From an uncultured Anaerolineales bacterium (lineage in GTDB: Bacteria > Chloroflexota > Anaerolineae > Anaerolineales > UBA11858): 64,000 nt of DNA. Where the stretch lies: assembly GCA_964582965.1 (NCBI GenBank), contig CAZOUN010000001.1, positions 4,745-68,744 of the forward strand. The letters are read 5' to 3'. Within the stretch, counting starts at the first letter, position 1. Every line of letters begins with the position of its first letter. Below the pieces are notes generated by a model. That model worked only from the letters and a program-made list of their open reading frames with translations. It was not told the origin of the DNA and made no database searches. The translations under genes and the position numbers were made by a program. Of this stretch, positions 1 to 64,000 are shown piece after piece.

Positions 1-1
1 C

Positions 2-877
2 TCCCCTTGGGAAGTTTTGGCTGCTCGACGGGAAGCTGAACTCGCTCTCCAGGCAGCCAATATTGCAGGACGGCCTGGAATATGTTTAGGCTGTGTAGAA
101 CTGTCAGCTACAGCCCTGGGTGGTCTGGCTGGTGTGTCCTATGGAGGATATCGGACTACGGACTGGCTCCATGCTCCCATTATGTCTGAGTTGAAGACCA
201 ACTACGAAATGCTCTCGATCGTGACTCACTCAGTACGGACGGGTACTCTCCTTGAGGCTTATTACAATCCTATTTACGGAGGTTATGTTGGTGGTGCGGA
301 GGGTGTGGCAGTAGCAGTGGTTGGCGGATTGATCCTGCTCAACCAGTGCCATCCAGGACATACTTATAATACCCGGCCCAACCATCCTTTCTTCAACTGT
401 GATACCACCCCGGAATTGATCTGGGCAATTGCTTTAGGTGTGCAGGGATTGACCCGCAATACCAACCTGCTAGTGGATACTCTGGTTGGACCTGCTGGCG
501 GACCTGGTACCAAGACCATGTTGTATGAGAATGCCGCTTTTGTAGCAGCCACGACGGTTTCTGGACAATCATTAATGACTTCCTGCCATTCATCATCCGG
601 CGGTAGCAATCCTCGTCATGCAAGCGGTTTGGACTCCAAGATATGCGGAGAGGTTACTCATGCCGTACGCGGTATGAAACGCGACGAAGTTAATGAGATT
701 GTGAAGCAGATCATTCCTCTCTATGTGGATGATTTGGATAAAAAACCAATCGGGAAACCCTTTGAAGAAGTTTATGACATTGATAAAGTGGAACCCACCC
801 CGGAATGGCAGGGTATGTACGACGAAGTCAGGGAAGAGTTGATCAAACTCGGACTTCCTCTGGATCGGCTGGTCTAG
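2..877 (+). CDS. MtmB-family corrinoid methyltransferase, non-pyrrolysine, 5'-truncated by window edge (paralog 1, class B)
   Basis: The frame is open from base 2 (SPWEVLAARREAELAL...), so the TTG at 17 in the ORF track is not the true start. Carries GRPGICLG, IYGGYVGGAEG, NPRHASGLDSKICGEV and C-terminal KPFEEVYDIDKVEPTPEWQGMYDEV..LGLPL. It is collinear with the full-length paralogs at 17130 and 29171 and with the C-terminal half of Methanosarcina MtmB as I recall it. Confidence 0.85.
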   Translation, partial: SPWEVLAARREAELALQAANIAGRPGICLGCVELSATALGGLAGVSYGGYRTTDWLHAPIMSELKTNYEMLSIVTHSVRTGTLLEAYYNPIYGGYVGGAEGVAVAVVGGLILLNQCHPGHTYNTRPNHPFFNCDTTPELIWAIALGVQGLTRNTNLLVDTLVGPAGGPGTKTMLYENAAFVAATTVSGQSLMTSCHSSSGGSNPRHASGLDSKICGEVTHAVRGMKRDEVNEIVKQIIPLYVDDLDKKPIGKPFEEVYDIDKVEPTPEWQGMYDEVREELIKLGLPLDRLV

Positions 878-990
878 GTAGATAGATTTCCCGCCCGGTT
901 CAACACTCCGGGGGGAACGTTTCACAACCATGATAATTTTGACCTGGGTTGTTTTATCAAGATAACGGAAGGGGAAACTCAAGGAAAACT

Positions 991-1749
991 ATGAATAATA
1001 ATCAAAACTCACTCAGCTTACGAGATCGCCGGCCGTTGTATATGCAGGCGATTGACGCGATCACAAAGATGATCGATTCCGGCGATTTAAAAACCGGGTC
1101 CCAGCTTCCACCGGAAGAGGATTTTGCGGTCCAATTGGGGATCTCCCGCTCTACCTTAAGGGAGGCCCTGGGGCATCTGGAGACCAGGGGCTATATTGCC
1201 CGGAGGCAGGGCGTCGGCACCTTTGTAACCATACCAACCAGCCCCGGATTTTTTGGTGGTTTACAGCGGCTGGAACCATTTAAGAAGTTGGCAGAAGCTG
1301 CCGGAATGAAACACTCCTTAGTGGATAAAAAAGTAACCCTGGTGGGGGCGGATCAGCAATTTGCAGCACTCCTGGATACCGAGGAAGGCACAAAACTTGT
1401 CCGCGTGCAAACGGTTGAAGCTATCGATGAGATCCGCTGTGTTTATTTTGATGATTATTTCCTCTACAAGGAAGGATTGGACAAGGAATTGTCTCAACAA
1501 TCCGTCTTGACTTATATGTTTGATCTATGCTGCCCGCCGTTATCCCATACCCGGTCAGAGATCTTTGCTATTGAAGCTGATAAGGACGTAGCCGAGACAC
1601 TGGATATTCAACCGGGAAAACCAGTCTTCCACCTGGAAGAGACTTATTTTGCAGACGATGGAGGAATTGTTGGGGGAGGGTTAATGTATTTTGTGACCGA
1701 CCGCTTCCGTTTTTATATTACCCGACGAGCAGTCCGCGATCTTTTGTGA
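991..1749 (+). CDS. GntR-family transcriptional regulator, HutC/UTRA type (regulator 1)
   Basis: Winged-helix signature QLPPEEDFAVQLGISRSTLREALGHLETRGYIARRQGVGTFV, followed by a ~150-aa effector domain. The ORF-track start at 949 is TTG; the ATG at 991 follows AAGGA (981-985). Confidence 0.8.
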   Translation: MNNNQNSLSLRDRRPLYMQAIDAITKMIDSGDLKTGSQLPPEEDFAVQLGISRSTLREALGHLETRGYIARRQGVGTFVTIPTSPGFFGGLQRLEPFKKLAEAAGMKHSLVDKKVTLVGADQQFAALLDTEEGTKLVRVQTVEAIDEIRCVYFDDYFLYKEGLDKELSQQSVLTYMFDLCCPPLSHTRSEIFAIEADKDVAETLDIQPGKPVFHLEETYFADDGGIVGGGLMYFVTDRFRFYITRRAVRDLL

Positions 1750-1765
1750 TATCAGGAGAAAATGA

Positions 1766-3019
1766 ATGGACCTAACAATACACAACGCATTGCATGACAA
1801 GACCCTTGAAACTGTCCACCTGGGTATCCAGGACGGGAAGATTGCCAAGGTATCCAAAGAGGAGATTCCAGCAGGGGATAAGGCCATCGACGCCAAAGGT
1901 GCCATGGTCTCCCCGGCTTTGATCGAACCGCATTTTCATATCGAGAATGCCCTCTTATGGGACACGAACAACCTCAATAACAGCGGCACCTTATTGGAAG
2001 CTATTGATATCTATGCTGATGTGAAAGTAAAACTTACTGACGAAGATATCATGCAGCGGGCTTCTTTGACCATTCACGAAGCTTTGAAACACGGCACGTT
2101 GTGGATGCGCAACCATGTCGATATTGACCAATATGCCAAACTGGATCTGCTGCGCGGTGTTGTAGCCGCTAAAGAAAGGTTCAAGGATGTCTTTGATCTG
2201 CAGATCATTGCCTTCCCGCAGCACGGCCTGGCGAAAAATCCTGAGTCAGTCGATCTGATGTGGCAGGCGATGGAAAATGGCGCTGAGCTGGTTGGCGGTA
2301 TTCCGCACCACGAAGAATCCATGGAAGACGGCGCCAAACAGATCGAGATCGTCTTTGAAATCGCCAAGAAATATGATGTGAATATTGATATGCACATTGA
2401 CGAGACCGATGATCCTTACTGGATGTCATTGGAACTTCTAGCGGATAAAACCATAGAAGAAGGTTACCAGGGGCGAGTGACCGCTGGGCACTGCACCTCG
2501 ATGGCAGCCTGGGATAAAAAGACTTTGGCCCGGGTGATTGACAAAGTTAAGAAAGCAGAGATCAGCGTGGTTTCAAACACCCCAATTAATTTGTTGCTTC
2601 AGGGGCGGTCGGACGAGATCCTGGTTCGGAGGGGTATTGCCCGCATCAAGGAACTGATCGAAGCGGGTGTAAATGTCTGCTGTGGTCAGGACGACCTGAT
2701 GAATATGTTCTACCCGTTTGGGCGAATGGACCCCCTTGAAGTGGCCAATATAGCGGCCCATGCTGGACACCTGACTTCGCCGGATGAGATCCAGATAGTA
2801 TTTGACATGCCGCGCTATAACGCTGCTAAAAATATCGGCCTGAAAAATTATGGTGTTTACGAAGGCGCAGACGCCAACCTGATTTTAATAAACGCTGCTA
2901 CAGCAGTGGAAGCCTTGCGCCTCAAACCCGAGCGGCTGTATGTAATCAAGGAAGGGAAGATACTGGTTGAGAATTCTGTCCAAACAACCTACGCAGACTG
3001 GATTCCGACCATTGATTAA
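1766..3019 (+). CDS. CodA-type (cytosine deaminase family) metal-dependent amidohydrolase, substrate unknown
   Basis: 417 aa, collinear by eye with E. coli CodA: PHFHIE (HxH), QIIAFPQHG, GGIPHHE, IDMHIDETDD, VTAGHCTSM, RRGIARIKEL, CCGQDDLMNMFYPFG. Confidence 0.8.
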   Translation: MDLTIHNALHDKTLETVHLGIQDGKIAKVSKEEIPAGDKAIDAKGAMVSPALIEPHFHIENALLWDTNNLNNSGTLLEAIDIYADVKVKLTDEDIMQRASLTIHEALKHGTLWMRNHVDIDQYAKLDLLRGVVAAKERFKDVFDLQIIAFPQHGLAKNPESVDLMWQAMENGAELVGGIPHHEESMEDGAKQIEIVFEIAKKYDVNIDMHIDETDDPYWMSLELLADKTIEEGYQGRVTAGHCTSMAAWDKKTLARVIDKVKKAEISVVSNTPINLLLQGRSDEILVRRGIARIKELIEAGVNVCCGQDDLMNMFYPFGRMDPLEVANIAAHAGHLTSPDEIQIVFDMPRYNAAKNIGLKNYGVYEGADANLILINAATAVEALRLKPERLYVIKEGKILVENSVQTTYADWIPTID

Positions 3020-3097
3020 GGGCCTATATCCCCGAGCGAGATGGGACTGCAAAAGAAATTAACTATTGCTGAAAACAATTTATTAAGGAGATCCTTG

Positions 3098-4489
3098 ATG
3101 GAAAAATCAAAAGTCTATGATTATATGCTTTCGGTTTTGGATAAAGCTGAAAACGGACCGATTCTGGAAGAGAAGGATTGGGACAGACAGTATATTAATC
3201 AATCGATCAAAGACCTGATCAAGAAATATGATATTCAGTGGGATAAAGAAACCATGGTCCCATCAGATGACGCCCTGGCAGACCGCCTCTTTGAGGCCGG
3301 TATGGAGCTGGCCCGAGAGGTGGGCGTGTATTGCCTGGATACCAAGCGCCAGATGAAATGGAACCAAGCGGAGCTGGACTATATTTTATCCACAGCCCCG
3401 GATGAGGAAACTATCGGCTTAGGTGATGACAGTGTCACTATTCGACACAGGCTTCCGGATACAGATGCTGATATCACCACCATCGGCGGCCCTTATGGAA
3501 CACCGGTTCCTGAAGAATTATTTGTGCCGATCATGACCAGCTATGCCCAGGAACGAGATCTGGACTATATAGATAACGCTACTTTGAGCACCACCCACGG
3601 CCGTCCCATTAAAGCTGGTTCACCCTGGGAAGCAGTAGGATGCTGGCAGGAAGCCCAGCTTTCCTTTGAGGTATTGGAACGAGTTGGCCGTCCTGGCATG
3701 CCCATTGGCTGTGCGGAGGATTCGCCTTCCGAGATTGGCGAACTGGCTACCTGCACCTATAACGGGTTCCGGCAAACTGACTGGCACCATGCCTCCTTTA
3801 TTTCAGAATTGAAAGTGGCTTATGCCGAATTGACAAAAGCAATGCACTATCAGCATACCGGATCCTTTGCGCATAATTTCTACAACACAATTTACGGCGG
3901 ATATGTAGGTGGCGCAGATGGATTAGCCGTCGCAATCGTAGCTGGTGTTCTGTTAATGAAAGCAGCCCTGAATGGAAACACATTCAATCCAGGACCCAGT
4001 CATGCCCACCTGAGCTGTAGCACTTTCCCGGCCATGATCCCGGCCTTATCTCTGGGATTCCAGGCCATCAGCCGCAATACCAAATTGCTAACCTCATCAT
4101 TCCCACGCCCTATTGGCGGCCCTTGCACCAAGGAGCTTCTATATGAATCGGCAGCGGTGGGAATTGCTACTGTACCTTCAGGAATTTCAATTCTGGAAGG
4201 CATCCAATCAGCCGCGGGCCGAATCGAAGGGCATGTGACCGGACTGGAAGCCAGATTCCTGGCCCAGGTTGGCCGGGCGACAGTGGGAATGACCCGGGCA
4301 GAAGCCGATCCACTCGTCAGAAAATTGACGCCGTTATATGCGGAACAGCAGAAAACAGGAATCGCGCTGAAAGGAAAACATTTCACAGAGGCTTACGATC
4401 TCGAAACTATCCAGCCTACCGCGGAATGGCAAGGAATTTATGAAGAAGTCTGCCAGGAAATGGAAGACATGCTTGGATTGAAACTATAG
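3098..4489 (+). CDS. MtmB-family methyltransferase, non-pyrrolysine (paralog 2, class A)
   Basis: AAGGAG (3085-3090) lies 7 nt before ATG 3098, so the ORF-track start at 3041 is less likely. Motifs: VPSDDALADRLFEAG, GLGDDSV, GRPGMPIG (Gly at the Pyl-aligned site), IYGGYVGGADG, NPGPSHAHLSC, C-terminal FTEAYDLETIQPTAEWQGIYEEV...LGLKL. Confidence 0.88.
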   Translation: MEKSKVYDYMLSVLDKAENGPILEEKDWDRQYINQSIKDLIKKYDIQWDKETMVPSDDALADRLFEAGMELAREVGVYCLDTKRQMKWNQAELDYILSTAPDEETIGLGDDSVTIRHRLPDTDADITTIGGPYGTPVPEELFVPIMTSYAQERDLDYIDNATLSTTHGRPIKAGSPWEAVGCWQEAQLSFEVLERVGRPGMPIGCAEDSPSEIGELATCTYNGFRQTDWHHASFISELKVAYAELTKAMHYQHTGSFAHNFYNTIYGGYVGGADGLAVAIVAGVLLMKAALNGNTFNPGPSHAHLSCSTFPAMIPALSLGFQAISRNTKLLTSSFPRPIGGPCTKELLYESAAVGIATVPSGISILEGIQSAAGRIEGHVTGLEARFLAQVGRATVGMTRAEADPLVRKLTPLYAEQQKTGIALKGKHFTEAYDLETIQPTAEWQGIYEEVCQEMEDMLGLKL

Positions 4490-4516
4490 GTTTTGGAATC
4501 GAAAAGGATTAATAAC

Positions 4517-5896
4517 ATGAAAAAAGAAAATTACGAATATCTGGCTTCAGTTTTAGAGAAAGCTGATACCGGCCCGGTAATTGAGGAAAAAGAGTGGGAT
4601 TACCAGTATATTGGCGCCAAGACCAAGGATCTGATCAAAAAATATGATATCAGCTGGGACAAAGATACCTATGTGCCCGCTGATGATGATCTGGCGGATC
4701 GCCTGTATCAGGCAGGTTGGGAGCTGGCCCTGGAAAGCGGTGTATACTGCCGCAATACAAAGAAGCAAATGCTTTGGACAGAGGATGAACTAAAAGGAAT
4801 TATCGATTCAGGACCTTCCGAATTGGTTGTTGGAACTGGTGATGATGAAGTTGTAATTCGTCAACGCCGGCCGGAACAGCCCTCCCGGGTCACTATCCTG
4901 GGCGGCGCTTACGGTACCCTGATCGAAGAAGACCTTTTTGGCGCAATGGTGGAAGCCTATGCAAAAGAACCTCTGATCGATATTGTTGAACCCCCTTCCA
5001 TTCCCACTGCTTTTGGCAGGACCATCCGCATTCAATCTCCCTGGGAAGTGATGGCGGCCAGGCGGGAATCGGATCTGGCCCTGGCAGCAGTCAAGCGGGC
5101 TGGCCGACCGGGAATTTGCATTGGCGCGGCAGCTACATCAGGAAGTGAAATTATCGAGCTGGCTGCAACCAGCTATAACGCTTATCGACAAACCGATTGG
5201 CATCACACTTCTTTCGTCAGTGAAAACAAGGTCACTTATGCGGACCTGACCCGGGCAGCTCATTTCTACCTGACCGGATCGGTTGCACACACTTTTTGCG
5301 ATCCGATCTACGGAGGCTACCTTGGGGGTAAAGAGGGCATAGCAATTGGCTGCGTCGCCGGCCCAATCCTCCTGAGAGCAACATTGCTCGGGGATACGGT
5401 TAATGCAGGCCCCAGCCACGCCCATCTAAGCTGTGATACTCATGCGGATCTGCTCGCCGCTCAGGCCCTCAGCTTCCAGGCTATCGCCCGCAACACCCAT
5501 TTGCTGAAAGGGATTCATATTCGACCGGCCCACGGACCGGGAACCAAAGAGATCCTCTATGAAGTAGCAGCCATGGCCATCATGGGTGTGACTTCCGGAG
5601 TGGATTACCTTAAATCTGTCCAATCTGCCTGCGGAGTAAATATGGGACATACATCCCCGGTTGAAGCCCGGTTATGCGCCCGGGTTGCCCATGCTTCGGA
5701 AGCCCTCAGCAGAGAAGAAGGAAACGCCCTGGTGACCCAGCTGGTGAACAAATACCAGGATTTGATACCGACTGCAGATACAGGAATACATTTCCGCGAT
5801 AGCTACAATTTGGAAACCTTGGAACCGGCCCAAGCCTGGCAGAAAATATATGAAGAAGTTGTCTCCGAACTTAGAGAATTGGGTCTATCTATCTAA
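4517..5896 (+). CDS. MtmB-family methyltransferase, non-pyrrolysine (paralog 3, class A)
   Basis: ATG 4517 follows AAAGGA; the ORF-track start at 4493 is TTG. Motifs: VPADDDLADRLYQAG, GTGDDEV, GRPGICIG, IYGGYLGGKEG, NAGPSHAHLSC, C-terminal FRDSYNLETLEPAQAWQKIYEEV..LGLSI. Confidence 0.88.
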   Translation: MKKENYEYLASVLEKADTGPVIEEKEWDYQYIGAKTKDLIKKYDISWDKDTYVPADDDLADRLYQAGWELALESGVYCRNTKKQMLWTEDELKGIIDSGPSELVVGTGDDEVVIRQRRPEQPSRVTILGGAYGTLIEEDLFGAMVEAYAKEPLIDIVEPPSIPTAFGRTIRIQSPWEVMAARRESDLALAAVKRAGRPGICIGAAATSGSEIIELAATSYNAYRQTDWHHTSFVSENKVTYADLTRAAHFYLTGSVAHTFCDPIYGGYLGGKEGIAIGCVAGPILLRATLLGDTVNAGPSHAHLSCDTHADLLAAQALSFQAIARNTHLLKGIHIRPAHGPGTKEILYEVAAMAIMGVTSGVDYLKSVQSACGVNMGHTSPVEARLCARVAHASEALSREEGNALVTQLVNKYQDLIPTADTGIHFRDSYNLETLEPAQAWQKIYEEVVSELRELGLSI

Positions 5897-5917
5897 CCAA
5901 GATTTAAAGAGGCAGAA

Positions 5918-7306
5918 ATGATCGAACCAAAAGTAAAGATCGATGAATTCGTAAATATTTTGGATAAAGCAGAAAATGGCCCCAGGGTGGATATCAAAGA
6001 ATGGGACCAGGTTTATATTTACCAAACCATCAAGGATCTGGTTGAGAAATATGATATCCGTATAGATGTCAAAAATCCGGGAGTTCCTTCTGATGACGAT
6101 CTTGCAGACCGGGTCTTTGAAGCGGCCATGGACCTGGCGGTCCAGAGCGGTGTTTACTGCACGGATACCCAACGCCAGATGATTTTCAGCAGGGATGAAT
6201 TGGAAAAAGTCCTTGCCCGGGTTCCGGAAGAGGTCCAGATCGGCGAAGGACCAGACACTCGTGTAATCAAGAAGAGAATGGTGGACCAGGAAGGCCATGT
6301 AACTATAGGGGGAGGCTTCTGGGGTGTTGTGGTGCCTGAGGACATGCTATTACCCATGACCATGGCGTATGCCCAGATAGAGGAAAATGATTTTCTCTGC
6401 ACCGGGGCTTTGAGAACCACCTATGGGCGCCCCATCCGGGCATACTCTCCTTGGGATACCCTGGCCTGCTGGCAGGAAATGCGCCAGACCTTTGAAGCCA
6501 TTGATCGTGTGGGGCGTCCCGGGATGACAATTTCCGGGCCGAATACCAGTGCCAGCGCCATCGGAACAGTTACTACGGTCACACATGGATGTCTCCGCCC
6601 ATCAGATTATGGAAGTGTTGCCTTCATGAGCGAATTGAAGGTGTCATATGATGACCTGATCCGTGCCTGCCATTACGTCCAGACCAATTCCTTTGCGCAC
6701 AATTTTTACAACCCGATCTATGGCGGTTATGCAGGCGGGGCTGAAGGTGTGGCGGTCGCCCATGTGGCAGGTTTCATATTAATGAAAGCCACTTTGTTTG
6801 GTGAAGCCTTCAATGCCGGGCCCAGTCATGCCCATATGAGCACCAATACTTTCCCACCCTTGATCCCGGCCCAGGCACTGGCACATCAGGCTTTGAGCCG
6901 GAATACCAATATCACCTGCGCGAATTTCACCCGGCCCAATGCTGGCCCGGGAGAGAAAGACCTGCTCTATGAAATTGCAGCCTACCAATTGGCGACTGTG
7001 ACCTCTGGAGTTGAAATAGCTACAGGTGTGCAAACTGCTACTGGACGTCATGAAGCTCATTGTTCACCGTTAGAGGTCCGGTTTTTGATCAAGGTTGTTC
7101 GGGCTGCAGAAAAAATGACCCGAAAAGAGGCAGACCCGATTGTTAAGAAACTGATCGCCCTCTACAGAGACGGCCAGAAAGAACAAAAGATCGGCAAGCC
7201 ATTTAATGAAGTCTATGATTTAGAGACTTTGGAACCCAAATCAGAATGGCAGTCCGTTTTTGATGAAGTAGTAGATGAACTCGTAAGTTTGGGACTAAAG
7301 CTTTAA
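5918..7306 (+). CDS. MtmB-family methyltransferase, non-pyrrolysine (paralog 4, class A)
   Basis: RBS AGAGG precedes ATG 5918. GRPGMTISGPNTS resembles archaeal GRPGMGV-Pyl-GPETS; the Pyl-aligned codon is TCC (Ser206) at 6533-6535. Also IYGGYAGGAEG, NAGPSHAHMST, C-terminal FNEVYDLETLEPKSEWQSVFDEV..LGLKL. Confidence 0.88.
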   Translation: MIEPKVKIDEFVNILDKAENGPRVDIKEWDQVYIYQTIKDLVEKYDIRIDVKNPGVPSDDDLADRVFEAAMDLAVQSGVYCTDTQRQMIFSRDELEKVLARVPEEVQIGEGPDTRVIKKRMVDQEGHVTIGGGFWGVVVPEDMLLPMTMAYAQIEENDFLCTGALRTTYGRPIRAYSPWDTLACWQEMRQTFEAIDRVGRPGMTISGPNTSASAIGTVTTVTHGCLRPSDYGSVAFMSELKVSYDDLIRACHYVQTNSFAHNFYNPIYGGYAGGAEGVAVAHVAGFILMKATLFGEAFNAGPSHAHMSTNTFPPLIPAQALAHQALSRNTNITCANFTRPNAGPGEKDLLYEIAAYQLATVTSGVEIATGVQTATGRHEAHCSPLEVRFLIKVVRAAEKMTRKEADPIVKKLIALYRDGQKEQKIGKPFNEVYDLETLEPKSEWQSVFDEVVDELVSLGLKL

Positions 7307-7326
7307 TTATTTTGAAAGGATTAGCT

Positions 7327-8193
7327 ATGAATAAACCCGAATACCTGGCACCAAAAACCTTAGAGGAAGCCTTCGAGGCGCTTAAGAGTAATCCGGACGG
7401 CACGATGATCATTGCCGGCGGTACCGACATGGTTCCCCGCATGCGAGCTGGTGTTTTTAAACCAGATTTACTGGTTGATCTCCGCCTGTTGGCCTTGGAT
7501 GAGATAACACTTGAGGATGACTTTGTTCGGATTGGCGCTTATGTTACCCATTCCGACATCCTTGGATCACAGCTCTTGAGTGATCAGTTCCCTGCCCTAG
7601 TGGAAGCAGCCAAAGATATTGCTGGGCCTCCTATCCGCAATCGCGGTACGCTGGGTGGCAATCTAGTAAATGCATCACCTGCTGCAGACCTGGCAACACC
7701 CCTGATCGCCTATGATGCGCTAGCGGTCATAGCTGACCAGAGTGGCGAGCGAGATGTGCCGCTGAGTAGATTTTTCACTGGCCCTGGAAAGACAGTGTTA
7801 AAGCCAGAAGAAATTCTTACAGCAATTAAGATCCAGAAAATCTCCAGTAAGACAGGCGCAAAGTTTACCAAGTTGGGTAAAAGAAAAGCAATGGCCATTG
7901 CTGTTGTCAGCGCGGCAGTAAGGATTTCCCTGAACGAAGAAGGAAAAATTCAAACAGCCAGGATTGCCCTGGGGTCTGTCGCACCGGTTCCTCTGCGAGT
8001 TCCAAAAGCCGAGGAAGTTTTGGAGGGGAAAACACCTGACGAAAAATTATTTGCCAACGCCGGACAGACTGCCAGTGAGCAATGCACTCCGATCTCGGAC
8101 CTACGCTCAACGGGTGATTACCGAAAAAAAATGGTCGCGGTTTTGGTCAGAAGGGCTTTATCAGCGGCCTGGGAAAATCTGCAGGCGGAGTGA
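7327..8193 (+). CDS. Molybdenum hydroxylase FAD-binding medium subunit (CoxM/XdhB-like)
   Basis: ~290 aa with IIAGGTDMVP and GTLGGNLVNASPAADL motifs. ATG 7327 follows AAAGGA; the ORF-track start at 7312 is TTG. The 2Fe-2S subunit gene starts 3 nt after its stop. Confidence 0.8.
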   Translation: MNKPEYLAPKTLEEAFEALKSNPDGTMIIAGGTDMVPRMRAGVFKPDLLVDLRLLALDEITLEDDFVRIGAYVTHSDILGSQLLSDQFPALVEAAKDIAGPPIRNRGTLGGNLVNASPAADLATPLIAYDALAVIADQSGERDVPLSRFFTGPGKTVLKPEEILTAIKIQKISSKTGAKFTKLGKRKAMAIAVVSAAVRISLNEEGKIQTARIALGSVAPVPLRVPKAEEVLEGKTPDEKLFANAGQTASEQCTPISDLRSTGDYRKKMVAVLVRRALSAAWENLQAE

Positions 8194-8196
8194 TCT

Positions 8197-8670
8197 ATGA
8201 CTAATATTACTTTGAATTTTACTGTCAACGGAGATCCACAGGAAGTGACCACATCTCCCACAAGCACTTTGCTCAGTGTTTTGCGGGACGAATTGAAATT
8301 GAAAAGCCCTAAGGAAGCTTGCGGTCAGGGAGATTGCGGCGCGTGTGTAGTCCTGCTGGATGGAAAAGCGGTCAATTCCTGTTTGGTCTTGGCTGCCCAG
8401 GCCCAGGGAGCAGAGGTGCTCACTATTGAAGGTTTGGCCGAGCATGGAAAACTACATCCCCTGCAGCGGAACTTTATCGATAATTGGGCCTTCCAATGCG
8501 GCTACTGTACCTCAGGGATGTTGATGTCAGTTTACGGATTGCTCCTGGATAATCCCAAACCGACACGAGAGGAAATTAAAACAGCCATTTCCGGCAATCT
8601 TTGCCGCTGCACAGGTTATGAGGAAATCATTGAAGCTGTGGAAATGACTGCGACCGAGTTAAGTAAATAA
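8197..8670 (+). CDS. Molybdenum hydroxylase [2Fe-2S] small subunit (CoxS/XdhC-iron-sulfur type), set 1
   Basis: 157 aa with both cluster motifs: CGQGDCGACVV..NSC and CGYCTSGM...CRCTGY. Confidence 0.9.
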   Translation: MTNITLNFTVNGDPQEVTTSPTSTLLSVLRDELKLKSPKEACGQGDCGACVVLLDGKAVNSCLVLAAQAQGAEVLTIEGLAEHGKLHPLQRNFIDNWAFQCGYCTSGMLMSVYGLLLDNPKPTREEIKTAISGNLCRCTGYEEIIEAVEMTATELSK

Positions 8671-8698
8671 TCAAGATCTATATGACAAGGAGAACAAT

Positions 8699-9361
8699 AT
8701 GAGTGACTGGAATACATTACAACCGCAATTTATCGATTTGATATTAGCTGGTGATGATGCTGCTGCCATTAAGATGGCCAAGGATTCCCTTGATGGCGGG
8801 ACTACCCCGGTAGAGTTTTTTGAAAATTGTATAGCTCCCTCCTTGAAGGAAGTAGGCAAACGTTTTGAAACGCTGGATATCTTCCTGCCGGAAATGGTCA
8901 CTGCAGCGGATACTGTAGAAGCCGTAAATACTGAAGTGATCAACCCTGCCGTTGCGGAAGCTAATGATGGCACCAGCATGTCCCAGGGCAAAGTACTCCT
9001 AGCGACAGTCCAGGGCGATTTGCACGATATCGGTAAAAACATGGTTGGCCTGATGTTAAAAGTAAATGGCTTTGAAGTTGTTGACCTGGGCACCAATGTT
9101 TCCCCAGCTGATATCGTCGCCAGAGCGGAGCAGGAAGAAGTTGACATCATCGGTATGTCAGCCCTCTTAACCACCTGCCTTCCGTATATGAAAGATGTAG
9201 GCGACCACCTGGTAGCCAAAGATATCCGGGGAAAATATGAGGTCATTATCGGTGGCGCTGCTGCAACCCCAGATGTAATGGAAGAGATGGGTGCCAATGC
9301 CTACGGAAGCTCTGCAGCCGATGGCGTAAAGAAATGTAAGATGCTTTTGGGAAAATTATAA
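8699..9361 (+). CDS. Corrinoid (cobalamin-binding) methyl-carrier protein 1, MtmC/MtbC-like
   Basis: 220 aa with an N-terminal helical cap and a Rossmann B12 domain. Carries GDLHDIGKN (DxHxxG), MSALLTT and IIGGAA. RBS AAGGAG is upstream. Confidence 0.88.
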   Translation: MSDWNTLQPQFIDLILAGDDAAAIKMAKDSLDGGTTPVEFFENCIAPSLKEVGKRFETLDIFLPEMVTAADTVEAVNTEVINPAVAEANDGTSMSQGKVLLATVQGDLHDIGKNMVGLMLKVNGFEVVDLGTNVSPADIVARAEQEEVDIIGMSALLTTCLPYMKDVGDHLVAKDIRGKYEVIIGGAAATPDVMEEMGANAYGSSAADGVKKCKMLLGKL

Positions 9362-9403
9362 CGACAACAGGTTGCTGCTAAGACCTTACGGAAGGAGAAG
9401 ATC

Positions 9404-9862
9404 ATGGCACAGCGCAATAATATGGGCGTGATTGTCGCAGGCGTTACTGGAATGGTGTTTGGTGGTGTTACAGCCGTAGAAGGTTATGTTTCCCGGTCTG
9501 TTGGCGCAGTGAATGCCAGCTTGATCGAACATGTTTTTGCAGCGATGGTGGCTGTTCCCGCGGTGATTTATTTATTCATGCGGGGCAACTTGACATGGGA
9601 AGGGACCAAATCTATCCTTCCTATATCGGCTGTAGCCGGCGTAATGGTCATTATCGCTGTGGCTGGTGTCGCCTATGCCATACCCAAGACCGGTGTTGCG
9701 GCTGGCAATATGGCCATGATGTTTGGTCAGATGGCAGTTGCGGTAGTGATCGATATGATCGGAGTCGGTGGATATGATAAAGTCCCGCTGACCTTACCGC
9801 GAGTTCTTGGCCTTTTACTGATGATCGTTGGTGTTTACTTAGTGCTGCCACGGCAGTCTTGA
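9404..9862 (+). CDS. DUF606/YdcZ-type small DMT-superfamily membrane protein 1
   Basis: 152 aa, about 5 hydrophobic helices. Its C-terminal pattern AIPKTGVAAGNMAMMFGQMAVAVVIDMIG...LLMIVGVYLV parallels the second copy at 48323. RBS GGAGAAG. Confidence 0.6.
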   Translation: MAQRNNMGVIVAGVTGMVFGGVTAVEGYVSRSVGAVNASLIEHVFAAMVAVPAVIYLFMRGNLTWEGTKSILPISAVAGVMVIIAVAGVAYAIPKTGVAAGNMAMMFGQMAVAVVIDMIGVGGYDKVPLTLPRVLGLLLMIVGVYLVLPRQS

Positions 9863-9877
9863 AAACAAGGATGATAT

Positions 9878-12145
9878 ATGCACGACTATGAAATAGTTGG
9901 AAAGGGAATGGCTGCTATTGGGGGGAAGGACGTTGTCACAGGAAAAGCGGTGTACGCACCGGATATTGAATTTTCGGATATGCTGGTTGGGAAACTGCTG
10001 TACAGCCCCTATGCCTGCGCCCGGATTCTCAAGCTGGATGTTGCAAAGGCCAGAGAGTTACCTGGTGTGGTTGCAGTCATGACAGCAGAGGATATTCCTG
10101 GTGAAAACAGCTACCAATACTGGTACAGTGACCAGCCCTTACTGGTGAAGGATCAAATCCGTTATCGAGGAGACCCGCTTGCAGCCGTAGCAGCGGAAAC
10201 AGAAGAGATTGCCCTGCTTGCCCTGGCTGCTATTGAAGTTGAATATGAACCCCTGGAAGGGATATTTGATGTCGATGAAGCCATGCGGCCGGGCGCGAAG
10301 AAGGTCTGGGCAGAGAAAGAGAATATCCACAGCCATCATGTTGAGAGCTGGGGGGATATCGAAGAGGGTTTTTCAAAAGCGGACGTGATCGTTGAAAACA
10401 CCTTCCAAACCTCATATCAGGAACATGCTATGCTGGAAACTGAATCAGCGGTTGCAAAATTGGATCTAGACGGCTCGGTAGTGGTGTATGCCTCCGCCCA
10501 AGCTCCTCACCGCGACCGGATCCAGATTGCCAGGGCTTTAGGTGTGCCTGAAGCGATGGTGCGTGAGATCACTCCTCATATCGGAGGTGCATTTGGCGGG
10601 AAGGATGAAGCCAATATCCAGATTCATGCCGCATTGCTGGCTAACCAGACCAAACGACCGGTCCGCATTGTTAGGACCCGGGAAGAATCTATCCTGACCC
10701 ATGTCAAACGCCACCCGATCAAGGTGAAATACCGCATGGGCGCAACTAAAGAGGGTAAATTAACTGCAATTCATCTGGTGGGTATCGGGGATACCGGTCC
10801 TTATGTGAATGCCGGTGAAGAAGTCATGATGGTGATGGGCGCGTATGGATTCTCACCCTATTTTGTTCCTCACGCCAAGACTGAAGCATATACGATATTT
10901 ACGAATAATCCGATAGGCGGCGCCTTCCGCGGATTTGGTGTACCGCAGGCAACCCTTGCTTTTGAGGGTTCGATGGATGCGCTGGCCAGAGAACTGGAAA
11001 TGGACCCCCTGGAGATCCGGAAGATCAATGGATTAAAAACAGGTCAGAAATTCCAGCCTAATTCTGTAGTACGGCAGGCAGAAGGGCTGCTGGCTTGCCT
11101 AGATAGAGCTGCTGAATTATCAGACTGGAAGAATAGAGGGGAAAAAGAGCGCCAACCTGCCCCGAATCTGCGCCGCGGTTGGGGATTGGCTTTATCCTTT
11201 CATAAAGTAGGTTTTGGACGTAATATACCGGACCACGCCGCCGCTGGCATCAATATGGCCCCGGATGGCTCGGTTTTGGTTCGGACCGGCGGGGCAGATC
11301 TGGGACAGGGCTTACATACACTGATCGCACAATTTGTTGCTGAACAGTTGGGGGTTCCCTTTGATCAGGTGAAGGTATTTAAACCGGATACCACCCTCGC
11401 TGCAGATGCTGGTGCGTCAGTTGCCAGCCGCGCGACCGTTTTTTCTGGAAACGCAACCCTGCGAGCCGCAGCACCCATTCGTCAAGTTCTAATTGATCTT
11501 GCCGCCGCTGAGGTTGGCGCTGATCCAGAACTGATTGATCTAAAAAAAGGATATGTATATGTAGAAAATGAACAGGTCCAGCTTTCTATCCAGGAACTTG
11601 CATCTATGGCTTATGAGAAGAACCTGCCAATGCAGGCGACCGGTTTTTTCACCATGGATTATCCCGAGGTGAAATTGGATGACGGTTCCACCGGATTTGA
11701 ACAAGTGGTTGGATTTGGAGCTCATGTGGCACAGGTCCTGGTTGATGTGGAAACAGGACAGGTTGAGGTGGAGCGGGTCATCGCTGTGCACGATGCTGGC
11801 ACTATCATCAACCCTAAAGGAGCCCGTGGTCAGGTGGAGGGGGCCGTTTCGATGGCCTGCGGTTATGCCTTGATGGAAGAGTTGATTGTGGACCAGGGAT
11901 TGATCCAGAATCCTTCCTTGGAGAGTTATTTGATCCCCACGGTATGGGACGTGCCAGAGATTATTGCGGACTTCGTCGAGATCGAAGATGCTGCGGGACC
12001 ACTTGGGGCCAAAGGATTGGGTGAACCGCCCATGAATATCACTCCAGCTGCGATCGCCAACGCGGTAACTGACGCCATCGGTGTACCCGCTACCCATCTT
12101 CCTATCACGCCTGAACGAGTCTTGTCGTTATTAGAAACTAAGTAA
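9878..12145 (+). CDS. Molybdenum hydroxylase large (molybdopterin) subunit, xanthine dehydrogenase family, set 1
   Basis: 755 aa with GGAFGGKDE, GGAFRGFGVPQ and GLGEPPM (catalytic Glu region). The form I CO-dehydrogenase VAYRCSFR loop was not seen. Confidence 0.88.
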   Translation: MHDYEIVGKGMAAIGGKDVVTGKAVYAPDIEFSDMLVGKLLYSPYACARILKLDVAKARELPGVVAVMTAEDIPGENSYQYWYSDQPLLVKDQIRYRGDPLAAVAAETEEIALLALAAIEVEYEPLEGIFDVDEAMRPGAKKVWAEKENIHSHHVESWGDIEEGFSKADVIVENTFQTSYQEHAMLETESAVAKLDLDGSVVVYASAQAPHRDRIQIARALGVPEAMVREITPHIGGAFGGKDEANIQIHAALLANQTKRPVRIVRTREESILTHVKRHPIKVKYRMGATKEGKLTAIHLVGIGDTGPYVNAGEEVMMVMGAYGFSPYFVPHAKTEAYTIFTNNPIGGAFRGFGVPQATLAFEGSMDALARELEMDPLEIRKINGLKTGQKFQPNSVVRQAEGLLACLDRAAELSDWKNRGEKERQPAPNLRRGWGLALSFHKVGFGRNIPDHAAAGINMAPDGSVLVRTGGADLGQGLHTLIAQFVAEQLGVPFDQVKVFKPDTTLAADAGASVASRATVFSGNATLRAAAPIRQVLIDLAAAEVGADPELIDLKKGYVYVENEQVQLSIQELASMAYEKNLPMQATGFFTMDYPEVKLDDGSTGFEQVVGFGAHVAQVLVDVETGQVEVERVIAVHDAGTIINPKGARGQVEGAVSMACGYALMEELIVDQGLIQNPSLESYLIPTVWDVPEIIADFVEIEDAAGPLGAKGLGEPPMNITPAAIANAVTDAIGVPATHLPITPERVLSLLETK

Positions 12146-12162
12146 ATTTAACCGGGATATAC

Positions 12163-13392
12163 ATGACAGCCGCTTATCAAAATCGCTTGGATAATCTGAA
12201 TAAAGCCTTTCGCCTGGAACTCAAGGAAAAGGTGCTGCTGGCGCCATTCTCGGATCACTTTTTCTCCACCAGAAGGACGGGACTCTCGAATAAAGACGCC
12301 ATGGTGGATCACAAGAAGCGCTATCAGGCAATCAAACAAACTGTCTTGGATTTTGATTTGGATCTGGCGATGCAGTCCGGAGTCTACCCGGCGCAGTGGT
12401 TCTCAGCACTGGATGCTAAACATTATTATTGGCCAGGCGGTGAGCTGCCTGAGGATAAAACCTTCCAATTCAATGAAAAAGAGAACTTGATGGCGGATGA
12501 ATATGACCAATTCCTTGCTGATCCGACAGATTTCACGATCAGGGTGCTCTGGCCGCGTATGACGGGTAAACTGGAACCTATGGCAGCGTTTCCGCCCATA
12601 TTTTCGCTGGGACCGGACCCCATTTTCCTGGGGCCGGCTTTTTCGTATCCTGAGAACCTGGAAGTATTACGGGCGTTGATCAAACTGGGTGAAGCTGCGG
12701 CAGAGTCGGATCAGGCTGGAGCGGAATATGTAGCAGACATGAAAGAGCTTGGTTATCCGGTATCCTATCAGGCTAATTTCACACCCCCCTTTGATATCGT
12801 TGCAGATTTTCTGAGAGGATTAAAGGGAACCATGTTGGATCTGTACAGGCAGCCGGAAAAATTACTAGCTGCAGTTGAACTCTACGTGGAACCCCAGATC
12901 GAAGCCGCAATCAGCTGGGCAGAGGCAGTAGGCAATCCACGGATCGTATTTTGGATGCATAAAGGTGCAGCAGGTTTTATGTCAGATGAGCATTATAAGG
13001 ATTATTACTGGCCCAGCACCAGGAAAGTTATGCTCCGCCTGGTTGAAGCGGGGCTGACGCCGATACTTCATGTCCAGGGAGACTACACCCCCAGGCTAGA
13101 ATATCTAGCCGAGCTTCCCCGCGGCAAAGTGCCCATTCATTATGATCGGGTTGATCACCAGAAAGCCCTGGAGATCATGGGTGACCGCCAGTGCTTCTGG
13201 GGAGGGATCTCTTCGGCATTGTTGGTGACTGGAAACCAGGAGCAGGTGAAGGATGAAGTAATTAAGTTGATAGAATCATTTGGACCACTAGGCGGTTTGA
13301 TTGTGGATGGAAGCGTAGGCATCCCTGACGAAGCCAAGCCCGAGAACATTCAAGCCCTGGTGGACACAGTCCGGTCATACAACGCAGGCTAA
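12163..13392 (+). CDS. URO-D (uroporphyrinogen decarboxylase / MtaA-MtbA-CmuA) family methyltransferase-like protein
   Basis: 409 aa. C-terminal GGLIVDGSVGIPDEAKPENIQALVDTV and LHVQGDYTPRLEYLAELP resemble the URO-D family pattern. The H-x-C zinc motif position of MtaA-type enzymes reads H-V-Q here. The family call is from memory of motifs only. Confidence 0.55.
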   Translation: MTAAYQNRLDNLNKAFRLELKEKVLLAPFSDHFFSTRRTGLSNKDAMVDHKKRYQAIKQTVLDFDLDLAMQSGVYPAQWFSALDAKHYYWPGGELPEDKTFQFNEKENLMADEYDQFLADPTDFTIRVLWPRMTGKLEPMAAFPPIFSLGPDPIFLGPAFSYPENLEVLRALIKLGEAAAESDQAGAEYVADMKELGYPVSYQANFTPPFDIVADFLRGLKGTMLDLYRQPEKLLAAVELYVEPQIEAAISWAEAVGNPRIVFWMHKGAAGFMSDEHYKDYYWPSTRKVMLRLVEAGLTPILHVQGDYTPRLEYLAELPRGKVPIHYDRVDHQKALEIMGDRQCFWGGISSALLVTGNQEQVKDEVIKLIESFGPLGGLIVDGSVGIPDEAKPENIQALVDTVRSYNAG

Positions 13393-13404
13393 GGATAATT
13401 AAAT

Positions 13405-14808
13405 ATGGAGAAGAAACAACGCTGCGATTTATTATTGACCAGAGGAATTGTCATCACAGTAGATGAGGGCAGGCAAGTTTTTGATCCTGGAACGGTGGCG
13501 ATCCAGGGAGATAAGATACTGGCTGTCGGTCCTGCCAGCGAGATGGATCATTTTCAAGCTGATCGCGTGATCGATTGTAAGGGGAAGATGATCACTCCCG
13601 GTTTTGTCGATTGCCACAACCACCTCTTTGAGTCGCTGCTGCGCGGTGTAGGAGAAGGGATGGAGTTATATCCCTGGCTGGCTGAACTGTTGGAACCTTT
13701 CAGCGACAGGGTCACACGGGAGGAAGCTGTCTCGGCGGTATTAAACTGCTCCCTTGAAGCCATTCGAAATGGGACGACATGTATTATAGATAATCATTAT
13801 GGGCCAACCGACCTCGATACGACCCTTGCTGTTGCTGATGCGATCCAGCAGACCGGGTTGCGAGGTGCTGTTGCCCGTGGGATGTATGGGCCCGCTACAG
13901 ATATCTCTGGAGAACATGGATACCAGTTGGAGCGCACCTTTATGTACAGCGTCCAGGAGGAGATAGATATTTCCCGGGATGCCATGAAAGCCCGGCCAGC
14001 TGGCAGTAAAGTCACTGTTTGGCCTGCTCCGGAAAATGTTTCTTATAATCCACATGAACTCGTGATCGGAGCTGTTGAGCTGGCCCGTGAATTTGGAACC
14101 CGGTGGCATACTCATATGGCAGAGGGGGAAATAGAAGACGGCCTTTACAGAAAAGAAAATGGCGTCGGGATGGTTGAGAAGCTTAATCAAGATGATCTAT
14201 TAAGAGATGGAACCTTTGCTCATGCGATCTGGTTGAGCGATCAGGATATTAAAATATTGGGTGAAGCAGAGGCTGGTATCGCCCACTGCCCCGTGAGCAA
14301 TCAGTATTTGGCCACCGGGATCATGAGATTGCGCGACCTCCAGGCTGCCGGCTCAGTAGTAGGCTTGGGTAGTGATGGTTCTTGCTGCGGCAACCAGGAC
14401 TTGATCCTGGCGATGCGGTCCGCAGTACTCCTGCAGCGCGTGAATACCCTGGACCCCACGGTGGCAACAGCCGAACGGGTTTTTGAAATGGCAACTGTAA
14501 ATGGCGCACGTTATGCGGGAATTGATGCTGGTCAAATAGAACCAGGGAAGCTGGCAGATATCATTGTAATAGGCATGGAAGGATCAAGTACTAAACCATT
14601 TAACCGGGCTCTGGGATCGCTGGTTTATAACGGTTCCGGCGCGGATGTTGAGATGACTATTGTAGGAGGTGAAATAATCTTCGAAAACGGAACAATTATT
14701 AATGTTGACGAGATTTCCATCAAAGATGAAGTTCAAAGAAGAGCAGATGAGCTATTCGAACGACTTGGATTGGAAAACTATCGGACGCATTGGATAAAGC
14801 AACCTTAA
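13405..14808 (+). CDS. Amidohydrolase, MtaD/AtzA/guanine-deaminase-like subfamily (copy 1)
   Basis: 467 aa with PGFVDCHNH (HxH), HTHMAEGE, FAHAIWLS and GLGSDGSCCGNQD. These metal and catalytic positions are typical of this subfamily. Confidence 0.8.
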   Translation: MEKKQRCDLLLTRGIVITVDEGRQVFDPGTVAIQGDKILAVGPASEMDHFQADRVIDCKGKMITPGFVDCHNHLFESLLRGVGEGMELYPWLAELLEPFSDRVTREEAVSAVLNCSLEAIRNGTTCIIDNHYGPTDLDTTLAVADAIQQTGLRGAVARGMYGPATDISGEHGYQLERTFMYSVQEEIDISRDAMKARPAGSKVTVWPAPENVSYNPHELVIGAVELAREFGTRWHTHMAEGEIEDGLYRKENGVGMVEKLNQDDLLRDGTFAHAIWLSDQDIKILGEAEAGIAHCPVSNQYLATGIMRLRDLQAAGSVVGLGSDGSCCGNQDLILAMRSAVLLQRVNTLDPTVATAERVFEMATVNGARYAGIDAGQIEPGKLADIIVIGMEGSSTKPFNRALGSLVYNGSGADVEMTIVGGEIIFENGTIINVDEISIKDEVQRRADELFERLGLENYRTHWIKQP

Positions 14809-14812
14809 GGGC

Positions 14813-14831
14813 ATCCCTGTAATTCAGGGAT
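14813..14831 (+). promoter_or_regulatory. Short stem-loop after the amidohydrolase stop codon
   Basis: ATCCCTG (14813-14819) / CAGGGAT (14825-14831) form a 7-bp stem with a 5-nt loop. No T-run follows. Confidence 0.25.
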
Positions 14832-14903
14832 AGCTTAAGTCTAAAACAAAAAATCCGTGCTGATGAAATTGTCCAGAATATTTAGAAAATGGAGAGTTTA
14901 CAG

Positions 14904-15605
14904 ATGACGGAAGATAAATTTATCAAAGATCTTCGAGATGTGATTGCAAATGGCGATGAAGATCAGGCCGCTCCTGCGGCCCAAGCAGCCATTGATGCCG
15001 GCGTGAATCCAGGAACCTTGATTAAGGAAGCTATTAACGGTCCCATGGATGAGGTTGGAAAATCATTCCAGAATGGGGATATATTCCTGCCTGAATTAAT
15101 TATGATCGGAGATGCAGCAAGGGTAGCATCTGATGTGATTCTGCCCTATATATCCGTCGAAGAACAGGATGCTTCCTCGGGTGGAAAAGTGGTCATCGGT
15201 ACTATTCAGGGCGATATGCATGATATTGGCAAGAGTATTGTCTCGGCTTACTTGATGTCGACCGGATTTAAAGTAAAAGATTTGGGATCCGACGTTACAC
15301 CAAAGGATTTTATACGGGCAGCGGTAGATGAAAAAGCAGACGTGATCGCGATATCTACTTTGTTATCAACCACCCAGCCCCTCTTCGCCAATATCGTCAA
15401 GACCTTGGTGGATTCTGGACAGCGAGACAAAGTCTACGTTGTTGTAGGGGGTGGCCCCGTGACACCTGAATGGGCAGCAGACATTGGTGCTGATGGTTAT
15501 GGTCGGGATGCTGCGGATGCTGCTGATCTGGTTCGCCAGGTCCTTACATCTGGTGAAAAACCACCCTTCGCCAAACCAATAGTCATCGGTGCTTTGAAAC
15601 AATAA
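14904..15605 (+). CDS. Corrinoid methyl-carrier protein 2
   Basis: GDMHDIGKS (DxHxxG), ISTLLSTT, VVGGGPV. GGAGAG (14890-14895) sits 8 nt before ATG 14904. The upstream in-frame ATG at 14889 is the alternative start. Confidence 0.85.
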   Translation: MTEDKFIKDLRDVIANGDEDQAAPAAQAAIDAGVNPGTLIKEAINGPMDEVGKSFQNGDIFLPELIMIGDAARVASDVILPYISVEEQDASSGGKVVIGTIQGDMHDIGKSIVSAYLMSTGFKVKDLGSDVTPKDFIRAAVDEKADVIAISTLLSTTQPLFANIVKTLVDSGQRDKVYVVVGGGPVTPEWAADIGADGYGRDAADAADLVRQVLTSGEKPPFAKPIVIGALKQ

Positions 15606-15628
15606 AAGAGGAAAAAAGAGGAGCAATT

Positions 15629-17005
15629 ATGAATAAACCTGAGATTATCAATATCCTGGATCGATCCCAGAACGGAGAATATTGTACGGTGAAAGAATGG
15701 GATATCAAACGCATTCCCAAGGCCGTGAAAGAAAAACTTGAAAAATACGATCTGAAAGGCGCCTGTGATCCTGAAAACCCGGTCAATATGGATGCCGAGC
15801 TGGCTGACCGCTTTTTTAAGGCTGGTTATGAAATGGCCCTGGATCTGGGCATGCTCTGCGAAACAACCGATAGAATAATCAAAGTGTCTAAGGAAGAATT
15901 AGATGCTGCTTTGGAAAAAGCCCCGTCTGAATTAACTATTGGGACTGGCGATGATGCCACGGTAATAAAAACCCGAACACCATCTGACCCCTATGAATGT
16001 AAATTTGGGGCCTCCCTGGGCATCACCGTATCAGAAGACGTTTGGCCAGCCTTGACCGAAGGTATTGCCCGACAGGAAGCTGTGGACGTGCTGGAAGGCG
16101 GCTCATTGAAGTCCATTTATGGACTGGATGTCATTCCTGATGCACCCTCAGAGACCCTGGTAGGTTTTGAGCAGGCTAAACTGCACGTGGAGATCCGCAA
16201 AAAAGCCGGACGTCCGGGGATGGGCGGTATAGGTCAGATCTCGGCCGTGACTGAATATGGTCAGTTTGGCGGCTACGGTATCCCCGGAGCATTACCTATT
16301 ACAGATCTGTCATTGATCTTGTTCCCGTCGGAACTGAAGGTCAATTATCAGACTTTGCACAAGGTGGTGCATACCCTGAATGTTGGCGGTATGATCTTTG
16401 CCGGTTCCCCGGCTATGATCGGCGGTATGCCCGGCCCACCCGAGGGTGCTGTGCTTTCCTGTATTGCTTGTGCCTTGCTGCAGTATCCGATTTTGCAGGC
16501 GGACGTGGGTGGAGGTGAGATCTACGATATCCGCTATCTGTCCAACGTCAATCGCGATGGCATCTGGGCTCTGAGTGTGACTCACCAGGCCCTCAGCCGC
16601 AATACCAATCTTTTGACCCACGGCATTGCCAACCAGGTTTCTGGTCCGGGAACCAAGGAACTTCTTTATGAAACCCTGGTCGGTGTTTCAACCATTGCAG
16701 CTTCCGGAGCTGCATTCTCAACAGGTCCGCGATCGGCGGGTGGAAAATTGGATGACTATCTATCCCCGCTGGAATGTGGTTTCTGCGCTGAAGTATCACA
16801 CGCGGCTTCTGGACTTTCACTTGAAAAAGTGAATGAGATCGCAAAGGCAGTACTGCCGAAATTTGAAGATTCCATCAAGGATCCCCACATCGGCAAGATT
16901 GTTCAGGATGTTTACGACCTTGAGAATTTCAAAGCCAAACCGGAATGGCAGCAAATGTACGATGAGGTTAAACAAGAAGCGATTGACTTGGGATTACCTC
17001 TCTAA
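15629..17005 (+). CDS. MtmB-family methyltransferase, non-pyrrolysine, divergent singleton (paralog 5)
   Basis: Its N-terminus is the closest of the set to archaeal MtmB (MDAELADRFFKAGYEMALDLGMLCETTDRIIKVSKEELDAAL). GRPGMGGIG places ATA (Ile201) at 16229-16231 on the Pyl-aligned site. The GGYxGG motif is replaced by IGGMPGPPEG. C-terminal VQDVYDLENFKAKPEWQQMYDEV..LGLPL. Confidence 0.85.
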   Translation: MNKPEIINILDRSQNGEYCTVKEWDIKRIPKAVKEKLEKYDLKGACDPENPVNMDAELADRFFKAGYEMALDLGMLCETTDRIIKVSKEELDAALEKAPSELTIGTGDDATVIKTRTPSDPYECKFGASLGITVSEDVWPALTEGIARQEAVDVLEGGSLKSIYGLDVIPDAPSETLVGFEQAKLHVEIRKKAGRPGMGGIGQISAVTEYGQFGGYGIPGALPITDLSLILFPSELKVNYQTLHKVVHTLNVGGMIFAGSPAMIGGMPGPPEGAVLSCIACALLQYPILQADVGGGEIYDIRYLSNVNRDGIWALSVTHQALSRNTNLLTHGIANQVSGPGTKELLYETLVGVSTIAASGAAFSTGPRSAGGKLDDYLSPLECGFCAEVSHAASGLSLEKVNEIAKAVLPKFEDSIKDPHIGKIVQDVYDLENFKAKPEWQQMYDEVKQEAIDLGLPL

Positions 17006-17025
17006 GGAAAGATTTGAGATAAGAA

Positions 17026-17063
17026 TTAGTAACTCCTGTTTGATAACAAACAGGAGTTACTAA
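17026..17063 (+). terminator. Strong hairpin after paralog 5: possible terminator or processing/stability element
   Basis: Perfect 17-bp inverted repeat (17026-17042 / 17047-17063, core GTAACTCCTGTTTG ATAA CAAACAGGAGTTAC) with a 4-nt loop, starting 21 nt after the stop. No T-run follows, so it is not a canonical intrinsic terminator. Confidence 0.4.
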
Positions 17064-17129
17064 AACGAAGTTAATTGATGGATGCTTTTTCGGCAAATCG
17101 GAGTCTGACTAAGCTAGGAGGGGTAGTTT

Positions 17130-18506
17130 ATGAAACATAGAGGGCGATTACATGAAGTGATCAGAAGGGCAGAGAACGGCCCAATGATCGAAGAAAAAGA
17201 GTTCGAAAAGAACCTGATCACATCAACTGTCGCACGGCTGATTAAGAAATATAACATCAAATTCAACAAGGAAACGATCGTTCCTGCTGATGATGATCTA
17301 GCTGATCGCCTTTACCAGGCTGGACTCGAATTCGCAGTTGAAGTTGGTATGTTTTGTAAAGATACCAGTCGACGAATTTTGTGGTCACGTGAAGAGTACG
17401 AAGACGCCCTTCGTTATTGTCCATCCGAGGCTATTATTGGCGAGGGAAATGACGCGGTAAAAATATTGGCCAGAAGACCTGAGTCCTCAACTCGTGTAGT
17501 TGTCAGCGGCGGAGCGGTTGGTGTACCTGTGCCTGAAGATATGTATCTTCCGCTCATGATGAGTTATGCCAAGGAACCAGTTATTGATCTGCTCGAGCCG
17601 GCCTCAATACAATCTGCTTATGGTATGCCTATGAAAGCGGGATCCCCCCTGGAAATCATCGCAGGATGGCGGGATGCAGAGCTCGCCTTACAGGTCATTA
17701 ATTTAGCGGGCAGGCCCGGGATGGGTTTGGCTTGCGTCACGATCTCAGCTACCGCCATTGGTCAAATTTCCCCTGCCTCTTATGGCGGATTTCGTCAATC
17801 CGATTGGCATCATTGTTCAGTGATGAGTGAATTTAAGACCAGCTATGATCTGTTGTCTAAGGTTACTCACACGACCCGGATCGGCGCAAATATGGAAGCC
17901 TATCTGAACATCATTTTTGGAGGTTACTTTGGAGGCGCTGAAGGGGTCGCGATTGGATTAGCAGCTGGCCCGATCATTCTTAACCAGAATTATATGGGCA
18001 CCACCTACAGTGTCGCCCCCAGCCATCCATTTCTCCACTGTGGTTCCACGTCGGAGATGATCTGGGCGCAAAGCCTGGCGTTCCAGGCAGTTTCCAGGAA
18101 TACAAATCTCCTGACCGCTTCCATGATCAAACCTGCGGGCGGTCCGGGAACCAGATCGATCCTCTATGAGAATGCGGCACTATCGATAGCCAATGTCACT
18201 TCTGGCCTTTCGGTTGTTGAATCCTGTATGTCTGCCAGCGGCACAAATCCCAGGCATGCCAGTGGGCTGGATTCCAAGATATGTGGTGAAGTTGCCCACG
18301 CAGCTACCGGACTCAGTCGGGAACAGGCCAATAAAATCGTAAAACAGTTGACCGAAAAATATGAAAAGGGCCTGAGTGAAAAACCAGCAGGCAAACCTTT
18401 TGAGGAAGTTTATGATCTTGAGACGATCACACCTACGGTTGAATGGCAGGGAATGTACGACGAAGTAAAGGTTGAGCTGCAGCAGATGGGTCTTCCGATT
18501 AATTAG
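17130..18506 (+). CDS. MtmB-family methyltransferase, non-pyrrolysine (paralog 6, class B)
   Basis: RBS TAGGAGGGG. Motifs VPADDDLADRLYQAG, GEGNDAV, GRPGMGLA with GCT (Ala201) at 17730-17732 on the Pyl-aligned site (Methanosarcina barkeri Pyl202), IFGGYFGGAEG, APSHPFLHC, C-terminal KPFEEVYDLETITPTVEWQGMYDEV..MGLPIN. Confidence 0.9.
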   Translation: MKHRGRLHEVIRRAENGPMIEEKEFEKNLITSTVARLIKKYNIKFNKETIVPADDDLADRLYQAGLEFAVEVGMFCKDTSRRILWSREEYEDALRYCPSEAIIGEGNDAVKILARRPESSTRVVVSGGAVGVPVPEDMYLPLMMSYAKEPVIDLLEPASIQSAYGMPMKAGSPLEIIAGWRDAELALQVINLAGRPGMGLACVTISATAIGQISPASYGGFRQSDWHHCSVMSEFKTSYDLLSKVTHTTRIGANMEAYLNIIFGGYFGGAEGVAIGLAAGPIILNQNYMGTTYSVAPSHPFLHCGSTSEMIWAQSLAFQAVSRNTNLLTASMIKPAGGPGTRSILYENAALSIANVTSGLSVVESCMSASGTNPRHASGLDSKICGEVAHAATGLSREQANKIVKQLTEKYEKGLSEKPAGKPFEEVYDLETITPTVEWQGMYDEVKVELQQMGLPIN

Positions 18507-18514
18507 GAAAGGAA

Positions 18515-19903
18515 ATGAACATGCTTTTTGAAAACGCAACTATCTTAACCATGAATCCCAAACGGGAGATTATCACCCAGGGTGCAGTGGTGGTTTCGGG
18601 CAGTCAGATCGTTGCAGTCGGTAAAACCAAAGACCTGGTTGAAAAATACCCTGAAAAAAAGAGGATCAATTGCAACGGTAACGTGATCCTGCCTGGCTTG
18701 ATTGATACCCATGTACACACGGCCCAAGCAATGATCCGGGGCTGTGCCGATGACCTGGGCTTGCTCGATTGGTTATTCAAAAGGGTTTGGGTGCTGCAGG
18801 GCAGCTACACTGAGGAAGACGGCCGGGCAAGTGCTGCCTTATGTGCCCTGGAAATGATCAAGTCAGGCACTACTAGTTTTCTGGAATGTATGCTGGCTGA
18901 AGTATACGGCTTTGATGGTGTAGCAGAAGTGCTGATCCAATCAGGTATGCGGGCAGCTATTGGAAAGATCGTCATGGATATGCCCTCCTATGCCGGAGCG
19001 CGAGATGTCATGCATCCGGGCATGGTAGAGGATGGGGAAACTTGCATAGCGAATACCCTTACTGCCTATGATAAATGGAATGGCGCAGGAGATGGCCGCA
19101 TCCAGGTCTGGTTCGGGGCCCGTACCCCTGGTGGCGTCACGCCTGAGTTATATGACCAGATCAGCCAATTAGCGAAAGAGCGTGATATGGGTATCACTGT
19201 CCATCTCTCTGAGGTAAAAGAGGATATTGAATACGCCGTATCTCAAGGTTTTCGATCCCCAATTGAGTTTGCTCAAGAACATGGATTATTGGGGCCTCGG
19301 TCTGTCCTGGCCCACTGTGTCTGGACTGATGAAAAGGATTGGGAACTGATCGCTAAAACCGGTACAACCGTTTCTCACAATCCTGCTTCAAACGCAAAAA
19401 CCGCTACTGGTATCGCTGATGTGCACGGCATGCTGAAAGCTGGCGTGAATGTCACGCTGGGCTGCGATGGTGGTCCAAGCAATAATTCCTATGACATGAT
19501 CCGCGATATGCGCTTGGTGAGCTACCTGGCGAATCTAGAGCATAACGATCCAACCGTAGTGCCTGCGGAAAGTGTTTTAGAGATGGCCACGATTAATGGG
19601 GCCAAAGCACTCGGGCTGGAAGATCAGATCGGTTCGCTTGAAGTGGGAAAGAAAGCAGACTTCATCCTAATCGATATGGATAAACCGCATTTAACCCCGG
19701 CACCAGATCCGGTATCAACCATTGCCTATGCAGCGCATGGAAGTGATGTGGATACCGTTGTGATTGACGGCAAGATTGTTATGGAAAACAGAAAAGTGCT
19801 GTCCTTGGATGAAAGACAGATACTTGACGAAGCACGTAAACGCTACCCGAATGTAGCAAAACGAGGAGATTTAGATATCAAACCCCGTTGGCCAGTAATT
19901 TAG
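18515..19903 (+). CDS. Amidohydrolase, MtaD/AtzA/guanine-deaminase-like subfamily (copy 2)
   Basis: 462 aa with PGLIDTHVH, TVHLSEVKED, LAHCVWTD, LGCDGGPSNN. Starts 8 nt after paralog 6. Confidence 0.82.
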   Translation: MNMLFENATILTMNPKREIITQGAVVVSGSQIVAVGKTKDLVEKYPEKKRINCNGNVILPGLIDTHVHTAQAMIRGCADDLGLLDWLFKRVWVLQGSYTEEDGRASAALCALEMIKSGTTSFLECMLAEVYGFDGVAEVLIQSGMRAAIGKIVMDMPSYAGARDVMHPGMVEDGETCIANTLTAYDKWNGAGDGRIQVWFGARTPGGVTPELYDQISQLAKERDMGITVHLSEVKEDIEYAVSQGFRSPIEFAQEHGLLGPRSVLAHCVWTDEKDWELIAKTGTTVSHNPASNAKTATGIADVHGMLKAGVNVTLGCDGGPSNNSYDMIRDMRLVSYLANLEHNDPTVVPAESVLEMATINGAKALGLEDQIGSLEVGKKADFILIDMDKPHLTPAPDPVSTIAYAAHGSDVDTVVIDGKIVMENRKVLSLDERQILDEARKRYPNVAKRGDLDIKPRWPVI

Positions 19904-19999
19904 AATTTGTCTGGAAGAAATAATAGGAGGTGAAAATTATAATGTATATTTGTTTTGGTGTACTGAAGATTGATTATTAGATTTACAAAGGAGTTCGAA

Positions 20000-21154
20000 A
20001 TGGCTAAAAAACTGAGAATCTGGACAATTATTTCCCTGCTGTTAATCGCATCCATGCTGGTTCTATCGGCATGTGGTCCACAACCTGCAGCAGAAGAACA
20101 GGTTGTCGAAGAAGCAGCTGAGGAAACAATAGAAGAATCAGTGGCTATGCAAAAAGCTTGTTTTATCCACAGTTCAACTGTCAGCGATATGGGCTGGACA
20201 TACGCCAATGAACGAGGTCGCTTGTATTTGAATGAAAATGTTGAAGGTGTCGAAACTACATTAATCGAAAACATCTCAGATTTTGGTGGCTCTGATGTCG
20301 AAAAGGTCATTGAGGATTTCATTCAAGCAGGATGCACCATCATTGTTGGCACAAGCTTTGGCTACACCGAGGCGATTGCTGCTAAAGCAGAAGAACATCC
20401 GGATGTGTTTTTCCTCAATGAGAGCCAGTATATACCTGGAGATAACATTCAGTCACATTGGCTCCGCCTCTACGAAGGTTTCTTCCTGACAGGTGTACTG
20501 GCTGGGAGCATGACGGAGAGTGACGTTATCGGTATTGTTGCAACCTTCCCGATTCCTGAATTACTTCGCCGGTTGAATGGTTTCGCACGCGGTGTCCAGG
20601 AAGTCAACCCAGACGCAACTATTAAAGTTGTTTGGATCAACAGCTGGTATGACCCTGCAAAAGAGACAGAGGCAGCTGAAAGTCTCATTGCGGCAGGTGC
20701 AGATGTGGTCCAGCACTTGTCTTCATCGCCCGCATCCCTGCAGGCAGCGCAAGCAGCTGGCATTTTCGGGATCGGCTACCAGAATGACCAGAGTGAATAC
20801 GGCCCAGACGCCTACCTGGGATCAATGCTCATTGAATGGGGTCCTTTGTTTGCGGATTCGATCGAGAAGATCATGGATGGTACCTGGGAAGCAGGAGAGA
20901 TTTGGTATGGCCTGGCAAGCGGCGCGCTTGATGCGGGTCCATTCTCAGACCTTGTTCCTCAAGACGTCCAGGATCTGATTGCTGATTATAAAGCACAGAT
21001 AATTTCGGGCGAATATCAAATCTGGGAAGGCCCGATGTATAGCCAGGATGGCACACTACAGATCCCGGCTGGAGAAGTACGAGATGATGCAGATATCGAC
21101 CAGATCGATTGGTTGCTCCAGGGTATCGACGGCACAATTCCGAGTATGGAGTAG
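20000..21154 (+). CDS. BMP-family (PnrA/Med-like) ABC substrate-binding lipoprotein, transporter 1
   Basis: AAGGAG (19987-19992) precedes ATG 20000; the ORF-track start at 19970 is TTG. Signal peptide with lipobox LSAC. BMP-like core: SDMGWTYANERG, IIVGTSFGY. Confidence 0.8.
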   Translation: MAKKLRIWTIISLLLIASMLVLSACGPQPAAEEQVVEEAAEETIEESVAMQKACFIHSSTVSDMGWTYANERGRLYLNENVEGVETTLIENISDFGGSDVEKVIEDFIQAGCTIIVGTSFGYTEAIAAKAEEHPDVFFLNESQYIPGDNIQSHWLRLYEGFFLTGVLAGSMTESDVIGIVATFPIPELLRRLNGFARGVQEVNPDATIKVVWINSWYDPAKETEAAESLIAAGADVVQHLSSSPASLQAAQAAGIFGIGYQNDQSEYGPDAYLGSMLIEWGPLFADSIEKIMDGTWEAGEIWYGLASGALDAGPFSDLVPQDVQDLIADYKAQIISGEYQIWEGPMYSQDGTLQIPAGEVRDDADIDQIDWLLQGIDGTIPSME

Positions 21155-21180
21155 AAAAGTTTATCAGTAGAAGTAGATCA

Positions 21181-21216
21181 ATGGCAGCCGGCTTTACGGT
21201 TTAGGCCGGCTGCCAT
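21181..21216 (+). promoter_or_regulatory. Intra-operon stem-loop after the substrate-binding-protein gene
   Basis: Perfect 12-bp arms ATGGCAGCCGGC (21181-21192) / GCCGGCTGCCAT (21205-21216) with a 12-nt loop. It is followed by an A-run, not a T-run. Confidence 0.4.
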
Positions 21217-21236
21217 ATCAAAAAATAGGATTTTAG

Positions 21237-22781
21237 ATGACACAGAACCGAGATGATAAGAACCAGTTGCTGATCGATATGCGGGATATTGTCAAGCGTT
21301 TTCCAGGAGTATTGGCAAACGATGGTGCTAATCTTACTCTTCGTCGAGGAGAGGTGCACGCTGTCCTGGGCGAGAACGGAGCAGGCAAGAGCACATTAAT
21401 GAACATCCTTTCCGGTTTATATAGACCAGATAGTGGAGAAATCTATGTTGGCGGCGCACGAAAAGAATTTGGCTCTGCACGTGATGCTCTATTAGCGGGA
21501 ATTGGCATGGTCCATCAGCATTTCTGCCTGGTTGATATTTTTTCTGCCGCAGAGAATATCACTCTCGGAATGAATGAACCTCGAGTTCATTTGAATATGG
21601 CCAATATAGAAGAAGAGATTGGCGAATTAGGACGTAAATACAATCTGGGTATTGATCCCCATGCCAGGATTTGGCAACTTTCTATCGGAGAACAGCAGCG
21701 TGTTGAAATTCTCAAATTACTTTACCGCGATGCACAAGTTCTCATCCTTGATGAACCAACATCGGTTCTCACGCCTCAAGAATCGGACGAGCTCAGTGAT
21801 ACATTACGCCGCCTGGCAGATTCGGGACGCGGGATTATTTATATTAGCCATCGTTTAAGCGAGGTTTGTGCGGTTGCCGATCGAGTGACAATCATTCGTG
21901 GCGGCCGTAATATTGCCACACTTGAGCTTGAAGAAATTGACGAAGCCCGGGTCGCAAATCTTATGCTTGGGGCAGATGTGTCAGATTTTGTGCAAGTAGA
22001 TCACACTAAAAAGCCAGGAAACGTTGTCCTCGAGATCAAGGATTTAGACGTGACCAGCGATCGGGGTTTACCAGCAGTGCGAGCAGCAAATATATCCGTT
22101 CAGGCAGGCCAGATTGTTGGTTTGGCCGGAGTAGCAGGAAATGGCCAAAAAGAACTTGCTGGTGCGATTGCTGGCATGCGCGCTGTTGATTCGGGAATAA
22201 TCAATATTTCAGGCAAGCCCATTGCTGGTAAGGGAACGCGCGAGATTATTAACGAGGGAGTAAGTTTGATCCCGGAAGATCGGACGGGAACAGGATTGGT
22301 AACAAATTTAAGTATTAAAGATAACACCATATTGCGTGGGTATTGGAAGAAACGGTTTTCCCGCGGGATATTGATTAATTGGAAAGAAGTAGAAGAGCAT
22401 ACAGAGAAACTTGTAGAGGATTTTAATGTTGTAACTCCCCATATTAATGAGGAGATTTGGAAACTTTCTGGAGGAAACCAACAACGATTATTGTTGGCCC
22501 GTGAAATGACCTCAGAGCCTAAAGTAATCGTCGCCAGCCACCCTACAAGTGGGCTGGATGTCCAGGCAGCAATGGATGTTCATAATTTATTAATTGAACA
22601 AAGAGATAGGGGAGCAGCTATCCTGGTGATATCTGAAGATTTGGAGGAGCTAATGACGCTTTCTGATCAGATCATTGTGATCTATGACGGGCGCGTAACC
22701 CCTCCGATTCCAGCGACAGAAGCAGATCGATCAGAGTTGGGATTATTGATGATGGGGTCCGGCGTGAAGGAGCAAGTGTAA
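21237..22781 (+). CDS. ABC transporter ATP-binding protein, duplicated-ATPase CUT2/nucleoside type, transporter 1
   Basis: 514 aa with two ABC domains. Walker A GENGAGKST, LSIGEQQRVEI, second-domain GVAGNGQKEL, LSGGNQQR. Confidence 0.9.
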   Translation: MTQNRDDKNQLLIDMRDIVKRFPGVLANDGANLTLRRGEVHAVLGENGAGKSTLMNILSGLYRPDSGEIYVGGARKEFGSARDALLAGIGMVHQHFCLVDIFSAAENITLGMNEPRVHLNMANIEEEIGELGRKYNLGIDPHARIWQLSIGEQQRVEILKLLYRDAQVLILDEPTSVLTPQESDELSDTLRRLADSGRGIIYISHRLSEVCAVADRVTIIRGGRNIATLELEEIDEARVANLMLGADVSDFVQVDHTKKPGNVVLEIKDLDVTSDRGLPAVRAANISVQAGQIVGLAGVAGNGQKELAGAIAGMRAVDSGIINISGKPIAGKGTREIINEGVSLIPEDRTGTGLVTNLSIKDNTILRGYWKKRFSRGILINWKEVEEHTEKLVEDFNVVTPHINEEIWKLSGGNQQRLLLAREMTSEPKVIVASHPTSGLDVQAAMDVHNLLIEQRDRGAAILVISEDLEELMTLSDQIIVIYDGRVTPPIPATEADRSELGLLMMGSGVKEQV

Positions 22782-23869
22782 TGAAGATCAAAATTGAGAA
22801 ACGACTTGACGCGCCCCGCATCCTAGTAATCCTAATGCCTCTGGTTGCGGTAATTATTGCATTTGTTATCAGCGGGATCTTAATTGCCACAACTGGAGCA
22901 AATCCTTTCGCAGCTTTTGATACGATGTGGAAAGGTGCCTTTGGGACAACATATTCTCTATCAGAAACAATTGTTAGTTCTATTCCCCTTATGCTTGCAG
23001 GACTCGGCGTAGGTATTGCTTCACATGCGAAACTTTGGAATATTGGTGGCGATGGCCAGATCATCATGGGTGCTTTTGCCGCTTCTGGTTTGGCCTTGTT
23101 CTATCCTGATCTACCACGGCCGATCTTAATTGGGGGGATGATGATTCTTGGCTTCTTGGCTGGAGGCTTATGGGCAGTTATTGCTGCGCTGCCACGCATC
23201 TACTTGGGTATAAATGAGATCATCACTACAATGATGTTTAATTTCATTGCCGGCTTTTGGGTAAGTTATATCGTTCAAGGTCCATGGCGGGATCCGATTT
23301 TGGTGGGCTTCCCATTTACGGCAAAATTTACAAAAGAAGCTTGGTTGCCAAGATTCTTCGGAACCAGGATACACCTTGGATTAGTGATTGCATTGATCGC
23401 CGCGGTAATTATCGCCATCTTGCTATATCGTTCAAAATGGGGTTATGAATTAAGGGTGATCGGCGGAAGTCTTGATTCTGCAAATTACGCGGGAATTAAT
23501 GTCAAGAGAAGTTTGCTATTGGCGATGTTGCTCAGTGGAGGTTTGGCGGGCTTGGCAGGGATGGCCGAGGTTTCCGGGATTCTTCACAGATTACAAGAAG
23601 GCATTGCTGCCGGGGCGGGTTTCAGCGCTTTTATTCTGGTTGCATTGGCTAATGGAAACCCGTTTGGAATAATAGTATCAGGTTTTTTGCTGGGCGCTTT
23701 ATTAACTGGAGGGACGTCTGCCCAAACGATGGGAGTGCCGCCACAAATAGCAGATATTATGCAAGGTCTTATTCTATTCTTTGTTCTTGCTTCGACTTTC
23801 TTTACACGGTATCGGGTAAAGTTTGATCGGCCTGAACTTAAGAGCGCTAATGTGGAAAGCGGAGATTGA
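22781..23869 (+). CDS. ABC transporter permease, transporter 1
   Basis: 362 aa polytopic membrane protein. Its start overlaps the ATPase stop. Typical CUT2/BMP-system permease layout. Confidence 0.85.
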   Translation: MKIKIEKRLDAPRILVILMPLVAVIIAFVISGILIATTGANPFAAFDTMWKGAFGTTYSLSETIVSSIPLMLAGLGVGIASHAKLWNIGGDGQIIMGAFAASGLALFYPDLPRPILIGGMMILGFLAGGLWAVIAALPRIYLGINEIITTMMFNFIAGFWVSYIVQGPWRDPILVGFPFTAKFTKEAWLPRFFGTRIHLGLVIALIAAVIIAILLYRSKWGYELRVIGGSLDSANYAGINVKRSLLLAMLLSGGLAGLAGMAEVSGILHRLQEGIAAGAGFSAFILVALANGNPFGIIVSGFLLGALLTGGTSAQTMGVPPQIADIMQGLILFFVLASTFFTRYRVKFDRPELKSANVESGD

Positions 23870-23871
23870 TT

Positions 23872-24798
23872 ATGGATGTATATATGTTCAGCGCTTTACT
23901 TCACACAATGATCACCGCTGGAACACCTATCGTTTATGCAGCACTTGGGGAATTGATCACAGAACGAGTCGGTATTCTCAACCTTGGCCTTGAGGGGGTA
24001 ATGTTAATTGGATCCATCGCTGGTTTTGCTACAGCCTCCCATTTTTCAAACCATTGGATAGGCCTGGGAGCTGCGATCATTGCCGGCGCATTGACAGGGT
24101 TATTCTTCGCGTTATTATGTGTGGGATTTAAGGTGGATCAAGTCGTAGCCGGGATCGCATTATCTACTTTTGGAATTGGATTCAGCGCTTTTGTTGGAAA
24201 ACCCTGGCTGGGAAAACCATTTTCTGTGCCGTTTGAGGACATAAGACTGCCGATTTTGGCCGATATTCCCATTATTGGTGAACCGTTTTTTAACCAGGAT
24301 GCCCTTGTATATATCTCCTACTTGCTGGTTCCGATTCTCTGGTATTTTGTTTACAAAACACGCCCTGGACTGCACCTGCGCTCAGTGGGAGAGAATCCAC
24401 GAGCGGCAGACACTTTGGGAATTAATGTTACCCGGATGCGATATGTTTACACGATGATAGGTTGTGCAATTGCTGCTATCGGTGGCGCTTATCTAACAAT
24501 GGCCTTTGTTCCCACCTGGTTTGAAGAAATTACGGTTGGTCGGGGCTGGATTGCTGTCTCACTAGTGATATTCTCGGGATGGAATCCATTAATCGTTATT
24601 TTTGGTGCCTACTTGTTTGGGGGTCTGGACGCTGCCACTCTTTATATCCAGGCAATAGGTACAAATATTCCCTCTCATTTCCTGGGAATGGGCCCATATA
24701 TTCTAACGATCCTTGTATTGGTTCTTGCGGCTCGTAAACGCCAGGGAGGGTTGGGGCCAGCGGCTCTTACGATACCATACGACAGTGAAGGGCAGTAG
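23872..24798 (+). CDS. ABC transporter permease, transporter 1 (second subunit)
   Basis: Polytopic membrane protein. GGAGA (23861-23865) precedes ATG 23872; the ORF-track TTG at 23866 is the alternative start. Confidence 0.85.
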   Translation: MDVYMFSALLHTMITAGTPIVYAALGELITERVGILNLGLEGVMLIGSIAGFATASHFSNHWIGLGAAIIAGALTGLFFALLCVGFKVDQVVAGIALSTFGIGFSAFVGKPWLGKPFSVPFEDIRLPILADIPIIGEPFFNQDALVYISYLLVPILWYFVYKTRPGLHLRSVGENPRAADTLGINVTRMRYVYTMIGCAIAAIGGAYLTMAFVPTWFEEITVGRGWIAVSLVIFSGWNPLIVIFGAYLFGGLDAATLYIQAIGTNIPSHFLGMGPYILTILVLVLAARKRQGGLGPAALTIPYDSEGQ

Positions 24799-24842
24799 CT
24801 AAGCTATCTTATTAATCTAATCTTATTAGAGGTCAAAGTAAT

Positions 24843-25319
24843 ATGTCAAAGGTCGAAATAAAATTTCAGGTCAACGGCGAAGAAAAAACTGTAAAGACAG
24901 CCCCTGACCGAACTCTGTTAAAGGTCTTGCGAGAAGACTTGAATCTGACAGGCACCAAAGATGGCTGCAGCCAGGGGGACTGCGGCGCCTGTTTGGTGAT
25001 GATGAATGGCAAGGCAGTAAATTCCTGCCTGGTTCTGGCTCCTCAGGCAGACGGGGCAAAGATAATAACCGTAGAGGGATTGGCCGAAAATGGAGAACTC
25101 AGCAATCTGCAGCAGGCTTTCGCGGAAAGATGGGGATTTCAGTGCGGATTTTGCACACCTGGCATGTTGATCTCCAGTTATGCCCTGTTGCAGAGTAATC
25201 CTGATCCAACCCTGGAGGAGATCAAGCGAGCACTGGCTGGAAATCTCTGCCGTTGTACTGGCTATAAGCCAATATTTGATTCGGTCAAGATGGCTGCTGA
25301 ACTGACAATGGATAAATAA
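24843..25319 (+). CDS. Molybdenum hydroxylase [2Fe-2S] small subunit, set 2
   Basis: 158 aa with CSQGDCGACLV..NSC and CGFCTPGM...CRCTGY. Paralog of 8197-8670. Confidence 0.9.
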   Translation: MSKVEIKFQVNGEEKTVKTAPDRTLLKVLREDLNLTGTKDGCSQGDCGACLVMMNGKAVNSCLVLAPQADGAKIITVEGLAENGELSNLQQAFAERWGFQCGFCTPGMLISSYALLQSNPDPTLEEIKRALAGNLCRCTGYKPIFDSVKMAAELTMDK

Positions 25320-25321
25320 TC

Positions 25322-26731
25322 ATGAATTATCAAAGAATGTTAGAAACTCTTGATAAAGCCGAAACCGGTCCCATTCTCGAGGAAAAGGATTTTGATAAAA
25401 AGCAGATAGGAGCCGCGATCCAGGAAATCGTCAAGAGATTCGATATCTCTTGGCCAAAAGACATTATGGTTCCTTCAGATGACCAACTCGCCGACCGCTT
25501 ATTTGAAGCGGGGTTGACTCTTGCCGAAGAAAGTGGACTGTTCTGCGTGGATACTGGGCGGCATATGACCTGGACACGCAATGAACTGCTGGATAGATTG
25601 GGAAATATTCCATCTCGAATAACGCTTGGTACTGGCGACGATGAAGTGACTATTAAAAGGCGTTTGCCTGATGAAAATTCGCGAATTGTGGTCAGCGGGG
25701 GAGCATATGGTGTCCCCGTGCCCGAAGATCTCTATCTGCCAGTTATGCTAAGTTATGCTCAAGAACCCAGCCTAGATTTCATTGAAGGACCAATGTTAAC
25801 AACAACTCATGGACGGCCGCCTCGTGCTAACTCACCCTGGGAATCCGTTTGGTGCTGGCAGGAGAAGGATCTTGCGCTGGAAGCAGCTCGACGAGCCGGA
25901 AGACCGGGCATTGCTATTGGGACTGCGGTAGGCTCAGCAAGCGAACTCGGTGAATTGTCAACCATGACTTGTGGTGGATTTAGGACAACTGATAAACACC
26001 ATCTGGTATTTACCAGTGAATTGAAAGTTAACTATGCAGAGCTGACCAAGGCTGTTCATTTTATGCACACGGGTGCAAAAGTACTGGGATACTATAATCC
26101 TATCTTTGGTGGATATGGAGGCGGTGTTGAAGGAATGGCTATCCTGATGGTTGCAGGCCAGATTCTGCTTGATGCCTGTTTCTATACATCAATAGTTAAT
26201 GCTGGACCCGGGCATGCTCATCTCAGTTGTAATAGTTATCCAGCAATGTTATCTGGCCAAGCGCTAGCTTTCCAAGCCTTAAGCCGTAATACGAACTTGC
26301 TGTTTTCGTCTTTCCTTAGACCAACTGCTGGCCCTTGTGTGCCCCACATATTTGATGAGATCGCTGCCATTGTCATAGCTTCAGCGCCATCCGGAATCTC
26401 TTTTATCGAAGGTGTGCATACCGCTACTGGACGATTTGAAAGTCATTGTTCTGGACTTGAAGCGCGTTTCATGGCGGATATCACACATGCTGCTGAAAAA
26501 CTAACCCGGCTTGACGCTGATGGTGTGGTTAAGAAAATTGTGGAGAAGTATGAAGATAAGCATAGAACGATCCAAAAGGGGAAGTCATTTTCTCAATGTT
26601 ACGATCTGGAGTCTTTGAAGCCTACGCCAGAATGGCAAGGGATGTATGAGGATGCTTGCATGGAGATGGAAAAAGAATACGGCCTGATTATTTCTAATCC
26701 CCCCCGTGAACATAACGTTGATAACAAATAA
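25322..26731 (+). CDS. MtmB-family methyltransferase, non-pyrrolysine (paralog 7, class A)
   Basis: Starts 2 nt after the 2Fe-2S subunit stop. Motifs VPSDDQLADRLFEAG, GTGDDEV, GRPGIAIG, IFGGYGGGVEG, NAGPGHAHLSC, C-terminal FSQCYDLESLKPTPEWQGMYEDA. Confidence 0.88.
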   Translation: MNYQRMLETLDKAETGPILEEKDFDKKQIGAAIQEIVKRFDISWPKDIMVPSDDQLADRLFEAGLTLAEESGLFCVDTGRHMTWTRNELLDRLGNIPSRITLGTGDDEVTIKRRLPDENSRIVVSGGAYGVPVPEDLYLPVMLSYAQEPSLDFIEGPMLTTTHGRPPRANSPWESVWCWQEKDLALEAARRAGRPGIAIGTAVGSASELGELSTMTCGGFRTTDKHHLVFTSELKVNYAELTKAVHFMHTGAKVLGYYNPIFGGYGGGVEGMAILMVAGQILLDACFYTSIVNAGPGHAHLSCNSYPAMLSGQALAFQALSRNTNLLFSSFLRPTAGPCVPHIFDEIAAIVIASAPSGISFIEGVHTATGRFESHCSGLEARFMADITHAAEKLTRLDADGVVKKIVEKYEDKHRTIQKGKSFSQCYDLESLKPTPEWQGMYEDACMEMEKEYGLIISNPPREHNVDNK

Positions 26732-26907
26732 GTCATACGGCGATCAGCGCTTTTTGGGGATCTTTTTATCAACCGTATTCAAATAAATGAAAATATATTG
26801 TTGGAGAAGAAAATAATGGTCAATAGAAATCGATTGATAAAGAAGCAACCGTTAGCCATTAATAGAATTGGTTCAGATGGATGCAGGACTGGGGAAGGAG
26901 GTAGCAA

Positions 26908-29178
26908 ATGACGCATAATGTGATTGGAAAACCATCCCCCAACCTAATCAATTATCAGATCCTGACCGGGGGTGCTCACTATTTGGACGATCTGAGCCTG
27001 GAAGGCACACTGGTTGGTAAATTACTTTACAGCCAGCATCCTTGTGCATTGATCAAAAAAATTGATATTGCTAAGGCCAAAAACCTGCCCGGTGTTGTCG
27101 CAGTACTTACCCATGAGGACATTCCCGGTGAGAACAGCTTCTTGCTGCAAACACCAGACCAGCCGGTCTTGATGTCGGACCGGGTGAATTACCTGGGAGA
27201 TGCGGTTGCGGCCGTAGCTGCCGAAACAGAAGAAGCTGCCCAGGCAGCCCTTGCTGCCATTGAAGTGATTTATGAACCTCTGCCGGGTACTTACAATATC
27301 GAGGATTCCATGAATACGGATGCTTCCAAGGTATTGCCCGGTTACGAGAATATTATTCCAGCCAGCACGCACGAACAGGGTGATCTGGAGGCTGGTTTCC
27401 AAGAAGCGGATGTGATCATTGAAAACACGTACCAATCTCAGTTGATCGAACAAGCTTTTCTAGAACCTGAAGGAGCTTTGTCCTATATCGACCCGGAAGG
27501 GAATATGGTGGTATATGCATCTAATCAGGCCCCTAATCGGGACAGGATGCAGATTGCCCGCTCTTTGAATATGCCGGAGCATAAAGTCAGGGTAATCACA
27601 CCTTATGTCGGGGGAGCCTTTGGAGGTAAAGACGAAGTCCACGTCCAGATCCATGCCGCCTTGCTGACTCAGGCAACCGGTAGGCCGGTCCAGATTCTCA
27701 GGACTCGAGAGGAATCCATCCTTACCCACGTTAAACGTCACCCGATCACGGTCCATCACAAGCTGGGAGCAACAAAGGACGGTAAGATCACAGCAGTCAG
27801 CCTCAAGGCTATTGCAGATACAGGTCCTTATGTAAATGCAGGAATACATGTGATGTGGTTTGTTGGAACGGTTGCCAGTGGGCCTTATTATTTGCCCAAT
27901 GTGCGAGTTGAAACTCTTGCCGTAAGAACCAATAATCCGATTGGCGGAGCCATGCGCGGTTTTGGCGGACCTCAAGTCTGTCTGGCCCATGAGGGCCAGA
28001 TGGATGAATTGGCCAAGGCTCTGAACATGGATCCGGTTGAAATCCGCCGTATCAATGCCATCCAGAGCGGCCAGGTCACACCAAATGGAGGTATTGTCCG
28101 CAATGCGGATGCGGTCCCTGCCAGTATTGATGAAGCAGCTCGTATGATTGGCTGGGAGAAACGTGATCGAATCGACCGACAACCGGAGCCGCGCTTGAGA
28201 AGAGGCTGGGGAATGGCAGCGAGCTGGTTTGTGATTGGATTGGGAAGGGGACAGGATAACGCAGGCGCGATCGTTGAAATGGCTCCGGATGGCTCGGTTT
28301 TGATTCGGACCGGTGCTGTAGAAATGGGTCAGGGAGTGTTCACGACTCTGGGGGCTATGGTGGCCGAAAACCTGGGTATTGATCTGGGATCGATCAGGGT
28401 CATTGGCCCGGATACCGATATTACGCCGGATGCGATGCAAACCGCAGCCTCTAGGCAGACGTTCATGTCAGGAAATGCTGTCAATAAAGCTTCCCTGGTG
28501 ATCAGGAATAGCCTGCTGGAAACAGCCGCAGAGGAAACTGGCCTGCCGATAGAGATCCTGGATCTCAAGAGTGGACAGCTCCGGGCGGAAGGTGAGGAAT
28601 TATCAATTTCCATTCCGGAACTGGCTGCCAAGGCTACGGTTGCCAATCGCCCCATGTATGCCAATGGGTTTTATGTGATGGATTTCCCTGAAGAAAAAAC
28701 CAATGAAGGCACTTTTTATGCAGTTGGACCCTCAGCATTCGGCACCCAGATTGCGCAGGTCCTGGTGGATATTGAAACCGGGGAAGTGCAAATTGAGAAG
28801 CTAATAGCAGTCCAAAATGTTGGCAAGATTATCAATTACGGGGGCGCCTATGGTCAGATGGAAGGAGGCTGCGTGATGGGCATAGGCTATGCCCTGATGG
28901 AAGACCTGGTAGTTGAACAGGGAAAGACCCTGAATGATTCCCTGGAAAGCTACCTCATTCCAACCGTGATGGATATCCCGGATATTGAGATCAAATTACT
29001 AGAGATCCCCGAGCCCTTTGGTCCATTTGGTGCCGTGGGTATTGGTGAACCATCTATGATGGGAACTGCTCCAGCGATTGCCAATGCAGTGTCAGATGCA
29101 ATAGGAAAAAGGATGACCCAAATACCATTGACCCCGGAACGAGTCCTGGCGGCCATTGAAGGAGAAGACAATGAATAA
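26908..29178 (+). CDS. Molybdenum hydroxylase large (molybdopterin) subunit, xanthine dehydrogenase family, set 2
   Basis: 756 aa with GGAFGGKDE, GGAMRGFGGPQ, GIGEPSM. Clear paralog of 9878-12145. RBS GGAAGGAGG. Confidence 0.88.
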   Translation: MTHNVIGKPSPNLINYQILTGGAHYLDDLSLEGTLVGKLLYSQHPCALIKKIDIAKAKNLPGVVAVLTHEDIPGENSFLLQTPDQPVLMSDRVNYLGDAVAAVAAETEEAAQAALAAIEVIYEPLPGTYNIEDSMNTDASKVLPGYENIIPASTHEQGDLEAGFQEADVIIENTYQSQLIEQAFLEPEGALSYIDPEGNMVVYASNQAPNRDRMQIARSLNMPEHKVRVITPYVGGAFGGKDEVHVQIHAALLTQATGRPVQILRTREESILTHVKRHPITVHHKLGATKDGKITAVSLKAIADTGPYVNAGIHVMWFVGTVASGPYYLPNVRVETLAVRTNNPIGGAMRGFGGPQVCLAHEGQMDELAKALNMDPVEIRRINAIQSGQVTPNGGIVRNADAVPASIDEAARMIGWEKRDRIDRQPEPRLRRGWGMAASWFVIGLGRGQDNAGAIVEMAPDGSVLIRTGAVEMGQGVFTTLGAMVAENLGIDLGSIRVIGPDTDITPDAMQTAASRQTFMSGNAVNKASLVIRNSLLETAAEETGLPIEILDLKSGQLRAEGEELSISIPELAAKATVANRPMYANGFYVMDFPEEKTNEGTFYAVGPSAFGTQIAQVLVDIETGEVQIEKLIAVQNVGKIINYGGAYGQMEGGCVMGIGYALMEDLVVEQGKTLNDSLESYLIPTVMDIPDIEIKLLEIPEPFGPFGAVGIGEPSMMGTAPAIANAVSDAIGKRMTQIPLTPERVLAAIEGEDNE

Positions 29179-30544
29179 TCGTGGAAGGCTGCTGGAAGTA
29201 CTGAACAAGGCTGAAACTGGTCCTATTATTGACGAAAAGGAATTCGAAGCCAAACTTATCACACAGACAATTCGCAAACTTATTAAAAAGTATGATCTAA
29301 AGTTTGACAAATCCGTCTTGGTGCCAGCCAAAGACGAGTTGGCAGACCGTATCTTTCAGGCAGGTTTGGAATTTGCGGTTGAAGTGGGTATGTTCTGTCA
29401 GGACACCAGCCGCAGGATACTATGGACTGAAGGTGAATATCTCCGCGGTCTGGAAAGCTGTAGTGGGAAGGCTGTGATGGGTACAGGTAATGATACGGTT
29501 GAAATTATTGCCCGGACACCTGAATCGAATATAATTCCAACTTTTGTGGGCGGCCCCTTTGGTGTACCGGTTCCCGAGGATATGTTTGTTCCTATTATGC
29601 TGAGTTATGCCCAGGAACCACTGATCGATGTGATAGAAAATCCAACCATCGAAAAAGTATATGGTTATCCTGTTAAGGCCGATTCGCCCTGGGAAGTGTT
29701 GGGTGGCTGGCGAGAAGCTGAGCTTGCTTTTGAAACAATCAATCGAGCCGGACGGCCCGGTATGCCGATTGGCTGTATTGAAATTTCACCTACTGCCCTG
29801 GCCCAGATTTCTGCCGCCTCCTGGGGAGGTGTCCGTCCCAGCGACTGGCACCATGTCTCAGCGCCAAGTGAATTTAAAACAAATTACGACCTGCTTTCAA
29901 AGACAGCCCATATCACTCGAATCGGCGCTAACATGGAAGGCTACCTGAATATTATCTATGGCGGATTCCTGGGCGGTGCGGAAGGAGTGGCAATAGGTTT
30001 GGCCGCCGGCATGATCGTTGTCAACCAAAACTACATGGGCACGACCATCAGCGCCAGTTCGGCCCATCCCTTCCTGCACAGCGATGCGACCCCGGAATCT
30101 ATCTGGGCCCAGAGCCTGGCATTCCAGGCTATCTCACGCAATAGCAAAATGTTGACCGCTTCCCTCTGCAAACCAGCAGCAGGGCCAGGAACAAAGACGC
30201 TTCTCTATGAATGTGCGGCTTTTGTTTTGTCCGGCGTGGCTTCTGGTCTGGCCGTACCCCAAGCTGCTATGACAGCTACTGGAACAAACCGCTGCCATTG
30301 CAGTGGGTTGGAATCCCGTTTCAGTGCTGAGGTGTCCCGGGCGGCGGCAGGAATGAGCAGGGAACAGGTCGATGAGATTACCAAAAAACTAATGGCGATC
30401 TATGAAGACGATTTACCCAACAAGCCTGTGGGTAAACCATTCCAGGAAGTATATGATATGAAATCTCTCCAGCCAACAGCGGAGTGGAACGGTTTATACG
30501 AAGAAGTAAAAGAGGAATTAATGGGTATGGGAGTGCCCCTCTAA
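29171..30544 (+). CDS. MtmB-family methyltransferase, non-pyrrolysine (paralog 8, class B)
   Basis: GGAGAAG (29161) precedes ATG 29171. The start overlaps the large-subunit stop by 8 nt (ATGAATAA, 29171-29178). The N-terminus MNNRGRLLEVLNKAETGP aligns with paralog 6. Also GRPGMPIG, IYGGFLGGAEG, SSAHPFLHS. Confidence 0.88.
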   Translation: MNNRGRLLEVLNKAETGPIIDEKEFEAKLITQTIRKLIKKYDLKFDKSVLVPAKDELADRIFQAGLEFAVEVGMFCQDTSRRILWTEGEYLRGLESCSGKAVMGTGNDTVEIIARTPESNIIPTFVGGPFGVPVPEDMFVPIMLSYAQEPLIDVIENPTIEKVYGYPVKADSPWEVLGGWREAELAFETINRAGRPGMPIGCIEISPTALAQISAASWGGVRPSDWHHVSAPSEFKTNYDLLSKTAHITRIGANMEGYLNIIYGGFLGGAEGVAIGLAAGMIVVNQNYMGTTISASSAHPFLHSDATPESIWAQSLAFQAISRNSKMLTASLCKPAAGPGTKTLLYECAAFVLSGVASGLAVPQAAMTATGTNRCHCSGLESRFSAEVSRAAAGMSREQVDEITKKLMAIYEDDLPNKPVGKPFQEVYDMKSLQPTAEWNGLYEEVKEELMGMGVPL

Positions 30545-30637
30545 GCCAGGAAAAGTAAAAAATAAGCTTGTCAATGGGCCAAAAACACCCCCTTATATAA
30601 TAATTCTGGAATTTCAGGTGTTGTGAACGAAGCTTCG

Positions 30638-30666
30638 TTGACAGGAAACCGGGTTCGGGTTAAACT
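30638..30666 (+). promoter_or_regulatory. Candidate sigma70-type promoter in the 263-bp gap
   Basis: TTGACA (30638-30643), 17-nt spacer, TAAACT (30661-30666). A 14-bp palindrome, AACGAAGCTTCGTT (30626-30639), abuts the -35 element. Confidence 0.4.
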
Positions 30667-30807
30667 ATTAATGTCAGATGGCTGCCAAGTAAAGCATCAA
30701 AGATATTGATTTCGCCCAGCCCCGAGAAGAAACGAAAAATCTGACCTCAAGCTAAGAAGACCCCGGAAATTTCCGGGATAAAAAATTGCCCAGTCAGGAG
30801 AAATTTA

Positions 30808-32157
30808 ATGTCATCAATTCTTATCAAGAATGGCTATCTCGTTACCATGGACGCCTCGGATCGCAGGGGATATTTTGATATATATATCGAAGATAAATCC
30901 ATTAAGGAAATCGCCCCTGAAATCAACAAAAAGGCCGATAAAGTGATTGATGCCAAGGACCAGTTGATTCTGCCAGGATTTGTGCAGTCCCATACCCACC
31001 TCTGCCAGAGTCTTTTAAGAGGCCAGGCGGATGACCAGCCCCTGCTGGAATGGCTTGATACCATTACTGGTTTGGAGTTTCGGCATTCCCCGGAGACGTT
31101 GTATGCCTCGGCGCGGATTGGATTAGCAGAAATGATCAAATCGGGGACAACCTCGATCATTGACATGGGCACACTGCATCATCAGGACAGTGTCTTTGAA
31201 GCGATCCTTGAATCTGGGATGCGAGCCCAGGCGGGAAAGGCAATGATGGATCTAACCGAAAACCTGCCGCCGCTTTTACAGGAGACCACAGAAGATTCCA
31301 TAAATGAAAGTGTGGATTTGATGCATCGCTGGCATGGCAAAGCCGATGGCAGGATCCGCTATGGATTTGCTCCCCGCTGGCAGTTATGGAATACTACTGA
31401 GCTGCTGCAGGAGATCAAACAGGAAGCCGATAATCATCCCGGGGTGGGAATTCATGGCCATGCAGGCGAGATAGAGTTTGAGATCAAAGCCATGATCGAA
31501 CAGACCGGGTACAGGAACTTCGTTTATCTTGAGAAGATCGGTGTGGTTGGTCCCAATGTCCAAATGGCTCACTGCATTTGGCTGGATGAAGATGAATATC
31601 GGGTTATGGCTGAAACAGGATCCAACGCCCTGCATTGCCCCTGCTGCAACGCCAAACTTGGCTCCGGGATCGCCAAGGTGCCGGAAATGCTAGAGAAGGG
31701 TATCAATGTTTCCCTAGGTTCTGATGGAGCCCCCAGCAACAATAATATGGATATGTTCATTGAAATGCGCCTGGCATCGCTAGTTCATAAATACAGGCTG
31801 GGTGCTGAAAAATTACCCGCGGAAGATGTGCTGCGAATGGCTACTATGGGCGGCGCAAAATCACTTGGCATGCAAGATCAAATAGGCTCACTGGAAGAAG
31901 GTAAAATAGCTGATATCATCATTCTGGATGATGGCGGCTTGTATGCGGCGCCAATCCGAGATTTTGAGGAAGACAATATTGTCAAGCGTTTGGTATCTTC
32001 CTACCAATCGGCCAGCGTGCAGACCAGTATAATTGATGGCCAATTAGTGATGGAAGATCGCCAACTGCTTACTATGAAAGAAAATGAGATTCTCAGCGAT
32101 GGGAAAATTGCTCTTGCTGCTCTGTGGGCCAGGAAACGGGCGGCTGAAGTAAACTAA
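30808..32157 (+). CDS. Amidohydrolase, MtaD/AtzA/guanine-deaminase-like subfamily (copy 3)
   Basis: 449 aa with PGFVQSHTH, GIHGHAGEIE, MAHCIWLD, LGSDGAPSNNN. RBS CAGGAGA. Confidence 0.82.
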   Translation: MSSILIKNGYLVTMDASDRRGYFDIYIEDKSIKEIAPEINKKADKVIDAKDQLILPGFVQSHTHLCQSLLRGQADDQPLLEWLDTITGLEFRHSPETLYASARIGLAEMIKSGTTSIIDMGTLHHQDSVFEAILESGMRAQAGKAMMDLTENLPPLLQETTEDSINESVDLMHRWHGKADGRIRYGFAPRWQLWNTTELLQEIKQEADNHPGVGIHGHAGEIEFEIKAMIEQTGYRNFVYLEKIGVVGPNVQMAHCIWLDEDEYRVMAETGSNALHCPCCNAKLGSGIAKVPEMLEKGINVSLGSDGAPSNNNMDMFIEMRLASLVHKYRLGAEKLPAEDVLRMATMGGAKSLGMQDQIGSLEEGKIADIIILDDGGLYAAPIRDFEEDNIVKRLVSSYQSASVQTSIIDGQLVMEDRQLLTMKENEILSDGKIALAALWARKRAAEVN

Positions 32158-32194
32158 TCAACAATATTTATTTTTTTAGTAAAAGGAATGAAGC

Positions 32195-33049
32195 ATGGAA
32201 ACAATTGTCAAAAGTGAAACAAAAGAAGTTGTTATCAGTATTGATCGGCCGTTTGTGATCATCGGTGAAAAAATCAACCCGACTGGCCGGAAGAAATTGG
32301 CCGCGGCTCTGAAGGGTGGTGATTTTGAGTATGTAAAACAAATTGCTCTTCGGCAGGTTGCAGCGGGTGCAGATATCCTGGATGTGAATGTCGGTGTTCC
32401 CGGGGTGGATGAAGTTGACCTTCTGCCTAAAGTAGCAAAAATTGTTTCTGAAACAGTAGATGTCCCCCTTTGTCTTGATTCTGCCAACCGGGATGCACTG
32501 GCTGCTGCGCTGGCTGTGCTGCCTGGCCGACCCCTGGTAAATTCAGTGAATGGAGAAGAAGATTCAATGGAAGCAGTCCTTCCTGTGATCAAGGAATTTG
32601 GTGTGCCGGTCATCGCTTTGGTAATGCATGATGATGGCATTCCCAATGATGCAGATACCCGGGTTGCTGTGGCAGGAAAGATTATTGAACGAGCTGCCAA
32701 ACTGGGCATTCCTGCAGAAGATATTGTGGTTGATCCCCTGGTCCTCACAGTCGGTGCAGATAGCAGTTCCGGTGCAGTTACCCTGGAAACCGTCAGGCGT
32801 ATAAAAGAAGAATTTGCCGTGAATATGAACCTTGGTGCCAGCAACGTTTCCTTTGGCCTGCCGGATCGACACACCCTTAACCAGGCATTTTTAGCATTGG
32901 CGATTGGTGCTGGAGCGACCTGCGCCATTACAGATCCAATGAAATTGACCCCGATTATCCATGCCTCTGATTTGTTGATAGGCCGGGACAAATTTGGATC
33001 TCGATATATTGGGTACTGGCGAGATCACAAACCCGAAGAAGCAAAATAA
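32195..33049 (+). CDS. Pterin-binding methyltransferase (methyl-corrinoid:tetrahydrofolate type; MtrH/AcsE/MtgA-like)
   Basis: 284 aa with IGEKINPTG, ILDVNVG, LVNSVNGEE, VDPLVL, GASNVSFGLP. This is the motif series of the pterin-binding TIM-barrel fold. Confidence 0.85.
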   Translation: METIVKSETKEVVISIDRPFVIIGEKINPTGRKKLAAALKGGDFEYVKQIALRQVAAGADILDVNVGVPGVDEVDLLPKVAKIVSETVDVPLCLDSANRDALAAALAVLPGRPLVNSVNGEEDSMEAVLPVIKEFGVPVIALVMHDDGIPNDADTRVAVAGKIIERAAKLGIPAEDIVVDPLVLTVGADSSSGAVTLETVRRIKEEFAVNMNLGASNVSFGLPDRHTLNQAFLALAIGAGATCAITDPMKLTPIIHASDLLIGRDKFGSRYIGYWRDHKPEEAK

Positions 33050-33052
33050 TCT

Positions 33053-33739
33053 ATGAAGATATGGCGGGTTGAAGATTTAAACATAACTGTGGATGGCGTT
33101 CTGCGGGGGCAGGGCGCCGATCCTGATATCATCCGTTCCCGAAGTCCGCGGTTGGTTGCTGTTGCAGAAAAAGCCCTGGCCTCTGTGATCGATTTACTTG
33201 AACCAGAGGTCTTGGTTAAGGAATTCAAGGTTACTGGTTTCAAACATGACAGCCTAGAACTTGAGGGAGGAAAGAAAATATCTGGCCCGCTGGTCACTGG
33301 GCACCTGGTTGGCGCAAGTTATATCACAGTAGCTGTTTGTACTGTTGGCTCCAAGATCGATGGTTACGCTTCAGACGTCATGGATGATGATATTGTGTTG
33401 GGGTTAGCGGTGGATGGTGTTGGATCTGCCGCGGTGGAGTCACTGGCCAATGCGGTCTGTAGGCAGATCGAAATGAAGGCAGCGGCAGATGGATTTCAAA
33501 CAACCATTCCACTGAGCCCAGGTATGATAGGCTGGGGTGTTCAGGAAGGACAACCGCTGATTTTTGACCTGGTTGATCCGAATCAAATTGGAATGTCCCT
33601 GACCCCTTATCATCTGATGGTTCCCCGTAAATCTCTATCAATGATTATAGGTATTGGTGCAGGAATAAATTCAGGCGAGTGCATTTGTGATTATTGCGCC
33701 ATGCGTGAGACCTGCCGATACCAGGAGCATAACAAGTAA
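33053..33739 (+). CDS. MetH activation-domain-like protein (vitamin B12-dependent methionine synthase activation region family)
   Basis: 228 aa. LSPGMIGWGVQEGQPLIFDLV...IGMSLTPYHLMVPRKSLSMIIGIG matches the SPGYGDW...LMxPxKS pattern. C-terminal Cys cluster CICDYCAMRETC. Confidence 0.6.
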   Translation: MKIWRVEDLNITVDGVLRGQGADPDIIRSRSPRLVAVAEKALASVIDLLEPEVLVKEFKVTGFKHDSLELEGGKKISGPLVTGHLVGASYITVAVCTVGSKIDGYASDVMDDDIVLGLAVDGVGSAAVESLANAVCRQIEMKAAADGFQTTIPLSPGMIGWGVQEGQPLIFDLVDPNQIGMSLTPYHLMVPRKSLSMIIGIGAGINSGECICDYCAMRETCRYQEHNK

Positions 33740-33743
33740 ACCC

Positions 33744-35564
33744 ATGAATAAAAAACACACTTTAGTAGTTGATATGCAGCCGGTGGGACGTCGGATAGAA
33801 ATTGAAAAGGGAAAGACCCTGCTGGACGCATCCCGTGAAGCTGGCGTAGGTATTGTATCCCTTTGTGGAGGAGAAGGCTGGTGTAATAGCTGTTTGGTGA
33901 GAATTGCCAGTGGTGAGGTTAATCCACCCACTCAATCAGAAATCGATTCATTAGGTCCGGATAAAATTGATGAAGGATACCGATTAGCATGTCAGGCAAT
34001 ACCGCTCTCAGATGTACGGATCGATATACCGCCGGATTCTCTCTCAACCCCGCAGCGGTTACAGGTCGAAGGCAAGGATTTTGATATTGATATTGCTCCA
34101 ATAGTTAAAGTGGTTGATCTGGAACTGGCACCCCCGGAGATTAAGGATTTACGGGCAGATGCAGGCAGGGTCATAGAAGCTTTGGCTGCTGCGGGACATC
34201 CTGATGTTCACATTGATTTACCCATCCTGGAAATTTTATCCGATCTGATCAGAAAATATAAATGGTCTGCCCGTTTTGTCTTGCGGGAAAACGAAATCAT
34301 TGCAGTTCTTCCTCGGGAAGCGGAGATTTTTGGAATTTCTGTTGATATTGGGACCACGAAGGTAGCTGTGTACCTGGTTAATCTGTCCACCGGACAGATC
34401 GTGGAAAAAGTCGGTGAAATGAACCCCCAGATCGCTTATGGAGAGGACATTATCAGCCGTATATCCTATACTCGGGATAATGAGGACGGCAGGGAAAAAC
34501 TTCAAAAAGCAGTCGCGAATACATTAAACGATAAGATCCACGAGCTGTGCAAGCTGGCTGATATTCAGCAAGACCAGGTTGTGGATTCGGTCATCGTTGG
34601 CAATACAGCCATGCACCATTTATTCGCTGGAATGCCGGTCGGACAGCTGGTATTTGCCCCCTATGTTCCTGCTTTGAATCAATCGATCGATCTGCGCGCT
34701 AGAGAGCTGGGGGTCAATATGGCCCCGGGAGCATACATCCATTTACTGCCCAACATTGCTGGTTATGTTGGCGCCGATCATGCTGCAGTGATCCTGTCCA
34801 CAGAATTGTGGAAGACAAAAGAAACTATACTGGCTATCGATATTGGTACAAATACAGAGATCTCCCTGGTTTCAAAAGGGAAAATATCCAGTTGTTCCTG
34901 TGCCTCTGGCCCCGCTTTTGAAGGTGCTCACATCACTCATGGTATGCGGGCAGCACCAGGAGCTATTGAACGTGTTCAGATCAAGGACGGGGAAATTAAA
35001 TTATTTACCATAGACAATCAGCCGCCAGTGGGGATCTGTGGTTCCGGTATTTTGGATGTTGTGGCGGAAATGAAAACAGCAAACTTGATGGATGAAAAAG
35101 GAGCAATTAAGGCTGACAGCCACTTTACTCGTCCAGACGTAAAAAATTTGAATGAACTGTTGTTGGTGCCGGAGAAAGAATCTGGCAATCAGAAGGACAT
35201 CACGATTTCCCGGAAGGATGTGAATGAGATCCAATTGGCAAAAGCCGCTATCCGGGCTGGCCTGGATATTTTACTAGCCGAAGCCGGGATTGGGGCAGAA
35301 GATGTGGACAAGGTTCTGGTAGCTGGCGCTTTTGGGACATATATCAGCGTCCCCAATGCCATTGAAATTGGCATGTTCCCCAAAATCCCACTGGGCTATT
35401 TCCAACAGGTAGGCAATGCGGCTGGTATGGGTGCTGTACAGGCTTTGATCTCGATGAAACACAGGCATTTGATCTCTGAAGTATGTAAAGATGTGGACTA
35501 TATCGAGTTAACCACCTATGGTGATTTTCAGAAACTGTATATGAATGCTATGTATTTGCGTTAG
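33744..35564 (+). CDS. RACo-type reductive activase of corrinoid proteins (2Fe-2S ferredoxin domain + ASKHA/DUF4445 ATPase)
   Basis: ATG 33744 lies 4 nt after the upstream stop; the ORF-track start at 33687 overlaps the upstream gene. N-terminal LCGGEGWCNSCLV...ACQ ferredoxin motif, then VDIGTTKV, GNTAMHHLF, AIDIGTNTE. Confidence 0.85.
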   Translation: MNKKHTLVVDMQPVGRRIEIEKGKTLLDASREAGVGIVSLCGGEGWCNSCLVRIASGEVNPPTQSEIDSLGPDKIDEGYRLACQAIPLSDVRIDIPPDSLSTPQRLQVEGKDFDIDIAPIVKVVDLELAPPEIKDLRADAGRVIEALAAAGHPDVHIDLPILEILSDLIRKYKWSARFVLRENEIIAVLPREAEIFGISVDIGTTKVAVYLVNLSTGQIVEKVGEMNPQIAYGEDIISRISYTRDNEDGREKLQKAVANTLNDKIHELCKLADIQQDQVVDSVIVGNTAMHHLFAGMPVGQLVFAPYVPALNQSIDLRARELGVNMAPGAYIHLLPNIAGYVGADHAAVILSTELWKTKETILAIDIGTNTEISLVSKGKISSCSCASGPAFEGAHITHGMRAAPGAIERVQIKDGEIKLFTIDNQPPVGICGSGILDVVAEMKTANLMDEKGAIKADSHFTRPDVKNLNELLLVPEKESGNQKDITISRKDVNEIQLAKAAIRAGLDILLAEAGIGAEDVDKVLVAGAFGTYISVPNAIEIGMFPKIPLGYFQQVGNAAGMGAVQALISMKHRHLISEVCKDVDYIELTTYGDFQKLYMNAMYLR

Positions 35565-35591
35565 TTTTGGTATTGCTATTTCAGAGACTGG

Positions 35592-35975
35592 ATGATGGAA
35601 AAAAATTTCTTGGCTGTAAATGGCTCATTGATGCGCGGTTTGGCTCTAAACCAAAATCTGGTGGACGCCCGGGCTCAATTTGTGCAGGAGTCTAAAACAA
35701 GCGCGAATTACCGTCTGTGGTCTATCGATGACTCTTACCCAGCAATGCTGCGAGATGAAGGCGAAGGAACCGAAATCGACCTCGAGATCTGGGAAATACC
35801 CCTTGAAGGGCTTCTTGATGTGCTTAAAAAGGAACCTCCCGGATTATGCATGGGTAAGATTGAAATCCAGGATGGTGAATGGGTTTTTGGGATTCTTGGA
35901 GAATCCTATCTGTGTCATGGCAATAAAGAGATTTCCTCGTGGGGTGGTTGGAAGAAGTATCTGAACAAAAAATAG
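35592..35975 (+). CDS. GGCT-fold protein resembling the stand-alone C-terminal domain of allophanate hydrolase
   Basis: 127 aa. LAVNGSLMRGLALNQNL...YRLWSI..YPAML....IDLEIWEIP...PPGLCMGKIEIQDGEWVFGILGE follows the pattern I recall for the allophanate-hydrolase C-terminal / gamma-glutamylcyclotransferase-like fold. Confidence 0.5.
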   Translation: MMEKNFLAVNGSLMRGLALNQNLVDARAQFVQESKTSANYRLWSIDDSYPAMLRDEGEGTEIDLEIWEIPLEGLLDVLKKEPPGLCMGKIEIQDGEWVFGILGESYLCHGNKEISSWGGWKKYLNKK

Positions 35976-36029
35976 GGATCGGCGAGTCCCTGAGTATTGA
36001 TAAACAACCGCTAACCTGGGTTAACAAAA

Positions 36030-36058
36030 AAAGGCTGCAAAATCAATTTGCAGCCTTT
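36030..36058. terminator. Bidirectional intrinsic terminator at the junction of the two convergent arms
   Basis: AAAGGCTGCAAA (36030-36041) / TTTGCAGCCTTT (36047-36058) form a perfect 12-bp stem with a 5-nt loop. An A-run lies upstream and a T-rich run downstream (GAATTTT). Confidence 0.75.
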
Positions 36059-36077
36059 GAATTTTAAGATCCAAGCG

Positions 36078-36734
36078 TCACTTCTTCATCAGGGTTTTAC
36101 AAAGTTCTACTGCACCAGCTGCATCCGCCGAATATCCATCACTGCCAACTTCTTTGGACCATTCTTCAGAAACGGCACCACCGCCAACCACAATAAAGTA
36201 TTCCTCGCGTTTGCGGACCTCAGAGAACAGATTAATGGTTCTTTTCTGAGCTGGCAGCGTGGTTGTCATTAAGGCAGAAAGCGCGACAATGTCAGCGTTT
36301 TCCTTTTCTGCTGCATCTAGGAACGCGCTGGCTCGAACATCACGGCCCAGATCGACCACTGTAAACCCATGAGATTTTAAGAGCATGCCGACTATGTTGC
36401 GTCCAATATCGTGCATATCTCCTTCAACCTGTCCCAGGATAATAGTCCCCTTGCTGAGAGAAGGCTGGCCCGCATCCAGGGTTGCTTTTTCGACGATTGC
36501 AGTGATTGCTTCGGCTGCTTCTCCAGCCATCATTAATTCTGGCAAGAATATCTCGAATTCCTGGAAACGCCGGCCAATCTCGGTTAATGTGGGAACTAAT
36601 ATTTCTTCAATGATTGCCAGTGGTTCCATGCCACCTTCAAGTGCTGCTTCGGTCAGGGCTTTTGCCTCATCGCTCAGCCCATTTTTTAGTGCATCACCAA
36701 GATCAGAGATCACTTTTTCGTTTTTGTTTGCCAT
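36078..36734 (-). CDS. Corrinoid methyl-carrier protein 3
   Basis: 218 aa with GDMHDIGRN (DxHxxG), LSALMTTT, VVGGGAV. Confidence 0.88.
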   Translation of the reverse strand: MANKNEKVISDLGDALKNGLSDEAKALTEAALEGGMEPLAIIEEILVPTLTEIGRRFQEFEIFLPELMMAGEAAEAITAIVEKATLDAGQPSLSKGTIILGQVEGDMHDIGRNIVGMLLKSHGFTVVDLGRDVRASAFLDAAEKENADIVALSALMTTTLPAQKRTINLFSEVRKREEYFIVVGGGAVSEEWSKEVGSDGYSADAAGAVELCKTLMKK

Positions 36735-36773
36735 ACTGCCTCCAGGGTTCTATTATATGCTGGTTCCTGATTA

Positions 36774-38150
36774 TTAATCGAAGGATAAGCCCCATTTTGC
36801 GACTTCGTTCTTTACATCGTCATACATGCCCTGCCATTCCGCGGTGGGCTGGATGGTTTTTAGATCGTAAACATCTTTAAAGTGCTTCCCATATGGTTTC
36901 TGAGTAAGATCGTTCTCATATTTTTTATAAGCTTTTTGAACGATCTCTTCGGCCTGACTTCGTGAAATTTTACTAGCTGCGGACAATAACTCGCCAGTAA
37001 ATCTAGCTTCTAATCCACTGAAGTGCCCGGTGATCGAACCCGTCGCGGATCGTGGGCCCAGGATGCGGCTGCCGCCAGATACGGTCATCATCACGGTGAG
37101 GGCTACACATTCATATAATAGCGTTTTCGTGCCAGGGCCGCCAACAGGCGTATTGGTCAAATTAGTCATCAAATGCGAATTCCTGGCGAGGGCCTGGAAT
37201 GACAATCCTGAGGAAATTAATAGTTCCTTTCCTGTATCGTTGAAATTAAAGGGGTGGGTCGGTGAGGTGCCTACACATGTGGCCATGAAGAACACATTTA
37301 GGGCAATCATAGCTGCTGTGATTAGGACAGCCTGTCCATCCATACCTCCACCCAATCCGCCATATATAGGGTTGGCATAGGGGTCGACTACACCATCCCG
37401 CATCAAGATATGGGTGAGTTTGTTTAGAATTTCAAAATTGGTTTTGAGCTCAGAAATAATTCCAAAAGTATGTAGGTCAGTTTGACGCAACCCACCAGGT
37501 CCATCTGCGGATAATTGCCCTATATCGCTAATGCTGGAGCCTACCCCTGTGAAAGCCATTCCTGGCCTTCCAGCTCTGCGCATGGATTCCAGAGTTAATT
37601 CAACTTCACGCCAGGAGGAGAGAATTTCCAATGGAGAGCGAGTTCTGATATCGTACCCGTAAATATTGGTCAGGGTGGGCGCCATGGTGACATCCACTTC
37701 GGGTTCCTGGATGTAGCTGATCATGGAAGGTACAAAAAATTCATCCTCGATCGGCGTCCCAATGGAGGACCCCATCAATAATGGCCGCCTGGAATCTTCT
37801 ACGTTCCGGGCATATTCCTCTACAGCGTCTGTTCCCGCTCCAACTCTGACCCGATCGGGAGCATATTTAAGAATATCTTTGATTTCTTGAACACTGAATT
37901 TGATGACGCGATTTGTGGTCTGACAATAAACGCCGCATTCTGCCAGAAAATCAACTGCAGCTTCCCAGACTCTGTCAGCCAGGGCATCATCCTGATTGAT
38001 GATCTGGTCCTGATTTATCTGAATATCATATTTCTTCACAACCCGGGAAAGGCCCTGGGTCACGTGTTGATCATTAAAGTCCTCTTCTTCCATTAATGGC
38101 CCTGAGAGGCTTCTTTCAATAATATCCAGCAACCTTGTTGTATGTCTCAT
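36774..38150 (-). CDS. MtmB-family methyltransferase, non-pyrrolysine (paralog 9, class-B-related singleton)
   Basis: 458 aa with NQDDALADRVWEAA, GAGTDAV, GRPGMAFTG (Thr at the Pyl-aligned site), IYGGLGGGMDG, SPTHPFNF, C-terminal FKDVYDLKTIQPTAEWQGMYDDV..WGLSFD. Flanked on both sides by corrinoid protein genes. Confidence 0.88.
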   Translation of the reverse strand: MRHTTRLLDIIERSLSGPLMEEEDFNDQHVTQGLSRVVKKYDIQINQDQIINQDDALADRVWEAAVDFLAECGVYCQTTNRVIKFSVQEIKDILKYAPDRVRVGAGTDAVEEYARNVEDSRRPLLMGSSIGTPIEDEFFVPSMISYIQEPEVDVTMAPTLTNIYGYDIRTRSPLEILSSWREVELTLESMRRAGRPGMAFTGVGSSISDIGQLSADGPGGLRQTDLHTFGIISELKTNFEILNKLTHILMRDGVVDPYANPIYGGLGGGMDGQAVLITAAMIALNVFFMATCVGTSPTHPFNFNDTGKELLISSGLSFQALARNSHLMTNLTNTPVGGPGTKTLLYECVALTVMMTVSGGSRILGPRSATGSITGHFSGLEARFTGELLSAASKISRSQAEEIVQKAYKKYENDLTQKPYGKHFKDVYDLKTIQPTAEWQGMYDDVKNEVAKWGLSFD

Positions 38151-38166
38151 TTATTCTCTCCCATAA

Positions 38167-38799
38167 TTAATTACTCAATAGTTCTTTAACGAGAGCAACT
38201 GCATCAATAGCATTATCTCCGTATCCGTCTGCCCCATGTTCGTCTGCCCATTCGTTACTGACCGGTCCACCGCCCACAATGACCTTGGTGGAAGGGCTGG
38301 ATTCCATAAACTCAATCACATCCTGAACAAAAGGTAAAGACGGGAGCATCAATGCCGAGAGAGCAATAATGTCAGCATCAAATTCCTTGGCTTGCTTGAC
38401 GATCGTTTGAGTGGATGCATCCACGCCCAGGTCATGGACTTCGAAGCCATTAACCTCCAACATTGCTTTGACAATATTCTTGCCGATATCGTGGAGGTCT
38501 CCTGATACAGTGGCGATGATAATTTTTCCTTTGGATTTAGTGGTTTGATCTGCTGTTAGATGGGGTTGGATTGCTTTATGGATGGCTTTTACGACTTTTG
38601 AAGCATTAACCATTTCTGGAAGGAATATTTCCAGACGGCTGAATTTTTGACCAATATCATCCAGTAGGGGCTCGATGGATTCGGAAAAGAGCAGCAGGGG
38701 ATCTATTCCTCTTGTGATCAGGCGGACAGCTTCTGCTGTTCCAGCTTCTGTATCGCCAGACAGGATGGATTTTTCTAAGGATTCATACGGTGATGACAT
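38167..38799 (-). CDS. Corrinoid methyl-carrier protein 4
   Basis: 210 aa with GDLHDIGKN, LSALMLPS, IVGGGPV. Confidence 0.88.
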   Translation of the reverse strand: MSSPYESLEKSILSGDTEAGTAEAVRLITRGIDPLLLFSESIEPLLDDIGQKFSRLEIFLPEMVNASKVVKAIHKAIQPHLTADQTTKSKGKIIIATVSGDLHDIGKNIVKAMLEVNGFEVHDLGVDASTQTIVKQAKEFDADIIALSALMLPSLPFVQDVIEFMESSPSTKVIVGGGPVSNEWADEHGADGYGDNAIDAVALVKELLSN

Positions 38800-38833
38800 A
38801 CGGTGCCTCCGAAATTTGAAAAGAAAGCTTGAA

Positions 38834-39586
38834 TTATCCCCATCTACGGATCATATTGAAATTCATCCAATTTCCTGGATGATATTCTATGGTACTAATG
38901 ATCGGTCGGTCAGCATTGTTATATCCAATTTGATCAATAATTAAAGTGGGTGAGTGAGGTTGATAATCGCTCATTAGGTCCGGAGGGTTGATATTCTCAA
39001 ATAGATCAGCCCGAACCTGGGAAATAAAATAGGAAACTTGTTGATTACAGAAAATTTCAAAAAACTCTTTAAAATCCCTGGTAAAGTCAGGATCCAGCGC
39101 TTGTTTTGAGGAAGAGGTATCTTTGATCAGCCAGAATGGGATGTGATTGATCACAAAAATGATTGGATCGCCATTGGCCGTAAATACCTTGCTGATCTTT
39201 AAAACCTCATCATCCCCACTTAATTGCAGTTCCTTCTGTATCATCTCGTCCGCTTTGATGATTTCGGAAGAGACGTGAATATACCCCGGCTCAAAACCGT
39301 TTTCTTCGATTAGCTTGGAAAATTCTATAAATTCGTTGAGAGGATTGGATATATTGATGTTTTCGCTGACGTAAGTGCCCACGCCGGGTTTTCTATGAAC
39401 GATCTTCCTGTCTTCCAACCGGAAGATTGCCGTCCGAATGGTATCCCGACTAACGCTGAATTCAGAAGCCAACTCATTTTCGGTTGGCAGTTGGCTGCCG
39501 GCAGGGTAGATTTCGTCCGTGATCCTGTTGATCAGAACGCTGAAGACCTGGTTCGCAAGAGAGGTATTTCTAATGGGGGCATCCAT
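38834..39586 (-). CDS. GntR-family transcriptional regulator, HutC/UTRA type (regulator 2)
   Basis: QLPTENELASEFSVSRDTIRTAIFRLEDRKIVHRKPGVGTYV, followed by a UTRA-length effector domain. Confidence 0.8.
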   Translation of the reverse strand: MDAPIRNTSLANQVFSVLINRITDEIYPAGSQLPTENELASEFSVSRDTIRTAIFRLEDRKIVHRKPGVGTYVSENINISNPLNEFIEFSKLIEENGFEPGYIHVSSEIIKADEMIQKELQLSGDDEVLKISKVFTANGDPIIFVINHIPFWLIKDTSSSKQALDPDFTRDFKEFFEIFCNQQVSYFISQVRADLFENINPPDLMSDYQPHSPTLIIDQIGYNNADRPIISTIEYHPGNWMNFNMIRRWG

Positions 39587-39591
39587 TTTTG

Positions 39592-40992
39592 TTAAGCTGT
39601 CTTCTTTACGTCTTTCCAGCGATTGTTGATATCCAAACCGATCTTAACAATTGCATCACTTACTGTGTGGTATTTGTCCAGCCATTCGTTAGTAGGTTCT
39701 AGGATGTCAACATTATAGATCTCAGAGAAAGGCTGGCCAGCCGGCGGATTTTTGTGGGATTCTTCGTATTTGCTCAAGAATTCAAGCACATATCCATTGG
39801 CTTCTTCTCTGGTCATACCCAGGGATGAATGGGATACCTGGGCGGTGAAACGATTTTCCAGGCCGCTGGTATGGTCTTCTGAGCTGCCGCCAGTGGCGCC
39901 AACGCCGCCTTGATGGATTCCGCTCACAGTACAGGCGACAGAGGCTGCAGCAATTTCCCACAGGACTTGTTCGGTTCCTAATCCTGCTTGGGTGTAAATG
40001 GCATTGATTGATTGAATGGGAGTGTTCAGCGCCAACGCCTGCCCTCCGGCAGCATATCCCCAGAGCCCCATTCGATCAGTGTCTGTGCTGTGGAGGAGAT
40101 GCATATGTCCATATACATGATAGGAGGCCTGGTAACACATAACGCCCAATAAATGACAAGCGATAATAATGATTACGGTGCCTACAGGCCCGCCGCCCAA
40201 ACCACCTACCAGGGGTGTCATCAGATCTACAATATGCATGCCCAGTGTATTCATGCGGGCTACGCGCGAAAGCTGGTCGTAATCAGTTTTTAATTCCACC
40301 ATCTGGGAGATCAGTAGCCCGTCGGTGGAACGCATGCCCCACTCCGGGTTATAGGTTGCCATTTTTCCTGCACATGTTAGAGGAGATGCGACATCATTGA
40401 TGTGCATTTCTGGCCTGCCAGCTTTTCTGGTCGCTTCCCGAGCAACCGCTGCATCGCGCTGGACAGCAAGAATTTCTAACGGAGTACCGGGAATGATCAT
40501 TTCACCCTGGTAAGTAGATACTGAGCCGGCTCCGAGGCAATCGACCAGGGGTTCCTGGGCGCAGCTCTCCAGGATGAAGGGGTGGTATTTCTCGCTGCAA
40601 GGAGTTCCTGTGGGACCGCTGTGGATCACACAGGGGATATCGCTTTCTACACCCCGGTGTTGCATAACCACCGCATCTTTTCCTGCACCGACTGTAAAAC
40701 TTCTGGGGACCAGCGCCACGGCTTCTTCAACTTCATCCCTTGAAAACATGATCCTGCGCTGGGTGCTCATGTTATAGACACCCATTTCAAGGAATAGATC
40801 CAATCCTGCTTGATAGAGACGATTGGCGAGATCATCATCGGCAGGTACCAAAACCTGCGGGTCATAAACCAGACCATATTCCTTGATCAGTTCTGGAATC
40901 CGCTTGGTGATCTTCATATCAAAATCTGATTCTTTGATATAAGGACCTGCTTCTGAACGTTTGACAATCTCGGGCAGCCAATTATGTTTCAC
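39592..40992 (-). CDS. MtmB-family methyltransferase, non-pyrrolysine, divergent class C (paralog 10)
   Basis: GTG start at 40992 after AAGGAG. Motifs VPADDDLANRLYQAG, GAGKDAV, GRPEMHIND (Asn at the Pyl-aligned site), LVGGLGGGP in place of GGYxGG, C-terminal FSEIYNVDILEPTNEWLDKYHTV..IGLDI. Confidence 0.82.
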   Translation of the reverse strand: MKHNWLPEIVKRSEAGPYIKESDFDMKITKRIPELIKEYGLVYDPQVLVPADDDLANRLYQAGLDLFLEMGVYNMSTQRRIMFSRDEVEEAVALVPRSFTVGAGKDAVVMQHRGVESDIPCVIHSGPTGTPCSEKYHPFILESCAQEPLVDCLGAGSVSTYQGEMIIPGTPLEILAVQRDAAVAREATRKAGRPEMHINDVASPLTCAGKMATYNPEWGMRSTDGLLISQMVELKTDYDQLSRVARMNTLGMHIVDLMTPLVGGLGGGPVGTVIIIIACHLLGVMCYQASYHVYGHMHLLHSTDTDRMGLWGYAAGGQALALNTPIQSINAIYTQAGLGTEQVLWEIAAASVACTVSGIHQGGVGATGGSSEDHTSGLENRFTAQVSHSSLGMTREEANGYVLEFLSKYEESHKNPPAGQPFSEIYNVDILEPTNEWLDKYHTVSDAIVKIGLDINNRWKDVKKTA

Positions 40993-41137
40993 TAAGTTCT
41001 CCTTTTATAAGGATAAAAGATATTGCAGCTAAGTTTTATAATTAACAAAATGCTCAGTTCTTATTTATTCTTACATCAATTACGATTCCCCTCATTTTGG
41101 GATGACAACCTACAAAGCATATCTATTTACAGAATAA

Positions 41138-42088
41138 TCAGCGTTCTTCTTTGGAAAATGATTGTCCAAGAGATGTGGGTTGTGAAAGCCTTTGCCCCGC
41201 GGTTAATAAAGCTAAGATCGTTATTATGTAGGGCAACATTAGGAATATTTCATAAGGTATTATTTCAGATCCAAATGCTTGAAGGCGGAATTGAATTGAG
41301 TCAGCTGTACCAAAGATAACTGCGCCAATTATCGCTAATCCTGGATTCCATCGAGAGAAAATAACTAGGGCCAGGGCTACCCATCCCCGACCCGCGATAA
41401 CTCCTTCAATATAAAGGCCTAACTGACCAGTTGTCAGGAATCCTCCCCCTAAACCAACTAATGCTGAGCCTAGAATTACCGCCTCATATCGAATTAATGA
41501 AACATTAGTACCGGCACTTTGTAATGCGCTAGGTACTTCTCCACTCGCTCGTAGTTTTAAACCCCAGGTTGTGTGATTGATCGTGAACCACAAGATTAAT
41601 GCTATAGGGAGTATTAGATAGACAAACATACTTTGAGAGAAGAATATTTCACCAATATATGGAATATCACTGAGGTATGGAATTGGCATAGCGGGAAGCG
41701 GATCGATGCGCGGAGGACTACCAGAAAGACCAAAAATTTGGCGATATAAAAAATTACCTAAACTACTTCCTAATAGAACCAGCACGAGGCCGGCCAGAAA
41801 CTGGTCTATTTTTAAAGATATACTCAAGTATGACATTAGTAGGCCCATGACGCAACCTGTGATTGCTGAAGCGAGCAGACCCCACCAGGTGTTGCCTGTT
41901 ACAAAAGCAATGGCAAATCCAGCAAAAGCACCAATTGTCATTATCCCCTCTAGTCCTAAATTTGAGACTCCAGATAATTCTGTAATAATTTCTCCCAATG
42001 TGGCGAGTAATACTGGCATGGCCAATCGAATAGCCGCTGCAAATAAAGAAACTATAAAAGCTTCACGTAAGAGAAGATCCCAAGGCAT
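41138..42088 (-). CDS. ABC transporter permease, transporter 2
   Basis: 316 aa polytopic. Paralogous layout to 23872-24798. Confidence 0.85.
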   Translation of the reverse strand: MPWDLLLREAFIVSLFAAAIRLAMPVLLATLGEIITELSGVSNLGLEGIMTIGAFAGFAIAFVTGNTWWGLLASAITGCVMGLLMSYLSISLKIDQFLAGLVLVLLGSSLGNFLYRQIFGLSGSPPRIDPLPAMPIPYLSDIPYIGEIFFSQSMFVYLILPIALILWFTINHTTWGLKLRASGEVPSALQSAGTNVSLIRYEAVILGSALVGLGGGFLTTGQLGLYIEGVIAGRGWVALALVIFSRWNPGLAIIGAVIFGTADSIQFRLQAFGSEIIPYEIFLMLPYIITILALLTAGQRLSQPTSLGQSFSKEER

Positions 42089-42089
42089 A

Positions 42090-43127
42090 TTAATCCTTTT
42101 TTCTCATAATGGCACTGCCGATTAAAAAGAACATTACAATAGTAGCCTGAATGAAATGTACTAACGCTTGTTCCAGGCCGACAGCGCGATGCATAAAATC
42201 AGCACCAATAACCAGTGCGGCAAACAGAAATGCTGCAAATAACACACCAAATGGATTTAATTGCCCGAGGATAGCAATCAGAACTGCTGTATATCCATAC
42301 CCAGACGCGAACCCTTGGGCGGCGAAGTAGTATACGCCCATTATCTGAATTGCCCCAGCTAAACCAGCAAATGCACCACTAATCAACATGACTGATACAA
42401 TAGAACGTTCGACTTTAATTCCTGCACCTTCAGCAGCTGAAGCATTTGATCCAACAGCACGGAGCTCATAACCAAAAGCTGTTTTCCAAAGAATAAATTG
42501 CACCAAGAATACACATGCAATAGCGATGAGAAAACCGATATGGATTCGTGAGCCGAATAAATTAGGTAAGCGGGCTGATAAATCCAGTTGAGCTGTTTGG
42601 GGGAGATAATATTCTGGATTTTTTAGGGGAATGCGCACAATATACGCCAGTCCAAAAAGGGCCACAAAATTCATCATAAGACTAACTACAATTTCACTCA
42701 ATCCTAATCTCGCCTTGAGAAGTCCTGGCAACAATGCCCATAATGCTCCACACACAACCCCCATGATTAACATAACGGGGATTATAACGGCGGAAGGAAT
42801 ATAGCCACCCCATTCTAGTCCTATCCAAATTGCACCAAGCCCACCGGCAATATATTGGCCTTCAGCACCAATATTCCAAATCTGACACCGATATGCAATT
42901 ACGAGGCCTAAACCGATAAGTAGTAATGGCGTGGCTAATCGAGCCGTTTCTGATATAGCCCTCATTGTTCCAAAGGCGCCCTCGAGCAACGAGGCGAATG
43001 CTTGAATTGGATTAACCCCCAATAAAAGAATGATGATCCCTGTAATAGGTAAAGATAATGAAGTGATTAAAATAATGAGTACATTGCGGGCGATTGGATT
43101 TTCTCTGCTTTTTTCAATTAATCCCAT
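42090..43127 (-). CDS. ABC transporter permease, transporter 2 (second subunit)
   Basis: 345 aa polytopic. Paralogous layout to 22781-23869. Confidence 0.85.
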   Translation of the reverse strand: MGLIEKSRENPIARNVLIILITSLSLPITGIIILLLGVNPIQAFASLLEGAFGTMRAISETARLATPLLLIGLGLVIAYRCQIWNIGAEGQYIAGGLGAIWIGLEWGGYIPSAVIIPVMLIMGVVCGALWALLPGLLKARLGLSEIVVSLMMNFVALFGLAYIVRIPLKNPEYYLPQTAQLDLSARLPNLFGSRIHIGFLIAIACVFLVQFILWKTAFGYELRAVGSNASAAEGAGIKVERSIVSVMLISGAFAGLAGAIQIMGVYYFAAQGFASGYGYTAVLIAILGQLNPFGVLFAAFLFAALVIGADFMHRAVGLEQALVHFIQATIVMFFLIGSAIMRKKD

Positions 43128-43169
43128 GTGCTTGTACCTCTAGTCGCCGTGGTAGGATAGATTAATATT

Positions 43170-44690
43170 TTATTTCCCCTCTGACACCCCAGCCATAAGC
43201 AGGCCGAGAGTTTCTTTCTTGGTCTCCGATGTTATCAAAGCGCTCATAATTCGACCCTGATATATAATTGCAATTCGATCGCTCAATTTAATTACTTCAT
43301 CAAGATCAGCAGAGATGAGTAGAACTCCAACACCACTATTTCGCTGTTCAAGAAGTTTTCCATGTACAAATTCTATTGCACCTACGTCAAGGCCGCGAGT
43401 TGGCTGACATGCGACTATTACTTCGGGTTTAGAACTCAGTTCGCGAGCGAGAATCAAGCGTTGAGCATTCCCCCCAGATAGTTTTCCACCTTTTGTGGAT
43501 ATGTTTGGGGTTCGAATTTGGTATTCGTTCACTAACTCTGTGGAGTGACCATTGATTTCTTTTAATCTGAGAAAACCGTGGGAGGAATAAGGTTCTTTTA
43601 AGTGCTTTCCTAGCATGAGGTTTTCTGAAACTGTAAAATTTCTAATAATCCCACGTAAATATCTATCAGATGGAATATAAGCAAGGGTTTGTCTTCGATG
43701 TCGTACCGATGCTTTGGTAATATCTTTTCCATTAAGAGATATTGAACCACTTATTGATGGGCGTAATCCTATGATAGACTCTTCCAACTCAACTTGACCA
43801 TTACCATCCACGCCCGCGATCCCTAATATTTCTCCAGGTTTTACATTAAGGGTGACATTATTTACAGCTGATAAGCCGCGGTCATCTTCTACATGAAGAG
43901 CATTTACTCCCAAAACCGGTTTATTTGAAGGTTTATTTTTTTCTCTTGGAGGTATTTTCTTGATATCAGTTCCTACCATCATTCGGGCTAATTCGTATCG
44001 GTCTGTATCTTTTGTGTTCAGAGTGTTAATGACTTTCCCATCGCGCATAACTGTTACTCGGTGAGTCATCATCATTACTTCATCGAGTTTATGGGAAATG
44101 AAAATAACAGACTTCCCGACTGAGATCAGAGCATTTATTATTGATGTTAATTGTATGACTTCTTGAGGAGTGAGCACAGATGTGGGTTCATCAAGGATGA
44201 GAGTCTGAGCACCTCGATACAATGCTCGCAGGATTTCAATACGCTGCTGTTCACCTACAGACAGTTGCCACATTAAGCGATTAGGATCAACCGGCAGCTG
44301 ATATTTTTCGGATAAGTTTTTAATTCTCGAAGATACTTGATTTTTGTCTTCAAGAAGAGGTTCTCTGGGTGATGAGGCTCCAAGTAAAAAATTCTCAAGA
44401 ACAGTGAATCGAGGAACAAATTGAAAATGTTGATGCACCATCCCGATTCCAAAACTAATGGCAGCATTAGAACTCCCGATTTTTACAGGTTTTCCATTTA
44501 TCTCTATTTCACCTTCGTCTGGATTATATAAACCGTAAAGAACATTCATTAAAGTGGTTTTTCCTGCCCCATTCTCGCCAAGTAACCCATGCACCTCGCT
44601 TTCCCTGAGGCTGAAATCCACTTTGTGGTTTGCTATTACGCCAGGAAAAGATTTGGTAATTCCTGACATTTTTACGGCATCTACCACCAT
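43170..44690 (-). CDS. ABC transporter ATP-binding protein, duplicated-ATPase CUT2/nucleoside type, transporter 2
   Basis: 506 aa with GENGAGKTT, LSVGEQQRIEI, GVDGNGQVEL, LSGGNAQR. Confidence 0.9.
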   Translation of the reverse strand: MVVDAVKMSGITKSFPGVIANHKVDFSLRESEVHGLLGENGAGKTTLMNVLYGLYNPDEGEIEINGKPVKIGSSNAAISFGIGMVHQHFQFVPRFTVLENFLLGASSPREPLLEDKNQVSSRIKNLSEKYQLPVDPNRLMWQLSVGEQQRIEILRALYRGAQTLILDEPTSVLTPQEVIQLTSIINALISVGKSVIFISHKLDEVMMMTHRVTVMRDGKVINTLNTKDTDRYELARMMVGTDIKKIPPREKNKPSNKPVLGVNALHVEDDRGLSAVNNVTLNVKPGEILGIAGVDGNGQVELEESIIGLRPSISGSISLNGKDITKASVRHRRQTLAYIPSDRYLRGIIRNFTVSENLMLGKHLKEPYSSHGFLRLKEINGHSTELVNEYQIRTPNISTKGGKLSGGNAQRLILARELSSKPEVIVACQPTRGLDVGAIEFVHGKLLEQRNSGVGVLLISADLDEVIKLSDRIAIIYQGRIMSALITSETKKETLGLLMAGVSEGK

Positions 44691-44729
44691 CTAACATCCT
44701 TTGGTAATCAGTAAATTTGAGAAAATCCA

Positions 44730-44765
44730 GACCCACCTCGTAATAAATTAATTACAAGGTGGGTC
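44730..44765 (-). terminator. Stem-loop / attenuating terminator after the substrate-binding-protein gene of transporter 2
   Basis: GACCCACCT-C-GTAAT ... ATTAC-A-AGGTGGGTC forms 14 bp with one mismatch. On the transcribed (minus) strand it is followed by TGGATTTTCTC. Confidence 0.45.
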
Positions 44766-44795
44766 ATTCTTAGAAAGATGCTACTTGTTCAGTTT

Positions 44796-45887
44796 TTACT
44801 CTGCGGCTGCAGGGATATAAGGCACCTCAAATGAGCCGTTTTTGATTTCCTGAATTGCATCATTAGCCATTTGTAAAGCATCGTCTTGGATCAAGTAGGC
44901 CAAAGCAGGATTGACATCAACTCGCAATGCATCGTCCGCTACACCAAAGCTATAGAACTTTCCAGGCATGAATGTTCCTTCTTCAATCTCTTCAATAAAG
45001 AGGGAGACCAAAGGGTAAAGATCCCAAATCATGCTTAGAGCAACGTTGTCTGGCGCAATACTGCTCATGTCACCGACGTAACTAGATGCATAAATGCCAG
45101 CTTCTTCAGCGGCCTCGATAGCCCCTAGTGTTGGCCCAAATCCGCATGATGCAACGTAGTCTGCACCTGCAGAAACATGGGCCAATGTCGCTTCTTTCGC
45201 TTTAGCAACGTCTGCCCAGTCCCCAACAACAGTATAGAGGACATCCGCATCGGGATTTACTGCCTGAGCGCCTAATTTGAAAGATTCATACATGGAATGG
45301 CATACTGGAATATCAAAGCCCGAAAGGAAGCTGTATAACCCCGTTTCACTTATGCCACCGGCCGTAATGCCCAATAGATAAGCTGCCTGATAAAATGGTT
45401 GATCATAGTCAGCAACATTTTCTGCGGTTTTTTGTATTCCACCCGGCCATGCAAAACTTACTTCGGGATAGTCTGGAGCTACATTAAATAATGTTTCTCC
45501 ATAGCCAAAGCTGTGGGTTATTATGAAATTATATCCATTATCAGCGTATTCTCGAATTACCCGCTCTGCATCAGCTGCAGCCACACTTTCTGAAAAATCG
45601 ACCTCAAATCCATGCTCGGTTGCAACTTGGAGAGCTGCCTGTTGCATTTGGTAATTCCAGCTGAGATCATCAACGGTTCCTGAGAGCAATACAGCCATAC
45701 GAATCGTTGGTTCGGTAGATACTTCTTCTGTGTCAGCAGCTGTTTCTTCTTCGGCAGCGGGAGCTTCTCCCACAACTTCATCGGCAATTGTTACTTCCTC
45801 GGTTGGGACCGCTGGAGAACAACCTGCGGCAACGATGGAAAGAATCATTAGGATAGAAAACACCCACCCAATTTTCTTTATTGTCAT
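44796..45887 (-). CDS. BMP-family ABC substrate-binding lipoprotein, transporter 2
   Basis: Signal peptide with lipobox VAAGC. BMP-like core: VDDLSWNYQMQQA, FIITHSFGYGE. RBS AAAGGAGA. Confidence 0.8.
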   Translation of the reverse strand: MTIKKIGWVFSILMILSIVAAGCSPAVPTEEVTIADEVVGEAPAAEEETAADTEEVSTEPTIRMAVLLSGTVDDLSWNYQMQQAALQVATEHGFEVDFSESVAAADAERVIREYADNGYNFIITHSFGYGETLFNVAPDYPEVSFAWPGGIQKTAENVADYDQPFYQAAYLLGITAGGISETGLYSFLSGFDIPVCHSMYESFKLGAQAVNPDADVLYTVVGDWADVAKAKEATLAHVSAGADYVASCGFGPTLGAIEAAEEAGIYASSYVGDMSSIAPDNVALSMIWDLYPLVSLFIEEIEEGTFMPGKFYSFGVADDALRVDVNPALAYLIQDDALQMANDAIQEIKNGSFEVPYIPAAAE

Positions 45888-45992
45888 TTCTGTCTCCTTT
45901 TACTTATTCTCCAATAGGTTAATAAATCTATCATCACGGTTTATTAAATCTAATAAAACCTCCTTTACGGCAATATAAAGGGGGCGGGCAAT

Positions 45993-47387
45993 TTAGTCCC
46001 AGGGCCCGACGGTGAATTGCAGTCCCCATTTGGCCAGGTCTGCTTTGACCCGGCGGTAGCATTCTTTCCATTCTTCGATCGGCTGCAGAGATTTCAGGTC
46101 ATAAGCTTCTTGGAATGGTAAACCTCGTTTGGGAGTATCAAATGTGGACTCATATTTCTCGAGGCATTTAAGGGCAATTTCATTTGCCTTTTCGCGGGTG
46201 ATGCCGCTATTTGCGGTTGCTACACCAACTTCACCCTGGAAACCAGCTTCCAGGCCGGTATGGTGGTTGGTTTCAAATCCACCGGTGGCGCCCACACCAT
46301 GTTGGGTGTAACCACAAACAGTACTGATGACTGCGTGCTGGGCGACTTCGTAAAGCAGCTCATCAGTCACGGGGCCGGAAACACAGAAGGGATCACAGGT
46401 CCAGACGATATGGGAATTGCGGGCCATGGCCTGTCCGGCCATTGCAAGCACATACATACCCCATTCATCCGAGTTGTTGGCTCGTTTGATGTGGGTGATG
46501 CTGAGGTAATGATAGTCAGCAAAGTACGCAATTACACCTAGGAGTGTTTCTGCTACGGAAACAACGGCAACGCCGTCAGGACCGCCGCCTATGCCGCCGG
46601 TCAGGGGAGTCATGAGGTTAATAATATGTCCGCCATAATTGAGCAGGTGGGGAACACGGTTGAGCTGATCGTCGTCGATTTTTAATTCGCACATCTGGGC
46701 TACAAGACGTCCGTCGCAGGGGCGCAGACCGTTGATAGGTTCACTAGCGGCCATTTTGCCGATGGCGGTCATGCCAGTCGCGGCATCGCCAATATGCATG
46801 CCGGGTTTTCCAACACGTCGAACAGCCTCGCGAGCTGTAGCGGCATCACGCTGAACAGCCATGACTTCCATGAGGGTGCCGGCCATGATGTCGTATCCAT
46901 TAAAGGTCCGGGTGGCGCCAGATTCTATTGCGTCCACAAATGGTTCCTGGGCGTAGCTGGTCAGGTTAGCCAGGTAGTATTCTTCGTCGCAAGCCTGTCC
47001 AGCAGGACCGGTCAGATTGAGAGGGGGATTGGGATCTTCAATGTTCCTGTGTTTGGCAATAACCATGTCTTTTCCCTCGCCGAGATAGAGTGTGTCGGGA
47101 GCGAGTCGGAGAGCGTCAAGGATCTCTTCTTTGGAAAATTTAATTACGCGCTGGGTGTCGAGGTGGTATGCACCACAATCGACCAACAGCTGCAAACCAG
47201 CCTGGAAGACGCGGTCAGCCATAGCGTCGTCAGTGGGGCAGACATTCTTGGGGTCGTATTTGATGTCGTATTCTTTGAGCAGTTCCTGCACTCGTTTGGC
47301 AAGCATGAGGTCATATTCCACCTCTTTCATAAACTTCCCGCTGCGGGAACGCTGGTAAATTTCTATTAATCGTTCTCTTGTTAACAT
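45993..47387 (-). CDS. MtmB-family methyltransferase, non-pyrrolysine, divergent class C (paralog 11)
   Basis: 464 aa with CPTDDAMADRVFQAG, GEGKDMV, GKPGMHIGD, LTGGIGGGP, C-terminal FQEAYDLKSLQPIEEWKECYRRV..WGLQF. Confidence 0.82.
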   Translation of the reverse strand: MLTRERLIEIYQRSRSGKFMKEVEYDLMLAKRVQELLKEYDIKYDPKNVCPTDDAMADRVFQAGLQLLVDCGAYHLDTQRVIKFSKEEILDALRLAPDTLYLGEGKDMVIAKHRNIEDPNPPLNLTGPAGQACDEEYYLANLTSYAQEPFVDAIESGATRTFNGYDIMAGTLMEVMAVQRDAATAREAVRRVGKPGMHIGDAATGMTAIGKMAASEPINGLRPCDGRLVAQMCELKIDDDQLNRVPHLLNYGGHIINLMTPLTGGIGGGPDGVAVVSVAETLLGVIAYFADYHYLSITHIKRANNSDEWGMYVLAMAGQAMARNSHIVWTCDPFCVSGPVTDELLYEVAQHAVISTVCGYTQHGVGATGGFETNHHTGLEAGFQGEVGVATANSGITREKANEIALKCLEKYESTFDTPKRGLPFQEAYDLKSLQPIEEWKECYRRVKADLAKWGLQFTVGPWD

Positions 47388-47444
47388 AATATTTCCTCCA
47401 GAATTAGGAGAATGGTTTCCTTTCTCCCTGGGTTCAGCGTTAAA

Positions 47445-48104
47445 TTATTTGAGCAAAGAATTGACTAACTCCACTGCGCCAGAGGCAGTAAAGGAATAAC
47501 CATTTGCGCCGATTTCATCAGCATAAGGCTGGTCGGTTGACCCGCCGCCGATAATGAATTTGTATTTGTCTGCCAGATTGAGCTCTCTGAGCAGGTCTGC
47601 CACTTCGCGGCATCCTGCGCGGGTGATGCTCATTAACGCTGAGGCAGCGATCACGTCAGCGCTGTTCGTTTCTGCGGTTTCAATAAAAGTAGCTGCTGAA
47701 ACATCTTTACCAACATCTACAACTTTGTAACCGTGGGCTTTGAACAAGCTTCCAACAATGTTTTTACCAATATCGTGAATGTCACCCTTGACAGCACCGA
47801 GGACAATTGTGCCTTTGGTATAAGATTCGGCGCCACTTTTAGTTAAAGCATCTTCAATGACTTTGGAGCAAGCGTTGCCGGCTTCACCCGCTGCCATTAG
47901 TTCCGGAAGGAAAATATCCAGATCCTCGAATTTTTGTCCTACTTCTGAAAGGGTGGGCACAACTACCTGCTGGATCAAGTCCAGAGGATCTACTCCTTCT
48001 TTAATAGCTGCTTCGGTTACTGCTGTGGCTACCTGGGTGTCGCCACTCGCAAGCGACTTGGCTAGTTCCTCGGCATACTTCTTGGGGACTGTTGCATCGG
48101 TCAT
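47445..48104 (-). CDS. Corrinoid methyl-carrier protein 5
   Basis: 219 aa with GDIHDIGKN, ASALMSIT, IIGGGS. Confidence 0.88.
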   Translation of the reverse strand: MTDATVPKKYAEELAKSLASGDTQVATAVTEAAIKEGVDPLDLIQQVVVPTLSEVGQKFEDLDIFLPELMAAGEAGNACSKVIEDALTKSGAESYTKGTIVLGAVKGDIHDIGKNIVGSLFKAHGYKVVDVGKDVSAATFIETAETNSADVIAASALMSITRAGCREVADLLRELNLADKYKFIIGGGSTDQPYADEIGANGYSFTASGAVELVNSLLK

Positions 48105-48211
48105 GATTTGCCTCCTGAGATAAGGGATAAAGAGATATTTTTTGCTAGGTGGGTTGAAAAATAATCAAGTAGAGCACAAGGACAGCAGCCAAGGCGACAA
48201 CGAAGGTGATA

Positions 48212-48230
48212 TAGGATGGCTGCCATCCTA
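48212..48230. promoter_or_regulatory. 19-bp perfect palindrome, candidate operator
   Basis: TAGGATGGC-T-GCCATCCTA lies immediately downstream of the -10 of the minus-strand promoter. It also overlaps the -35 region of a possible plus-strand promoter. Confidence 0.5.
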
Positions 48231-48235
48231 CAAAA

Positions 48236-48264
48236 AGTATATAATAAGGGGCATCGAGTGTCAA
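48236..48264 (-). promoter_or_regulatory. Near-consensus sigma70-type promoter for the minus arm (corrinoid 5 / paralog 11 operon)
   Basis: The minus strand reads TTGACA (48264-48259), 17-nt spacer, TATACT (48241-36). This is about 125 nt upstream of the corrinoid protein start at 48104. Confidence 0.55.
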
Positions 48265-48322
48265 TATGACTTTTATAACGGGTTTTAGAGTATACTTTTG
48301 AAAGCTTATCTTAGGAGGATTG

Positions 48323-48760
48323 ATGACTTCAGCGCTATCATATGTTGTGTTTGTGGGGTTGGTGGGTGGAGTTGCGGTTGCCGTTCAGGCAGCTTTTGCT
48401 GGCATTATCACAGAACAGCTGGGAGTCTTGGAGAACGCATTTATTGTCTTTGGCGGTGGTTCTCTGGTTGCTCTGATCTTGATCCTGCTAAATCAAGGGG
48501 GGAAGATCAGGGAGTGGCAATCTTTGCCATGGTATGTCTTTCTGGCAGGTCCCCTGGGTATTGTGATCATTACTTCGATCGGTTATGCTATCCCCCGGAT
48601 CGGTCTGGCATCAACCTTGACCGTAATTGTTGTTAGTCAACTGATTATCGGAGTGGTTTTTGATCATTTTGGCTGGTTTGCCGCCTTAAGACCCCTGGAC
48701 CTCAATCGTGCCATAGGGATATTGCTGCTCTTTATTGGCACCTGGGTAGTTTTACGGTAG
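48323..48760 (+). CDS. DUF606/YdcZ-type small DMT-superfamily membrane protein 2
   Basis: AGGAGG (48313-48318) precedes ATG 48323; the ORF-track TTG is at 48320. About 5 helices. AIPRIGLASTLTVIVVSQLIIGVVFDHFGWF...LLLFIGTWVV. Confidence 0.6.
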   Translation: MTSALSYVVFVGLVGGVAVAVQAAFAGIITEQLGVLENAFIVFGGGSLVALILILLNQGGKIREWQSLPWYVFLAGPLGIVIITSIGYAIPRIGLASTLTVIVVSQLIIGVVFDHFGWFAALRPLDLNRAIGILLLFIGTWVVLR

Positions 48761-48805
48761 TCTAAAAAACTCTTTAATAGCGGGATTTATTTAATGAAGA
48801 TATAT

Positions 48806-49570
48806 CTAAGAAGATGCCACGTGGCGGATTACGTGGAAATATCCAGCATCTTTAAACAGGTGTTCTTTAGACAAGAACAATTTAGAGTTATCAGAACTGA
48901 ATCCAATATCCTCAACTACCAGAACTGCCATTGATGGATCATATCCAGTAAACTCATCTGGAAGATGACAATCCCGTAATAAAGCTGGATGAATTATTGA
49001 AGTTAGAAATTTTACTTCTTGCTGGCAAGTATGAGCAAAGAATTGGAAAAAAGGCTCTGTCGCCCCTGGTTCCATGACATCGGTATCAGATAAACACTTT
49101 TGATAGATCCATTCTGGAATATAGTTCTCAAAATAGATGATTGGATCAGCGTCAGCGGTAAACATTTTCTGTATGTGGAGCACATTGCTGCCGTTATTAA
49201 TATCCAGCTTATCTGATATGTCCTTATCTGCAGATATTATTTGAGCGCTCAATTGCTTAAACCCGGGTGTATGGCCACGGGTCGAAATTCGCTCCATTAC
49301 ATCATAGGATAGATATAAGGGATTGACGATGCTTGGGGTATTGCTGACAAAAGTCCCTATACCTCTTTTCTTAATTACATATCCCAATTCTCCCAGTCTG
49401 GAAAAAGCAGTTCGGATCGTTGGCCTGCTTACTTTGTACAGATCAGCCAGCTCATTTTCGGATGGCAGCTTGCTGCCCGGTGTAAATTCACCATTGAGGA
49501 TGCTGTTCAGGATGATGTCATATACTTGATCTGCAAGGGGAGGGTTTTGGATGGGAAGATTCTCGGTCAT
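48806..49570 (-). CDS. GntR-family transcriptional regulator, HutC/UTRA type (regulator 3)
   Basis: KLPSENELADLYKVSRPTIRTAFSRLGELGYVIKKRGIGTFV plus a UTRA-length effector domain. Closely parallels regulator 2. Confidence 0.8.
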   Translation of the reverse strand: MTENLPIQNPPLADQVYDIILNSILNGEFTPGSKLPSENELADLYKVSRPTIRTAFSRLGELGYVIKKRGIGTFVSNTPSIVNPLYLSYDVMERISTRGHTPGFKQLSAQIISADKDISDKLDINNGSNVLHIQKMFTADADPIIYFENYIPEWIYQKCLSDTDVMEPGATEPFFQFFAHTCQQEVKFLTSIIHPALLRDCHLPDEFTGYDPSMAVLVVEDIGFSSDNSKLFLSKEHLFKDAGYFHVIRHVASS

Positions 49571-49771
49571 GAAATATGTGATCCTTTATAATTGTCAGCT
49601 GCAATTTCTGGAGCCTGGTGGACTGCAATCCACTATAAATGAGACTGCCTTGCTTGTCAATAAATTTCTGCATAATCCTTTAGATCTTGTATTGATTTTT
49701 GGGAATTTCCCCGTTGGTTGTAATTCTTTCATTACCCAGATAAAATATAGCCATTGCCAGAGGAGAGAATA

Positions 49772-50626
49772 ATGACCAACAAGATAGCTTTGTTAACTGA
49801 CAGTACCTGTGATATCCCCAAGGATTTCTTAAATACATATGACATCCAGGTTGTTCCCTTGACAATTATCTGGGGGGAGGAGCAATTCAGGGATGGTGTT
49901 GATCTCTCCGCGGAGGATTTTTACAAACGACTGGAAGCAGCCCCAACCCTTCCGACTACGTCCCAGCCCACACCGCAGCAAATGGTGCAGGCCTATGACG
50001 AAGCCAAAAGAAAGGGGGCCGACGAGATCCTTATCATCACCATTAGCAAGGCCATGAGTGGAACTTACGAGTCAGCCAAAGCAGCCTCGAAGCTGGTTGA
50101 TATTCCTGTTCGAGTGCTGGATTCAAAAGCCAATTCCATGAGTCTTGGCTGGCAGGTATTGGCTGCTGCCAGGGCGCGGGAAAGTGGTGGCGATCTGGAT
50201 GCTATGGTCGATGCAGCGGAGAAAGCCCGCAGCACGATGGTGTATATCATTACCCTGGATACGCTAGAATACCTTCGCAAAGGTGGACGCATTGGTGGAG
50301 CAAGTCATTTTATAGGTAATTTGCTGAACTTAAAACCACAGATCTCTGTTGATCACAAAAGTGGAGAAGTCGCTGGAGGGAGGAGGTCGCGAACCCGGAG
50401 AAAAGCGCTGAAAGACCTGTTTGTAGATTTCTTTGACCAGGTCGATCAGGAAAAAAATCTCAAGATTGCGGTTTTACATAATGCGGCCCCGGAAGAAGCC
50501 AAAACTCTGGCGGAAAAGATAAAAGCCGAGATCGATCCTGAAGAGATCATCATTAGCATCGTGTCCCCGGTACTGGGTGTTCATACCGGACCGCGGGCAG
50601 TGGCAATTTGTGGTTATTCAGAGTAA
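49772..50626 (+). CDS. DegV-family fatty-acid-binding protein
   Basis: IALLTDSTCDIP start motif and ~285 aa DegV layout. AGGAGAG precedes ATG 49772. Confidence 0.85.
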   Translation: MTNKIALLTDSTCDIPKDFLNTYDIQVVPLTIIWGEEQFRDGVDLSAEDFYKRLEAAPTLPTTSQPTPQQMVQAYDEAKRKGADEILIITISKAMSGTYESAKAASKLVDIPVRVLDSKANSMSLGWQVLAAARARESGGDLDAMVDAAEKARSTMVYIITLDTLEYLRKGGRIGGASHFIGNLLNLKPQISVDHKSGEVAGGRRSRTRRKALKDLFVDFFDQVDQEKNLKIAVLHNAAPEEAKTLAEKIKAEIDPEEIIISIVSPVLGVHTGPRAVAICGYSE

Positions 50627-50677
50627 AGAGTTTATGCGTTCCCATCAGATATCCTTATTGGAAGATCTCATATAGAT

Positions 50678-52810
50678 ATGTCTAACTCAAAATATTTAGC
50701 TGATGCTTTGAGCATCCCTCATTCTGGTGTTGATGCTGTTATCTCTCTGCTTGATGATGGCAATACTATTCCCTTTATCGCCCGCTACAGAAAAGAAGCC
50801 ACTGGCGGCCTGGACGAAGAACAGCTCAGAAACATTTCTGAAGAGCTCAATCGATTGCGGGCGCTGGATGAACGCCGGGCAACGATCCTGAAAAGCATAA
50901 AAAAGCAAGGAAAGCTGACGCCTGATCTGGAAGAAGAAATCAATTCAACTAACTCCAAGGCAGACCTGGAGGATCTATACCAGCCCTATAAACCCAAGAG
51001 AAAAACCCGGGCAAGCAGCGCCCGAGAAAAAGGATTGGAACCTCTGGCGGATATGATCTTGGGGCAACAAAAAATTTCGCAATCCCTGGAAGAAATTGCA
51101 GGGGCTTATATTAATGAAAAGGTTCCAACAGTAGAGGATGCCTGGCAGGGTGCCAGGGATATTGCCGCAGAGATCATCAGCGATCATCCGCGGATCAGAA
51201 AGCAGCTTCGAAAAAAATCTTTGCAAAACAGTCTGTTATCGACATCGAAGAAAAAGGGTGGAGAGGATGAACGGCAGGTCTATCGGGATTATTATCAGTT
51301 TGAGATCCAATCTAGTCGCATTCGGCCTCATCAAACCCTGGCAATAAACCGGGCAGATGAACAAGGCATCCTGACCGTTAAGCTCACACTTCCCGAAAAA
51401 TTATGGGAACCATTGGTTCGGAACCAGTTTCCCTTGGATCCGGGATCGCCTTTATCTAGAGAACTTAGGAAAAGTATTTCTGACGCAGCCGCCAGATTAT
51501 TACTCCCGGCTATATTTCGAGATGTCCGTCGTCTGCTGACTGAAAAGGCAGAAGATAGGGCGCTGCAAATATTTTCCAAAAACCTTCGGGCACTGCTTCT
51601 GCAGCCACCCTTGGCGGGATATATCGTCATGGGTCTGGATCCGGGCTATCGGACTGGATGCAAGGTGGCAGTTGTGGATCCCACCGGTAAAGCGCTTGAC
51701 ACCGGAACGATCTTTCCTGTTCCTCCCCGTAACCAGGTAGAACAGGCTCGAGATTATCTTATTAAGAACATTCCACGATGGAATGTGTCCCTGATCGTGA
51801 TCGGAAACGGGACAGCATCACGTGAGACCGAGTTATTTGTGGCGGATGTTATCAAGGATCTTGACGGTGTGAATTATCTGATTACCAGTGAAGCTGGTGC
51901 GAGTGTCTACAGCGCCAGTAAATTGGCAGGAAGGGAACTGCCGGATATGGACGTCAGCTTCAGGGGTGCTGTGTCCATCGCCCGCCGAGTTCAGGATCCG
52001 CTGGCTGAGTTAGTAAAGATCGACCCACAATCTCTAGGTGTGGGCATGTACCAGCATGATGTGAACCAGACAAAGCTGAAAGAAAAATTGGAACAGGTCG
52101 TTGAAAGCGTGGTAAATCAAGTTGGTGTGGAGATCAACACAGCCTCTCCAGCTCTACTATCTTTTATCTCGGGTATTGGCCCGGGGTTAGCTGAACGGAT
52201 CGTGGCTCACCGGGATAAAGCAGGCCATTTTAAGAACCGAGGAAAATTGCAGGATGTTCCCGGTATGGGTGAAAAGACCTTTCAGCAGGCTGCCGGATTT
52301 TTGCGTATCAGGGGGGGTGATAACCCCCTGGACACAACCGCAATTCATCCAGAAAGTTATTCTGCGGCAGAGCAGGTCATACGCCAGGCTGGTATCGTCC
52401 TGACTGAAAAATCGAAATCCAAAAAGAGTGCCCTGGTCCGGTTGAGTGAAAAGAAGACGGCTGAGGACATGGCAACTTCTTTGAAGATCGGGGTTCCAAC
52501 ACTGACGGATATTTATAAACAGCTGGTCCAACCTGGACGTGATCCAAGGGAAGATCTGCCCAAGCCATTCCTGCGCAAAGACGTATTAACCGTTGAGGAT
52601 CTGGTTGAAGGCATGGAGCTGCCGGGGACTGTGCAAAACGTGGTTGAGTTCGGCGCCTTTATTGACTTAGGAGTAAAAAACGCCGGGTTGCTGCATAGAT
52701 CGAAGATACCGGCGGATGTGGACTTGAATTTGGGGGATATAGTCAGGGTAAATATCCTGAGTGTAGACCTGGATCGGGGGAGGATCAGCCTGGGTTGGGC
52801 CGGGCGATGA
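50678..52810 (+). CDS. tex: Tex-like transcription accessory protein (S1 RNA-binding domain)
   Basis: 710 aa with TIPFIARYRKEATGGLDE, a YqgF-like middle region and a C-terminal S1 domain (GTVQNVVEFGAFIDLG). Confidence 0.9.
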   Translation: MSNSKYLADALSIPHSGVDAVISLLDDGNTIPFIARYRKEATGGLDEEQLRNISEELNRLRALDERRATILKSIKKQGKLTPDLEEEINSTNSKADLEDLYQPYKPKRKTRASSAREKGLEPLADMILGQQKISQSLEEIAGAYINEKVPTVEDAWQGARDIAAEIISDHPRIRKQLRKKSLQNSLLSTSKKKGGEDERQVYRDYYQFEIQSSRIRPHQTLAINRADEQGILTVKLTLPEKLWEPLVRNQFPLDPGSPLSRELRKSISDAAARLLLPAIFRDVRRLLTEKAEDRALQIFSKNLRALLLQPPLAGYIVMGLDPGYRTGCKVAVVDPTGKALDTGTIFPVPPRNQVEQARDYLIKNIPRWNVSLIVIGNGTASRETELFVADVIKDLDGVNYLITSEAGASVYSASKLAGRELPDMDVSFRGAVSIARRVQDPLAELVKIDPQSLGVGMYQHDVNQTKLKEKLEQVVESVVNQVGVEINTASPALLSFISGIGPGLAERIVAHRDKAGHFKNRGKLQDVPGMGEKTFQQAAGFLRIRGGDNPLDTTAIHPESYSAAEQVIRQAGIVLTEKSKSKKSALVRLSEKKTAEDMATSLKIGVPTLTDIYKQLVQPGRDPREDLPKPFLRKDVLTVEDLVEGMELPGTVQNVVEFGAFIDLGVKNAGLLHRSKIPADVDLNLGDIVRVNILSVDLDRGRISLGWAGR

Positions 52811-52845
52811 AAGATTAGACCTCCGAGGTCGAAAAGTCATCGAAG

Positions 52846-52889
52846 AAAAAAACCTCCGCCGAAAATTTCCAGCAGAGGTTTTTGTTTTT
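52846..52889. terminator. Bidirectional terminator between convergent tex and lpd
   Basis: A-run, then stem AAAAACCTC / GAGGTTTTT (52848-52856 / 52875-52883) with an inner GC pair, then TTTGTTTTT. Confidence 0.5.
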
Positions 52890-52902
52890 GCTATGGCATA
52901 CC

Positions 52903-54297
52903 TCAGGCGTGAATGGCTTCGCCCGTGACGGATTTGGCGGCTTCGTGCAGCACTTCGCTTAATGTTGGATGGGCATGGACGTTATGCCCGATATCGGCTG
53001 GCGTGAGTCCATTGGCCTGGGCCAGGGTCAGCTCCGGAAGCAGCTCGGTCACTTCAGGTCCGATCATGTGAGCGCCTAGAATCTGGTTGGTTTTTTTATC
53101 AACAACGATCTTGACCCAGCCGGCATAATCACTCAAGCCAAGAGCTTTTCCGTTGGCCTGAAAATTAGACTTCCCGGTTACCACATCATATCCTTCGTTT
53201 TGAGCCTGTTCCTCAGTTTTTCCAAAGGATGCCACCTGGGGATGGCAATAGGTTGCCTTGGGCATGTTTTGGTAGTTCAGTATCTCAGGCGTTTTTCCTG
53301 AAATGACCTCAGCACAAACTGTTCCCATCGCCATGCCTGCGTGAGCCAGCATCAATTTGCCGGTAACATCACCTATGGCCCATATTCCAGGAACGTTGGT
53401 CGCCATTTGATCATCCACTTCAACAAAACCCCGCCGATCTAGAGCGACACCGATTTTTTCAAGACCGAGTTTGTCCGAATTGGGTATAAAACTTGCAGCC
53501 AAAAGGACCTGGTCAGTTGAAATCTCTACCTCTCCGCCTGGTCCCTCAACGAGCACATTCACTTCTCCCGGCAGCGTATTAACTTTAGAGACCTTGCTAT
53601 TGGTTAGGGTCTTGATCCCTAATTTGTTGATGGCTTTTTCAAGTTCAACGCTGACTTCTGGATCTTCATTGGGCACAACTCTGTCCATCATTTCAACTAC
53701 AGTGACAGGAACACCATAGCTGTTCCAGATGGTGGCGAATTCCATCCCAATTGCGCCGGCACCGACGATCACTGCTGATTTTGGTAGGGTTTCTTGGAGG
53801 ATGGCTTCTTTGTAGGTAACTACTTGTTTTCCATCTACTTCAATCCCGGGAATGATAAAAGGCCGGGCTCCAGTGGCGATGATGATATTGCCAGCCTCTA
53901 GTTCGGTTTCGCCGTCAGGCCCGGTCACTTTAATAACAGTAGGGGAAATGAATTCAGCTGTGCCATCATGTTGAGTAATCCGGTTTTTCTTCAGCAGGAA
54001 TCCAACACCTTTTGTCAGGCGTTTTGAAACCTGGCGGCTCCGCTTTACTGCCGCGGAATAATCGAACTGCAAATTATCGAAAGAGACACCGAAGATTTTA
54101 GCCTTTTTGGTGAGAGTGTGAGCCAAATCGGCGTTTTTCAATAAACTCTTTGAAGGAATGCAACCGACATTTAGACATACTCCCCCCAGAAATTCTTTCT
54201 CAACAATGGAGACTTCCTGGCCCAACTGGGCTGCGCGAATGGCTGCCACGTACCCGGCTGGTCCCGCTCCAATTACGATCAAATTTGTTTTTTTCAT
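52903..54297 (-). CDS. lpd: Dihydrolipoyl dehydrogenase
   Basis: 464 aa with GAGPAGY, the redox disulfide GGVCLNVGCIPSK and a C-terminal HAHPTLSE interface motif. Confidence 0.92.
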   Translation of the reverse strand: MKKTNLIVIGAGPAGYVAAIRAAQLGQEVSIVEKEFLGGVCLNVGCIPSKSLLKNADLAHTLTKKAKIFGVSFDNLQFDYSAAVKRSRQVSKRLTKGVGFLLKKNRITQHDGTAEFISPTVIKVTGPDGETELEAGNIIIATGARPFIIPGIEVDGKQVVTYKEAILQETLPKSAVIVGAGAIGMEFATIWNSYGVPVTVVEMMDRVVPNEDPEVSVELEKAINKLGIKTLTNSKVSKVNTLPGEVNVLVEGPGGEVEISTDQVLLAASFIPNSDKLGLEKIGVALDRRGFVEVDDQMATNVPGIWAIGDVTGKLMLAHAGMAMGTVCAEVISGKTPEILNYQNMPKATYCHPQVASFGKTEEQAQNEGYDVVTGKSNFQANGKALGLSDYAGWVKIVVDKKTNQILGAHMIGPEVTELLPELTLAQANGLTPADIGHNVHAHPTLSEVLHEAAKSVTGEAIHA

Positions 54298-54333
54298 AGA
54301 TACCTTTGTTTTGACTATAATATTTTTTTGGAA

Positions 54334-55161
54334 TTATTTTCCGTCTTGAAGTGATTGAGCATTAAATATAGCAGCAATGTCATCTAGGGAAACCCGTGAG
54401 GTTAAATCGATACTTAAAGGAGTGATCGATACCCATCCTTTTGAGAGGGCATAGGCATCAGTACCTGTTTCTGAATAGAATCCTTTTTGAGCAAAATGTT
54501 TAACATTAGCTGGTGAAGAAAAGAACGATTCTCGCTCCTCAATCTTGGTTCCGTAATATTGTTTTCTGTCCAACCGGGTTACCACGCACTTCGTTTCTGG
54601 AGAGGCAGAAAGTGGTATTTCCAGCTTGATCACATCGGCATCAAATGGAAGTTCTTTATTAAGAATGACTTCTGCTGTTTGGCGTGTAAAATAGGCCGCG
54701 GAAGAGAAGTCAACTGATTTGCTGTAGCTGTGATAATCAGTCCCAGCAATTTCTTGAGAAACGGCCAGCGCTGGCACGCCCCAATCTGCGGCCTCAAGAG
54801 CAGCCCCAACTGTACCGGATACGGTAATTATTGTGCTGACGTTTTCCCCATAATTTATACCGGATACAACCAAAGACAGCGGTCGGTCAGCGATTTCTTT
54901 TACGGCATGTTCAACTGCCCGGGCGGGTGATGCTTCTATACCATACCCGATCCAACTCTGGTCTTGGTAAGTGACCTTGATTTCTTTTAAAGTACTATCC
55001 CCAGCGCCATACGCCTTTCTGCTTCGCCCCATGCTGGTTTGCTGATCAAGAGGGGCGATAATCAGTAATTCTCCAAGCGAGTCAAGGCCGCTGGCAGCAG
55101 CAGCAAGTCCAGGTGAGTTGATGCCGTCATCGTTGGTTAATAGAATTAATGGCTTTGTCAT
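54334..55161 (-). CDS. surE: 5'/3'-nucleotidase SurE
   Basis: ILLTNDDGINSPG N-terminal signature, ~275 aa. Confidence 0.88.
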   Translation of the reverse strand: MTKPLILLTNDDGINSPGLAAAASGLDSLGELLIIAPLDQQTSMGRSRKAYGAGDSTLKEIKVTYQDQSWIGYGIEASPARAVEHAVKEIADRPLSLVVSGINYGENVSTIITVSGTVGAALEAADWGVPALAVSQEIAGTDYHSYSKSVDFSSAAYFTRQTAEVILNKELPFDADVIKLEIPLSASPETKCVVTRLDRKQYYGTKIEERESFFSSPANVKHFAQKGFYSETGTDAYALSKGWVSITPLSIDLTSRVSLDDIAAIFNAQSLQDGK

Positions 55162-55982
55162 AAGTAAACCTCAATGAGTGATCGATGCAGAGCTTCAATA
55201 TTCTTAAAAATGTAGGTGGGTTTGATGGTGCTTTCTTCGATCTCTTCCTTGGAGCTGACGCCGGAAAGGACAGCTGCACTGTCGATGCCAAGCTGGTTAG
55301 AGCCCAGAATATCTGTATCCAGGCGATCACCAACCATCAGGGTCTCTGCGGGTACCACTTCGAGATCTTTGAGAGCAGCTTCGAATATGGCCCGATATGG
55401 TTTGCCAACTACATAAGGGGTTACCCCCGAAGCGGCCTGAATTGCTCCGATCACCATGCCGGTTGCGGGATTGATTCCTTCAATCGTTGGATACGATCCA
55501 TCAGTATTAGTAGCCACAAAAGGTGCACCATTCATTATCAGGCGCATGGCAACCTTGATTTTTTGATAGTTTATCTGAAGGTCCATACCGGCAACTACAG
55601 CGTCGACCTGTCCGCGGGGAGCATCCTTACCATCGGATAAAATAAATCCGTATTCCTGGAGGGTGCTAATAAGCCCGGGATTGCCCACCACATGCAGGGA
55701 AGCTCCCGGTCCATATTGATCCAATAGATAAACAGCAGTCACTGTTGCGCTGGTAAAGACAGACCTTTCCTGAACATGAATACCAAATCCAATAAACTTG
55801 TCAAGATAATGCTGTACTGTATGGGAATTATTATTGGTTAACAACGCCCAACGGATCTCATTTTCAGATAAATATTTAAATAGAGCATTTATTCCCTTTT
55901 GCGGCTGATCGGATGTCCACAATACTCCATCACCGTCAAATAGGATGGCCTTGTATTTTTTCATGCCTATAATATTTTTCAT
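55158..55982 (-). CDS. HAD-superfamily subfamily IIA hydrolase (NagD-like sugar phosphatase)
   Basis: ILFDGDGVLW (DxD), LTNNNS and MVGDRLDTDI motifs. Overlaps surE by 4 nt. Confidence 0.85.
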   Translation of the reverse strand: MKNIIGMKKYKAILFDGDGVLWTSDQPQKGINALFKYLSENEIRWALLTNNNSHTVQHYLDKFIGFGIHVQERSVFTSATVTAVYLLDQYGPGASLHVVGNPGLISTLQEYGFILSDGKDAPRGQVDAVVAGMDLQINYQKIKVAMRLIMNGAPFVATNTDGSYPTIEGINPATGMVIGAIQAASGVTPYVVGKPYRAIFEAALKDLEVVPAETLMVGDRLDTDILGSNQLGIDSAAVLSGVSSKEEIEESTIKPTYIFKNIEALHRSLIEVYL

Positions 55983-56118
55983 GTTATTTTGCTGTCCAAT
56001 TGCGTTAATTCTATCACGCGGATTTTTTTGTGCCCGGTCACTGGTTGGATTGAAAATACCTTAAATTGCCGGCACCTGCCTTGGCGTATAGAAAATTAGC
56101 TGAGTAATGTATATTGGG

Positions 56119-56147
56119 CTGTCAATATTCATATTGCTGTTTATAAT
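56119..56147 (+). promoter_or_regulatory. Candidate sigma70-type promoter upstream of glk
   Basis: CTGTCA (56119-56124), 17-nt spacer, TATAAT (56142-56147). About 70 nt upstream of the start codon. Confidence 0.35.
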
Positions 56148-56216
56148 GGAAACGATTATTCATATTCAATCAGATGAGATATCGGAATTACAGAACCATT
56201 TTTATGAGGAGTGATA

Positions 56217-57218
56217 ATGGCCACAAAAATGTTATTGGCCGGAGATCTCGGAGCAACCAATACAAGACTGGCGTTCTACTCGACTGAAAAAGGTTTATTC
56301 CAACCAATTAATGAATCTACTCTGGAAAATAAAGACTTCAAAAGTTTTGATGACTTGTTTGAGAATTTCCTCAATCAGCACCAGGTAGCGTTCAGCGGGA
56401 TTTGCCTTGGTATTGCAGGTCCCGTCATAAATAACACTGTGAATATCACAAACCTTGGCTGGGATATTGATGGCGAAGAATTGAAGGAACGCTACAATCT
56501 CCAGGGAGTTTGGTTGCTAAATGACCTTAAGGCATTATCCTATGCGGTGCTGAATTTACCGGACGAGGAATGTGAAGTGATCAGGTCGGGAAAAAAGGTT
56601 GAAAATGCATCTATTGCCTTGATTGCCCCCGGGACTGGCTTGGGGGAAGGTTTCTTGATCTGGGATGGTGAAAAATATCTGGCAGTTTCCACCGAAGGCG
56701 GGCATACTGATTTTGGCCCTACAAACGAGATGCAGGAAAATCTGGTGGGGTACCTGCATAAAAAAGGTATCAGGGTAAGTTACGAACGTGTTTGTTCTGG
56801 AATTGGCATTCCTAATCTTTATGAGTTCTTGAAGGATGAAGGTTATGCCGAAGAACCTGATTGGCTGCGAGACGAGATCGCTCAGGCCGAGGATATGCCT
56901 CCGGTAATTATTGGTGCAGCCCTTGATGAAAAGAAGGATTGTGAGATCTGCAATATGACAGCTGACTTATTTGTAGAGATTCTGGGTGCAGAAGCTGGCA
57001 ATCTAGCATTAAAAACGCTGGCCCAGGGTGGAATTTTTATCGGTGGAGGTATTCCTCCCCGAATCCTTCCCTGGTTCAAAGAAGAGAAATTCCTCAATTC
57101 AATAGATAGCAAAGACCCACACAAGGATCTGATGTCATCAATCCCGATTAAAGTGATCTTGAATCCCATTGCCAACCTGATCGGCGCGGCGTTTTATGGA
57201 TTGCAGGAGTTAAAGTAG
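56217..57218 (+). CDS. glk: Glucokinase (Glk family)
   Basis: LAGDLGATNTRLA ATP-binding start motif and a Glk-length protein. AGGAG precedes ATG 56217; the ORF-track GTG at 56211 is the alternative start. Confidence 0.85.
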   Translation: MATKMLLAGDLGATNTRLAFYSTEKGLFQPINESTLENKDFKSFDDLFENFLNQHQVAFSGICLGIAGPVINNTVNITNLGWDIDGEELKERYNLQGVWLLNDLKALSYAVLNLPDEECEVIRSGKKVENASIALIAPGTGLGEGFLIWDGEKYLAVSTEGGHTDFGPTNEMQENLVGYLHKKGIRVSYERVCSGIGIPNLYEFLKDEGYAEEPDWLRDEIAQAEDMPPVIIGAALDEKKDCEICNMTADLFVEILGAEAGNLALKTLAQGGIFIGGGIPPRILPWFKEEKFLNSIDSKDPHKDLMSSIPIKVILNPIANLIGAAFYGLQELK

Positions 57219-57548
57219 TTTGTTGCCAACGGCCTATTTTTCTTTCAAAAGAACTTTTTTTATCCACGCCACCAAAAAGCTTCGGCCGAGGAAAGAACAT
57301 CCGCAAAGCAGCGACACCCATTTCTTCTAGCAGGGACTGCATATTTTCATCAGTTATTCTTCCTACTTGATAGATGATATTATTAATACAATGCAGTGGA
57401 TCACCTCCAGGGAAGTTGTCATAGAAAAGCTGATCGTCTTGATTACGGTTCTGGATTCCTTGCTGGATCCAGTGAAGAATTTCATTCAAAACGACTTTAA
57501 GATAATTGTAAATCCGCAAAAAAGAAATAAATAGGAAGTATTTTTAAA

Positions 57549-59552
57549 ATGGAAAATATTGACAGATTAGCCATTAACACAATTCGAACCCTGGCGATGG
57601 ATGCTGTGCAGTCAGCTGGTACCGGTCACCCCGGAACGGCTATGGGAGCAGCAGATAGCGTTTATACACTATGGACCAGGCACCTAAAACACAACCCAAA
57701 AAACCCTAATTGGTTGAATAGGGACAGATTTGTATTATCTGCAGGACACGCATCCATGCTCCTGTACAGCATGCTTTTTCTGACAGGTTATGAAAACTTG
57801 ACCCTGGATGAAATAAAAAAATATCGCCGGTATGGCGGCTTGACACCCGGACACCCCGAGAATTACCTGACCGCAGGTGTGGAAGTGACAACCGGTCCTT
57901 TGGGGCAAGGTTTTTCGAATGCAGTAGGCATGGCAATTGCTGAAGCTCATTTAAGTGAATATTTCAATCGCCCTGGGTTCGATATTATTGATAACTATAT
58001 TTATACATTTGCCGGAGATGGTGATTTGATGGAAGGTGTGTCCCAGGAAGCAGCATCCCTGGCAGGTCACCTGAAACTGGAAAAACTGATCGTTATATAT
58101 GATGACAACCGGGTAACCATAGAAGGTGATACCGGTATTGCCTTTACCGAAGATCGAGCGAAACGTTTTGAAGCATATCATTGGCATGTTCAAAAAGTTG
58201 ATGGTTATGACACCGAGGCAGTTTCCGCGGCTTTGAAAGCGGCCAGAGCAGATCCCCGTCCCTCAATCATTATGAGCCGCAGTCATATTGCCTATGGCAG
58301 CCCGAATAAGCAGGACTCTTCCTCTGCGCACGGGGCTCCCTTGGGTGATGAAGAAGTACGGTTGACAAAAGAAAAACTGGACTGGCCCGTAGCGCCGGCA
58401 TTCTTTGTTCCAGATGAGGTGCTGACCCATACCCGTTCAGCCATTCAAAAAGGGGAAAATGCAGAAAAAGAATGGCAGACACTGTTCGATGGTTATATAA
58501 AGGAATACCCGGAATTGGCATCGGAGATGCTAGATGCGTTTGCTAGGAAACTGCCTGCGGGTTGGAATAAAGGTCTGCCAGAATTTTCTCCAGAAGATGG
58601 CCCAATGCCTGCCCGAGTAGCGAGTGGAAAAGTGCTCAACAACCTGGCCGGGAAAATTCCAATGATCTTTGGTGGTGCGGCCGATGTTGGCCCATCCATC
58701 AAAACAGTTCTTGATGATGCTGGAGATTTTACAGCGGACGACCGTGCTGGCCGGAACATGCATTTTGGGGTTCGTGAACATGCAATGGGCGGCATATTGA
58801 ATGGAATGGCGCTTTATGGTGGATTGATCCCTTTCGGGGGCACATACTTTATATTTTCTGATTATATGCGGCCAAGTATGCGAATGGCTGCGTTGATGGG
58901 ATTGCCGGTGATCTATGTCTTCAGCCATGATAGTGTGCTGATTGGAACTGATGGGCCAACCCATCAACCCGTTGAGCATATTGCCTCGTACAGAGCTGTA
59001 CCGAATATGACAGTACTGCGTCCAGGTGATGCGAATGAAGTGACAGCTGCCTGGCAGGTTGCCTTGGAAAACCAAACCGGACCCACCTTATTACTTTTGG
59101 CCCGGCAGGCTATACCGATCATGGCTGAAACAAAAGATCATTGCTTTGAGAACCTGTCTCGCGGTGCATATGTGTTATCCCCAGCCGATAATGAAAAACC
59201 AGACCTGTTGTTAATGGGTACCGGCTCAGAAGTCCACCTGCTCCTGGAAGCCCAGAAAATTTTATTGGCAGAGGGGATTCATTCTTCGGTGATCAGTGTT
59301 CCAAGCATGGAACTCTTTGAAAAACAACCTGATGATTACAAAAACCGGGTTCTTCCTCAAAATGTTCTCCCACGATTAGCTGTGGAAGCCGGCAGCTCAA
59401 TGGGCTGGTGGAAATATGTTGGCAGCGCAGGAGATGTGTTTGGTGTAGACAGGTTTGGTATTCCTGGGTCAATTGAAGACGTCATAGAAACCTTTAATTT
59501 AACAGGTGAAGGTGTTGCAGACAGAGCCAGAAAAGTACTGGCAAAAAAGTAG
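57549..59552 (+). CDS. tkt: Transketolase
   Basis: 667 aa with NTIRTLAMDAVQSAGTGHPG, SAGHASMLLYS, GDGDLMEGV, HDSVLIGTDGPTHQPVEH. Confidence 0.95.
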   Translation: MENIDRLAINTIRTLAMDAVQSAGTGHPGTAMGAADSVYTLWTRHLKHNPKNPNWLNRDRFVLSAGHASMLLYSMLFLTGYENLTLDEIKKYRRYGGLTPGHPENYLTAGVEVTTGPLGQGFSNAVGMAIAEAHLSEYFNRPGFDIIDNYIYTFAGDGDLMEGVSQEAASLAGHLKLEKLIVIYDDNRVTIEGDTGIAFTEDRAKRFEAYHWHVQKVDGYDTEAVSAALKAARADPRPSIIMSRSHIAYGSPNKQDSSSAHGAPLGDEEVRLTKEKLDWPVAPAFFVPDEVLTHTRSAIQKGENAEKEWQTLFDGYIKEYPELASEMLDAFARKLPAGWNKGLPEFSPEDGPMPARVASGKVLNNLAGKIPMIFGGAADVGPSIKTVLDDAGDFTADDRAGRNMHFGVREHAMGGILNGMALYGGLIPFGGTYFIFSDYMRPSMRMAALMGLPVIYVFSHDSVLIGTDGPTHQPVEHIASYRAVPNMTVLRPGDANEVTAAWQVALENQTGPTLLLLARQAIPIMAETKDHCFENLSRGAYVLSPADNEKPDLLLMGTGSEVHLLLEAQKILLAEGIHSSVISVPSMELFEKQPDDYKNRVLPQNVLPRLAVEAGSSMGWWKYVGSAGDVFGVDRFGIPGSIEDVIETFNLTGEGVADRARKVLAKK

Positions 59553-59661
59553 GTGAAATTCAGCTTTTATGATTTTAAATTGAGTAGTACAATATGCCAT
59601 CAAAGATACCGTACTGAATATAATTCAGGTAACCATTTATTGTTATCGGATTGGAGTTAAT

Positions 59662-59928
59662 ATGCCAGAAATCAAAATAACAATTGATCATGAAGTGGGC
59701 CTTCATGCCCGTCCAGCGTCAATCTTTGTACAGACTGCCGCGAAGTTCTCAAGCGATATAGAGGTCACCCACGGTGAAAAAACTGTTAATGCCAAAAGCA
59801 TTTTGGCAGTTCTCACGCTGGGAGCCCACCAGGGTGCCGAGCTCGTGATCAGCGCCGAAGGTGCTGATGCAGACGATGCCTTAAAAGCGCTGGAAGAGCT
59901 CGTTGCCGATAATTTTGGTGAAGCCTAA
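59662..59928 (+). CDS. ptsH: Phosphocarrier protein HPr
   Basis: 88 aa with the GLHARPAS active-site His region and the [10 protein letters not shown] Ser region. Confidence 0.92.
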
Positions 59929-61655
59929 TGAAAATAATTTCTGGAATTCCCGCTTCATATGGCATTGCGATTGGTCCAGCATTTATTTTCTCAAGGGTCG
60001 AGATCGTAATTGAACCATGTACTATTCAGGATTCAGAAAAGGAATGGAAACGATTCATTCAAGCCCAGGAAGCGACATTCCAGCAACTGGATAAAGCATA
60101 TTTAAAAGCCCAGGAGGAATTGGGGGAAGAGGAAGCCGGAATATTTGGGGCCCAGAAATTAATGCTGCAAGATCCGGAACTGCTCAACACTGTTAAGACA
60201 CGTGTTAACTCAGAACTAATCAATGTTGAAACCGCCCTGTATGAAACTGCAGAATCTTTTGCCAAACAACTGGAAGCGATTGATGACGAATACCTGAGCG
60301 CTAGAGCACTCGATATCCGGGATGTAACCTCCCGCTGCTTGAGGAATCTGCTTGGATTGAAGGATTCTCCAGCAGATGGATTAAAGGTTCCTTCGATTAT
60401 CACCTCCCAGGACCTGACTCCCTCGGATACAGTCTTGCTAAACAAGGATCTTGTTCTGGGGTTTTGTACGGAAGTTGGGGGTTCAACTTCCCATACAGCC
60501 ATATTGGCTAGAGGATTAGGGATTCCGGCAGTGGTTGGTGCAGGTGAACCATTAAGGAAGATCAAAAACGGAGATAACCTCGTTATTGATGGTGATGCCG
60601 GTAAGATCGTCATTGACGCGGACAAAAAATCCCTTATAGAATTCAGGGAACGCCAGGAAAAATTCCTTAAGATTAAAACAGACGCGGAAGCGGTGAGTCA
60701 TCAACCAGCAATTACTACTGATGGGCAACAGGTTGAAGTAGTTGCCAACATTGGTAGTGTGGATGATGTTCAGCCTGCGTTGCTCTCAGGTGCTGAAGGG
60801 GTTGGTTTGCTCCGGTCCGAGTTTCTGTACCTGGAACGCCAAAATTTGCCCTCGGAAGAGGAACAATACCAAAGTTATAAAACAATAGCGGACGCGTTCG
60901 GTGAGCTGCCTGTTATCTTGAGAACATTGGATGTAGGTGGAGATAAAGATATTCCCTATATTGATATGCCACCAGAGGCCAATCCTTTCCTGGGTGTCAG
61001 GGCAATCAGGCTCTGTTTAACACGCCCGGATCTGTTCAAGCCGCAGCTGCGAGCAGCCCTCAGGGCTGGATATGGGAACAACCTGAAATTGATGTTCCCT
61101 ATGGTTGCGACTGTGAATGATGTTGAATCCATCCGGGAACTTTTGGAGGAATGCAAGGAAGAATTGCGGGCGGAAGGTCAGCAGGTAGCAGAAAATATGG
61201 ATATAGGGATAATGATCGAGATTCCCTCCGCGGCCATTTTGGCTGATCAATTGGCTGATGTGGTAGATTTCTTTTCCATCGGCACCAACGATCTCAGCCA
61301 GTACACAATGGCTGCTGACCGAACCAATGCTCATGTAGCACCTCTCGCTTCCGGTTTTCAGCCAGCGGTTTTTCGTTTGATTAAGAATGTGATCGACTCT
61401 GCGCACGCTAAAGGTAAATGGGTAGGTTTATGCGGGGAAATGGCGGGGGAATTACTTGCGATACCTATTTTGCTTGGATTGGGCCTGGACGAATTCAGTA
61501 TGAATCCTCCGGCGATACCTTTTGCAAAAAAGTTAATTAGTTCGATTTCCTATGAGCAAGCAAAAGAGATTGCAGAAAACGCTCTTCAGCTCAGGTCTGA
61601 CCAAGAAATACGCGACTATATCAAAAGTGAAGTTCCAGAAGTAAATCCAGGATAA
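59928..61655 (+). CDS. ptsI: Phosphoenolpyruvate-protein phosphotransferase (PTS Enzyme I)
   Basis: 575 aa with GGSTSHTAILARGLGIPAVVG and SIGTNDLSQY. Its start overlaps the ptsH stop (TAATG). Confidence 0.93.
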   Translation: MKIISGIPASYGIAIGPAFIFSRVEIVIEPCTIQDSEKEWKRFIQAQEATFQQLDKAYLKAQEELGEEEAGIFGAQKLMLQDPELLNTVKTRVNSELINVETALYETAESFAKQLEAIDDEYLSARALDIRDVTSRCLRNLLGLKDSPADGLKVPSIITSQDLTPSDTVLLNKDLVLGFCTEVGGSTSHTAILARGLGIPAVVGAGEPLRKIKNGDNLVIDGDAGKIVIDADKKSLIEFRERQEKFLKIKTDAEAVSHQPAITTDGQQVEVVANIGSVDDVQPALLSGAEGVGLLRSEFLYLERQNLPSEEEQYQSYKTIADAFGELPVILRTLDVGGDKDIPYIDMPPEANPFLGVRAIRLCLTRPDLFKPQLRAALRAGYGNNLKLMFPMVATVNDVESIRELLEECKEELRAEGQQVAENMDIGIMIEIPSAAILADQLADVVDFFSIGTNDLSQYTMAADRTNAHVAPLASGFQPAVFRLIKNVIDSAHAKGKWVGLCGEMAGELLAIPILLGLGLDEFSMNPPAIPFAKKLISSISYEQAKEIAENALQLRSDQEIRDYIKSEVPEVNPG

Positions 61656-61662
61656 TATAAGA

Positions 61663-62517
61663 ATGCGTACTTTCCCTGAATGTTATATCTGCATTTTGCA
61701 GCAAGCGCAGTCCGAAATGGATCTTTTGGATATTGATATCGAGATCCAGGTCGATGCTATGAAGAAGATGCTGCAGATCCTTGGCAAATCAGATGGGTCC
61801 GAGACTCCGCCATATCTATCCGACCAGCTCCACTCAATCCTTCGGGAAATCCCCGGCTATTCGAATCCCTACGCGGAAGCAAAGAGGAACAGCAACCAGA
61901 TTGCCCTTGGATTCCTGAATAAACTTCGTGACCTGGCAAAACAGGGGTCAGATCCGCTTGAACAGGGACTGAAGATTGGAGCAGCTGGGAATATTGTTGA
62001 CATTCTCAATGCTCGAGAATACCACCTTTGGGATGAGGTAGAGAATGTAATTCGTCAAGACTTGCTTGGCGGCGGACTTGGAAATTTCAGGAGGATGCTC
62101 TCTGAATCGTCCTATTTGCTGTATCTAGCAGATAATGCGGGGGAAACCGTTTTTGATAGGGTATTTATTGAAACTCTGGATATCCCTGTGATCTACGTTG
62201 TAAAGGGCGGTCCAATCTTAAATGATGCCACAATGGATGATGCCTTGGAATCTGGTATTAATCAGGTCGCAGAGATAGTGGATACGGGGTCAAGCGCACC
62301 GGGTACGATCCTGGAGATCTGCTCTCAGGATTTCAAAGACCTTTTCGACGAGGCACCTCTCGTGCTGGCAAAGGGACAGGCGAATTTCGAAACGATAGAA
62401 GAACAAGGGGAGAAGGTTTTCTATTTGTTGAGGGCAAAATGCCCTCTTATTGCAAGGGTGATTGGAGAACCCCACGGCAGTTTGATTTTGAAACAGAGTC
62501 CCCGTATTGCTATATAG
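61663..62517 (+). CDS. DUF89 / ARMT1-like damage-control phosphatase family protein
   Basis: 284 aa with N-terminal FPECYICILQQA, LADNAGETVFD and the AKGQANFET pattern typical of DUF89. Confidence 0.7.
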   Translation: MRTFPECYICILQQAQSEMDLLDIDIEIQVDAMKKMLQILGKSDGSETPPYLSDQLHSILREIPGYSNPYAEAKRNSNQIALGFLNKLRDLAKQGSDPLEQGLKIGAAGNIVDILNAREYHLWDEVENVIRQDLLGGGLGNFRRMLSESSYLLYLADNAGETVFDRVFIETLDIPVIYVVKGGPILNDATMDDALESGINQVAEIVDTGSSAPGTILEICSQDFKDLFDEAPLVLAKGQANFETIEEQGEKVFYLLRAKCPLIARVIGEPHGSLILKQSPRIAI

Positions 62518-62607
62518 GCCATCAATTTCTTTCCGGTAACATTTCAACGCAGCAACATTCAAAAACCTGTCTATTGGCCAAACATGTATGTCTTTTTTGG
62601 ATTAACG

Positions 62608-62642
62608 AGTCAGGGGCATATCAATTTGATATGCCCCTGACT
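62608..62642. terminator. Bidirectional intrinsic terminator between DUF89 and the PTS IIC gene
   Basis: Perfect 17-bp arms AGTCAGGGGCATATCAA (62608-62624) / TTGATATGCCCCTGACT (62626-62642). A TTTTTT run lies upstream and GTTTT downstream. Confidence 0.7.
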
Positions 62643-62670
62643 GTTTTAAATCAGCTGTTATTGTTGTGGA

Positions 62671-63948
62671 TTATCCACCGAATAATCTGCCGATCAAACT
62701 GATTAAGATTCCAACCCACTGGAAGTCTGCGTCACCATAGGTGGCGTTTTCAAGACCTAAACTTCCCATTGCGGGGAGCAGCAGAGCTGCGCCGAGGCTG
62801 ATGATTATGCCGTTGACAAAACCACCGATGATTGCGCCGCGCCGTCCGCCAAAGGCGTTACCGATCACGCCTGCACCGCCGCCCACGAAGAAGTGGGGCA
62901 CCAGGCCAGGAACAATCGCGGCCAAACCAATCGGGCCCATGATCAGCATCATAACTACACCTGCCACGAAGCTGGACAGGAAACCGATGATGACTGAATT
63001 GGCGCCAAAGGGGAATACCACAGGGATATCCAGGGCGGGTTTTGCATCGGGTACCAACTTTTCTGCGATTCCGGAGAAGGCGGGAACGATTTCCGCCAGG
63101 ATAACGCGCACACCGTAAATAACTACTGCCACGCCGGCTGAGAAGGTCAGGGCCTGGATGAGGAGGAATACGAACCAGTTAGTTCCTCCGCCGAGAGCGG
63201 CTCGGTCTGCACCAGGAAGGAAGAAAGCTGGCACCAGGAAAATGATCAGCATGATCAATCCGGTGGCAACCAGAGATTCTCGTAAGAAGCCCAATCCCTT
63301 CGGGAAATCCATATCTTCAGCACTGGTTTTTTCCGGATCGCCGCCAGTGACTTTGGCAGCCCAACCAGCAACGACATAGCTCAGAGAGCTGAAGTGGCCG
63401 ATGGTCCAATCATCGTTTCCGGAAACCTTAGTGGCCAGGTGCTGGGTCCATTTTGGAAGGATAACCTGCAGGAAACCTAAGACGATACCACCAACTAACC
63501 ATAGAACAACACCGTTCAAGCCAATCACAGAGAATGTAACAGCCAGAAGTGTGGCCATGTACAGACTGTGGTGACCGGTCAGCCAGATATATTTAAAGGG
63601 TGTAAAGCGGGCAAAAAGGATGTTGAAGATAAAACCCAAGACCATGATCAGAGCGGCAGCTTGTCCCACTTCACCCACCGCAATTGCTACGATGGCCTCA
63701 TTGTTGGGGATCACACCCTGAACATTAAAAGCTTGCTCAATCATTGGGCCAAGTATGTCAAGGGACCCAATGAGGGTGCCAGCGCCGGCGCCAAGAATTA
63801 AAAAGCCAATTGTTGCTTTAATTCCGCCCGCCAGGGCGTCTGAGAAGTTTTTATCTTTCAGCGCTAAGTATCCAGCAAAGGCGGTTAACCCGACCAATAG
63901 AGCTGGGACACTTAGAAAATCAACAAGTACTTTAATTACAGCAGACAT
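62671..63948 (-). CDS. ulaA: PTS ascorbate-type transporter subunit IIC (UlaA/SgaT family)
   Basis: 425 aa polytopic membrane protein. The N-terminus VLVDFLSVPALLVGLTAFAGYLAL...IKATIGFLILGAGAG follows the UlaA/SgaT pattern. AGGAGAT precedes the start. Confidence 0.8.
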   Translation of the reverse strand: MSAVIKVLVDFLSVPALLVGLTAFAGYLALKDKNFSDALAGGIKATIGFLILGAGAGTLIGSLDILGPMIEQAFNVQGVIPNNEAIVAIAVGEVGQAAALIMVLGFIFNILFARFTPFKYIWLTGHHSLYMATLLAVTFSVIGLNGVVLWLVGGIVLGFLQVILPKWTQHLATKVSGNDDWTIGHFSSLSYVVAGWAAKVTGGDPEKTSAEDMDFPKGLGFLRESLVATGLIMLIIFLVPAFFLPGADRAALGGGTNWFVFLLIQALTFSAGVAVVIYGVRVILAEIVPAFSGIAEKLVPDAKPALDIPVVFPFGANSVIIGFLSSFVAGVVMMLIMGPIGLAAIVPGLVPHFFVGGGAGVIGNAFGGRRGAIIGGFVNGIIISLGAALLLPAMGSLGLENATYGDADFQWVGILISLIGRLFGG

Positions 63949-64000
63949 TTCTATCTCCTAGATAATATTATTTGTTTAATTTCAACGCCGAGCGAACACT

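Follow-up and report, generated by a model that had tools for sequence, protein, structure and literature searches.

Deaminase-type amidohydrolases intermixed with pyrrolysine-free MtmB paralogs in an uncultured Anaerolineales bacterium: a candidate anaerobic island for N-methylated purine-like heterocycles

AtzA, an enzyme of plasmid-borne pathways, evolved recently to act on a xenobiotic, and only a few residues separate it from TriA. Methylated nucleobases are released by the decay of RNA and DNA, and methylxanthines are common pollutants. Within the superfamily, the hydrolases that prefer alkylated nucleobases include the N2,N2-dimethylguanine hydrolase NdmH, 5-methylcytosine deaminase, N6-methyladenine deaminase and cytokinin deaminase (PMC13054789). 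In particular, the cluster of NdmH, AtzB and 8-oxoguanine deaminase prefers alkylated or modified purines and can expel NH3, an alkylamine or chloride (PMC13054789, PMC12828455), where the glutamine of an HxHxxQ motif stabilises the oxyanion for 6-oxo substrates (PMC12828455, PMC13054789). Further, there are more than 1000 sequences of pyrrolysine-free MtmB homologs, for which one function had been shown as of March 2026, on tetramethylammonium and choline (PMC13044021). A literature search found a single study of caffeine in anoxic sediments, where demethylation was ascribed to methanogens and an Anaerolineae lineage was enriched 8.7-fold (bioRxiv 10.64898/2026.01.06.697959), and found no paper linking corrinoid methyltransferases to deaminase-type hydrolases.

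The window, the 64,000 nt of DNA analysed here, comes from an uncultured Anaerolineales bacterium and contains a 49-kb island with four deaminase-type hydrolase genes and eleven corrinoid-type MtmB paralogs (Table 1). Families were assigned using Pfam profiles, NCBIfam models with curated cut-offs and PDB sequence matches, scanning ORFs of at least 100 aa. All four component families lie in one locus, with eleven MtmB-family MT1 proteins, five B12-binding corrinoid proteins, an MtrH-like pterin-binding MT2 and a RACo activase by Pfam, together with two xanthine-dehydrogenase-family sets and two Bmp-type ABC importers. Thirty plus-strand genes run from 17 to 35975 with a largest gap of 263 nt, and the genes of the hydrolases, corrinoid proteins, MtmB paralogs, Mo-hydroxylases and importers are intermixed along this run. 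Such amidohydrolases usually number a few per genome by our estimate, and four in 36 kb are far above that. On balance, the four are probably working parts of an anaerobic catabolic island for N-methylated purine-like N-heterocycles, in which corrinoid demethylation would replace oxygenase demethylation.

Table 1. Features of the island, with positions in the window and the profile evidence for each.
Feature	Coordinates	Strand	Evidence
CodA-like amidohydrolase, 417 aa, flanked by a GntR/UTRA regulator gene and MtmB_1-3	1766-3019	+	Pfam Amidohydro_3, 6.9e-31
MtmB_1, MtmB_2, MtmB_3, in tandem downstream of the CodA-like gene	3041-7306	+	Pfam MtmB, 1.9e-94 to 4.3e-91
Xanthine-dehydrogenase-family set 1, FAD subunit	7312-8193	+	Pfam
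Set 1, 2Fe-2S subunit	8197-8670	+	Pfam
Corrinoid protein, between set 1 subunits	8699-9361	+	Pfam
YdcZ half-transporter, between set 1 subunits	9404-9862	+	Pfam
Set 1, Mo subunit	9878-12145	+	Pfam
URO-D/MtaA-like protein, directly upstream of AH_T	12163-13392	+	Pfam URO-D, 8.2e-19, C-terminal half only
AH_T, flagged amidohydrolase, 467 aa	13405-14808	+	Pfam Amidohydro_1, E = 4.8e-53
Corr2 corrinoid protein, between AH_T and MtmB_4	14889-15605	+	Pfam B12-binding and B12-binding_2; position conserved
MtmB_4, pyrrolysine-free	15629-17005	+	Pfam MtmB, 2.8e-66
MtmB_5, immediately upstream of AH_2	17130-18506	+	Pfam MtmB, 9.3e-97
AH_2 amidohydrolase, 462 aa	18515-19903	+	Pfam Amidohydro_1, 5.6e-75
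Bmp/PnrA-type ABC importer 1, immediately downstream of AH_2 (one binding protein, one ATPase and two permeases)	19970-24798	+	Pfam Bmp, ABC_tran, BPD_transp_2
Xanthine-dehydrogenase-family set 2, 2Fe-2S subunit	24843-25319	+	Pfam
MtmB_6, interleaved with set 2	25322-26731	+	Pfam
Set 2, Mo subunit	26908-29178	+	Pfam; pucD 578 bits, under cut-off
MtmB_7, interleaved with set 2	29156-30544	+	Pfam
AH_3 amidohydrolase, 449 aa	30808-32157	+	Amidohydro_1, 3e-74; PRK07228 518.4 bits vs 522
MtrH-like pterin-binding methyltransferase	32195-33049	+	Pfam
Conserved protein, no named family	33053-33739	+	Pfam
RACo-type reductive activase	33687-35564	+	Pfam
AH_C-domain protein	35592-35975	+	Pfam
Corrinoid proteins	36078-36734, 38167-38799, 47445-48104	-	Pfam
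MtmB_8	36774-38150	-	Pfam
GntR/UTRA regulators	38834-39586, 48806-49570	-	Pfam
MtmB_9	39592-40992	-	Pfam
Bmp-type ABC importer 2	41138-45887	-	Pfam
MtmB_10	45993-47387	-	Pfam
YdcZ half-transporter	48320-48760	+	Pfam

The earlier note had placed four amidohydrolases directly after methyltransferase modules. All four are indeed complete reading frames, and the placement is exact for AH_2, which begins 8 nt after MtmB_5; the wording does not fit the other three. AH_T begins 12 nt after the URO-D/MtaA-like gene and ends 80 nt before a corrinoid and MtmB pair, AH_3 is separated by 263 nt from MtmB_7 upstream and by 37 nt from the MtrH-like gene downstream, and the CodA-like gene has a GntR regulator upstream and three MtmB genes downstream. 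Similarly, the literal HxH, H[LMA][SAG]E, AHC/AHA and (S/C)DG strings that had been read in all four are present in AH_T (HNH, HMAE, AHA, SDG), AH_2 (HVH, HLSE, AHC, CDG) and AH_3 (HTH, HAGE, AHC, SDG), all with full-length Pfam matches, but not in the CodA-like enzyme (HFH, HIDE, GHC, GQD), which keeps the functional residues. In particular, a four-way alignment of the window enzymes has six invariant catalytic positions (H71, H73, H237, E240, H273 and D324 in AH_T numbering), with metal ligands in the HxH of strand 1, the histidine of strand 5 and the aspartate of strand 8 and with the HxxE glutamate and the strand-6 histidine in catalysis, and the entire CodA catalytic set (His61, His63, Gln156, His214, Glu217, His246 and Asp313) is aligned in the CodA-like enzyme, with the glutamine in AFPQ, the His/Glu pair in HIDE, a histidine in GHC and the aspartate in GQDD. 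Its PDB and model scores are 258 bits to E. coli CodA, 179 to AtzC, 384.5 to the cytosine deaminase subfamily PRK07572 (cut-off 438) and 303 to PRK09230 (cut-off 483).

A tight grouping with housekeeping MtaD, guanine or cytosine deaminases had been named in the earlier note as part of a result that would count against its inference of N-methylated heterocycles. None of the four hydrolases reaches any NCBIfam cut-off, which sets them apart from those enzymes. The best model for the three chlorohydrolase/deaminase-type enzymes, PRK07228 (5'-deoxyadenosine deaminase), gives 270.9, 428.9 and 518.4 bits for AH_T, AH_2 and AH_3 (cut-off 522); the MTA/SAH deaminase model PRK15493 gives 171-277 bits (cut-off 779), and homologs are named MtaD or 5'-deoxyadenosine-type deaminase by automated pipelines. 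Guanine deaminase (TIGR02967/PRK09228) was rejected at 118.5, 192.5 and 228.8 bits, respectively, against 375.4. AH_3 is the hydrolase nearest a named family, at a borderline score, and may simply be a 5'-deoxyadenosine/MTA-type deaminase; its nearest solved structures are 3lnp (192 bits) and 4dyk (190 bits), and the nearest relative (L002) lacks it at the syntenic position. A promoter-like consensus match lies upstream of AH_3 at 30638-30666.

AH_T belongs to an uncharacterised clade of the chlorohydrolase/deaminase type. Its PDB matches are AtzA (183 bits), 3hpa (165) and 7ww2 (142), and its AF2 model (pLDDT 89.4, pTM 0.91) has Foldseek TM scores of 0.83-0.89 to AtzA, 4f0r, 7ww2 and 3hpa, placing it in the Amidohydro_1 fold group, with its (beta/alpha)8 barrel and composite beta-sandwich domain. 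AtzA aligns with a TM of 0.88 at 27% identity, the highest identity to any solved structure. Assignment as AtzA/TriA was rejected at 27% identity to 4v1x, with no atz or trz genes in the window. AH_T has a glutamate (HNHLFE) where guanine-deaminase-cluster enzymes have the HxHxxQ glutamine, and the position is E or Q across its family; membership of the guanine deaminase/NdmH/8-oxoguanine deaminase cluster was rejected on this residue. The glutamine is kept in AH_2 (HVHTAQ), whose top PDB match is the MTA/SAH deaminase 4f0r (251 bits, with AtzA at 244), and in AH_3 (HTHLCQ). Across 24 AH_T homologs, the six catalytic positions are invariant or nearly so.

Hydrolytic ring opening is required in anaerobic purine degradation, as in purinolytic clostridia, and the hydrolases adjoin Mo-hydroxylases; they could accordingly be ring-opening enzymes of a purine fermentation (xanthine-amidohydrolase/SsnA-like) instead of exocyclic deaminases. 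SsnA models do match AH_T, AH_2 and AH_3, at 178-225 bits, but these scores are well under the cut-off of 444 and are never the best, as deaminase/chlorohydrolase models outscore them. The proton-shuttle HxxE glutamate, histidine and aspartate of deaminases are all kept, AH_T homologs also occur in aerobic uricase contexts, and the window has no carbamoyltransferase, diaminopropionate ammonia-lyase or carbamate kinase of the known anaerobic urate/purine clusters, so that ring opening is the least probable of the explanations weighed here.

The gene content, gene order and catalytic residues of the island are direct observations, as is the co-conservation of its genes across taxa. The order corrinoid, YdcZ, Mo subunit, URO-D-like, AH_T, corrinoid, MtmB_4 is kept in every Anaerolineales relative compared (L001-L004, L008-L012, L054 and L055), with 66-93% identity, and the URO-D-like gene beside AH_T is conserved in Anaerolineales loci only. 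This URO-D/MtaA-like protein is far below the NCBIfam MtaA/CmuA cut-offs, has no HxC zinc motif, and may be an MtaA/CmuA-fold methyltransferase or a decarboxylase. Beyond the order, an Acidimicrobiia MAG (L015) has a Mo subunit and AH_T followed by MtmB_4-type and corrinoid genes, and an unclassified MAG (L024) has MTHFR, conserved protein, MtrH, MtmB_4-type and corrinoid genes beside AH_T, Bmp and FAD/FeS/Mo subunits; in both, the MtmB gene best matches MtmB_4 among the window paralogs. The trio of MtrH, conserved protein and RACo also occurs in L002, L024, L066 and L111, and is followed by the MTHFR gene in L024. Further, AH_2 orthologs (600-980 bits) directly follow MtmB_4- or MtmB_5-type genes in ten loci (L011, L057-L059, L066, L067, L071, L090, L091 and L125), including the MtmB_5 adjacency in L011, L058, L059 and L091. 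Three of these loci are compact: in order, L066 and L067 carry Bmp-ABC, FAD/FeS/Mo, corrinoid, MtmB_4 and AH_2 genes, and L125 carries corrinoid, MtmB_4, AH_2 and FAD/FeS/Mo genes. Because the adjacency of hydrolase and MtmB genes recurs in other taxa, it is not due to chance.

A reciprocal scan seeded with MtmB_4 orthologs yielded 80 metagenome loci with GC contents of 37-67%, and counts were made on the 46 loci of at least 6 kb. As raw counts without a matched random-locus control, 19 of the 46 have Mo-hydroxylase subunits and 20 have this hydrolase type; by the same raw, uncontrolled counting, 30 have either one, and 35 when the Bmp importer is added. The AH_T clade itself is widespread in Acidimicrobiia (including sponge symbionts) and Burkholderiales. 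Outside the Anaerolineales, a different partner is common: a Rieske/VanA_C oxygenase is found in 22 of 41 non-Anaerolineales AH_T loci, mostly of aerobic-type lineages and 18 within 2.5 kb (raw counts), in none of nine Anaerolineales AH_T loci, and in none of the scanned window ORFs (at least 100 aa). All three oxygenases compared with solved structures are nearest to NdmA/NdmB (110-178 bits), and in other lineages demethylation seems to fall to an NdmA/B-like Rieske oxygenase, although the match to NdmA/B may mean no more than that these two are the closest solved structures in a broad Rieske clade, one that includes saxitoxin hydroxylases too. In one locus (L005), a 60%-identical AH_T homolog neighbours a PuuD-type urate oxidase, a transthyretin-type HIU hydrolase, an M20 amidohydrolase, an Asp/Glu-racemase-family gene, a CDA-fold deaminase and Bmp permeases. 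With its uricase, HIU-hydrolase and allantoin-type genes, this context is one of purine catabolism.

The same data bear on whether the island holds two unrelated pathways, with MtmB paralogs acting on choline, tetramethylammonium or betaines while the hydrolases, Mo-hydroxylases and Bmp importers carry out ordinary purine/nucleoside salvage and catabolism. The sole characterised pyrrolysine-free MtmB, MtqB, is a tetramethylammonium/choline enzyme (PMC13044021), AH_3 borders on 5'-deoxyadenosine deaminase, the CodA-like enzyme is near a cytosine deaminase subfamily, and many genomes have an AH_T homolog without any MtmB. Two separate pathways are nevertheless unlikely, as the genes are interleaved at the level of subunits (a corrinoid gene inside set 1, MtmB_6 inside set 2, and AH_2 8 nt from MtmB_5), the pairing recurs over the full GC range of the scanned loci and in at least two other lineages, and all four hydrolases fall short of the housekeeping models; moreover, the swap of demethylase type around AH_T would be left unexplained.

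Canonical MtmB has a UAG-encoded pyrrolysine at residue 202; an assignment to this type was rejected, as all eleven paralogs have sense residues there and uninterrupted ORFs. For example, MtmB_1-3 have an ordinary residue and no in-frame stop, and MtmB_4, the most divergent paralog (30-34% identity to the others), whose orthologs keep company with AH_T or AH_2 in other phyla, has an isoleucine opposite the pyrrolysine of 1l2q. A tRNA scan found no tRNA gene in the window, and hence no pyrrolysine tRNA. Pairwise identities among the eleven span 29-61%, a spread that points to a wide range of substrates and not to one to three methylamines.

These characteristics argue against a scheme raised in the earlier note, in which alkylaminohydrolase action comes first and the released mono- or dimethylamine serves as the methyl donor for the MtmB paralogs; N6-methyladenine, N2-methylguanine, N2,N2-dimethylguanine and N4-methylcytosine are example substrates for it. 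The chemistry has precedent, as NdmH frees dimethylamine from N2,N2-dimethylguanine and N6-methyladenine deaminase frees methylamine, and the HxHxxQ glutamine, on which NdmH depends, is present in AH_2 and AH_3 (PMC13054789); the MT1 genes also belong to the monomethylamine methyltransferase family. However, the methylamine-binding residue of canonical MtmB is missing throughout, so diverse a set of paralogs is hard to fit with one to three small amines, and methylamine is not a substrate of the one pyrrolysine-free MtmB with a known function (PMC13044021). In addition, the methyltransferase slot is held elsewhere by an oxygenase of the Ndm-like ring N-demethylase type and not by a methylamine-oxidising system. 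Overall, this scheme is disfavoured and we hold it to be rather improbable.

Support for the substrate class comes from the genes with which the hydrolases are co-operonic or co-conserved. The pucD and XdhA models rank first in NCBIfam for both Mo subunits (561 and 549 bits for set 1, both under cut-off), and the nearest solved structures of the set 1 Mo subunit are 4-hydroxybenzoyl-CoA reductase (381 bits), nicotinate dehydrogenase (332) and R. capsulatus XDH (265). The label 'purine' is unsecured for these subunits because the first two are their nearest PDB relatives and the pucD/XdhA cut-offs are missed. Within set 2, MtmB_6 starts 2 nt after the 2Fe-2S gene and before the Mo subunit. The Bmp/PnrA importer type also accompanies MtmB_4 and AH_T homologs in other loci; Bmp-family binding proteins bind other planar heterocycles too, and the only NCBIfam match of the one in importer 1 is weak, to a putative B6-transporter binding-protein model. 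A Pfam scan found no nucleoside phosphorylase/hydrolase gene and no downstream purine-ring-cleavage gene in the window.

Methylated non-purine heterocycles, such as N-methylpyridinium compounds (trigonelline, homarine, 1-methylnicotinamide) or pterin- and B6-like rings, would agree with the nicotinate dehydrogenase and B6 matches, and with the second-best PDB match of AH_T, 3hpa, which we take to be from the 8-oxoguanine/isoxanthopterin-deaminase neighbourhood. Cationic N-methyl rings would also suit the quaternary-amine chemistry of known pyrrolysine-free methyltransferases (PMC13044021). Conversely, the same Pfam scan of the window found no 6-hydroxynicotinate reductase or enamidase-type gene, the L005 context is of the uricase, HIU hydrolase and allantoin type, the oxygenase partners resemble methylxanthine demethylases, and pucD/XdhA lead the model ranking; non-purine rings are about as doubtful as the methylamine scheme. 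The proposal of the earlier note that N-methylated heterocycles are the substrate class gains partial support from the Mo-hydroxylase and importer partners, the NdmA/NdmB-like oxygenases paired with the AH_T clade elsewhere, and the L005 uricase context.

The gene families and gene order lead us to infer which class of substrate is used, which way the methyl groups move and in what sequence the steps may run, as follows. Methylated bases or nucleosides would be taken up by Bmp-type ABC importers, and possibly by YdcZ half-transporters. Substrate-specific pyrrolysine-free MtmB paralogs would then demethylate the ring nitrogen and load the methyl group onto a cognate corrinoid protein, from which the MtrH-like enzyme would hand it to tetrahydrofolate, and RACo would re-reduce oxidised corrinoid. 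The mononuclear-metal amidohydrolases would swap an exocyclic amino or alkylamino group for oxygen via their HxH/His/Glu/His/Asp machinery, either before demethylation (e.g. 7-methylguanine to 7-methylxanthine, whose N-methyl lactam would then be demethylated) or after it, as in the other scheme of the earlier note (e.g. guanine to xanthine), both orders fitting the data, and the xanthine-dehydrogenase-family enzymes would hydroxylate a ring carbon. Two enzyme pairings in this scheme are conserved: that of AH_T with Corr2 and MtmB_4, and that of AH_2 with either MtmB_4 or MtmB_5.

A more tentative proposal, possible but short of probable, is that the MtmB_4 clade, its corrinoid partners and the AH_T/AH_2 clades make up the first corrinoid-dependent route by which methylated purines are N-demethylated and broken down without O2, with 7-methylguanine, 1-methyladenine, methylxanthines and modified bases from RNA/DNA turnover as candidate substrates. 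If so, each of the eleven paralogs would have a methylated base or methyl position of its own to recognise, much of the orphan pyrrolysine-free MtmB family would gain a physiological function, and the NdmA-E caffeine demethylases would have an anaerobic counterpart. The conserved partnership that ties deaminase-type hydrolases, nucleoside-type importers and xanthine-dehydrogenase-family enzymes to one MtmB clade, and the mirror pairing of AH_T with Ndm-like oxygenases, turn this orphan family into a testable hypothesis: the anaerobic harvest of methyl groups from purine-like rings, fed to tetrahydrofolate. The analysis also flags AH_T as an uncharacterised hydrolase clade where a glutamate replaces the glutamine that defines guanine-deaminase-type specificity.

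Compared with known systems, the window enzymes share the fold, the Asp-His-Glu proton shuttle and the single metal of the NdmH/AtzB/8-oxoguanine deaminase cluster (PMC13054789, PMC12828455). AH_2 and AH_3 keep the glutamine essential to NdmH, whereas AH_T differs; 7ww2 gives only 142-178 bits to the three enzymes, and no corrinoid methyltransferase context is reported for NdmH. AtzA is the best solved match of AH_T by sequence and structure, with the same metal ligands and the HMAE motif; within this group of s-triazine hydrolases, which also holds TriA and TrzN, AtzA differs in its xenobiotic setting from the window enzymes, whose source is natural anaerobic communities and whose partners are Mo-hydroxylases and methyltransferases. 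MtaD/DadD-type deaminases supply the best NCBIfam model for AH_T, AH_2 and AH_3 and the top PDB match of AH_2, but the scores (271, 429 and 518 bits) are below 522 and the context is not one of methionine/SAM salvage. Set beside the group of CodA, 5-methylcytosine deaminase, creatinine deaminase and AtzC, the CodA-like enzyme has every catalytic residue of CodA but misses the subfamily cut-off and precedes three MtmB paralogs instead of accompanying codB. The MtqB/MtqC pair of Methanococcoides, compared by description, likewise joins a pyrrolysine-free MtmB-family MT1 to a cognate corrinoid protein, but this archaeal pair passes the methyl group to coenzyme M, acts on a simple quaternary amine and has no hydrolase or Mo-hydroxylase partners (PMC13044021). 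Finally, NdmABCDE of Pseudomonas putida CBB5 does the job proposed for MtmB, the removal of purine ring N-methyl groups, through oxygen-dependent enzymes that release formaldehyde and to which MtmB is unrelated in sequence.

Positions 1 to about 49600 of the window form a 49-kb island (ORF listing and Pfam scans), beyond which lie the housekeeping genes DegV, Tex, a dihydrolipoamide-dehydrogenase-type flavoprotein, SurE, glucokinase, transketolase and PtsI. The island encodes 11 MtmB-family methyltransferases (full-length or edge-truncated), five corrinoid proteins, two xanthine-dehydrogenase-family sets (Mo-hydroxylases), four amidohydrolases, two Bmp/PnrA-type ABC importers, two YdcZ half-transporters and three GntR/UTRA regulators, together with single copies of a URO-D/MtaA-like protein, an MtrH-like pterin-binding methyltransferase and the reductive activase RACo. 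Between 17 and 35975 the + strand carries thirty genes, with no intergenic gap longer than 263 nt. Judged from sequence, the balance tips slightly toward the island being a pathway for methylated purine-like heterocycles.

Features of the window and of related loci, with neighbors and spacings (MtmB-family genes from ORF listing and Pfam, oxygenases from Pfam)
Feature	Position	Strand	Context
CodA-like hydrolase	1766-3019		GntR regulator 16 nt upstream; three MtmB genes 21 nt downstream
AH_T	13405-14808		URO-D-like gene 12 nt upstream; corrinoid protein and MtmB_4 80 nt downstream
AH_2	18515-19903		MtmB 8 nt upstream; Bmp binding protein 66 nt downstream
AH_3	30808-32157		MtmB 263 nt upstream; MtrH-like gene 37 nt downstream
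MtmB-family gene	17-877	+	
MtmB-family gene	3041-4489	+	
MtmB-family gene	4493-5896	+	
MtmB-family gene	5918-7306	+	
MtmB_4	15629-17005	+	
MtmB_5	17130-18506	+	
MtmB_6	25322-26731	+	
MtmB_7	29156-30544	+	
MtmB-family gene	36774-38150	-	
MtmB-family gene	39592-40992	-	
MtmB-family gene	45993-47387	-	
Mo-hydroxylase set 2	24843-30544		no FAD subunit of its own; subunit genes split by MtmB genes; FeS gene 2 nt before MtmB_6; Mo-subunit gene overlaps called MtmB_7 start by 23 nt
YdcZ-type half-size DMT transporter	9404-9862		within a methyltransferase module
YdcZ-type half-size DMT transporter	48320-48760		within a methyltransferase module
URO-D/MtaA-like gene	12163-13392		directly upstream of AH_T; URO-D match confined to C-terminal half
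228-aa ORF	33053-33739		between MtrH-like gene and RACo; no Pfam/NCBIfam match
Allophanate-hydrolase C-terminal/GGACT-like protein	35592-35975	+	stand-alone domain, 127 aa; ends the operon
Palindrome	17026-17063		17-bp perfect, 4-nt loop; in 124-nt MtmB_4/MtmB_5 spacer
Hairpin	36030-36058		12 bp, then T-run; between convergent + and - strand operons
Rieske/VanA_C oxygenase	L005 17260-18354		
Rieske/VanA_C oxygenase	L015 6784-7851		
Rieske/VanA_C oxygenase	L032 6467-7750		
Region with AH_T homolog (52% identity)	L006 9499-13846		homolog inserted in a xanthine-dehydrogenase-family gene set, between the genes for the 2Fe-2S and Mo subunits

The four hydrolases lie where the earlier note placed them, and all are strong members of their families (ORF listing, Pfam). 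The note had also ascribed one set of metal and catalytic motifs to all four; the literal strings hold for the three chlorohydrolase/deaminase-type enzymes (AH_T, AH_2 and AH_3) but not for the CodA-like enzyme (HFH, HIDE, GHC, GQD), in which every residue of the E. coli CodA catalytic set, the CodA-type glutamine among them, has its counterpart in the alignment. Across the alignment of all four, H71, H73, H237, E240, H273 and D324 (AH_T numbering) are invariant. None reaches a curated NCBIfam cut-off, which argues that they are not housekeeping deaminases. In particular, AH_T scored 271, 118 and 171 bits against the 5'-deoxyadenosine, guanine and MTA/SAH deaminase models (cut-offs 522, 375 and 779), AH_2 and AH_3 scored 429 and a borderline 518.4 bits against the first of these models, and the CodA-like enzyme scored 384.5 bits against a cytosine deaminase subfamily model with a cut-off of 438. 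Given its score, AH_3 could be an ordinary deaminase of the 5'-deoxyadenosine type; it is missing from this position in the closest relative.

The PDB matches of AH_T were AtzA (183 bits), 3hpa (165), 7ww2 (142) and the MTA/SAH deaminase 4f0r (139); the closest entries were 4f0r and AtzA for AH_2, and 3lnp and 4dyk for AH_3. Foldseek aligns the AlphaFold model of AH_T (pLDDT 89.4, pTM 0.91) with AtzA, 4f0r/4f0s and the isocytosine deaminase Vcz at TM scores of 0.86-0.89 and 22-27% identity. Because so confident a model superposes on these enzymes, the fold and catalytic machinery of AH_T are certain; the structural comparison made the range of possible substrates no narrower. Enzymes of the guanine-deaminase cluster, among them the newly described N2,N2-dimethylguanine hydrolases, require a Gln three residues past the second His of HxH (PMC12828455, PMC13054789). 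This Gln is present in AH_2 (HVHTAQ) and AH_3 (HTHLCQ); AH_T has Glu (HNHLFE), and its family has either E or Q.

MtmB_4, the paralog that follows AH_T and the corrinoid protein Corr2 (14889-15605), can be aligned over its full length with M. barkeri MtmB, where isoleucine stands opposite pyrrolysine. All 11 paralogs carry an ordinary residue there, which ruled out canonical monomethylamine methyltransferases; moreover, the window contains no tRNA genes, and its Pfam scans returned no family indicating pyl genes. The paralogs share 29-61% pairwise identity, with MtmB_4 as the outlier. Eleven pyrrolysine-free paralogs within one 47-kb stretch (17-47387) is an unusually large expansion. The sole demonstrated function of a pyrrolysine-free MtmB is tetramethylammonium/choline demethylation by MtqB, and no function was assigned to the other members of a 1,061-sequence tree (PMC13044021). 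Searches of the available literature found no paper tying MtmB to xanthine dehydrogenase, amidohydrolases or purines; an mlp gene-cluster preprint was considered and found unrelated.

The exact AH_T protein occurs on a Logan contig from SRR8862235. In a species-representative genome set, its orthologs at 66-81% identity all belong to uncultured Anaerolineales MAGs, and homologs at 39-53% identity come from Acidimicrobiia (many of them sponge symbionts), other Actinomycetota, Paraburkholderia, Herminiimonas and Streptomyces. To map gene contexts, the proteins of the window served as queries against every ORF in the fetched loci (L-numbers). The order corrinoid, YdcZ, Mo subunit, URO-D-like, AH_T, corrinoid, MtmB is kept in all Anaerolineales relatives; MtmB, FAD and FeS genes usually lie upstream of it, and downstream come additional MtmB genes and hydrolases, another FeS/Mo pair, MtrH, an unknown ORF and RACo. 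One of the window's two YdcZ-type genes sits between a corrinoid protein and a Mo subunit. The URO-D-like gene is conserved beside AH_T in Anaerolineales only, and its protein lacks the His-x-Cys zinc motif of MtaA/MtbA.

Among 37 non-Anaerolineales AH_T loci of at least 6 kb, 13 contain Mo-hydroxylase subunits, 17 contain Bmp-type ABC genes and two contain MtmB with a corrinoid protein. The latter are L015 (Acidimicrobiia), in which a Mo subunit and AH_T precede MtmB and corrinoid, and L024 (an unclassified MAG), in which MTHFR, an unknown ORF, MtrH, MtmB and corrinoid lie beside AH_T, Bmp, a formate/nitrite transporter and FAD/FeS/Mo genes; both MtmB proteins are most similar to MtmB_4. The high-GC (70%) metagenome contig L006 has hydantoinase genes close to its AH_T homolog.

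Six aligned MtmB_4 orthologs were used to scan the metagenome collection in the reciprocal direction, yielding 80 loci with identities of 42-97% and GC contents of 36.7-67.4%. Across the 46 loci of at least 6 kb, a corrinoid protein occurs in 40, Mo-hydroxylase subunits in 19 and an AH-type hydrolase in 20; 30 contain a hydrolase or a Mo-hydroxylase subunit, and 35 contain one of these or a Bmp importer. This co-occurrence is probably far above chance, judged by how few copies of such genes a genome usually carries. For example, L066 (GC 50%) and L067 (GC 65%) share the order Bmp-ABC, FAD/FeS/Mo, corrinoid, MtmB_4, AH_2, with AH_2 orthologs (811 and 769 bits) starting about 40 nt after MtmB_4; L125 reads corrinoid, MtmB_4, AH_2, FAD/FeS/Mo; L130 (GC 37%) reads Mo/FAD/FeS, ABC, Bmp, corrinoid, MtmB_4, then MtrH; and in L072, L074, L080 and L092 MtmB_4 is paired with AH_T-like genes. 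The 228-aa ORF keeps its place between MtrH-like and RACo genes in L002, L066 and L111, and its homolog adjoins MtrH in L024 and lies near MtmB_4 in L080 and L082; it may be an unrecognized component of the methyl-transfer system.

Further, Pfam tables revealed a Rieske/VanA_C oxygenase near the AH_T homolog in L005, L015 and L032. Their best solved relatives are the methylxanthine N-demethylases NdmA/NdmB (110, 178 and 157 bits, respectively), followed by saxitoxin hydroxylases and dicamba demethylase, and NdmA/B may simply be the closest solved representatives within a broad clade of oxygenases. When all loci were searched with these three proteins, an Ndm-like oxygenase was present in 22 of 41 non-Anaerolineales AH_T loci (the three plus 19 more among L014-L048), within 2.5 kb of the hydrolase in 18; it was present in none of nine Anaerolineales AH_T loci, and the 80 MtmB_4-seeded loci gave one weak match. 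L032 (Paraburkholderia silviterrae) also has a matching ferredoxin-reductase gene. In L005, the 60%-identical AH_T homolog lies among purine-catabolic genes, its neighbors being a PuuD-type urate oxidase, a transthyretin-type HIU hydrolase, an M20 amidohydrolase, an Asp/Glu-racemase-family gene, a CDA-fold deaminase and Bmp permeases (Pfam). L015 encodes both an Ndm-like oxygenase and MtmB with corrinoid. Most simply read, these contexts mean that a demethylation is required in the AH_T pathway, which would use an oxygenase where oxygen is available and MtmB with corrinoid where it is not; the Ndm-like oxygenase looks like an oxygen-dependent stand-in for the corrinoid methyltransferase.

Substrate assignment of the Mo-hydroxylases failed, because they score under all NCBIfam cut-offs (including pucD and XdhA for the Mo subunits) and the PDB ranking of the Mo subunit places 4-hydroxybenzoyl-CoA reductase and nicotinate dehydrogenase above xanthine dehydrogenase. 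The gene arrangement of set 2 is suggestive of close co-expression and perhaps even of physical association.

In the proposed pathway, Bmp-type importers would take up the substrate, a substrate-specific MtmB paralog would move a ring N-methyl group onto its corrinoid protein, and the MtrH-like enzyme would pass it to tetrahydrofolate, for which the L024 MTHFR would add the next step; RACo would repair oxidized corrinoid cofactor. Amidohydrolases would hydrolytically replace an exocyclic amino or alkylamino group, and the Mo enzymes would hydroxylate a ring carbon. ORF and Pfam scans found no nucleoside-cleaving or ring-opening genes in the window, and Bmp proteins bind various planar heterocycles. 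Both points weaken the proposal, as do the PDB and NCBIfam results for the Mo subunits, the possible ordinary role of AH_3, the possible breadth of the oxygenase clade around NdmA/B and the negative riboswitch search. On chemical grounds, the favored methyl donors for Co(I) are cationic ring-N-methyl species (such as 7-methylguanosine, 1-methyladenine and 3-methylcytosine) and N-methyl lactams such as methylxanthines, whose leaving groups are good. For exocyclic N-methylamino groups, removal by the hydrolases is more plausible, in the manner of NdmH and N6-methyladenine deaminase (PMC13054789). The alternative scheme, in which hydrolases release a methylated amine that feeds the MtmB enzymes, is disfavored. 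For the ring-demethylation pathway, the sequence is compatible with deamination either before or after demethylation. Overall, the earlier proposal of N-methylated heterocycles as the substrate class is strengthened by comparative genomics, although not proven.

Neither a riboswitch (Rfam, gathering threshold), whether of purine, xanthine, cobalamin or THF type, nor another ligand-reporting element was found in the window. Promoter and terminator scans of the window gave the same counts as shuffled sequence, so they provide no reliable operon boundaries. The palindrome may serve as an operator or attenuator, or as a hairpin affecting RNA stability, and the hairpin after the + strand operon looks like a shared terminator.

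In caffeine-amended anoxic marine sediment, an Anaerolineae lineage was enriched 8.7-fold, and the authors assigned N-demethylation there to Methanosarcina (bioRxiv 10.64898/2026.01.06.697959). The four hydrolases are new members of known families. AtzA is the top PDB match of AH_T, yet the two are only 27% identical; with this identity and no atz genes in the window, a xenobiotic triazine pathway was ruled out. As far as the searchable literature shows, the conserved link between a pyrrolysine-free MtmB clade and deaminase-type hydrolases, Mo-hydroxylases and nucleoside-type importers is undescribed, as is the apparent equivalence of this MtmB coupling to the Ndm-like oxygenase system.

Follow-up and report, generated by a model that had tools for sequence, protein, structure and literature searches.

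The window, by which we mean the whole 64-kb stretch of DNA analysed here, contains 11 genes of the MtmB family (PF05369), set among genes for corrinoid-dependent methyl transfer and for purine-type uptake and breakdown. A Pfam scan of seven of these paralogs (cut-off 25 bits) returned PF05369 matches of 225–347 bits for all seven, covering profile positions 3–450, and the remaining four were placed in the family by BLASTP at 30–61% identity to the scanned ones. All 11 are intact ORFs that lack internal stops. They share only 28–61% pairwise identity with each other and only 28–31% with MtmB from M. barkeri (PDB 1L2Q/1NTH), and an NCBIfam scan of 10 paralogs gave no match.

We refer to the paralogs by the residue at the position equivalent to pyrrolysine (Pyl) 202 of M. 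barkeri MtmB. On the forward strand, a Gly-type gene at 17–877 (codon GGC, 89–91) is cut at its 5′ end by the window start and matches the Ala-type gene at 57% in BLASTP. It is followed by a GntR regulator gene, a cytosine-deaminase-like gene and three MtmB paralogs: two of the Gly type at 3041–4489 (codon GGC, 3707–3709) and 4493–5896 (codon GGC, 5123–5125), and one of the Ser type at 5918–7306 (Ser206, codon TCC, 6533–6535; Pfam 306 bits). The Ile-type gene (15629–17005; Ile201, codon ATA, 16229–16231; Pfam 225 bits) and the Ala-type gene (17130–18506; Ala201, codon GCT, 17730–17732; PF05369 325 bits) lie further along the same strand, as do two more Gly-type genes at 25322–26731 (codon GGG, 25919–25921) and 29156–30544 (codon GGC, 29771–29773). 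The start of the latter overlaps the end of a gene for the Mo subunit of a xanthine dehydrogenase (XDH)-like enzyme. The reverse strand carries a Thr-type gene (36774–38150; codon ACA, 37548–37550), an Asn-type gene (39592–40992; codon AAT, 40396–40398; motif GRPEM; Pfam 347 bits) and a further Gly-type gene (45993–47387; codon GGC, 46788–46790; motif GKPGM; Pfam 322 bits).

DxHxxG corrinoid proteins beside MT1 genes, a tetrahydrofolate (THF)-type MT2 and a reductive activase are all encoded in the window. There are five corrinoid (B12-binding) proteins, each with the DxHxxG motif. Those at 8699–9361 and 14889–15605 (forward strand) and at 36078–36734 (reverse strand) match Pfam B12-binding and B12-binding_2; those at 38167–38799 and 47445–48104 (both reverse) were assigned by BLASTP. 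Three forward-strand genes follow one another: a methyl-corrinoid:tetrahydrofolate methyltransferase, or pterin-binding MT2 (32195–33049; Pfam Pterin_bind; NCBIfam NF005719 at 310 bits, cut-off 259), a MetH activation-domain-like protein (33053–33739; no Pfam match; PDB 1J6R, E 2.5e-9), and a RACo-type reductive activator of corrinoid proteins (33687–35564; Pfam RACo_C_ter, Raco_middle, RACo_linker and Fer2). The middle gene is conserved between MT2 and activase, and the same gene order is found in four related loci (L005, L007, L020 and L038). In addition, a URO-D-fold, MtaA/CmuA/CdmB-like protein (12163–13392, forward; Pfam URO-D; PDB 9RUI CdmB, E 3.7e-32) is, from its matches, probably a further corrinoid-dependent methyltransferase.

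Other neighbours belong to families found in modules of anaerobic purine catabolism. Two XDH-family molybdenum hydroxylase sets, assigned by Pfam and NCBIfam, are encoded on the forward strand. Set 1 (7312–12145) comprises FAD (7312–8193), 2Fe-2S (8197–8670) and Mo (9878–12145) subunits, and its span also holds two other genes, one for a corrinoid protein and one YdcZ-like; its NCBIfam matches are pucD/XdhA-like and below cut-off, and in the PDB it comes closest to 1RM6, 3HRD and 1JRO. Set 2 (24843–29178) comprises 2Fe-2S (24843–25319) and Mo (26908–29178) subunits, with the Gly-type paralog 25322–26731 between them. Four amidohydrolases are encoded on the same strand. One is cytosine-deaminase-like (1766–3019; NCBIfam PRK07572 at 384 bits, below the cut-off of 438; PDB CodA 1K6W, E 1.4e-75), and the other three (13405–14808, 18515–19903 and 30808–32157) fall by Pfam, and by NCBIfam below cut-offs, in the guanine/8-oxoguanine/5′-deoxyadenosine deaminase/TRZ-ATZ group. 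The amidohydrolases and XDH-like proteins all score under the NCBIfam equivalog cut-offs. Among Mo enzymes of solved structure, 4-hydroxybenzoyl-CoA reductase and nicotinate dehydrogenase come closest, so the substrate may be a non-purine heterocycle.

Two ABC transporters of the BMP family are also present. Transporter 1 (19970–24798, forward; Pfam) consists of a binding protein (19970–21154), an ATPase (21237–22781) and two permeases (22781–23869 and 23866–24798). Its binding protein matches the guanine-binding AtzT (6PI5), one of the purine-base binding proteins (PMC6834077), at 264 bits and 3S99, in which adenine was modelled, at 256 bits; by these scores it is a close homolog of both. The aromatic sandwich and the Ser, Phe and Glu of the AtzT site are kept, and two guanine-edge Asn residues are replaced by Leu and Ser. 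Transporter 2 (41138–45887, reverse) has a binding protein at 44796–45887, assigned by Pfam with 3S99 and 6PI5 as its best PDB matches, and an ATPase (43170–44690) and permeases (42090–43127 and 41138–42088) assigned by BLASTP to transporter 1. Three GntR/UTRA (HutC-type) regulators were identified by Pfam, one on the forward strand (949–1749) and two on the reverse (38834–39586 and 48806–49570). An Rfam scan of the window returned no purine or cobalamin riboswitch and no other RNA family.

The pyrrolysine position and its surroundings

In the Ala-type gene, nucleotides 17709–17732 read GGC AGG CCC GGG ATG GGT TTG GCT and encode GRPGMGLA. The HMMER alignment of this protein to 1L2Q/1NTH is ungapped here and sets Pyl (X202, in GRPGMGVXGPETS) opposite Ala201, and a MAFFT alignment with all 11 paralogs puts Pyl in the same column. 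An AlphaFold2 model of the protein (pLDDT 94.5) has the MtmB TIM-barrel fold, with a Foldseek TM of 0.95 and an rmsd of 1.4 Å over 449 columns against 1L2Q/1NTH/1TV2. Ala201 lies in strand 199–202 of the model; Pyl202 of MtmB is anchored on a barrel β-strand (PMC9842639). Superposition of the predicted structure on the MtmB crystal structure thus confirms, at the level of a model, that the Ala201 column is equivalent to Pyl202. The earlier note had proposed this comparison as a check on its reading, and it is indeed Ala201, not a different, invariant residue, that aligns with Pyl202.

Read in gene order, the third residue after the GRPGM motif is G, G, G, S, I, A, G, G, T, N and G. The earlier note had reported six Gly and one each of Ala, Ser, Ile, Thr and Asn among the 11 paralogs, with no in-frame TAG in any of them. 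Our recount agrees, its positions and residues (17709–17732, 17730–17732, 16229–16231 and 6533–6535) all check out, and we likewise found zero in-frame TAG codons in the 11 genes. The column is encoded throughout by sense codons (GGC/GGG, GCT, TCC, ATA, ACA and AAT). TAG read-through in orthologs, which the note had named as a finding that would speak against it, was not seen: homologs in 72 related loci have no stop codon at this column. TAG terminates 11 of the 51 window genes, three MtmB paralogs among them, and is an ordinary stop in this DNA. We rejected TAG read-through or Pyl use in view of these three results. The note's statement that the window lacks pylTSBCD also holds, as no tRNA gene was found within the 64 kb and none of the window's 51 non-overlapping ORFs (150 aa or longer) is pyl-like: 48 were searched against Pfam or NCBIfam, and BLASTP matches the remaining three to transporter and corrinoid-protein paralogs in that set.

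The residues that accompany Pyl are replaced as well. Because a literature search for MtmB active-site residues by name found nothing, we defined these residues from an alignment of 25 Pyl-type MtmB fragments in public data (244–255 aa, split at UAG 202). H228, E229, E259, Q333 and Y335 are kept in all 25. Among the paralogs, E229, E259 and Q333 occur in none, Y335 in one and H228 in six, and the replacements at E229, E259, Q333 and Y335 are mostly His, Tyr/Phe, hydrophobic residues and Arg/Lys. The paralogs therefore have neither the UAG at 202 nor the accompanying residue set of MtmB sensu stricto. The loss from all 11 of three residues kept throughout the Pyl-type fragments makes it very unlikely, as far as sequence can tell, that these enzymes use monomethylamine (MMA) by the archaeal mechanism; with Pyl absent too, the earlier note's inference to this effect stands.

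Subfamily signatures and conserved neighbourhoods

The paralogs have their own pocket signatures, which orthologs in other genomes (50–96% identity) retain. For example, the signature PIGCEHHYLK is found in 38 sequences, xxACTHHYMK marks the Ala type and HINDAxLLDY the Asn type, and the PIGCEHHFFR of the Gly-type paralog 3041–4489 is kept in its orthologs. At the Pyl column itself, orthologs of the Ala type keep Ala, those of the Ile type have I, V or L, 10 of 13 of the Thr type have Thr, and those of the Asn type have Asn, Ser or Glu. In the dominant signature GCEHH, residues C203, E205, H228 and H229 are a possible metal site.

When 452 columns are ranked by how far they vary between subfamilies, the Pyl column comes 9th, while the flanking G-R-P-G is near-invariant; this indicates that its variation exceeds chance. 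Of the top 30 subfamily-specific positions, 17 lie on barrel strands (P about 8e-7). A 68-sequence alignment contains 25 invariant columns, barrel glycines included, with GRPG invariant or nearly so. Across 150 diverse family representatives the column holds L, G, I, V, S, T, A and other residues, so that variability here is, in these alignments, a property of the whole family and not peculiar to this genome. Moreover, since six of the 11 paralogs share Gly, the Pyl column alone cannot separate them. The alignments show each paralog as part of an old subfamily with its own pocket, conserved across genomes. Together, the subfamily-kept signatures and the rank of the Pyl column support substrate diversification, spread over the whole barrel pocket. 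The earlier note had proposed diversification from variability at the Pyl site, and the evidence for it is now wider than that one residue. We consider it very probable that the paralogs are Pyl-independent, functionally diversified MT1 enzymes.

The closest relatives that carry homologs are Anaerolineales/Chloroflexota MAGs. The window protein has no exact copy in public assemblies, and its best match among GTDB representatives is 71% identical. We counted the genes near MtmB homologs in 51 MAGs, several loci coming from the same or related MAGs and hence being non-independent. Homologs have a corrinoid-protein gene nearby in 50, a BMP binding-protein gene in 29, a GntR gene in 22, and a guanine-deaminase-like amidohydrolase gene and an XDH Mo subunit gene in 17 each. 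At least one of the BMP, amidohydrolase and XDH genes is found near a homolog in 36 of the 51 related genomes, mostly Anaerolineales; the 15 MAGs with none include many short contigs. The order XDH_FeS-XDH_Mo-MtmB-MT2 recurs in three loci (L001, L003 and L007). In locus L074, a compact same-strand operon around an 83% ortholog reads GntR, corrinoid protein, MtmB, corrinoid protein, MtmB, amidohydrolase, XDH (FAD, FeS, Mo), a 392-aa product without a Pfam match, and ABC and permease genes.

Proposed function and alternative explanations

We propose that the window encodes a diversified set of Pyl-free MT1 enzymes, whose substrates may be N-methylated nucleobase-like heterocycles; to this explanation as a whole we give a probability of roughly 0.6. 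The paralogs would be TIM-barrel MT1 enzymes that pass a methyl group from the substrate to Co(I) of a partner corrinoid protein. They would not activate MMA through a pyrrolysine adduct; instead, each would bind a different substrate that by its own structure presents an activated N-methyl in the space vacated by pyrrolysine, the substrate mimicking the Pyl adduct as proposed for MtgB and MtqB. Substrates could be imported by the purine-base-type BMP ABC transporters and demethylated, the methyl group travelling via the corrinoid protein to THF. The product would then be deaminated by the guanine/cytosine-deaminase-like amidohydrolases and hydroxylated by the XDH-like enzymes.

The identity of the substrates is suggested by the conserved gene neighbourhood, which points to N-methylated purines, pyrimidines or related N-heterocycles; we put methylated nucleobase-like heterocycles at a little under even odds. 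Candidates include methylated nucleobases from nucleic-acid turnover and methylxanthines. More tentatively still, the island may represent an undescribed form of anaerobic methylotrophy, in which MtmB-family enzymes, each for another compound, remove N-methyl groups from methylated purines and pyrimidines with the heterocycle in the role of pyrrolysine, the methyl passing to THF and the bases to deaminases and Mo hydroxylases. Here, 7-methylguanine, N6- and 1-methyladenine, N2-methylguanine, methylcytosines and methylxanthines such as caffeine would be candidates. Our search of the literature turned up no relevant work that connects MtmB homologs with purines, methylated nucleosides, caffeine or xanthine dehydrogenase, and no purine pathway with corrinoid methyltransferases was found described there.

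Other explanations fit parts of the evidence. The paralogs could be MtqB-like demethylases of small quaternary or simple methylated amines (tetramethylammonium, choline, betaines), with the purine-type neighbours unrelated to them. MtqB of Methanococcoides methylutens, characterised in 2026, is the only Pyl-free MtmB with demonstrated function, and it uses tetramethylammonium (QMA) and choline (PMC13044021); furthermore, in the reverse-strand cluster at 36–48 kb, Asn and Thr types included, no amidohydrolase or XDH gene directly adjoins the paralogs. We nonetheless consider this unlikely. The window contains no BCCT- or Opu-type amine transporter, whereas BMP-family transporters accompany homologs in more than half of the MAGs counted and one binding protein of the window is close to purine-base binders. 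The acidic residues of MtmB have also given way mainly to His, Tyr/Phe and Arg/Lys, as against the Met/Cys and aromatic pocket reported for MtqB (PMC13044021). A different possibility is that the amidohydrolases free MMA from N-methylamino heterocycles (e.g., by N6-methyladenine-type deamination) and that the paralogs use it independently of Pyl. Deaminase-type amidohydrolase genes do directly adjoin several paralogs, which share their family name and their fold with the MMA enzyme, but the full Pyl-accompanying residue set of MMA-using enzymes is not retained, and a single substrate would not account for 11 paralogs with distinct conserved pockets. Pyl-independent activation of MMA is not known in the MtmB family. 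Docking of MMA to MtqB likewise gave negligible affinity (PMC13044021), and we judge this explanation improbable.

It is more doubtful again that these systems methylate instead of demethylating, or that they have a role other than catabolic demethylation, such as biosynthetic methylation of heterocycles. Corrinoid methyl transfers are reversible in principle, and an MT2 linking to methyl-THF is present. Against this, the paralogs lie among transporters for uptake, deaminases and hydroxylases of the catabolic type, and GntR regulators of the HutC type, a group that usually governs catabolic operons. All MtmB- and MttB-family enzymes characterised so far are, moreover, demethylases (PMC13044021, PMC9842639). 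Finally, the low identity among the paralogs and the family-wide variability of the Pyl column could reflect neutral drift in decaying or non-catalytic duplicates. This we find scarcely credible, given that every ORF is intact, that orthologs at 50–96% identity keep the paralog-specific signatures, that 25 columns are invariant and GRPG is invariant or nearly so, and that in all but one of the 51 MAGs the homologs have a gene for a corrinoid protein close by.

The findings bear on annotation and on ecology. In metagenome surveys, mtmB matches from Chloroflexota, Anaerolineae among them, are scored as evidence for the use of monomethylamine (PMC11264602). The Chloroflexota-type mtmB genes described here have neither Pyl nor its supporting residues, which is a warning for annotation; on our reading, the ‘mtmB’ records in such surveys (e.g., PMC11264602) would not be a sign of methylamine use. 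For much of the Pyl-free MtmB family, the window and the 36 of 51 neighbourhoods suggest a concrete class of substrates that can be put to the test, methylated nucleobase-like heterocycles, and 11 paralogs with distinct pockets make a natural panel for specificity studies. Should the proposed substrates be correct, these enzymes would constitute an unrecognised sink in anoxic habitats for methyl groups from methylxanthines or from modified bases of nucleic acids.

Comparison with known systems

With MtmB of M. barkeri, the paralogs share PF05369, the TIM-barrel fold, the G-R-P-G before the Pyl position and the partnership with DxHxxG corrinoid proteins and activases. They differ in having no UAG or Pyl at 202 and in the absence of E229, E259 and Q333 (11 of 11) and of Y335 (10 of 11). 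In addition, MtmB works with the CoM-linked MtbA, whereas the paralogs are bacterial (Anaerolineales-like) with a THF-linked MT2, and their neighbours are purine-type transport and catabolic genes instead of pyl genes.

The non-Pyl members of the MttB superfamily (MtgB for glycine betaine, MtpB, MtcB and MtyB) are similar in kind: they too belong to a mostly Pyl-free family with substrates that mimic the Pyl adduct, and they share both the occurrence in bacteria and the corrinoid/THF architecture of three components. They act on quaternary amines, and the associated transporters are usually of the betaine/choline type. The MttB superfamily (PF06253) is nevertheless another family; the seven paralogs scanned gave no Pfam match to it, and Foldseek comparison of the Ala-type model with MttB/MtgB structures (7XCL, 2QNE and 9YCE) yielded TM values of 0.44–0.54 at 10–12% identity. 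Likewise, modules of anaerobic purine catabolism resemble the window in that its neighbours come from the guanine/cytosine deaminase, XDH-family hydroxylase and BMP/AtzT-type binding-protein families, but the enzymes here fall under the equivalog cut-offs and the two guanine-edge Asn of AtzT are exchanged.

A functional parallel is MtqB, likewise a Pyl-free MtmB-family MT1 with a cognate corrinoid protein; its substrate has been proposed to mimic the Pyl-methylamine adduct and to sit where that adduct would be (PMC13044021). MtqB comes from an archaeon, and its methyl groups go to CoM in methanogenesis; the relatives of the window paralogs are Anaerolineales/Chloroflexota and their MT2 is of the pterin/THF type, so the methanogen context (MtqA) does not apply to them. 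The MtqB pocket, as described, suits a quaternary ammonium, and those of the paralogs are of a His/Tyr/Arg-Lys type. Pyl-free MtmB homologs as such have already been described, and apart from MtqB the Pyl-free enzymes in a published tree, which covers 1,061 MtmBs with and without Pyl, were labelled ‘unknown function’ by its authors (PMC13044021). What is new here is the genomic context of Pyl-free MtmB paralogs among genes for purine-type uptake and breakdown.

The former pyrrolysine position in the MtmB paralogs

ORF listing and motif extraction identify 11 MtmB-like ORFs in the window. Those on the plus strand lie at 17–877 (5′-truncated at the window boundary), 3041–4489 and 4493–5896, all with Gly at the alignment column of the Methanosarcina barkeri pyrrolysine (Pyl202); 5918–7306 (Ser, codon TCC 6533–6535); 15629–17005 (Ile, codon ATA 16229–16231); 17130–18506 (Ala201, codon GCT 17730–17732); and 25322–26731 and 29156–30544 (both Gly). 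The minus strand carries 36774–38150 (Thr), 39592–40992 (Asn) and 45993–47387 (Gly). Read as the third residue after GRPG[MI], and with the paralogs taken in their order along the window, the column runs G, G, G, S, I, A, G, G, T, N, G, reproducing the earlier note's count of six Gly and one each of Ala, Ser, Ile, Thr and Asn. Its GRPGMGLA at 17709–17732 and the three codons it quoted are likewise correct, and, as it claimed, none of the 11 paralogs contains an in-frame TAG; internal stops are absent as well. All seven paralogs scanned against Pfam match PF05369 (MtmB) over its full length at 225–347 bits (cut-off 25 bits); the other four share 30–61% identity with these seven, and pairwise identity among all 11 is 28–61%.

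HMMER aligns the product of 17130–18506 to the M. barkeri MtmB chains 1L2Q/1NTH with an E-value of 4e-69 and no gap across the Pyl region, setting Ala201 opposite Pyl (residue 202, the ‘X’ in AGRPGMGVXGPETS), and a MAFFT alignment of the 11 paralogs with the M. barkeri sequence yields the identical column. An AlphaFold2 model built from a 68-sequence alignment (mean pLDDT 94.5, pTM 0.94) places Ala201 within strand 199–202, and Foldseek superposes this model on 1L2Q, 1NTH and 1TV2 with a TM of 0.95 and an rmsd of 1.4 Å over 449 columns. Pyl202 itself is anchored on a TIM-barrel β-strand (PMC9842639). Because all of these comparisons place Pyl202 opposite Ala201, and the superposition revealed no different invariant residue there, the equivalence assumed for this column stands.

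With the M. barkeri sequence as query, a search of public proteins shows genuine Pyl-type MtmBs as C-terminal fragments of 244–255 aa, since gene callers read UAG 202 as a stop. Residues H228, E229, E259, Q333 and Y335 are present in all 25 aligned fragments. E229, E259 and Q333 are each kept in 0/11 window paralogs, and Y335 in 1/11; position 229 is instead His in seven paralogs, position 259 is Tyr or Phe in eight, position 333 carries mainly hydrophobic replacements and position 335 is Arg or Lys in six. TAG is an ordinary stop in the window: 51 non-overlapping ORFs of at least 150 aa end in TAA (31), TAG (11) or TGA (9), and TAG terminates three of the paralogs themselves (17–877, 3041–4489 and 17130–18506). 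The 64-kb window holds no tRNA genes and no pyl-like ORFs, in agreement with the reported absence of pylTSBCD from it, and no homolog in 72 related loci has a stop codon at the Pyl column. The earlier note judged the archaeal mechanism unlikely. Since the Pyl-associated residues are lost, TAG is a normal stop, the window lacks tRNA and pyl-like genes and relatives have no stop at the column, the conclusion that the paralogs do not use pyrrolysine is well supported by sequence evidence covering the window and the 72 related loci.

Some full-length public homologs, at 45–57% identity with M. barkeri MtmB, retain the Pyl-associated residues wholly or for the most part, yet their position 202 reads Gln, Cys, Lys, Ile or Thr. 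These could be real substitutions or alternative-code UAG translation by the gene caller.

Diversification of the pockets

A database search returned 416 proteins at E ≤ 1e-20, with identities of up to 96%, and a genome scan located the 72 related loci in 51 metagenome-assembled genomes (MAGs), mostly of Anaerolineales or other Chloroflexota, with a few from Acidimicrobiia, Clostridia/Oscillospiraceae, Verrucomicrobiota and Spirochaetes. Each paralog has closer relatives in other genomes than among the window paralogs. When homologs are grouped by their nearest window paralog, every group retains its own signature at ten pocket positions, for example PIGCEHHYLK (38 sequences), xxACTHHYMK (Ala-type), AFTGGHTYTT (Thr-type) and HINDAxLLDY (Asn-type). 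Scored by mutual information across eight clusters, the Pyl column comes 9th of 452 for cluster specificity, and columns 333, 335 and 229 come 2nd, 4th and 13th. Seventeen of the top 30 specificity positions lie on or just after barrel strands (P about 8e-7, against a background of 81 strand residues in 458).

The paralogs therefore differ in conserved ways, and mainly in the active-site funnel. This pattern supports the substrate diversification proposed in the earlier note and would fit specialised enzymes, with two caveats. Gly is common to six paralogs, so the Pyl column alone does not define specificity. Moreover, variability at this column is a property of the whole family: 1.84 billion cluster representatives searched with a profile yielded 1,587 clusters (448 at E ≤ 1e-30), and in the best 150 of the 1,587 the column holds L, G, I, V, S, T, A, C, F, M, N, E, Q or W. 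Overall, we put the probability that the paralogs are Pyl-independent, diversified substrate:corrinoid methyltransferases (MT1) at about 0.85.

Within this branch of the family, the signature seen most often (124 of 274 sequences) is Gly202-Cys203-Glu205-His228-His229-Tyr/Phe259 (M. barkeri numbering). Its Cys, Glu and two His residues lie near the position once held by Pyl and could bind a metal, by analogy with zinc-dependent corrinoid methyltransferases.

Methyl-transfer genes and purine-type neighbours

The window combines Pyl-free MtmB-fold MT1 enzymes with diversified pockets and a complete corrinoid/tetrahydrofolate (THF) methyl-transfer system, whose parts are interspersed among the 11 paralogs. 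These include five corrinoid proteins (CoP), all with DxHxxG, a pterin-binding methyl-corrinoid:THF methyltransferase (MT2) scoring above its NCBIfam cut-off, and a reductive activase of corrinoid proteins (RACo). The gene at 33053–33739 (+) keeps its place between those for the THF methyltransferase and RACo in several MAGs; its 228-aa product has no Pfam match and is similar to the MetH activation domain (PDB 1J6R, E 2.5e-9). The RACo ORF, with its GTG start listed at 33687, shares 53 nt with this gene, and that start may be too far upstream. A URO-D-fold methyltransferase (12163–13392, +) matches through its C-terminal half CdmB (PDB 9RUI, E 3.7e-32), the chloromethane:corrinoid methyltransferase of Acetobacterium (PMC13222342). 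Its gene order, XDH_Mo-UROD-amidohydrolase-CoP-MtmB, recurs in the related loci L001, L003, L007 and L032, and the enzyme may serve the same pathway as an MT1 of another type, e.g., for O- or S-methyl groups.

Near the paralogs are also two xanthine-dehydrogenase-family (XDH) sets of Mo hydroxylases, one cytosine-deaminase-like amidohydrolase and three of the guanine/8-oxoguanine/5′-deoxyadenosine-deaminase/TRZ-ATZ type, two BMP-family ABC transporters and three GntR/UTRA regulators. In 50 of the 51 MAGs a corrinoid-protein gene lies near the MtmB homologs; BMP binding-protein genes do so in 29, GntR genes in 22, and those for a guanine-deaminase-like amidohydrolase and an XDH Mo subunit in 17 each; at least one of BMP, amidohydrolase and XDH occurs in 36/51, and many contigs without them are short. 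The most compact island among the loci examined is a single-strand operon (L074, 340–15358 of Logan contig SRR13727536) with an 83% ortholog of 17130–18506, in the order GntR, CoP, MtmB, CoP, MtmB, amidohydrolase, XDH FAD/FeS/Mo, a 392-aa product with no Pfam match on record, ABC ATPase and permeases. The window's MtmB gene 29156–30544 begins within the end of an XDH-like Mo subunit gene (26908–29178, +), with an overlap of 23 nt from the listed TTG, or of 8 nt if an ATG five codons downstream is used, which suggests translational coupling of methyltransferase and Mo hydroxylase. The genes at 49754–63948 (DegV, Tex, dihydrolipoyl-dehydrogenase-like, SurE, HAD hydrolase, glucokinase, transketolase, PTS enzyme I, ARMT1-like phosphatase and PTS EIIC) look like unrelated housekeeping genes, which puts the right-hand end of the island near 49.6 kb; on the left, the window cuts the island off.

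The binding protein 19970–21154 (+) scores 264 bits against AtzT (6PI5), which binds guanine with a KD of 110 nM, and 256 bits against 3S99, in whose site adenine was modelled (PMC6834077). Nine AtzT ligand-site residues map uniquely onto it with a single numbering offset. The aromatic sandwich is retained (Tyr45→Trp, Trp194 kept), as are Ser97, Phe98 and Glu165; Asn169 and Thr139 are replaced by Arg and Phe, and Asn218 and Asn220 by Leu and Ser. In AtzT the last two contact the guanine edge, Asn218 at the exocyclic amine, and their replacement would fit a purine-like ligand with an extra hydrophobic substituent. The transporter thus points to purine bases, and the binding site suggests a modified purine-like compound.

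Candidate substrates and relation to known enzymes

Methylated nucleobase-like heterocycles are our tentative proposal for the substrates, at slightly less than even odds; methylxanthines, or non-purine heterocycles such as trigonelline, would fit the similarities of the Mo enzymes equally. If nucleobase-like compounds are used, each paralog would accommodate its own N-methylated heterocycle in the space vacated by pyrrolysine, a space that would be largest in the paralogs with Gly at 202, and activation, provided for methylamine by the Pyl imine, would come from the ring of the substrate itself. A methylamino group attached exocyclically to an amidine-like carbon (N6-methyladenine, N2-methylguanine, N4-methylcytosine) would resemble the Pyl-methylamine adduct, and ring-N-methyl cations (7-methylguanine, 1-methyladenine, 3-methylcytosine) the quaternary amines of MtqB, a Pyl-free MtmB homolog, and of MtgB, the glycine betaine enzyme. 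This proposal follows the substrate-mimicry argument made for those two enzymes (PMC13044021). The methyl group would pass to Co(I) of a corrinoid protein and then to THF via MT2; RACo, possibly with the MetH-activation-like protein, would repair oxidised cofactor, and neighbouring enzymes would deaminate and hydroxylate the demethylated base.

Residue replacement at the Pyl column is not itself new, since MtmB homologs that lack Pyl are already recognised as a group: a paper of March 2026 placed 1,061 Pyl and non-Pyl MtmBs in a tree, showed demethylation of tetramethylammonium and choline by MtqB, described this as the first demonstrated non-Pyl MtmB function and marked the other enzymes as being of unknown function (PMC13044021). 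In our literature search, no paper tied MtmB homologs to methylated nucleobases, caffeine or purine-type genes. In work on anoxic sediment with 13C-caffeine, a 2026 preprint attributed N-demethylation to Methanosarcina and reported enrichment of Anaerolineae, Ardenticatenales and Verrucomicrobiota; that these taxa carry such islands in the present locus set is circumstantial only. Surveys count mtmB of Anaerolineae and other Chloroflexota as monomethylamine genes (PMC11264602), a reading that our analysis suggests is wrong for genes of this type. The conserved purine-type context is what this analysis adds, giving a family of unknown function a hypothesis that can be tested.

Follow-up and report, generated by a model that had tools for sequence, protein, structure and literature searches.

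Two BMP/CUT2-type ABC importers in a corrinoid methyltransferase cluster of an uncultured Chloroflexota bacterium, candidate carriers of N-methylated purine-like bases

The DNA analysed here, a stretch of 64,000 nucleotides (the window) from an uncultured, single-membraned Chloroflexota bacterium, carries two complete BMP/CUT2-type ABC importers among runs of MtmB-family and corrinoid protein genes, with all parts found (Table 1). In our preferred reading, to which we give a probability of about 0.55, the importers would bring in N-methylated purine-like bases to be demethylated by corrinoid enzymes, and the bases would then be deaminated and hydroxylated. Comparison with other genomes suggests import of such compounds for oxygen-free demethylation; the transporter family is already known, and the pathway pointed to is so far undescribed. 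The original prediction, that the imported methyl donors are nucleoside- or nucleobase-like and not simple methylamines or betaines, is supported by several independent lines of comparative evidence: 1) AtzT and 3S99 are the nearest solved relatives by sequence and fold, 2) the transporter-MtmB-corrinoid link is kept down to 49% identity and is missing where the purine pocket is canonical, 3) the pocket has changed exactly where AtzT touches the N-alkyl groups of hydroxyatrazine, 4) the same binding-protein clades are paired elsewhere with Rieske oxygenases resembling SxtT and then NdmA/NdmB, and 5) deaminases of purine type and enzymes of the xanthine dehydrogenase family are encoded in the same operons.

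Table 1. Features of the two transporters and the surrounding genes (window positions)
Feature	Position	Strand	Basis or remark
URO-D/MtaA-like candidate second methyltransferase	12163-13392		
Upstream module of transporter 1	14889-19903	+	Pfam
Corrinoid protein	14889-15605	+	upstream of transporter 1
Two non-Pyl MtmB paralogs	15629-17005, 17130-18506	+	upstream of transporter 1
Deaminase-type amidohydrolase	18515-19903	+	directly upstream of transporter 1
SBP1, lipoprotein BMP-family substrate-binding protein	20000-21154	+	Pfam Bmp, E 5.8e-48
Hairpin between SBP1 and ATPase genes	21181-21216	+	14-pair stem
Fused double-domain CUT2-type ABC ATPase, transporter 1	21237-22781	+	two ABC_tran stretches
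Permease 1, transporter 1	22781-23869	+	BPD_transp_2, E 9.4e-39
Permease 2, transporter 1	23866-24798	+	BPD_transp_2, E 8.4e-40
Module just downstream of transporter 1	24843-30544	+	
2Fe-2S subunit	24843-25319	+	
MtmB paralogs downstream of transporter 1	25322-26731, 29156-30544	+	
Xanthine-dehydrogenase-family Mo subunit	26908-29178	+	
Common methyl-transfer back end	32195-35564	+	
Methyl-THF:corrinoid methyltransferase	32195-33049	+	NF005719, 310 bits vs cut-off 259
Unassigned ORF	33053-33739	+	
RACo corrinoid reductive activase	33687-35564	+	
Transporter 2 operon tail	36030-40992	-	
Terminator-like hairpin closing transporter 2 operon	36058-36030	-	
Corrinoid proteins	38799-38167, 36734-36078	-	operon tail
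MtmB paralogs	40992-39592, 38150-36774	-	operon tail
GntR/UTRA regulator	39586-38834	-	operon tail
Permease 2, transporter 2	41138-42088	-	BPD_transp_2, E 1e-30
Permease 1, transporter 2	42090-43127	-	BPD_transp_2, E 3.6e-40
Fused double-domain ABC ATPase, transporter 2	43170-44690	-	ABC_tran x2, E 1.5e-53
Hairpin between SBP2 and ATPase genes	44730-44765	-	15-pair stem, z -6.1
SBP2, lipoprotein BMP-family substrate-binding protein	44796-45887	-	Pfam Bmp, E 3.1e-52
Transporter 2 operon head	45993-48264	-	
MtmB paralog	47387-45993	-	operon head
Corrinoid protein	48104-47445	-	operon head
Promoter-like site	48264-48236	-	11/12 match

Every subunit of the two predicted importers was located where it had been placed, including two ABC_tran stretches in each ATPase (514 aa in transporter 1, 506 aa in transporter 2) and the four BPD_transp_2 permeases, and the lipoboxes expected, LSAC and VAAGC, were both present. 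The SBP1 gene starts at an ATG (position 20000) preceded by AAGGAG and encodes the N-terminus MAKKLRIWTIISLLLIASMLVLSAC, in which the lipobox Cys25 (codon 20072-20074) was invariant in 15 relatives and is followed by an acidic Pro/Ala/Glu tether. In SBP2 the signal ends in SIVAAGC, giving the lipobox AAGC, with a non-canonical Ala at -3; Cys23 was invariant in 20 relatives and precedes a disordered acidic tether. With signal peptide, lipobox and invariant Cys, both are predicted bacterial lipoproteins. Permease 2 of transporter 1 more likely starts at ATG 23872, behind GGAG, and the gene called on L001 is 308 aa long. Judged from identities of 28% between the binding proteins, 45% between the ATPases and 36/40% between the permeases, the two transporters are old paralogs and not a recent duplication.

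Both binding proteins belong to the BMP/PnrA-like family PF02608 by profile and by fold. Scores for SBP1 and SBP2 were 163.8 and 177.9 bits (cut-off 24.1), covering positions 2-292 and 3-298 of the 301-position profile, respectively. The best PDB matches of SBP1 were AtzT (6pi5, E 1.9e-77, aligned over nearly the full length) and 3s99 (E 5.6e-75); those of SBP2 were 3s99 (E 1.2e-32) and AtzT (E 6.5e-29). Foldseek with an AF2 model of SBP2 (pLDDT 87) also placed AtzT and 3s99 on top (TM 0.80), the first 22 matches all being BMP-family structures (target-normalised TM 0.77-0.86), with sugar binders about 15 orders of magnitude weaker than AtzT/3S99. In each system a single gene run encodes a type I binding protein, a pair of BPD_transp_2 permeases and an ATPase chain with both ABC domains fused, which makes it a CUT2-type importer (TC 3.A.1.2); the best named NCBIfam similarities of the ATPases were to the CUT2 members AraG, XylG, RbsA and MglA. 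The best NCBIfam models were the "putative B6 ABC transporter" set NF047927-NF047930, but all subunits fell under the equivalog cut-offs (binding proteins 77 and 124 bits vs 400, ATPases 458 and 501 vs 670, permeases 181-232 vs 400-465).

AtzT of Pseudomonas sp. ADP (6PI5/6PI6) and 3S99, a BMP lipoprotein of Brucella melitensis, share fold and family with SBP1 and SBP2 but differ in genomic partners, the window having corrinoid methyltransferases in place of atrazine or purine-salvage genes. PnrA/TmpC, BmpD, BmpA and Lbp share the Pfam family, the lipoprotein anchor and the operon plan (binding protein, fused ATPase, two permeases), but are more distant (sequence E 1e-6 to 1e-22, lower Foldseek rank) and bind the ribose moiety, whereas the nearest relatives of SBP1 and SBP2 bind free bases. 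Both window proteins matched nucleoside and sugar binders less well than AtzT/3S99, and the window contained no nucleoside-cleaving enzyme (nucleoside phosphorylase, nucleoside hydrolase or ribokinase). The designation "nucleoside-type" in the original prediction is probably better replaced by base-type.

The known ligands are guanine and 2-hydroxyatrazine for AtzT and adenine for 3S99; in AtzT, whose contact residues were taken from PMC6834077, Asn218 and Asn220 abut the N2 amine of guanine and the N-alkyl arms of hydroxyatrazine (PMC6834077). Alignment gave the pocket signatures WSFFERWLS for SBP1, WSFAVMWCF for SBP2 and YSFTENWNN for AtzT, the mapping being less secure for SBP2, which is only 27-28% identical to AtzT. 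The aromatic sandwich (Tyr/Trp45 and Trp194), Ser97 and the Phe98 backbone contact, which mark the AtzT/3S99 purine-base subgroup, are retained in both by this mapping, and W-S-F...W was present in essentially all relatives as well. SBP1 also keeps Glu165. Positions 218/220 are Asn/Asn in AtzT, His/Asp in 3S99, Leu/Ser in SBP1 and Cys/Phe in SBP2, and Thr139 and Asn169 of AtzT are likewise replaced in the window proteins. SBP2 has Val at 165, and with the loss of Glu165 little of the purine hydrogen-bond pattern is left. Since neither protein has the polar set at 165/218/220 (Glu with Asn/Asn or with His/Asp), they were not filed as canonical guanine or adenine binders. By alignment, then, these are pockets greasier than those of purine-base receptors, derived from a purine-base-binding ancestor.

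The methyltransferase cluster of the original prediction proved real and, specifically, one of MtmB-family (PF05369) paralogs: 11 genes (10 full-length and one partial), none with pyrrolysine. All are uninterrupted, and a pyrrolysine-dependent monomethylamine methyltransferase (true MtmB) was rejected for lack of an in-frame amber codon. Position Pyl202 of 1L2Q aligns to Ala in the paralog at 17130, and GRPGxxx followed by Gly, Ala, Ser, Thr or Ile was found in nine full-length paralogs and the partial copy, the paralog at 39592 giving no match. With five B12-binding proteins, an MtrH-like gene above cut-off, a URO-D-like gene and RACo, the window encodes together the first methyltransferase, B12-domain corrinoid protein, second methyltransferase and reductive activase of a corrinoid-dependent three-component system. 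From short gaps and promoter- or terminator-like sites, we infer that the MtmB/corrinoid runs holding the transporters are operons. The amidohydrolase ahead of transporter 1 best matched MTA/SAH deaminase, AtzA and 8-oxoguanine deaminase in the PDB. The Mo subunits were equally like 4-hydroxybenzoyl-CoA reductase, nicotinate dehydrogenase and xanthine dehydrogenase, so that pyridine-type substrates such as trigonelline are also possible.

MtqB/MtqC of Methanococcoides methylutens Q3c and the betaine and carnitine demethylases of the MttB superfamily share with the window the three-component corrinoid scheme and the reductive activase, and MtqB, like the first methyltransferases here, belongs to the MtmB family and has no pyrrolysine. 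Their substrates, however, are quaternary amines, usually carried by BCCT or OpuA-type systems, whereas the carriers here are BMP/CUT2 importers (no BCCT, OpuA or Amt carrier was found in the window), and the window operons, unlike theirs, include purine-type deaminases and Mo hydroxylases.

In other organisms, probably aerobic, the same binding-protein clades adjoin Rieske oxygenases, in some loci without any corrinoid gene; the window itself has no Rieske gene. The best solved relatives of these partners were SxtT/SxtDIOX, followed by the caffeine N-demethylases NdmA/NdmB, and the better match to SxtT counts against the preferred reading. NdmABCDE of Pseudomonas putida CBB5 resembles the proposed system in its task, taking N-methyl groups off a purine scaffold one after another before an oxidation of xanthine-dehydrogenase type, but uses oxygen-dependent Rieske/non-heme iron chemistry where the window would use Co(I) corrinoid chemistry; the Ndm cluster is not known to include a BMP transporter.

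A less likely alternative, though a real one for transporter 2, is that the transporters import methyl donors that are cations, among them quaternary ammonium compounds (choline, tetramethylammonium, betaines) and N-methylpyridinium compounds such as trigonelline, with Trp/Trp/Phe forming a cation-π cage and not a purine sandwich. The SBP2 pocket (Trp/Ser/Phe/Ala/Val/Met/Trp/Cys/Phe) would suit this, having neither Glu165 nor the two Asn contacts, as would the single acidic residue, Glu, at position 220 in most SBP2 relatives; the Mo enzymes are as near nicotinate dehydrogenase as xanthine dehydrogenase, and betaines and carnitine are also demethylated by Rieske oxygenases of the same superfamily. 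Tetramethylammonium and choline are the substrates of MtqB (PMC13044021), so far the one non-Pyl MtmB to have been characterised; this likewise counts against the preferred reading. Nevertheless, all liganded BMP-family structures hold a purine or pyrimidine base, a nucleoside or riboflavin, SBP1 keeps three purine hydrogen-bond contacts, and the co-operonic amidohydrolases are of amino-purine/triazine deaminase types, needless in a betaine pathway. Moreover, the two full-length Rieske partners matched NdmA/NdmB at E 1e-27 to 1e-42 and carnitine oxygenase at only about 1e-6.

The link between transporter and methyltransferase was conserved in all nine relatives (49–88% identity) examined in detail, each lying beside MtmB and corrinoid genes; these included SBP1 relatives at 88, 57 and 50% and SBP2 relatives at 71, 55 and 49% identity. 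Each transporter type is accompanied by an MtmB orthologue of its own: orthologous pairs of the 15629/17130 paralogs adjoin SBP1-type genes in loci L002 and L004, the latter a compact 11-gene run of GntR, corrinoid protein, two MtmB, amidohydrolase, three xanthine dehydrogenase (XDH) subunits and four transporter genes, while a 72% orthologue of the MtmB at 47387-45993 adjoins the SBP2 relative in L006, and 13 of the loci retrieved have orthologues of the 39592 paralog (46-62%) next to SBP2-type genes. Of the 80 genomic loci examined around SBP1-type relatives, whose pockets were mostly canonical, one had MtmB, and neither MtmB nor a Rieske gene was found in 37 loci with a 3S99-like (canonical) pocket. 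In the neighbour census, which used tblastn with window queries only and in which many "no neighbour" calls came from short contigs, 13 of 34 metagenomic SBP2-type loci spanning 8 kb or more had an MtmB neighbour and 14 of 34 a Rieske oxygenase neighbour, and 17 of 20 spanning 12 kb or more had one or the other. The remodelled pocket was confined to clades adjoining a demethylase gene.

It is unlikely that the importers feed the neighbouring deaminases and XDH-type enzymes with ordinary purine bases or nucleosides that carry no methyl group, with MtmB nearby only as part of a common catabolic island. Such uptake would agree with the guanine and adenine ligands of AtzT and 3S99, with the deaminase and XDH-family genes flanking transporter 1, and with two loci of 46% relatives (L009 and L010) that have amidohydrolase and XDH genes and no MtmB within reach. 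Against it, His/Asn218 and Asp220, conserved across about 90 canonical binders, are replaced in both SBP1 and SBP2, MtmB is absent from canonical-pocket loci except L040, each transporter type has kept its own MtmB orthologue, and purine-catabolic genes are missing from SBP2-type loci such as L006 and L007, which hold nothing beyond a regulator, corrinoid protein, MtmB and the transporter. A purine-type riboswitch was looked for and not found, which counts against the preferred reading. Scavenging of a cofactor-related heterocycle for corrinoid enzymes or general metabolism, such as vitamin B6, riboflavin (bound by the BMP-family RfuA) or a corrinoid lower-ligand base (benzimidazoles, 2-methyladenine), is highly improbable: dimethylbenzimidazole would suit a hydrophobic, planar pocket, the cluster is heavily corrinoid-dependent and the B6 models match best, but the binding proteins score far under the B6 cut-off, neither the window nor related loci showed genes for cobamide assembly, the clades are also paired with Rieske oxygenases in loci that have no corrinoid gene, and the transporter genes lie mid-operon in putative catabolic operons under GntR/UTRA regulators.

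For N-methylated purine-like bases, the lipid-anchored binding protein would capture a planar N-heteroaromatic, most likely a purine-type base with at least one N-methyl group, between two Trp, with hydrogen bonds from Ser, the Phe backbone NH and, in SBP1, Glu, and with the methyl-bearing edge set against hydrophobic or small residues (Leu/Ser in SBP1, Val/Met/Cys/Phe in SBP2). Following import by the permease pair and fused ATPase, the cognate non-pyrrolysine MtmB-family enzyme would pass the N-methyl group to a Co(I) corrinoid protein, from which the methyl-THF:corrinoid methyltransferase would transfer it to tetrahydrofolate, with RACo re-reducing oxidised corrinoid. The demethylated base could then be deaminated by the TRZ/ATZ- or guanine-deaminase-like amidohydrolases and hydroxylated by the xanthine-dehydrogenase-family enzymes, and the GntR/UTRA regulators are probably substrate sensors.

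Hairpins had been predicted directly after both binding-protein genes, and both were present. The SBP1-ATPase intergenic region folds with dG -29.4 (z -5.6), none of 200 shuffles being equally stable, and the sequence 3' of its stem has no U tract. The stem at 44765-44730 is followed by the T-rich tail TGGATTTTCT and was terminator-like in the scan; with this tail it has the look of a terminator or attenuator. Such hairpins may stabilise the upstream transcript or partly stop readthrough, leaving more binding protein than membrane components, and the predicted excess of binding-protein transcript is a plausible, ordinary explanation. Hairpins of unrelated sequence occupy the same position in three homologous loci (L002, L004 and L005).

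ORF mapping and profile searches bore out the original prediction of two complete binding-protein-dependent ABC importers, each consisting of a BMP-family (PF02608) lipoprotein binding protein (SBP1 and SBP2, respectively), a fused two-domain ATPase and two permeases. Profile comparison revealed that both ATPases were similar to the CUT2 members AraG, XylG, RbsA and MglA, and on sequence grounds both systems are assigned to the BMP family and to the CUT2-type importers, within which they represent a new variant. The lipoboxes expected from the first reading were also present, the signal peptides of SBP1 and SBP2 ending in LSAC and VAAGC, respectively; in the clade alignments the lipobox Cys was invariant in both, and in both it was followed by an acidic Pro/Ala/Glu tether, which was disordered in the structure model of SBP2. 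The transketolase of the window assigned the organism to uncultured Chloroflexota (90% identity to a Chloroflexota MAG, ~58% to Anaerolineae); this phylum is generally described as single-membraned, which is consistent with lipid-anchored binding proteins. Identity between the two systems was 28% for the binding proteins, 45% for the ATPases and 36% and 40% for the permeases, values that ruled out a recent duplication and mark the transporters as old paralogs. Models named 'putative B6 transporter' ranked top, yet this label was rejected because all scores were far below the cut-offs.

Transporter, MtmB-family and YdcZ-type genes located in the window
Feature	Coordinates	Strand	Evidence or remark
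Transporter 1, BMP-family binding protein (SBP1)	20000-21154	+	ORF map, profile search; start codon ATG at 20000, preceded by AAGGAG
Transporter 1, fused two-domain ATPase	21237-22781	+	ORF map, profile search
Transporter 1, permease 1	22781-23869	+	BPD_transp_2
Transporter 1, permease 2	23866-24798	+	BPD_transp_2; ATG 23872 likelier start
Transporter 2, BMP-family binding protein (SBP2)	45887-44796	-	ORF map, profile search
Transporter 2, fused two-domain ATPase	44690-43170	-	ORF map, profile search
Transporter 2, permease 1	43127-42090	-	BPD_transp_2
Transporter 2, permease 2	42088-41138	-	BPD_transp_2
MtmB paralogs	at 17, 3041, 4493, 5918, 15629, 17130, 25322, 29156, 36774, 39592, 45993		spanning 17-47387
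YdcZ-type (DMT half-size) membrane protein	9404-9862		
YdcZ-type (DMT half-size) membrane protein	48320-48760		opposite in strand to both neighbours

The surrounding cluster contained eleven MtmB-family (PF05369) methyltransferase genes within 47 kb, ten full-length and one partial, with a mutual identity of only 29-61%, an expansion unusually dense for a family with almost no known substrates. No in-frame stop was found in any of the eleven; the pyrrolysine position of Methanosarcina barkeri MtmB aligned to Ala in the paralog starting at 17130 and to Gly, Ser, Thr or Ile in the other motif-bearing paralogs, the 39592 paralog having no motif match. Also present were five corrinoid proteins, a methyl-THF:corrinoid methyltransferase, a URO-D-like methyltransferase, a RACo corrinoid reductive activase, three GntR/UTRA regulators, four amidohydrolases and two sets of xanthine-dehydrogenase (XDH)-family subunits. 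Transporter 1 was flanked by an MtmB-MtmB-amidohydrolase block and by a 2Fe-2S/MtmB/Mo-subunit/MtmB block, and transporter 2 appears to lie inside one minus-strand operon, with a strong promoter-like site (48264) at its head and a terminator-like hairpin (36030) at its end. The window contained no BCCT, OpuA or Amt carrier and no nucleoside phosphorylase, nucleoside hydrolase or ribokinase, and an Rfam scan of its whole length (E up to 1) returned two chance matches and no purine, xanthine or cobalamin riboswitch. Besides the transporters, the cluster encoded as membrane proteins only the two small YdcZ-type proteins, which could export demethylated products; the gene of the second lies immediately upstream of the operon containing transporter 2.

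Several further genes were noticed. The leftmost part of the window grouped a cytosine-deaminase-type amidohydrolase (1766-3019; 384 bits against the NF005748 cut-off of 438) with three MtmB paralogs and a GntR regulator, no transporter being nearby, which suggests that this module acts on a different amino-heterocycle. At 35592-35975 lay the gene of a 127-aa protein consisting of a free-standing allophanate-hydrolase C-terminal domain, and the annotated RACo start was overlapped by an ORF of 228 aa (33053-33739) that matched no family. The minus strand just beyond the cluster (52903-55982) encoded a pyridine-nucleotide disulfide oxidoreductase, a HAD hydrolase and SurE, a nucleotidase by which nucleosides could be freed from nucleotides.

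In sequence searches, the best solved relatives of SBP1 were AtzT (6PI5/6PI6; E 1.9e-77) and Brucella 3S99 (E 5.6e-75) and those of SBP2 were 3S99 (~1e-32) and AtzT (~6e-29), with nucleoside binders ranking well behind for both. The same two proteins were the best matches of the SBP2 model (pLDDT 87), followed by BmpD, Lbp-guanosine and PnrA, and sugar binders were weaker than the top structural matches by ~15 orders of magnitude. Judging from these relative similarities and from the gene context, SBP1 and SBP2 are probably not nucleoside binders. Crystal structures of AtzT contain guanine (Kd 0.11 µM) or 2-hydroxyatrazine, and that of 3S99 contains adenine (PMC6834077). The AtzT ligand is sandwiched by Tyr45 and Trp194 and forms bonds with Ser97, Phe98 NH, Glu165, Asn218 and Asn220, with Asn218 facing the N2 amine of guanine and clashing with the isopropyl arm of hydroxyatrazine, and Asn220 adjoining its ethyl arm (PMC6834077). 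We recorded the residues at AtzT positions 45, 97, 98, 139, 165, 169, 194, 218 and 220 in all retrieved relatives as a pocket signature, which read 1) WSFREGWHD in 3S99-like and WSF[AT]ENWND in AtzT-like canonical pockets, 2) WSF[FL]ERWLS in the SBP1 clade, and 3) WSFAVMWCF in SBP2 of the window and WSFAVMWCE in most of its relatives. The alignment revealed that the aromatic sandwich and the Ser/Phe contacts were retained in SBP1 and SBP2, and that the residues reading the substituted ring edge had become hydrophobic or small. Because neither carries the full set of specificity residues of canonical purine-base binders, SBP1 and SBP2 are not regarded as such; the change is as would be expected for a base with N-methyl groups, firmly so for SBP1 and less so for SBP2. 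The signature may serve in annotation as a simple sequence marker distinguishing ordinary purine-base binders from demethylase-coupled ones.

The association with methyltransferase genes was conserved in other genomes and metagenomes. All SBP1 relatives inspected at 88, 57 and 50% identity had genes for MtmB, corrinoid proteins, amidohydrolases and the XDH family as neighbours, one locus (L004) being a compact run of GntR, a corrinoid protein, two MtmB, an amidohydrolase, three XDH subunits and the four genes of the transporter. For SBP2, the relatives at 71, 55 and 49% identity were all beside MtmB and corrinoid genes, and no purine-catabolic genes were found at the SBP2-type loci L006 and L007. 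No close relative was found in the genome collection, the best match (46% identity) coming from Anaerolineales MAGs. Each transporter type kept its own MtmB orthologue: the 15629/17130 pair accompanied SBP1-type genes (78-93% in L002 and L004), whereas SBP2-type genes were accompanied by the 39592 type (46-62%) in 13 fetched loci and by the 45993 type (72%) in L006.

Searching with the SBP2 alignment yielded 80 metagenomic loci, 34 of them at least 8 kb long, of which 13 carried MtmB and 14 a Rieske/VanA_C oxygenase gene directly beside the transporter; for loci of at least 12 kb, one or the other was present in 17 of 20. The partner type tracked the pocket type, AVMWCE occurring with MtmB at 12 of 14 loci and YALWCE with Rieske genes at 6 of 6. 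Overall, Rieske/VanA_C genes lay directly beside the BMP binding-protein gene in Betaproteobacteria (L051, L055, L056, L061, L064, L075, L077, L081) and in metagenomes (L095, L116, L119, L121, L131, L136, L146, L147, L149, L159, L167). The full-length Rieske proteins of L131 and L056 matched best, among solved structures, SxtT/SxtDIOX, hydroxylases of the purine-like alkaloid saxitoxin, and next the caffeine demethylases NdmA/NdmB (methylxanthine N1-/N3-demethylases; E 1e-27 to 1e-42), against only ~1e-6 for carnitine oxygenase; the L146 protein, the catalytic-domain half of a split enzyme, gave the same ranking with weaker scores. On one metagenome contig (L096, JAANMT010003187.1), an MtmB/corrinoid pair, an Ndm-like Rieske gene and an XDH-family gene surrounded a single SBP2-type transporter.

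That these Rieske partners are Ndm-like and not CntA-like, together with the presence of deaminases and the purine contacts retained by SBP1, makes it rather unlikely that the imported substrates are N-methylpyridinium compounds or quaternary amines bound through cation-π contacts, a possibility that concerns SBP2 especially; the sole characterised non-pyrrolysine MtmB does act on tetramethylammonium and choline, and the Mo subunits resemble nicotinate dehydrogenase no less than xanthine dehydrogenase. Import of ordinary purines for catabolism is improbable in view of the remodelled pockets, the existence of MtmB-only loci and a control of 80 genomic loci retrieved through the SBP1 alignment, in which canonical pockets predominate: MtmB was present at only one of these 80, and neither MtmB nor a Rieske gene at any of the 37 loci with 3S99-like pockets. 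The single exception, L040 of Clostridia MAG AS09scLD_108, comprised GntR, a binding protein, a corrinoid protein, MtmB and an amidohydrolase; at 10076-14689 the corrinoid protein, MtmB and amidohydrolase directly followed the binding protein, which had a near-canonical purine pocket (WSFREGWND), with no ATPase or permease genes between. Import of cofactor bases or vitamins is very improbable, given that the B6 scores fell short of their thresholds, that no cobamide-assembly genes were seen in the window or in related loci, and that corrinoid genes are lacking at Rieske-linked loci of the same clades.

We therefore conclude with fairly high confidence that the methyl donors used by the neighbouring MtmB-family methyltransferases are brought in by these transporters. 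The donors would most likely be N-methylated purine-type bases, with a probability of slightly more than one half for the whole chain, which supports the original prediction of nucleoside- or nucleobase-like methyl donors. After import, the methyl group would pass to a Co(I) corrinoid and on to tetrahydrofolate, the amidohydrolases, whose best solved relatives were MTA/SAH deaminase, AtzA, 8-oxoguanine deaminase and guanine deaminase, would deaminate the demethylated base, and the Mo enzymes would finally hydroxylate it; the Mo-subunit search did not separate xanthine from nicotinate or benzoyl-CoA-type substrates.

More tentatively, the importers may be the entry to an undescribed anaerobic pathway, namely corrinoid N-demethylation of purine-type bases by non-pyrrolysine MtmB. 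Possible substrates would be methylxanthines (caffeine, theobromine) or methylated adenine or guanine from nucleic acids, with the methyl groups entering tetrahydrofolate and the bases purine fermentation. More broadly, whole BMP clades might be 'demethylase-coupled', to Ndm-like Rieske oxygenases with oxygen and to MtmB/corrinoid systems without it. According to a paper of March 2026, ~1000 non-pyrrolysine MtmB homologs had no assigned function, the one exception being MtqB. In a 2026 preprint on anaerobic caffeine demethylation, label from the caffeine methyl groups reached methane, the enzyme was not named, and Anaerolineae were enriched on caffeine, an enrichment that is no more than circumstantial. 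Our literature searches found neither a link of BMP transporters to MtmB homologs or Ndm-like oxygenases nor one of MtmB to purines. The transporters are of value because they point to a substrate class for a large family of orphan methyltransferases and to a possible way of demethylating methylated purines without oxygen; they provide a testable candidate class for both, including anaerobic caffeine N-demethylation, and define the protein pairs, SBP1 with the 15629 and 17130 MtmB and SBP2 with the 39592 and 45993 MtmB.

The hairpins predicted directly behind the binding-protein genes both exist as described, with z scores of -5.6 (after SBP1) and -6.1 (after SBP2) and none of 200 shuffles as stable for either; that of SBP2 has a T-rich tail and scored as terminator-like, and that of SBP1 lacks a U tract. 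Long perfect hairpins of unrelated sequence fill the same gap in L002, L004, L005, L007, L008, L093, L097, L102 and L123. Over all loci the excess was modest (55% against 34% of random stretches at or below -20 kcal/mol), and since this control was not matched for G+C, the argument leans on the clean MtmB-linked examples. It is reasonable to suppose, as originally proposed, that the hairpins have the ordinary explanation of leaving more message for the binding protein than for the membrane components. In L158 (~7333-7436), tandem AACGTTC/AACGTTG repeat units, and not a simple hairpin, separated the binding-protein gene from the ATPase gene. It was also noticed that the 124-nt gap between two MtmB genes of the window contains a perfect palindromic hairpin of 17 pairs (17026-17063; TTAGTAACTCCTGTTTG...CAAACAGGAGTTACTAA), which is identical when read on either strand.
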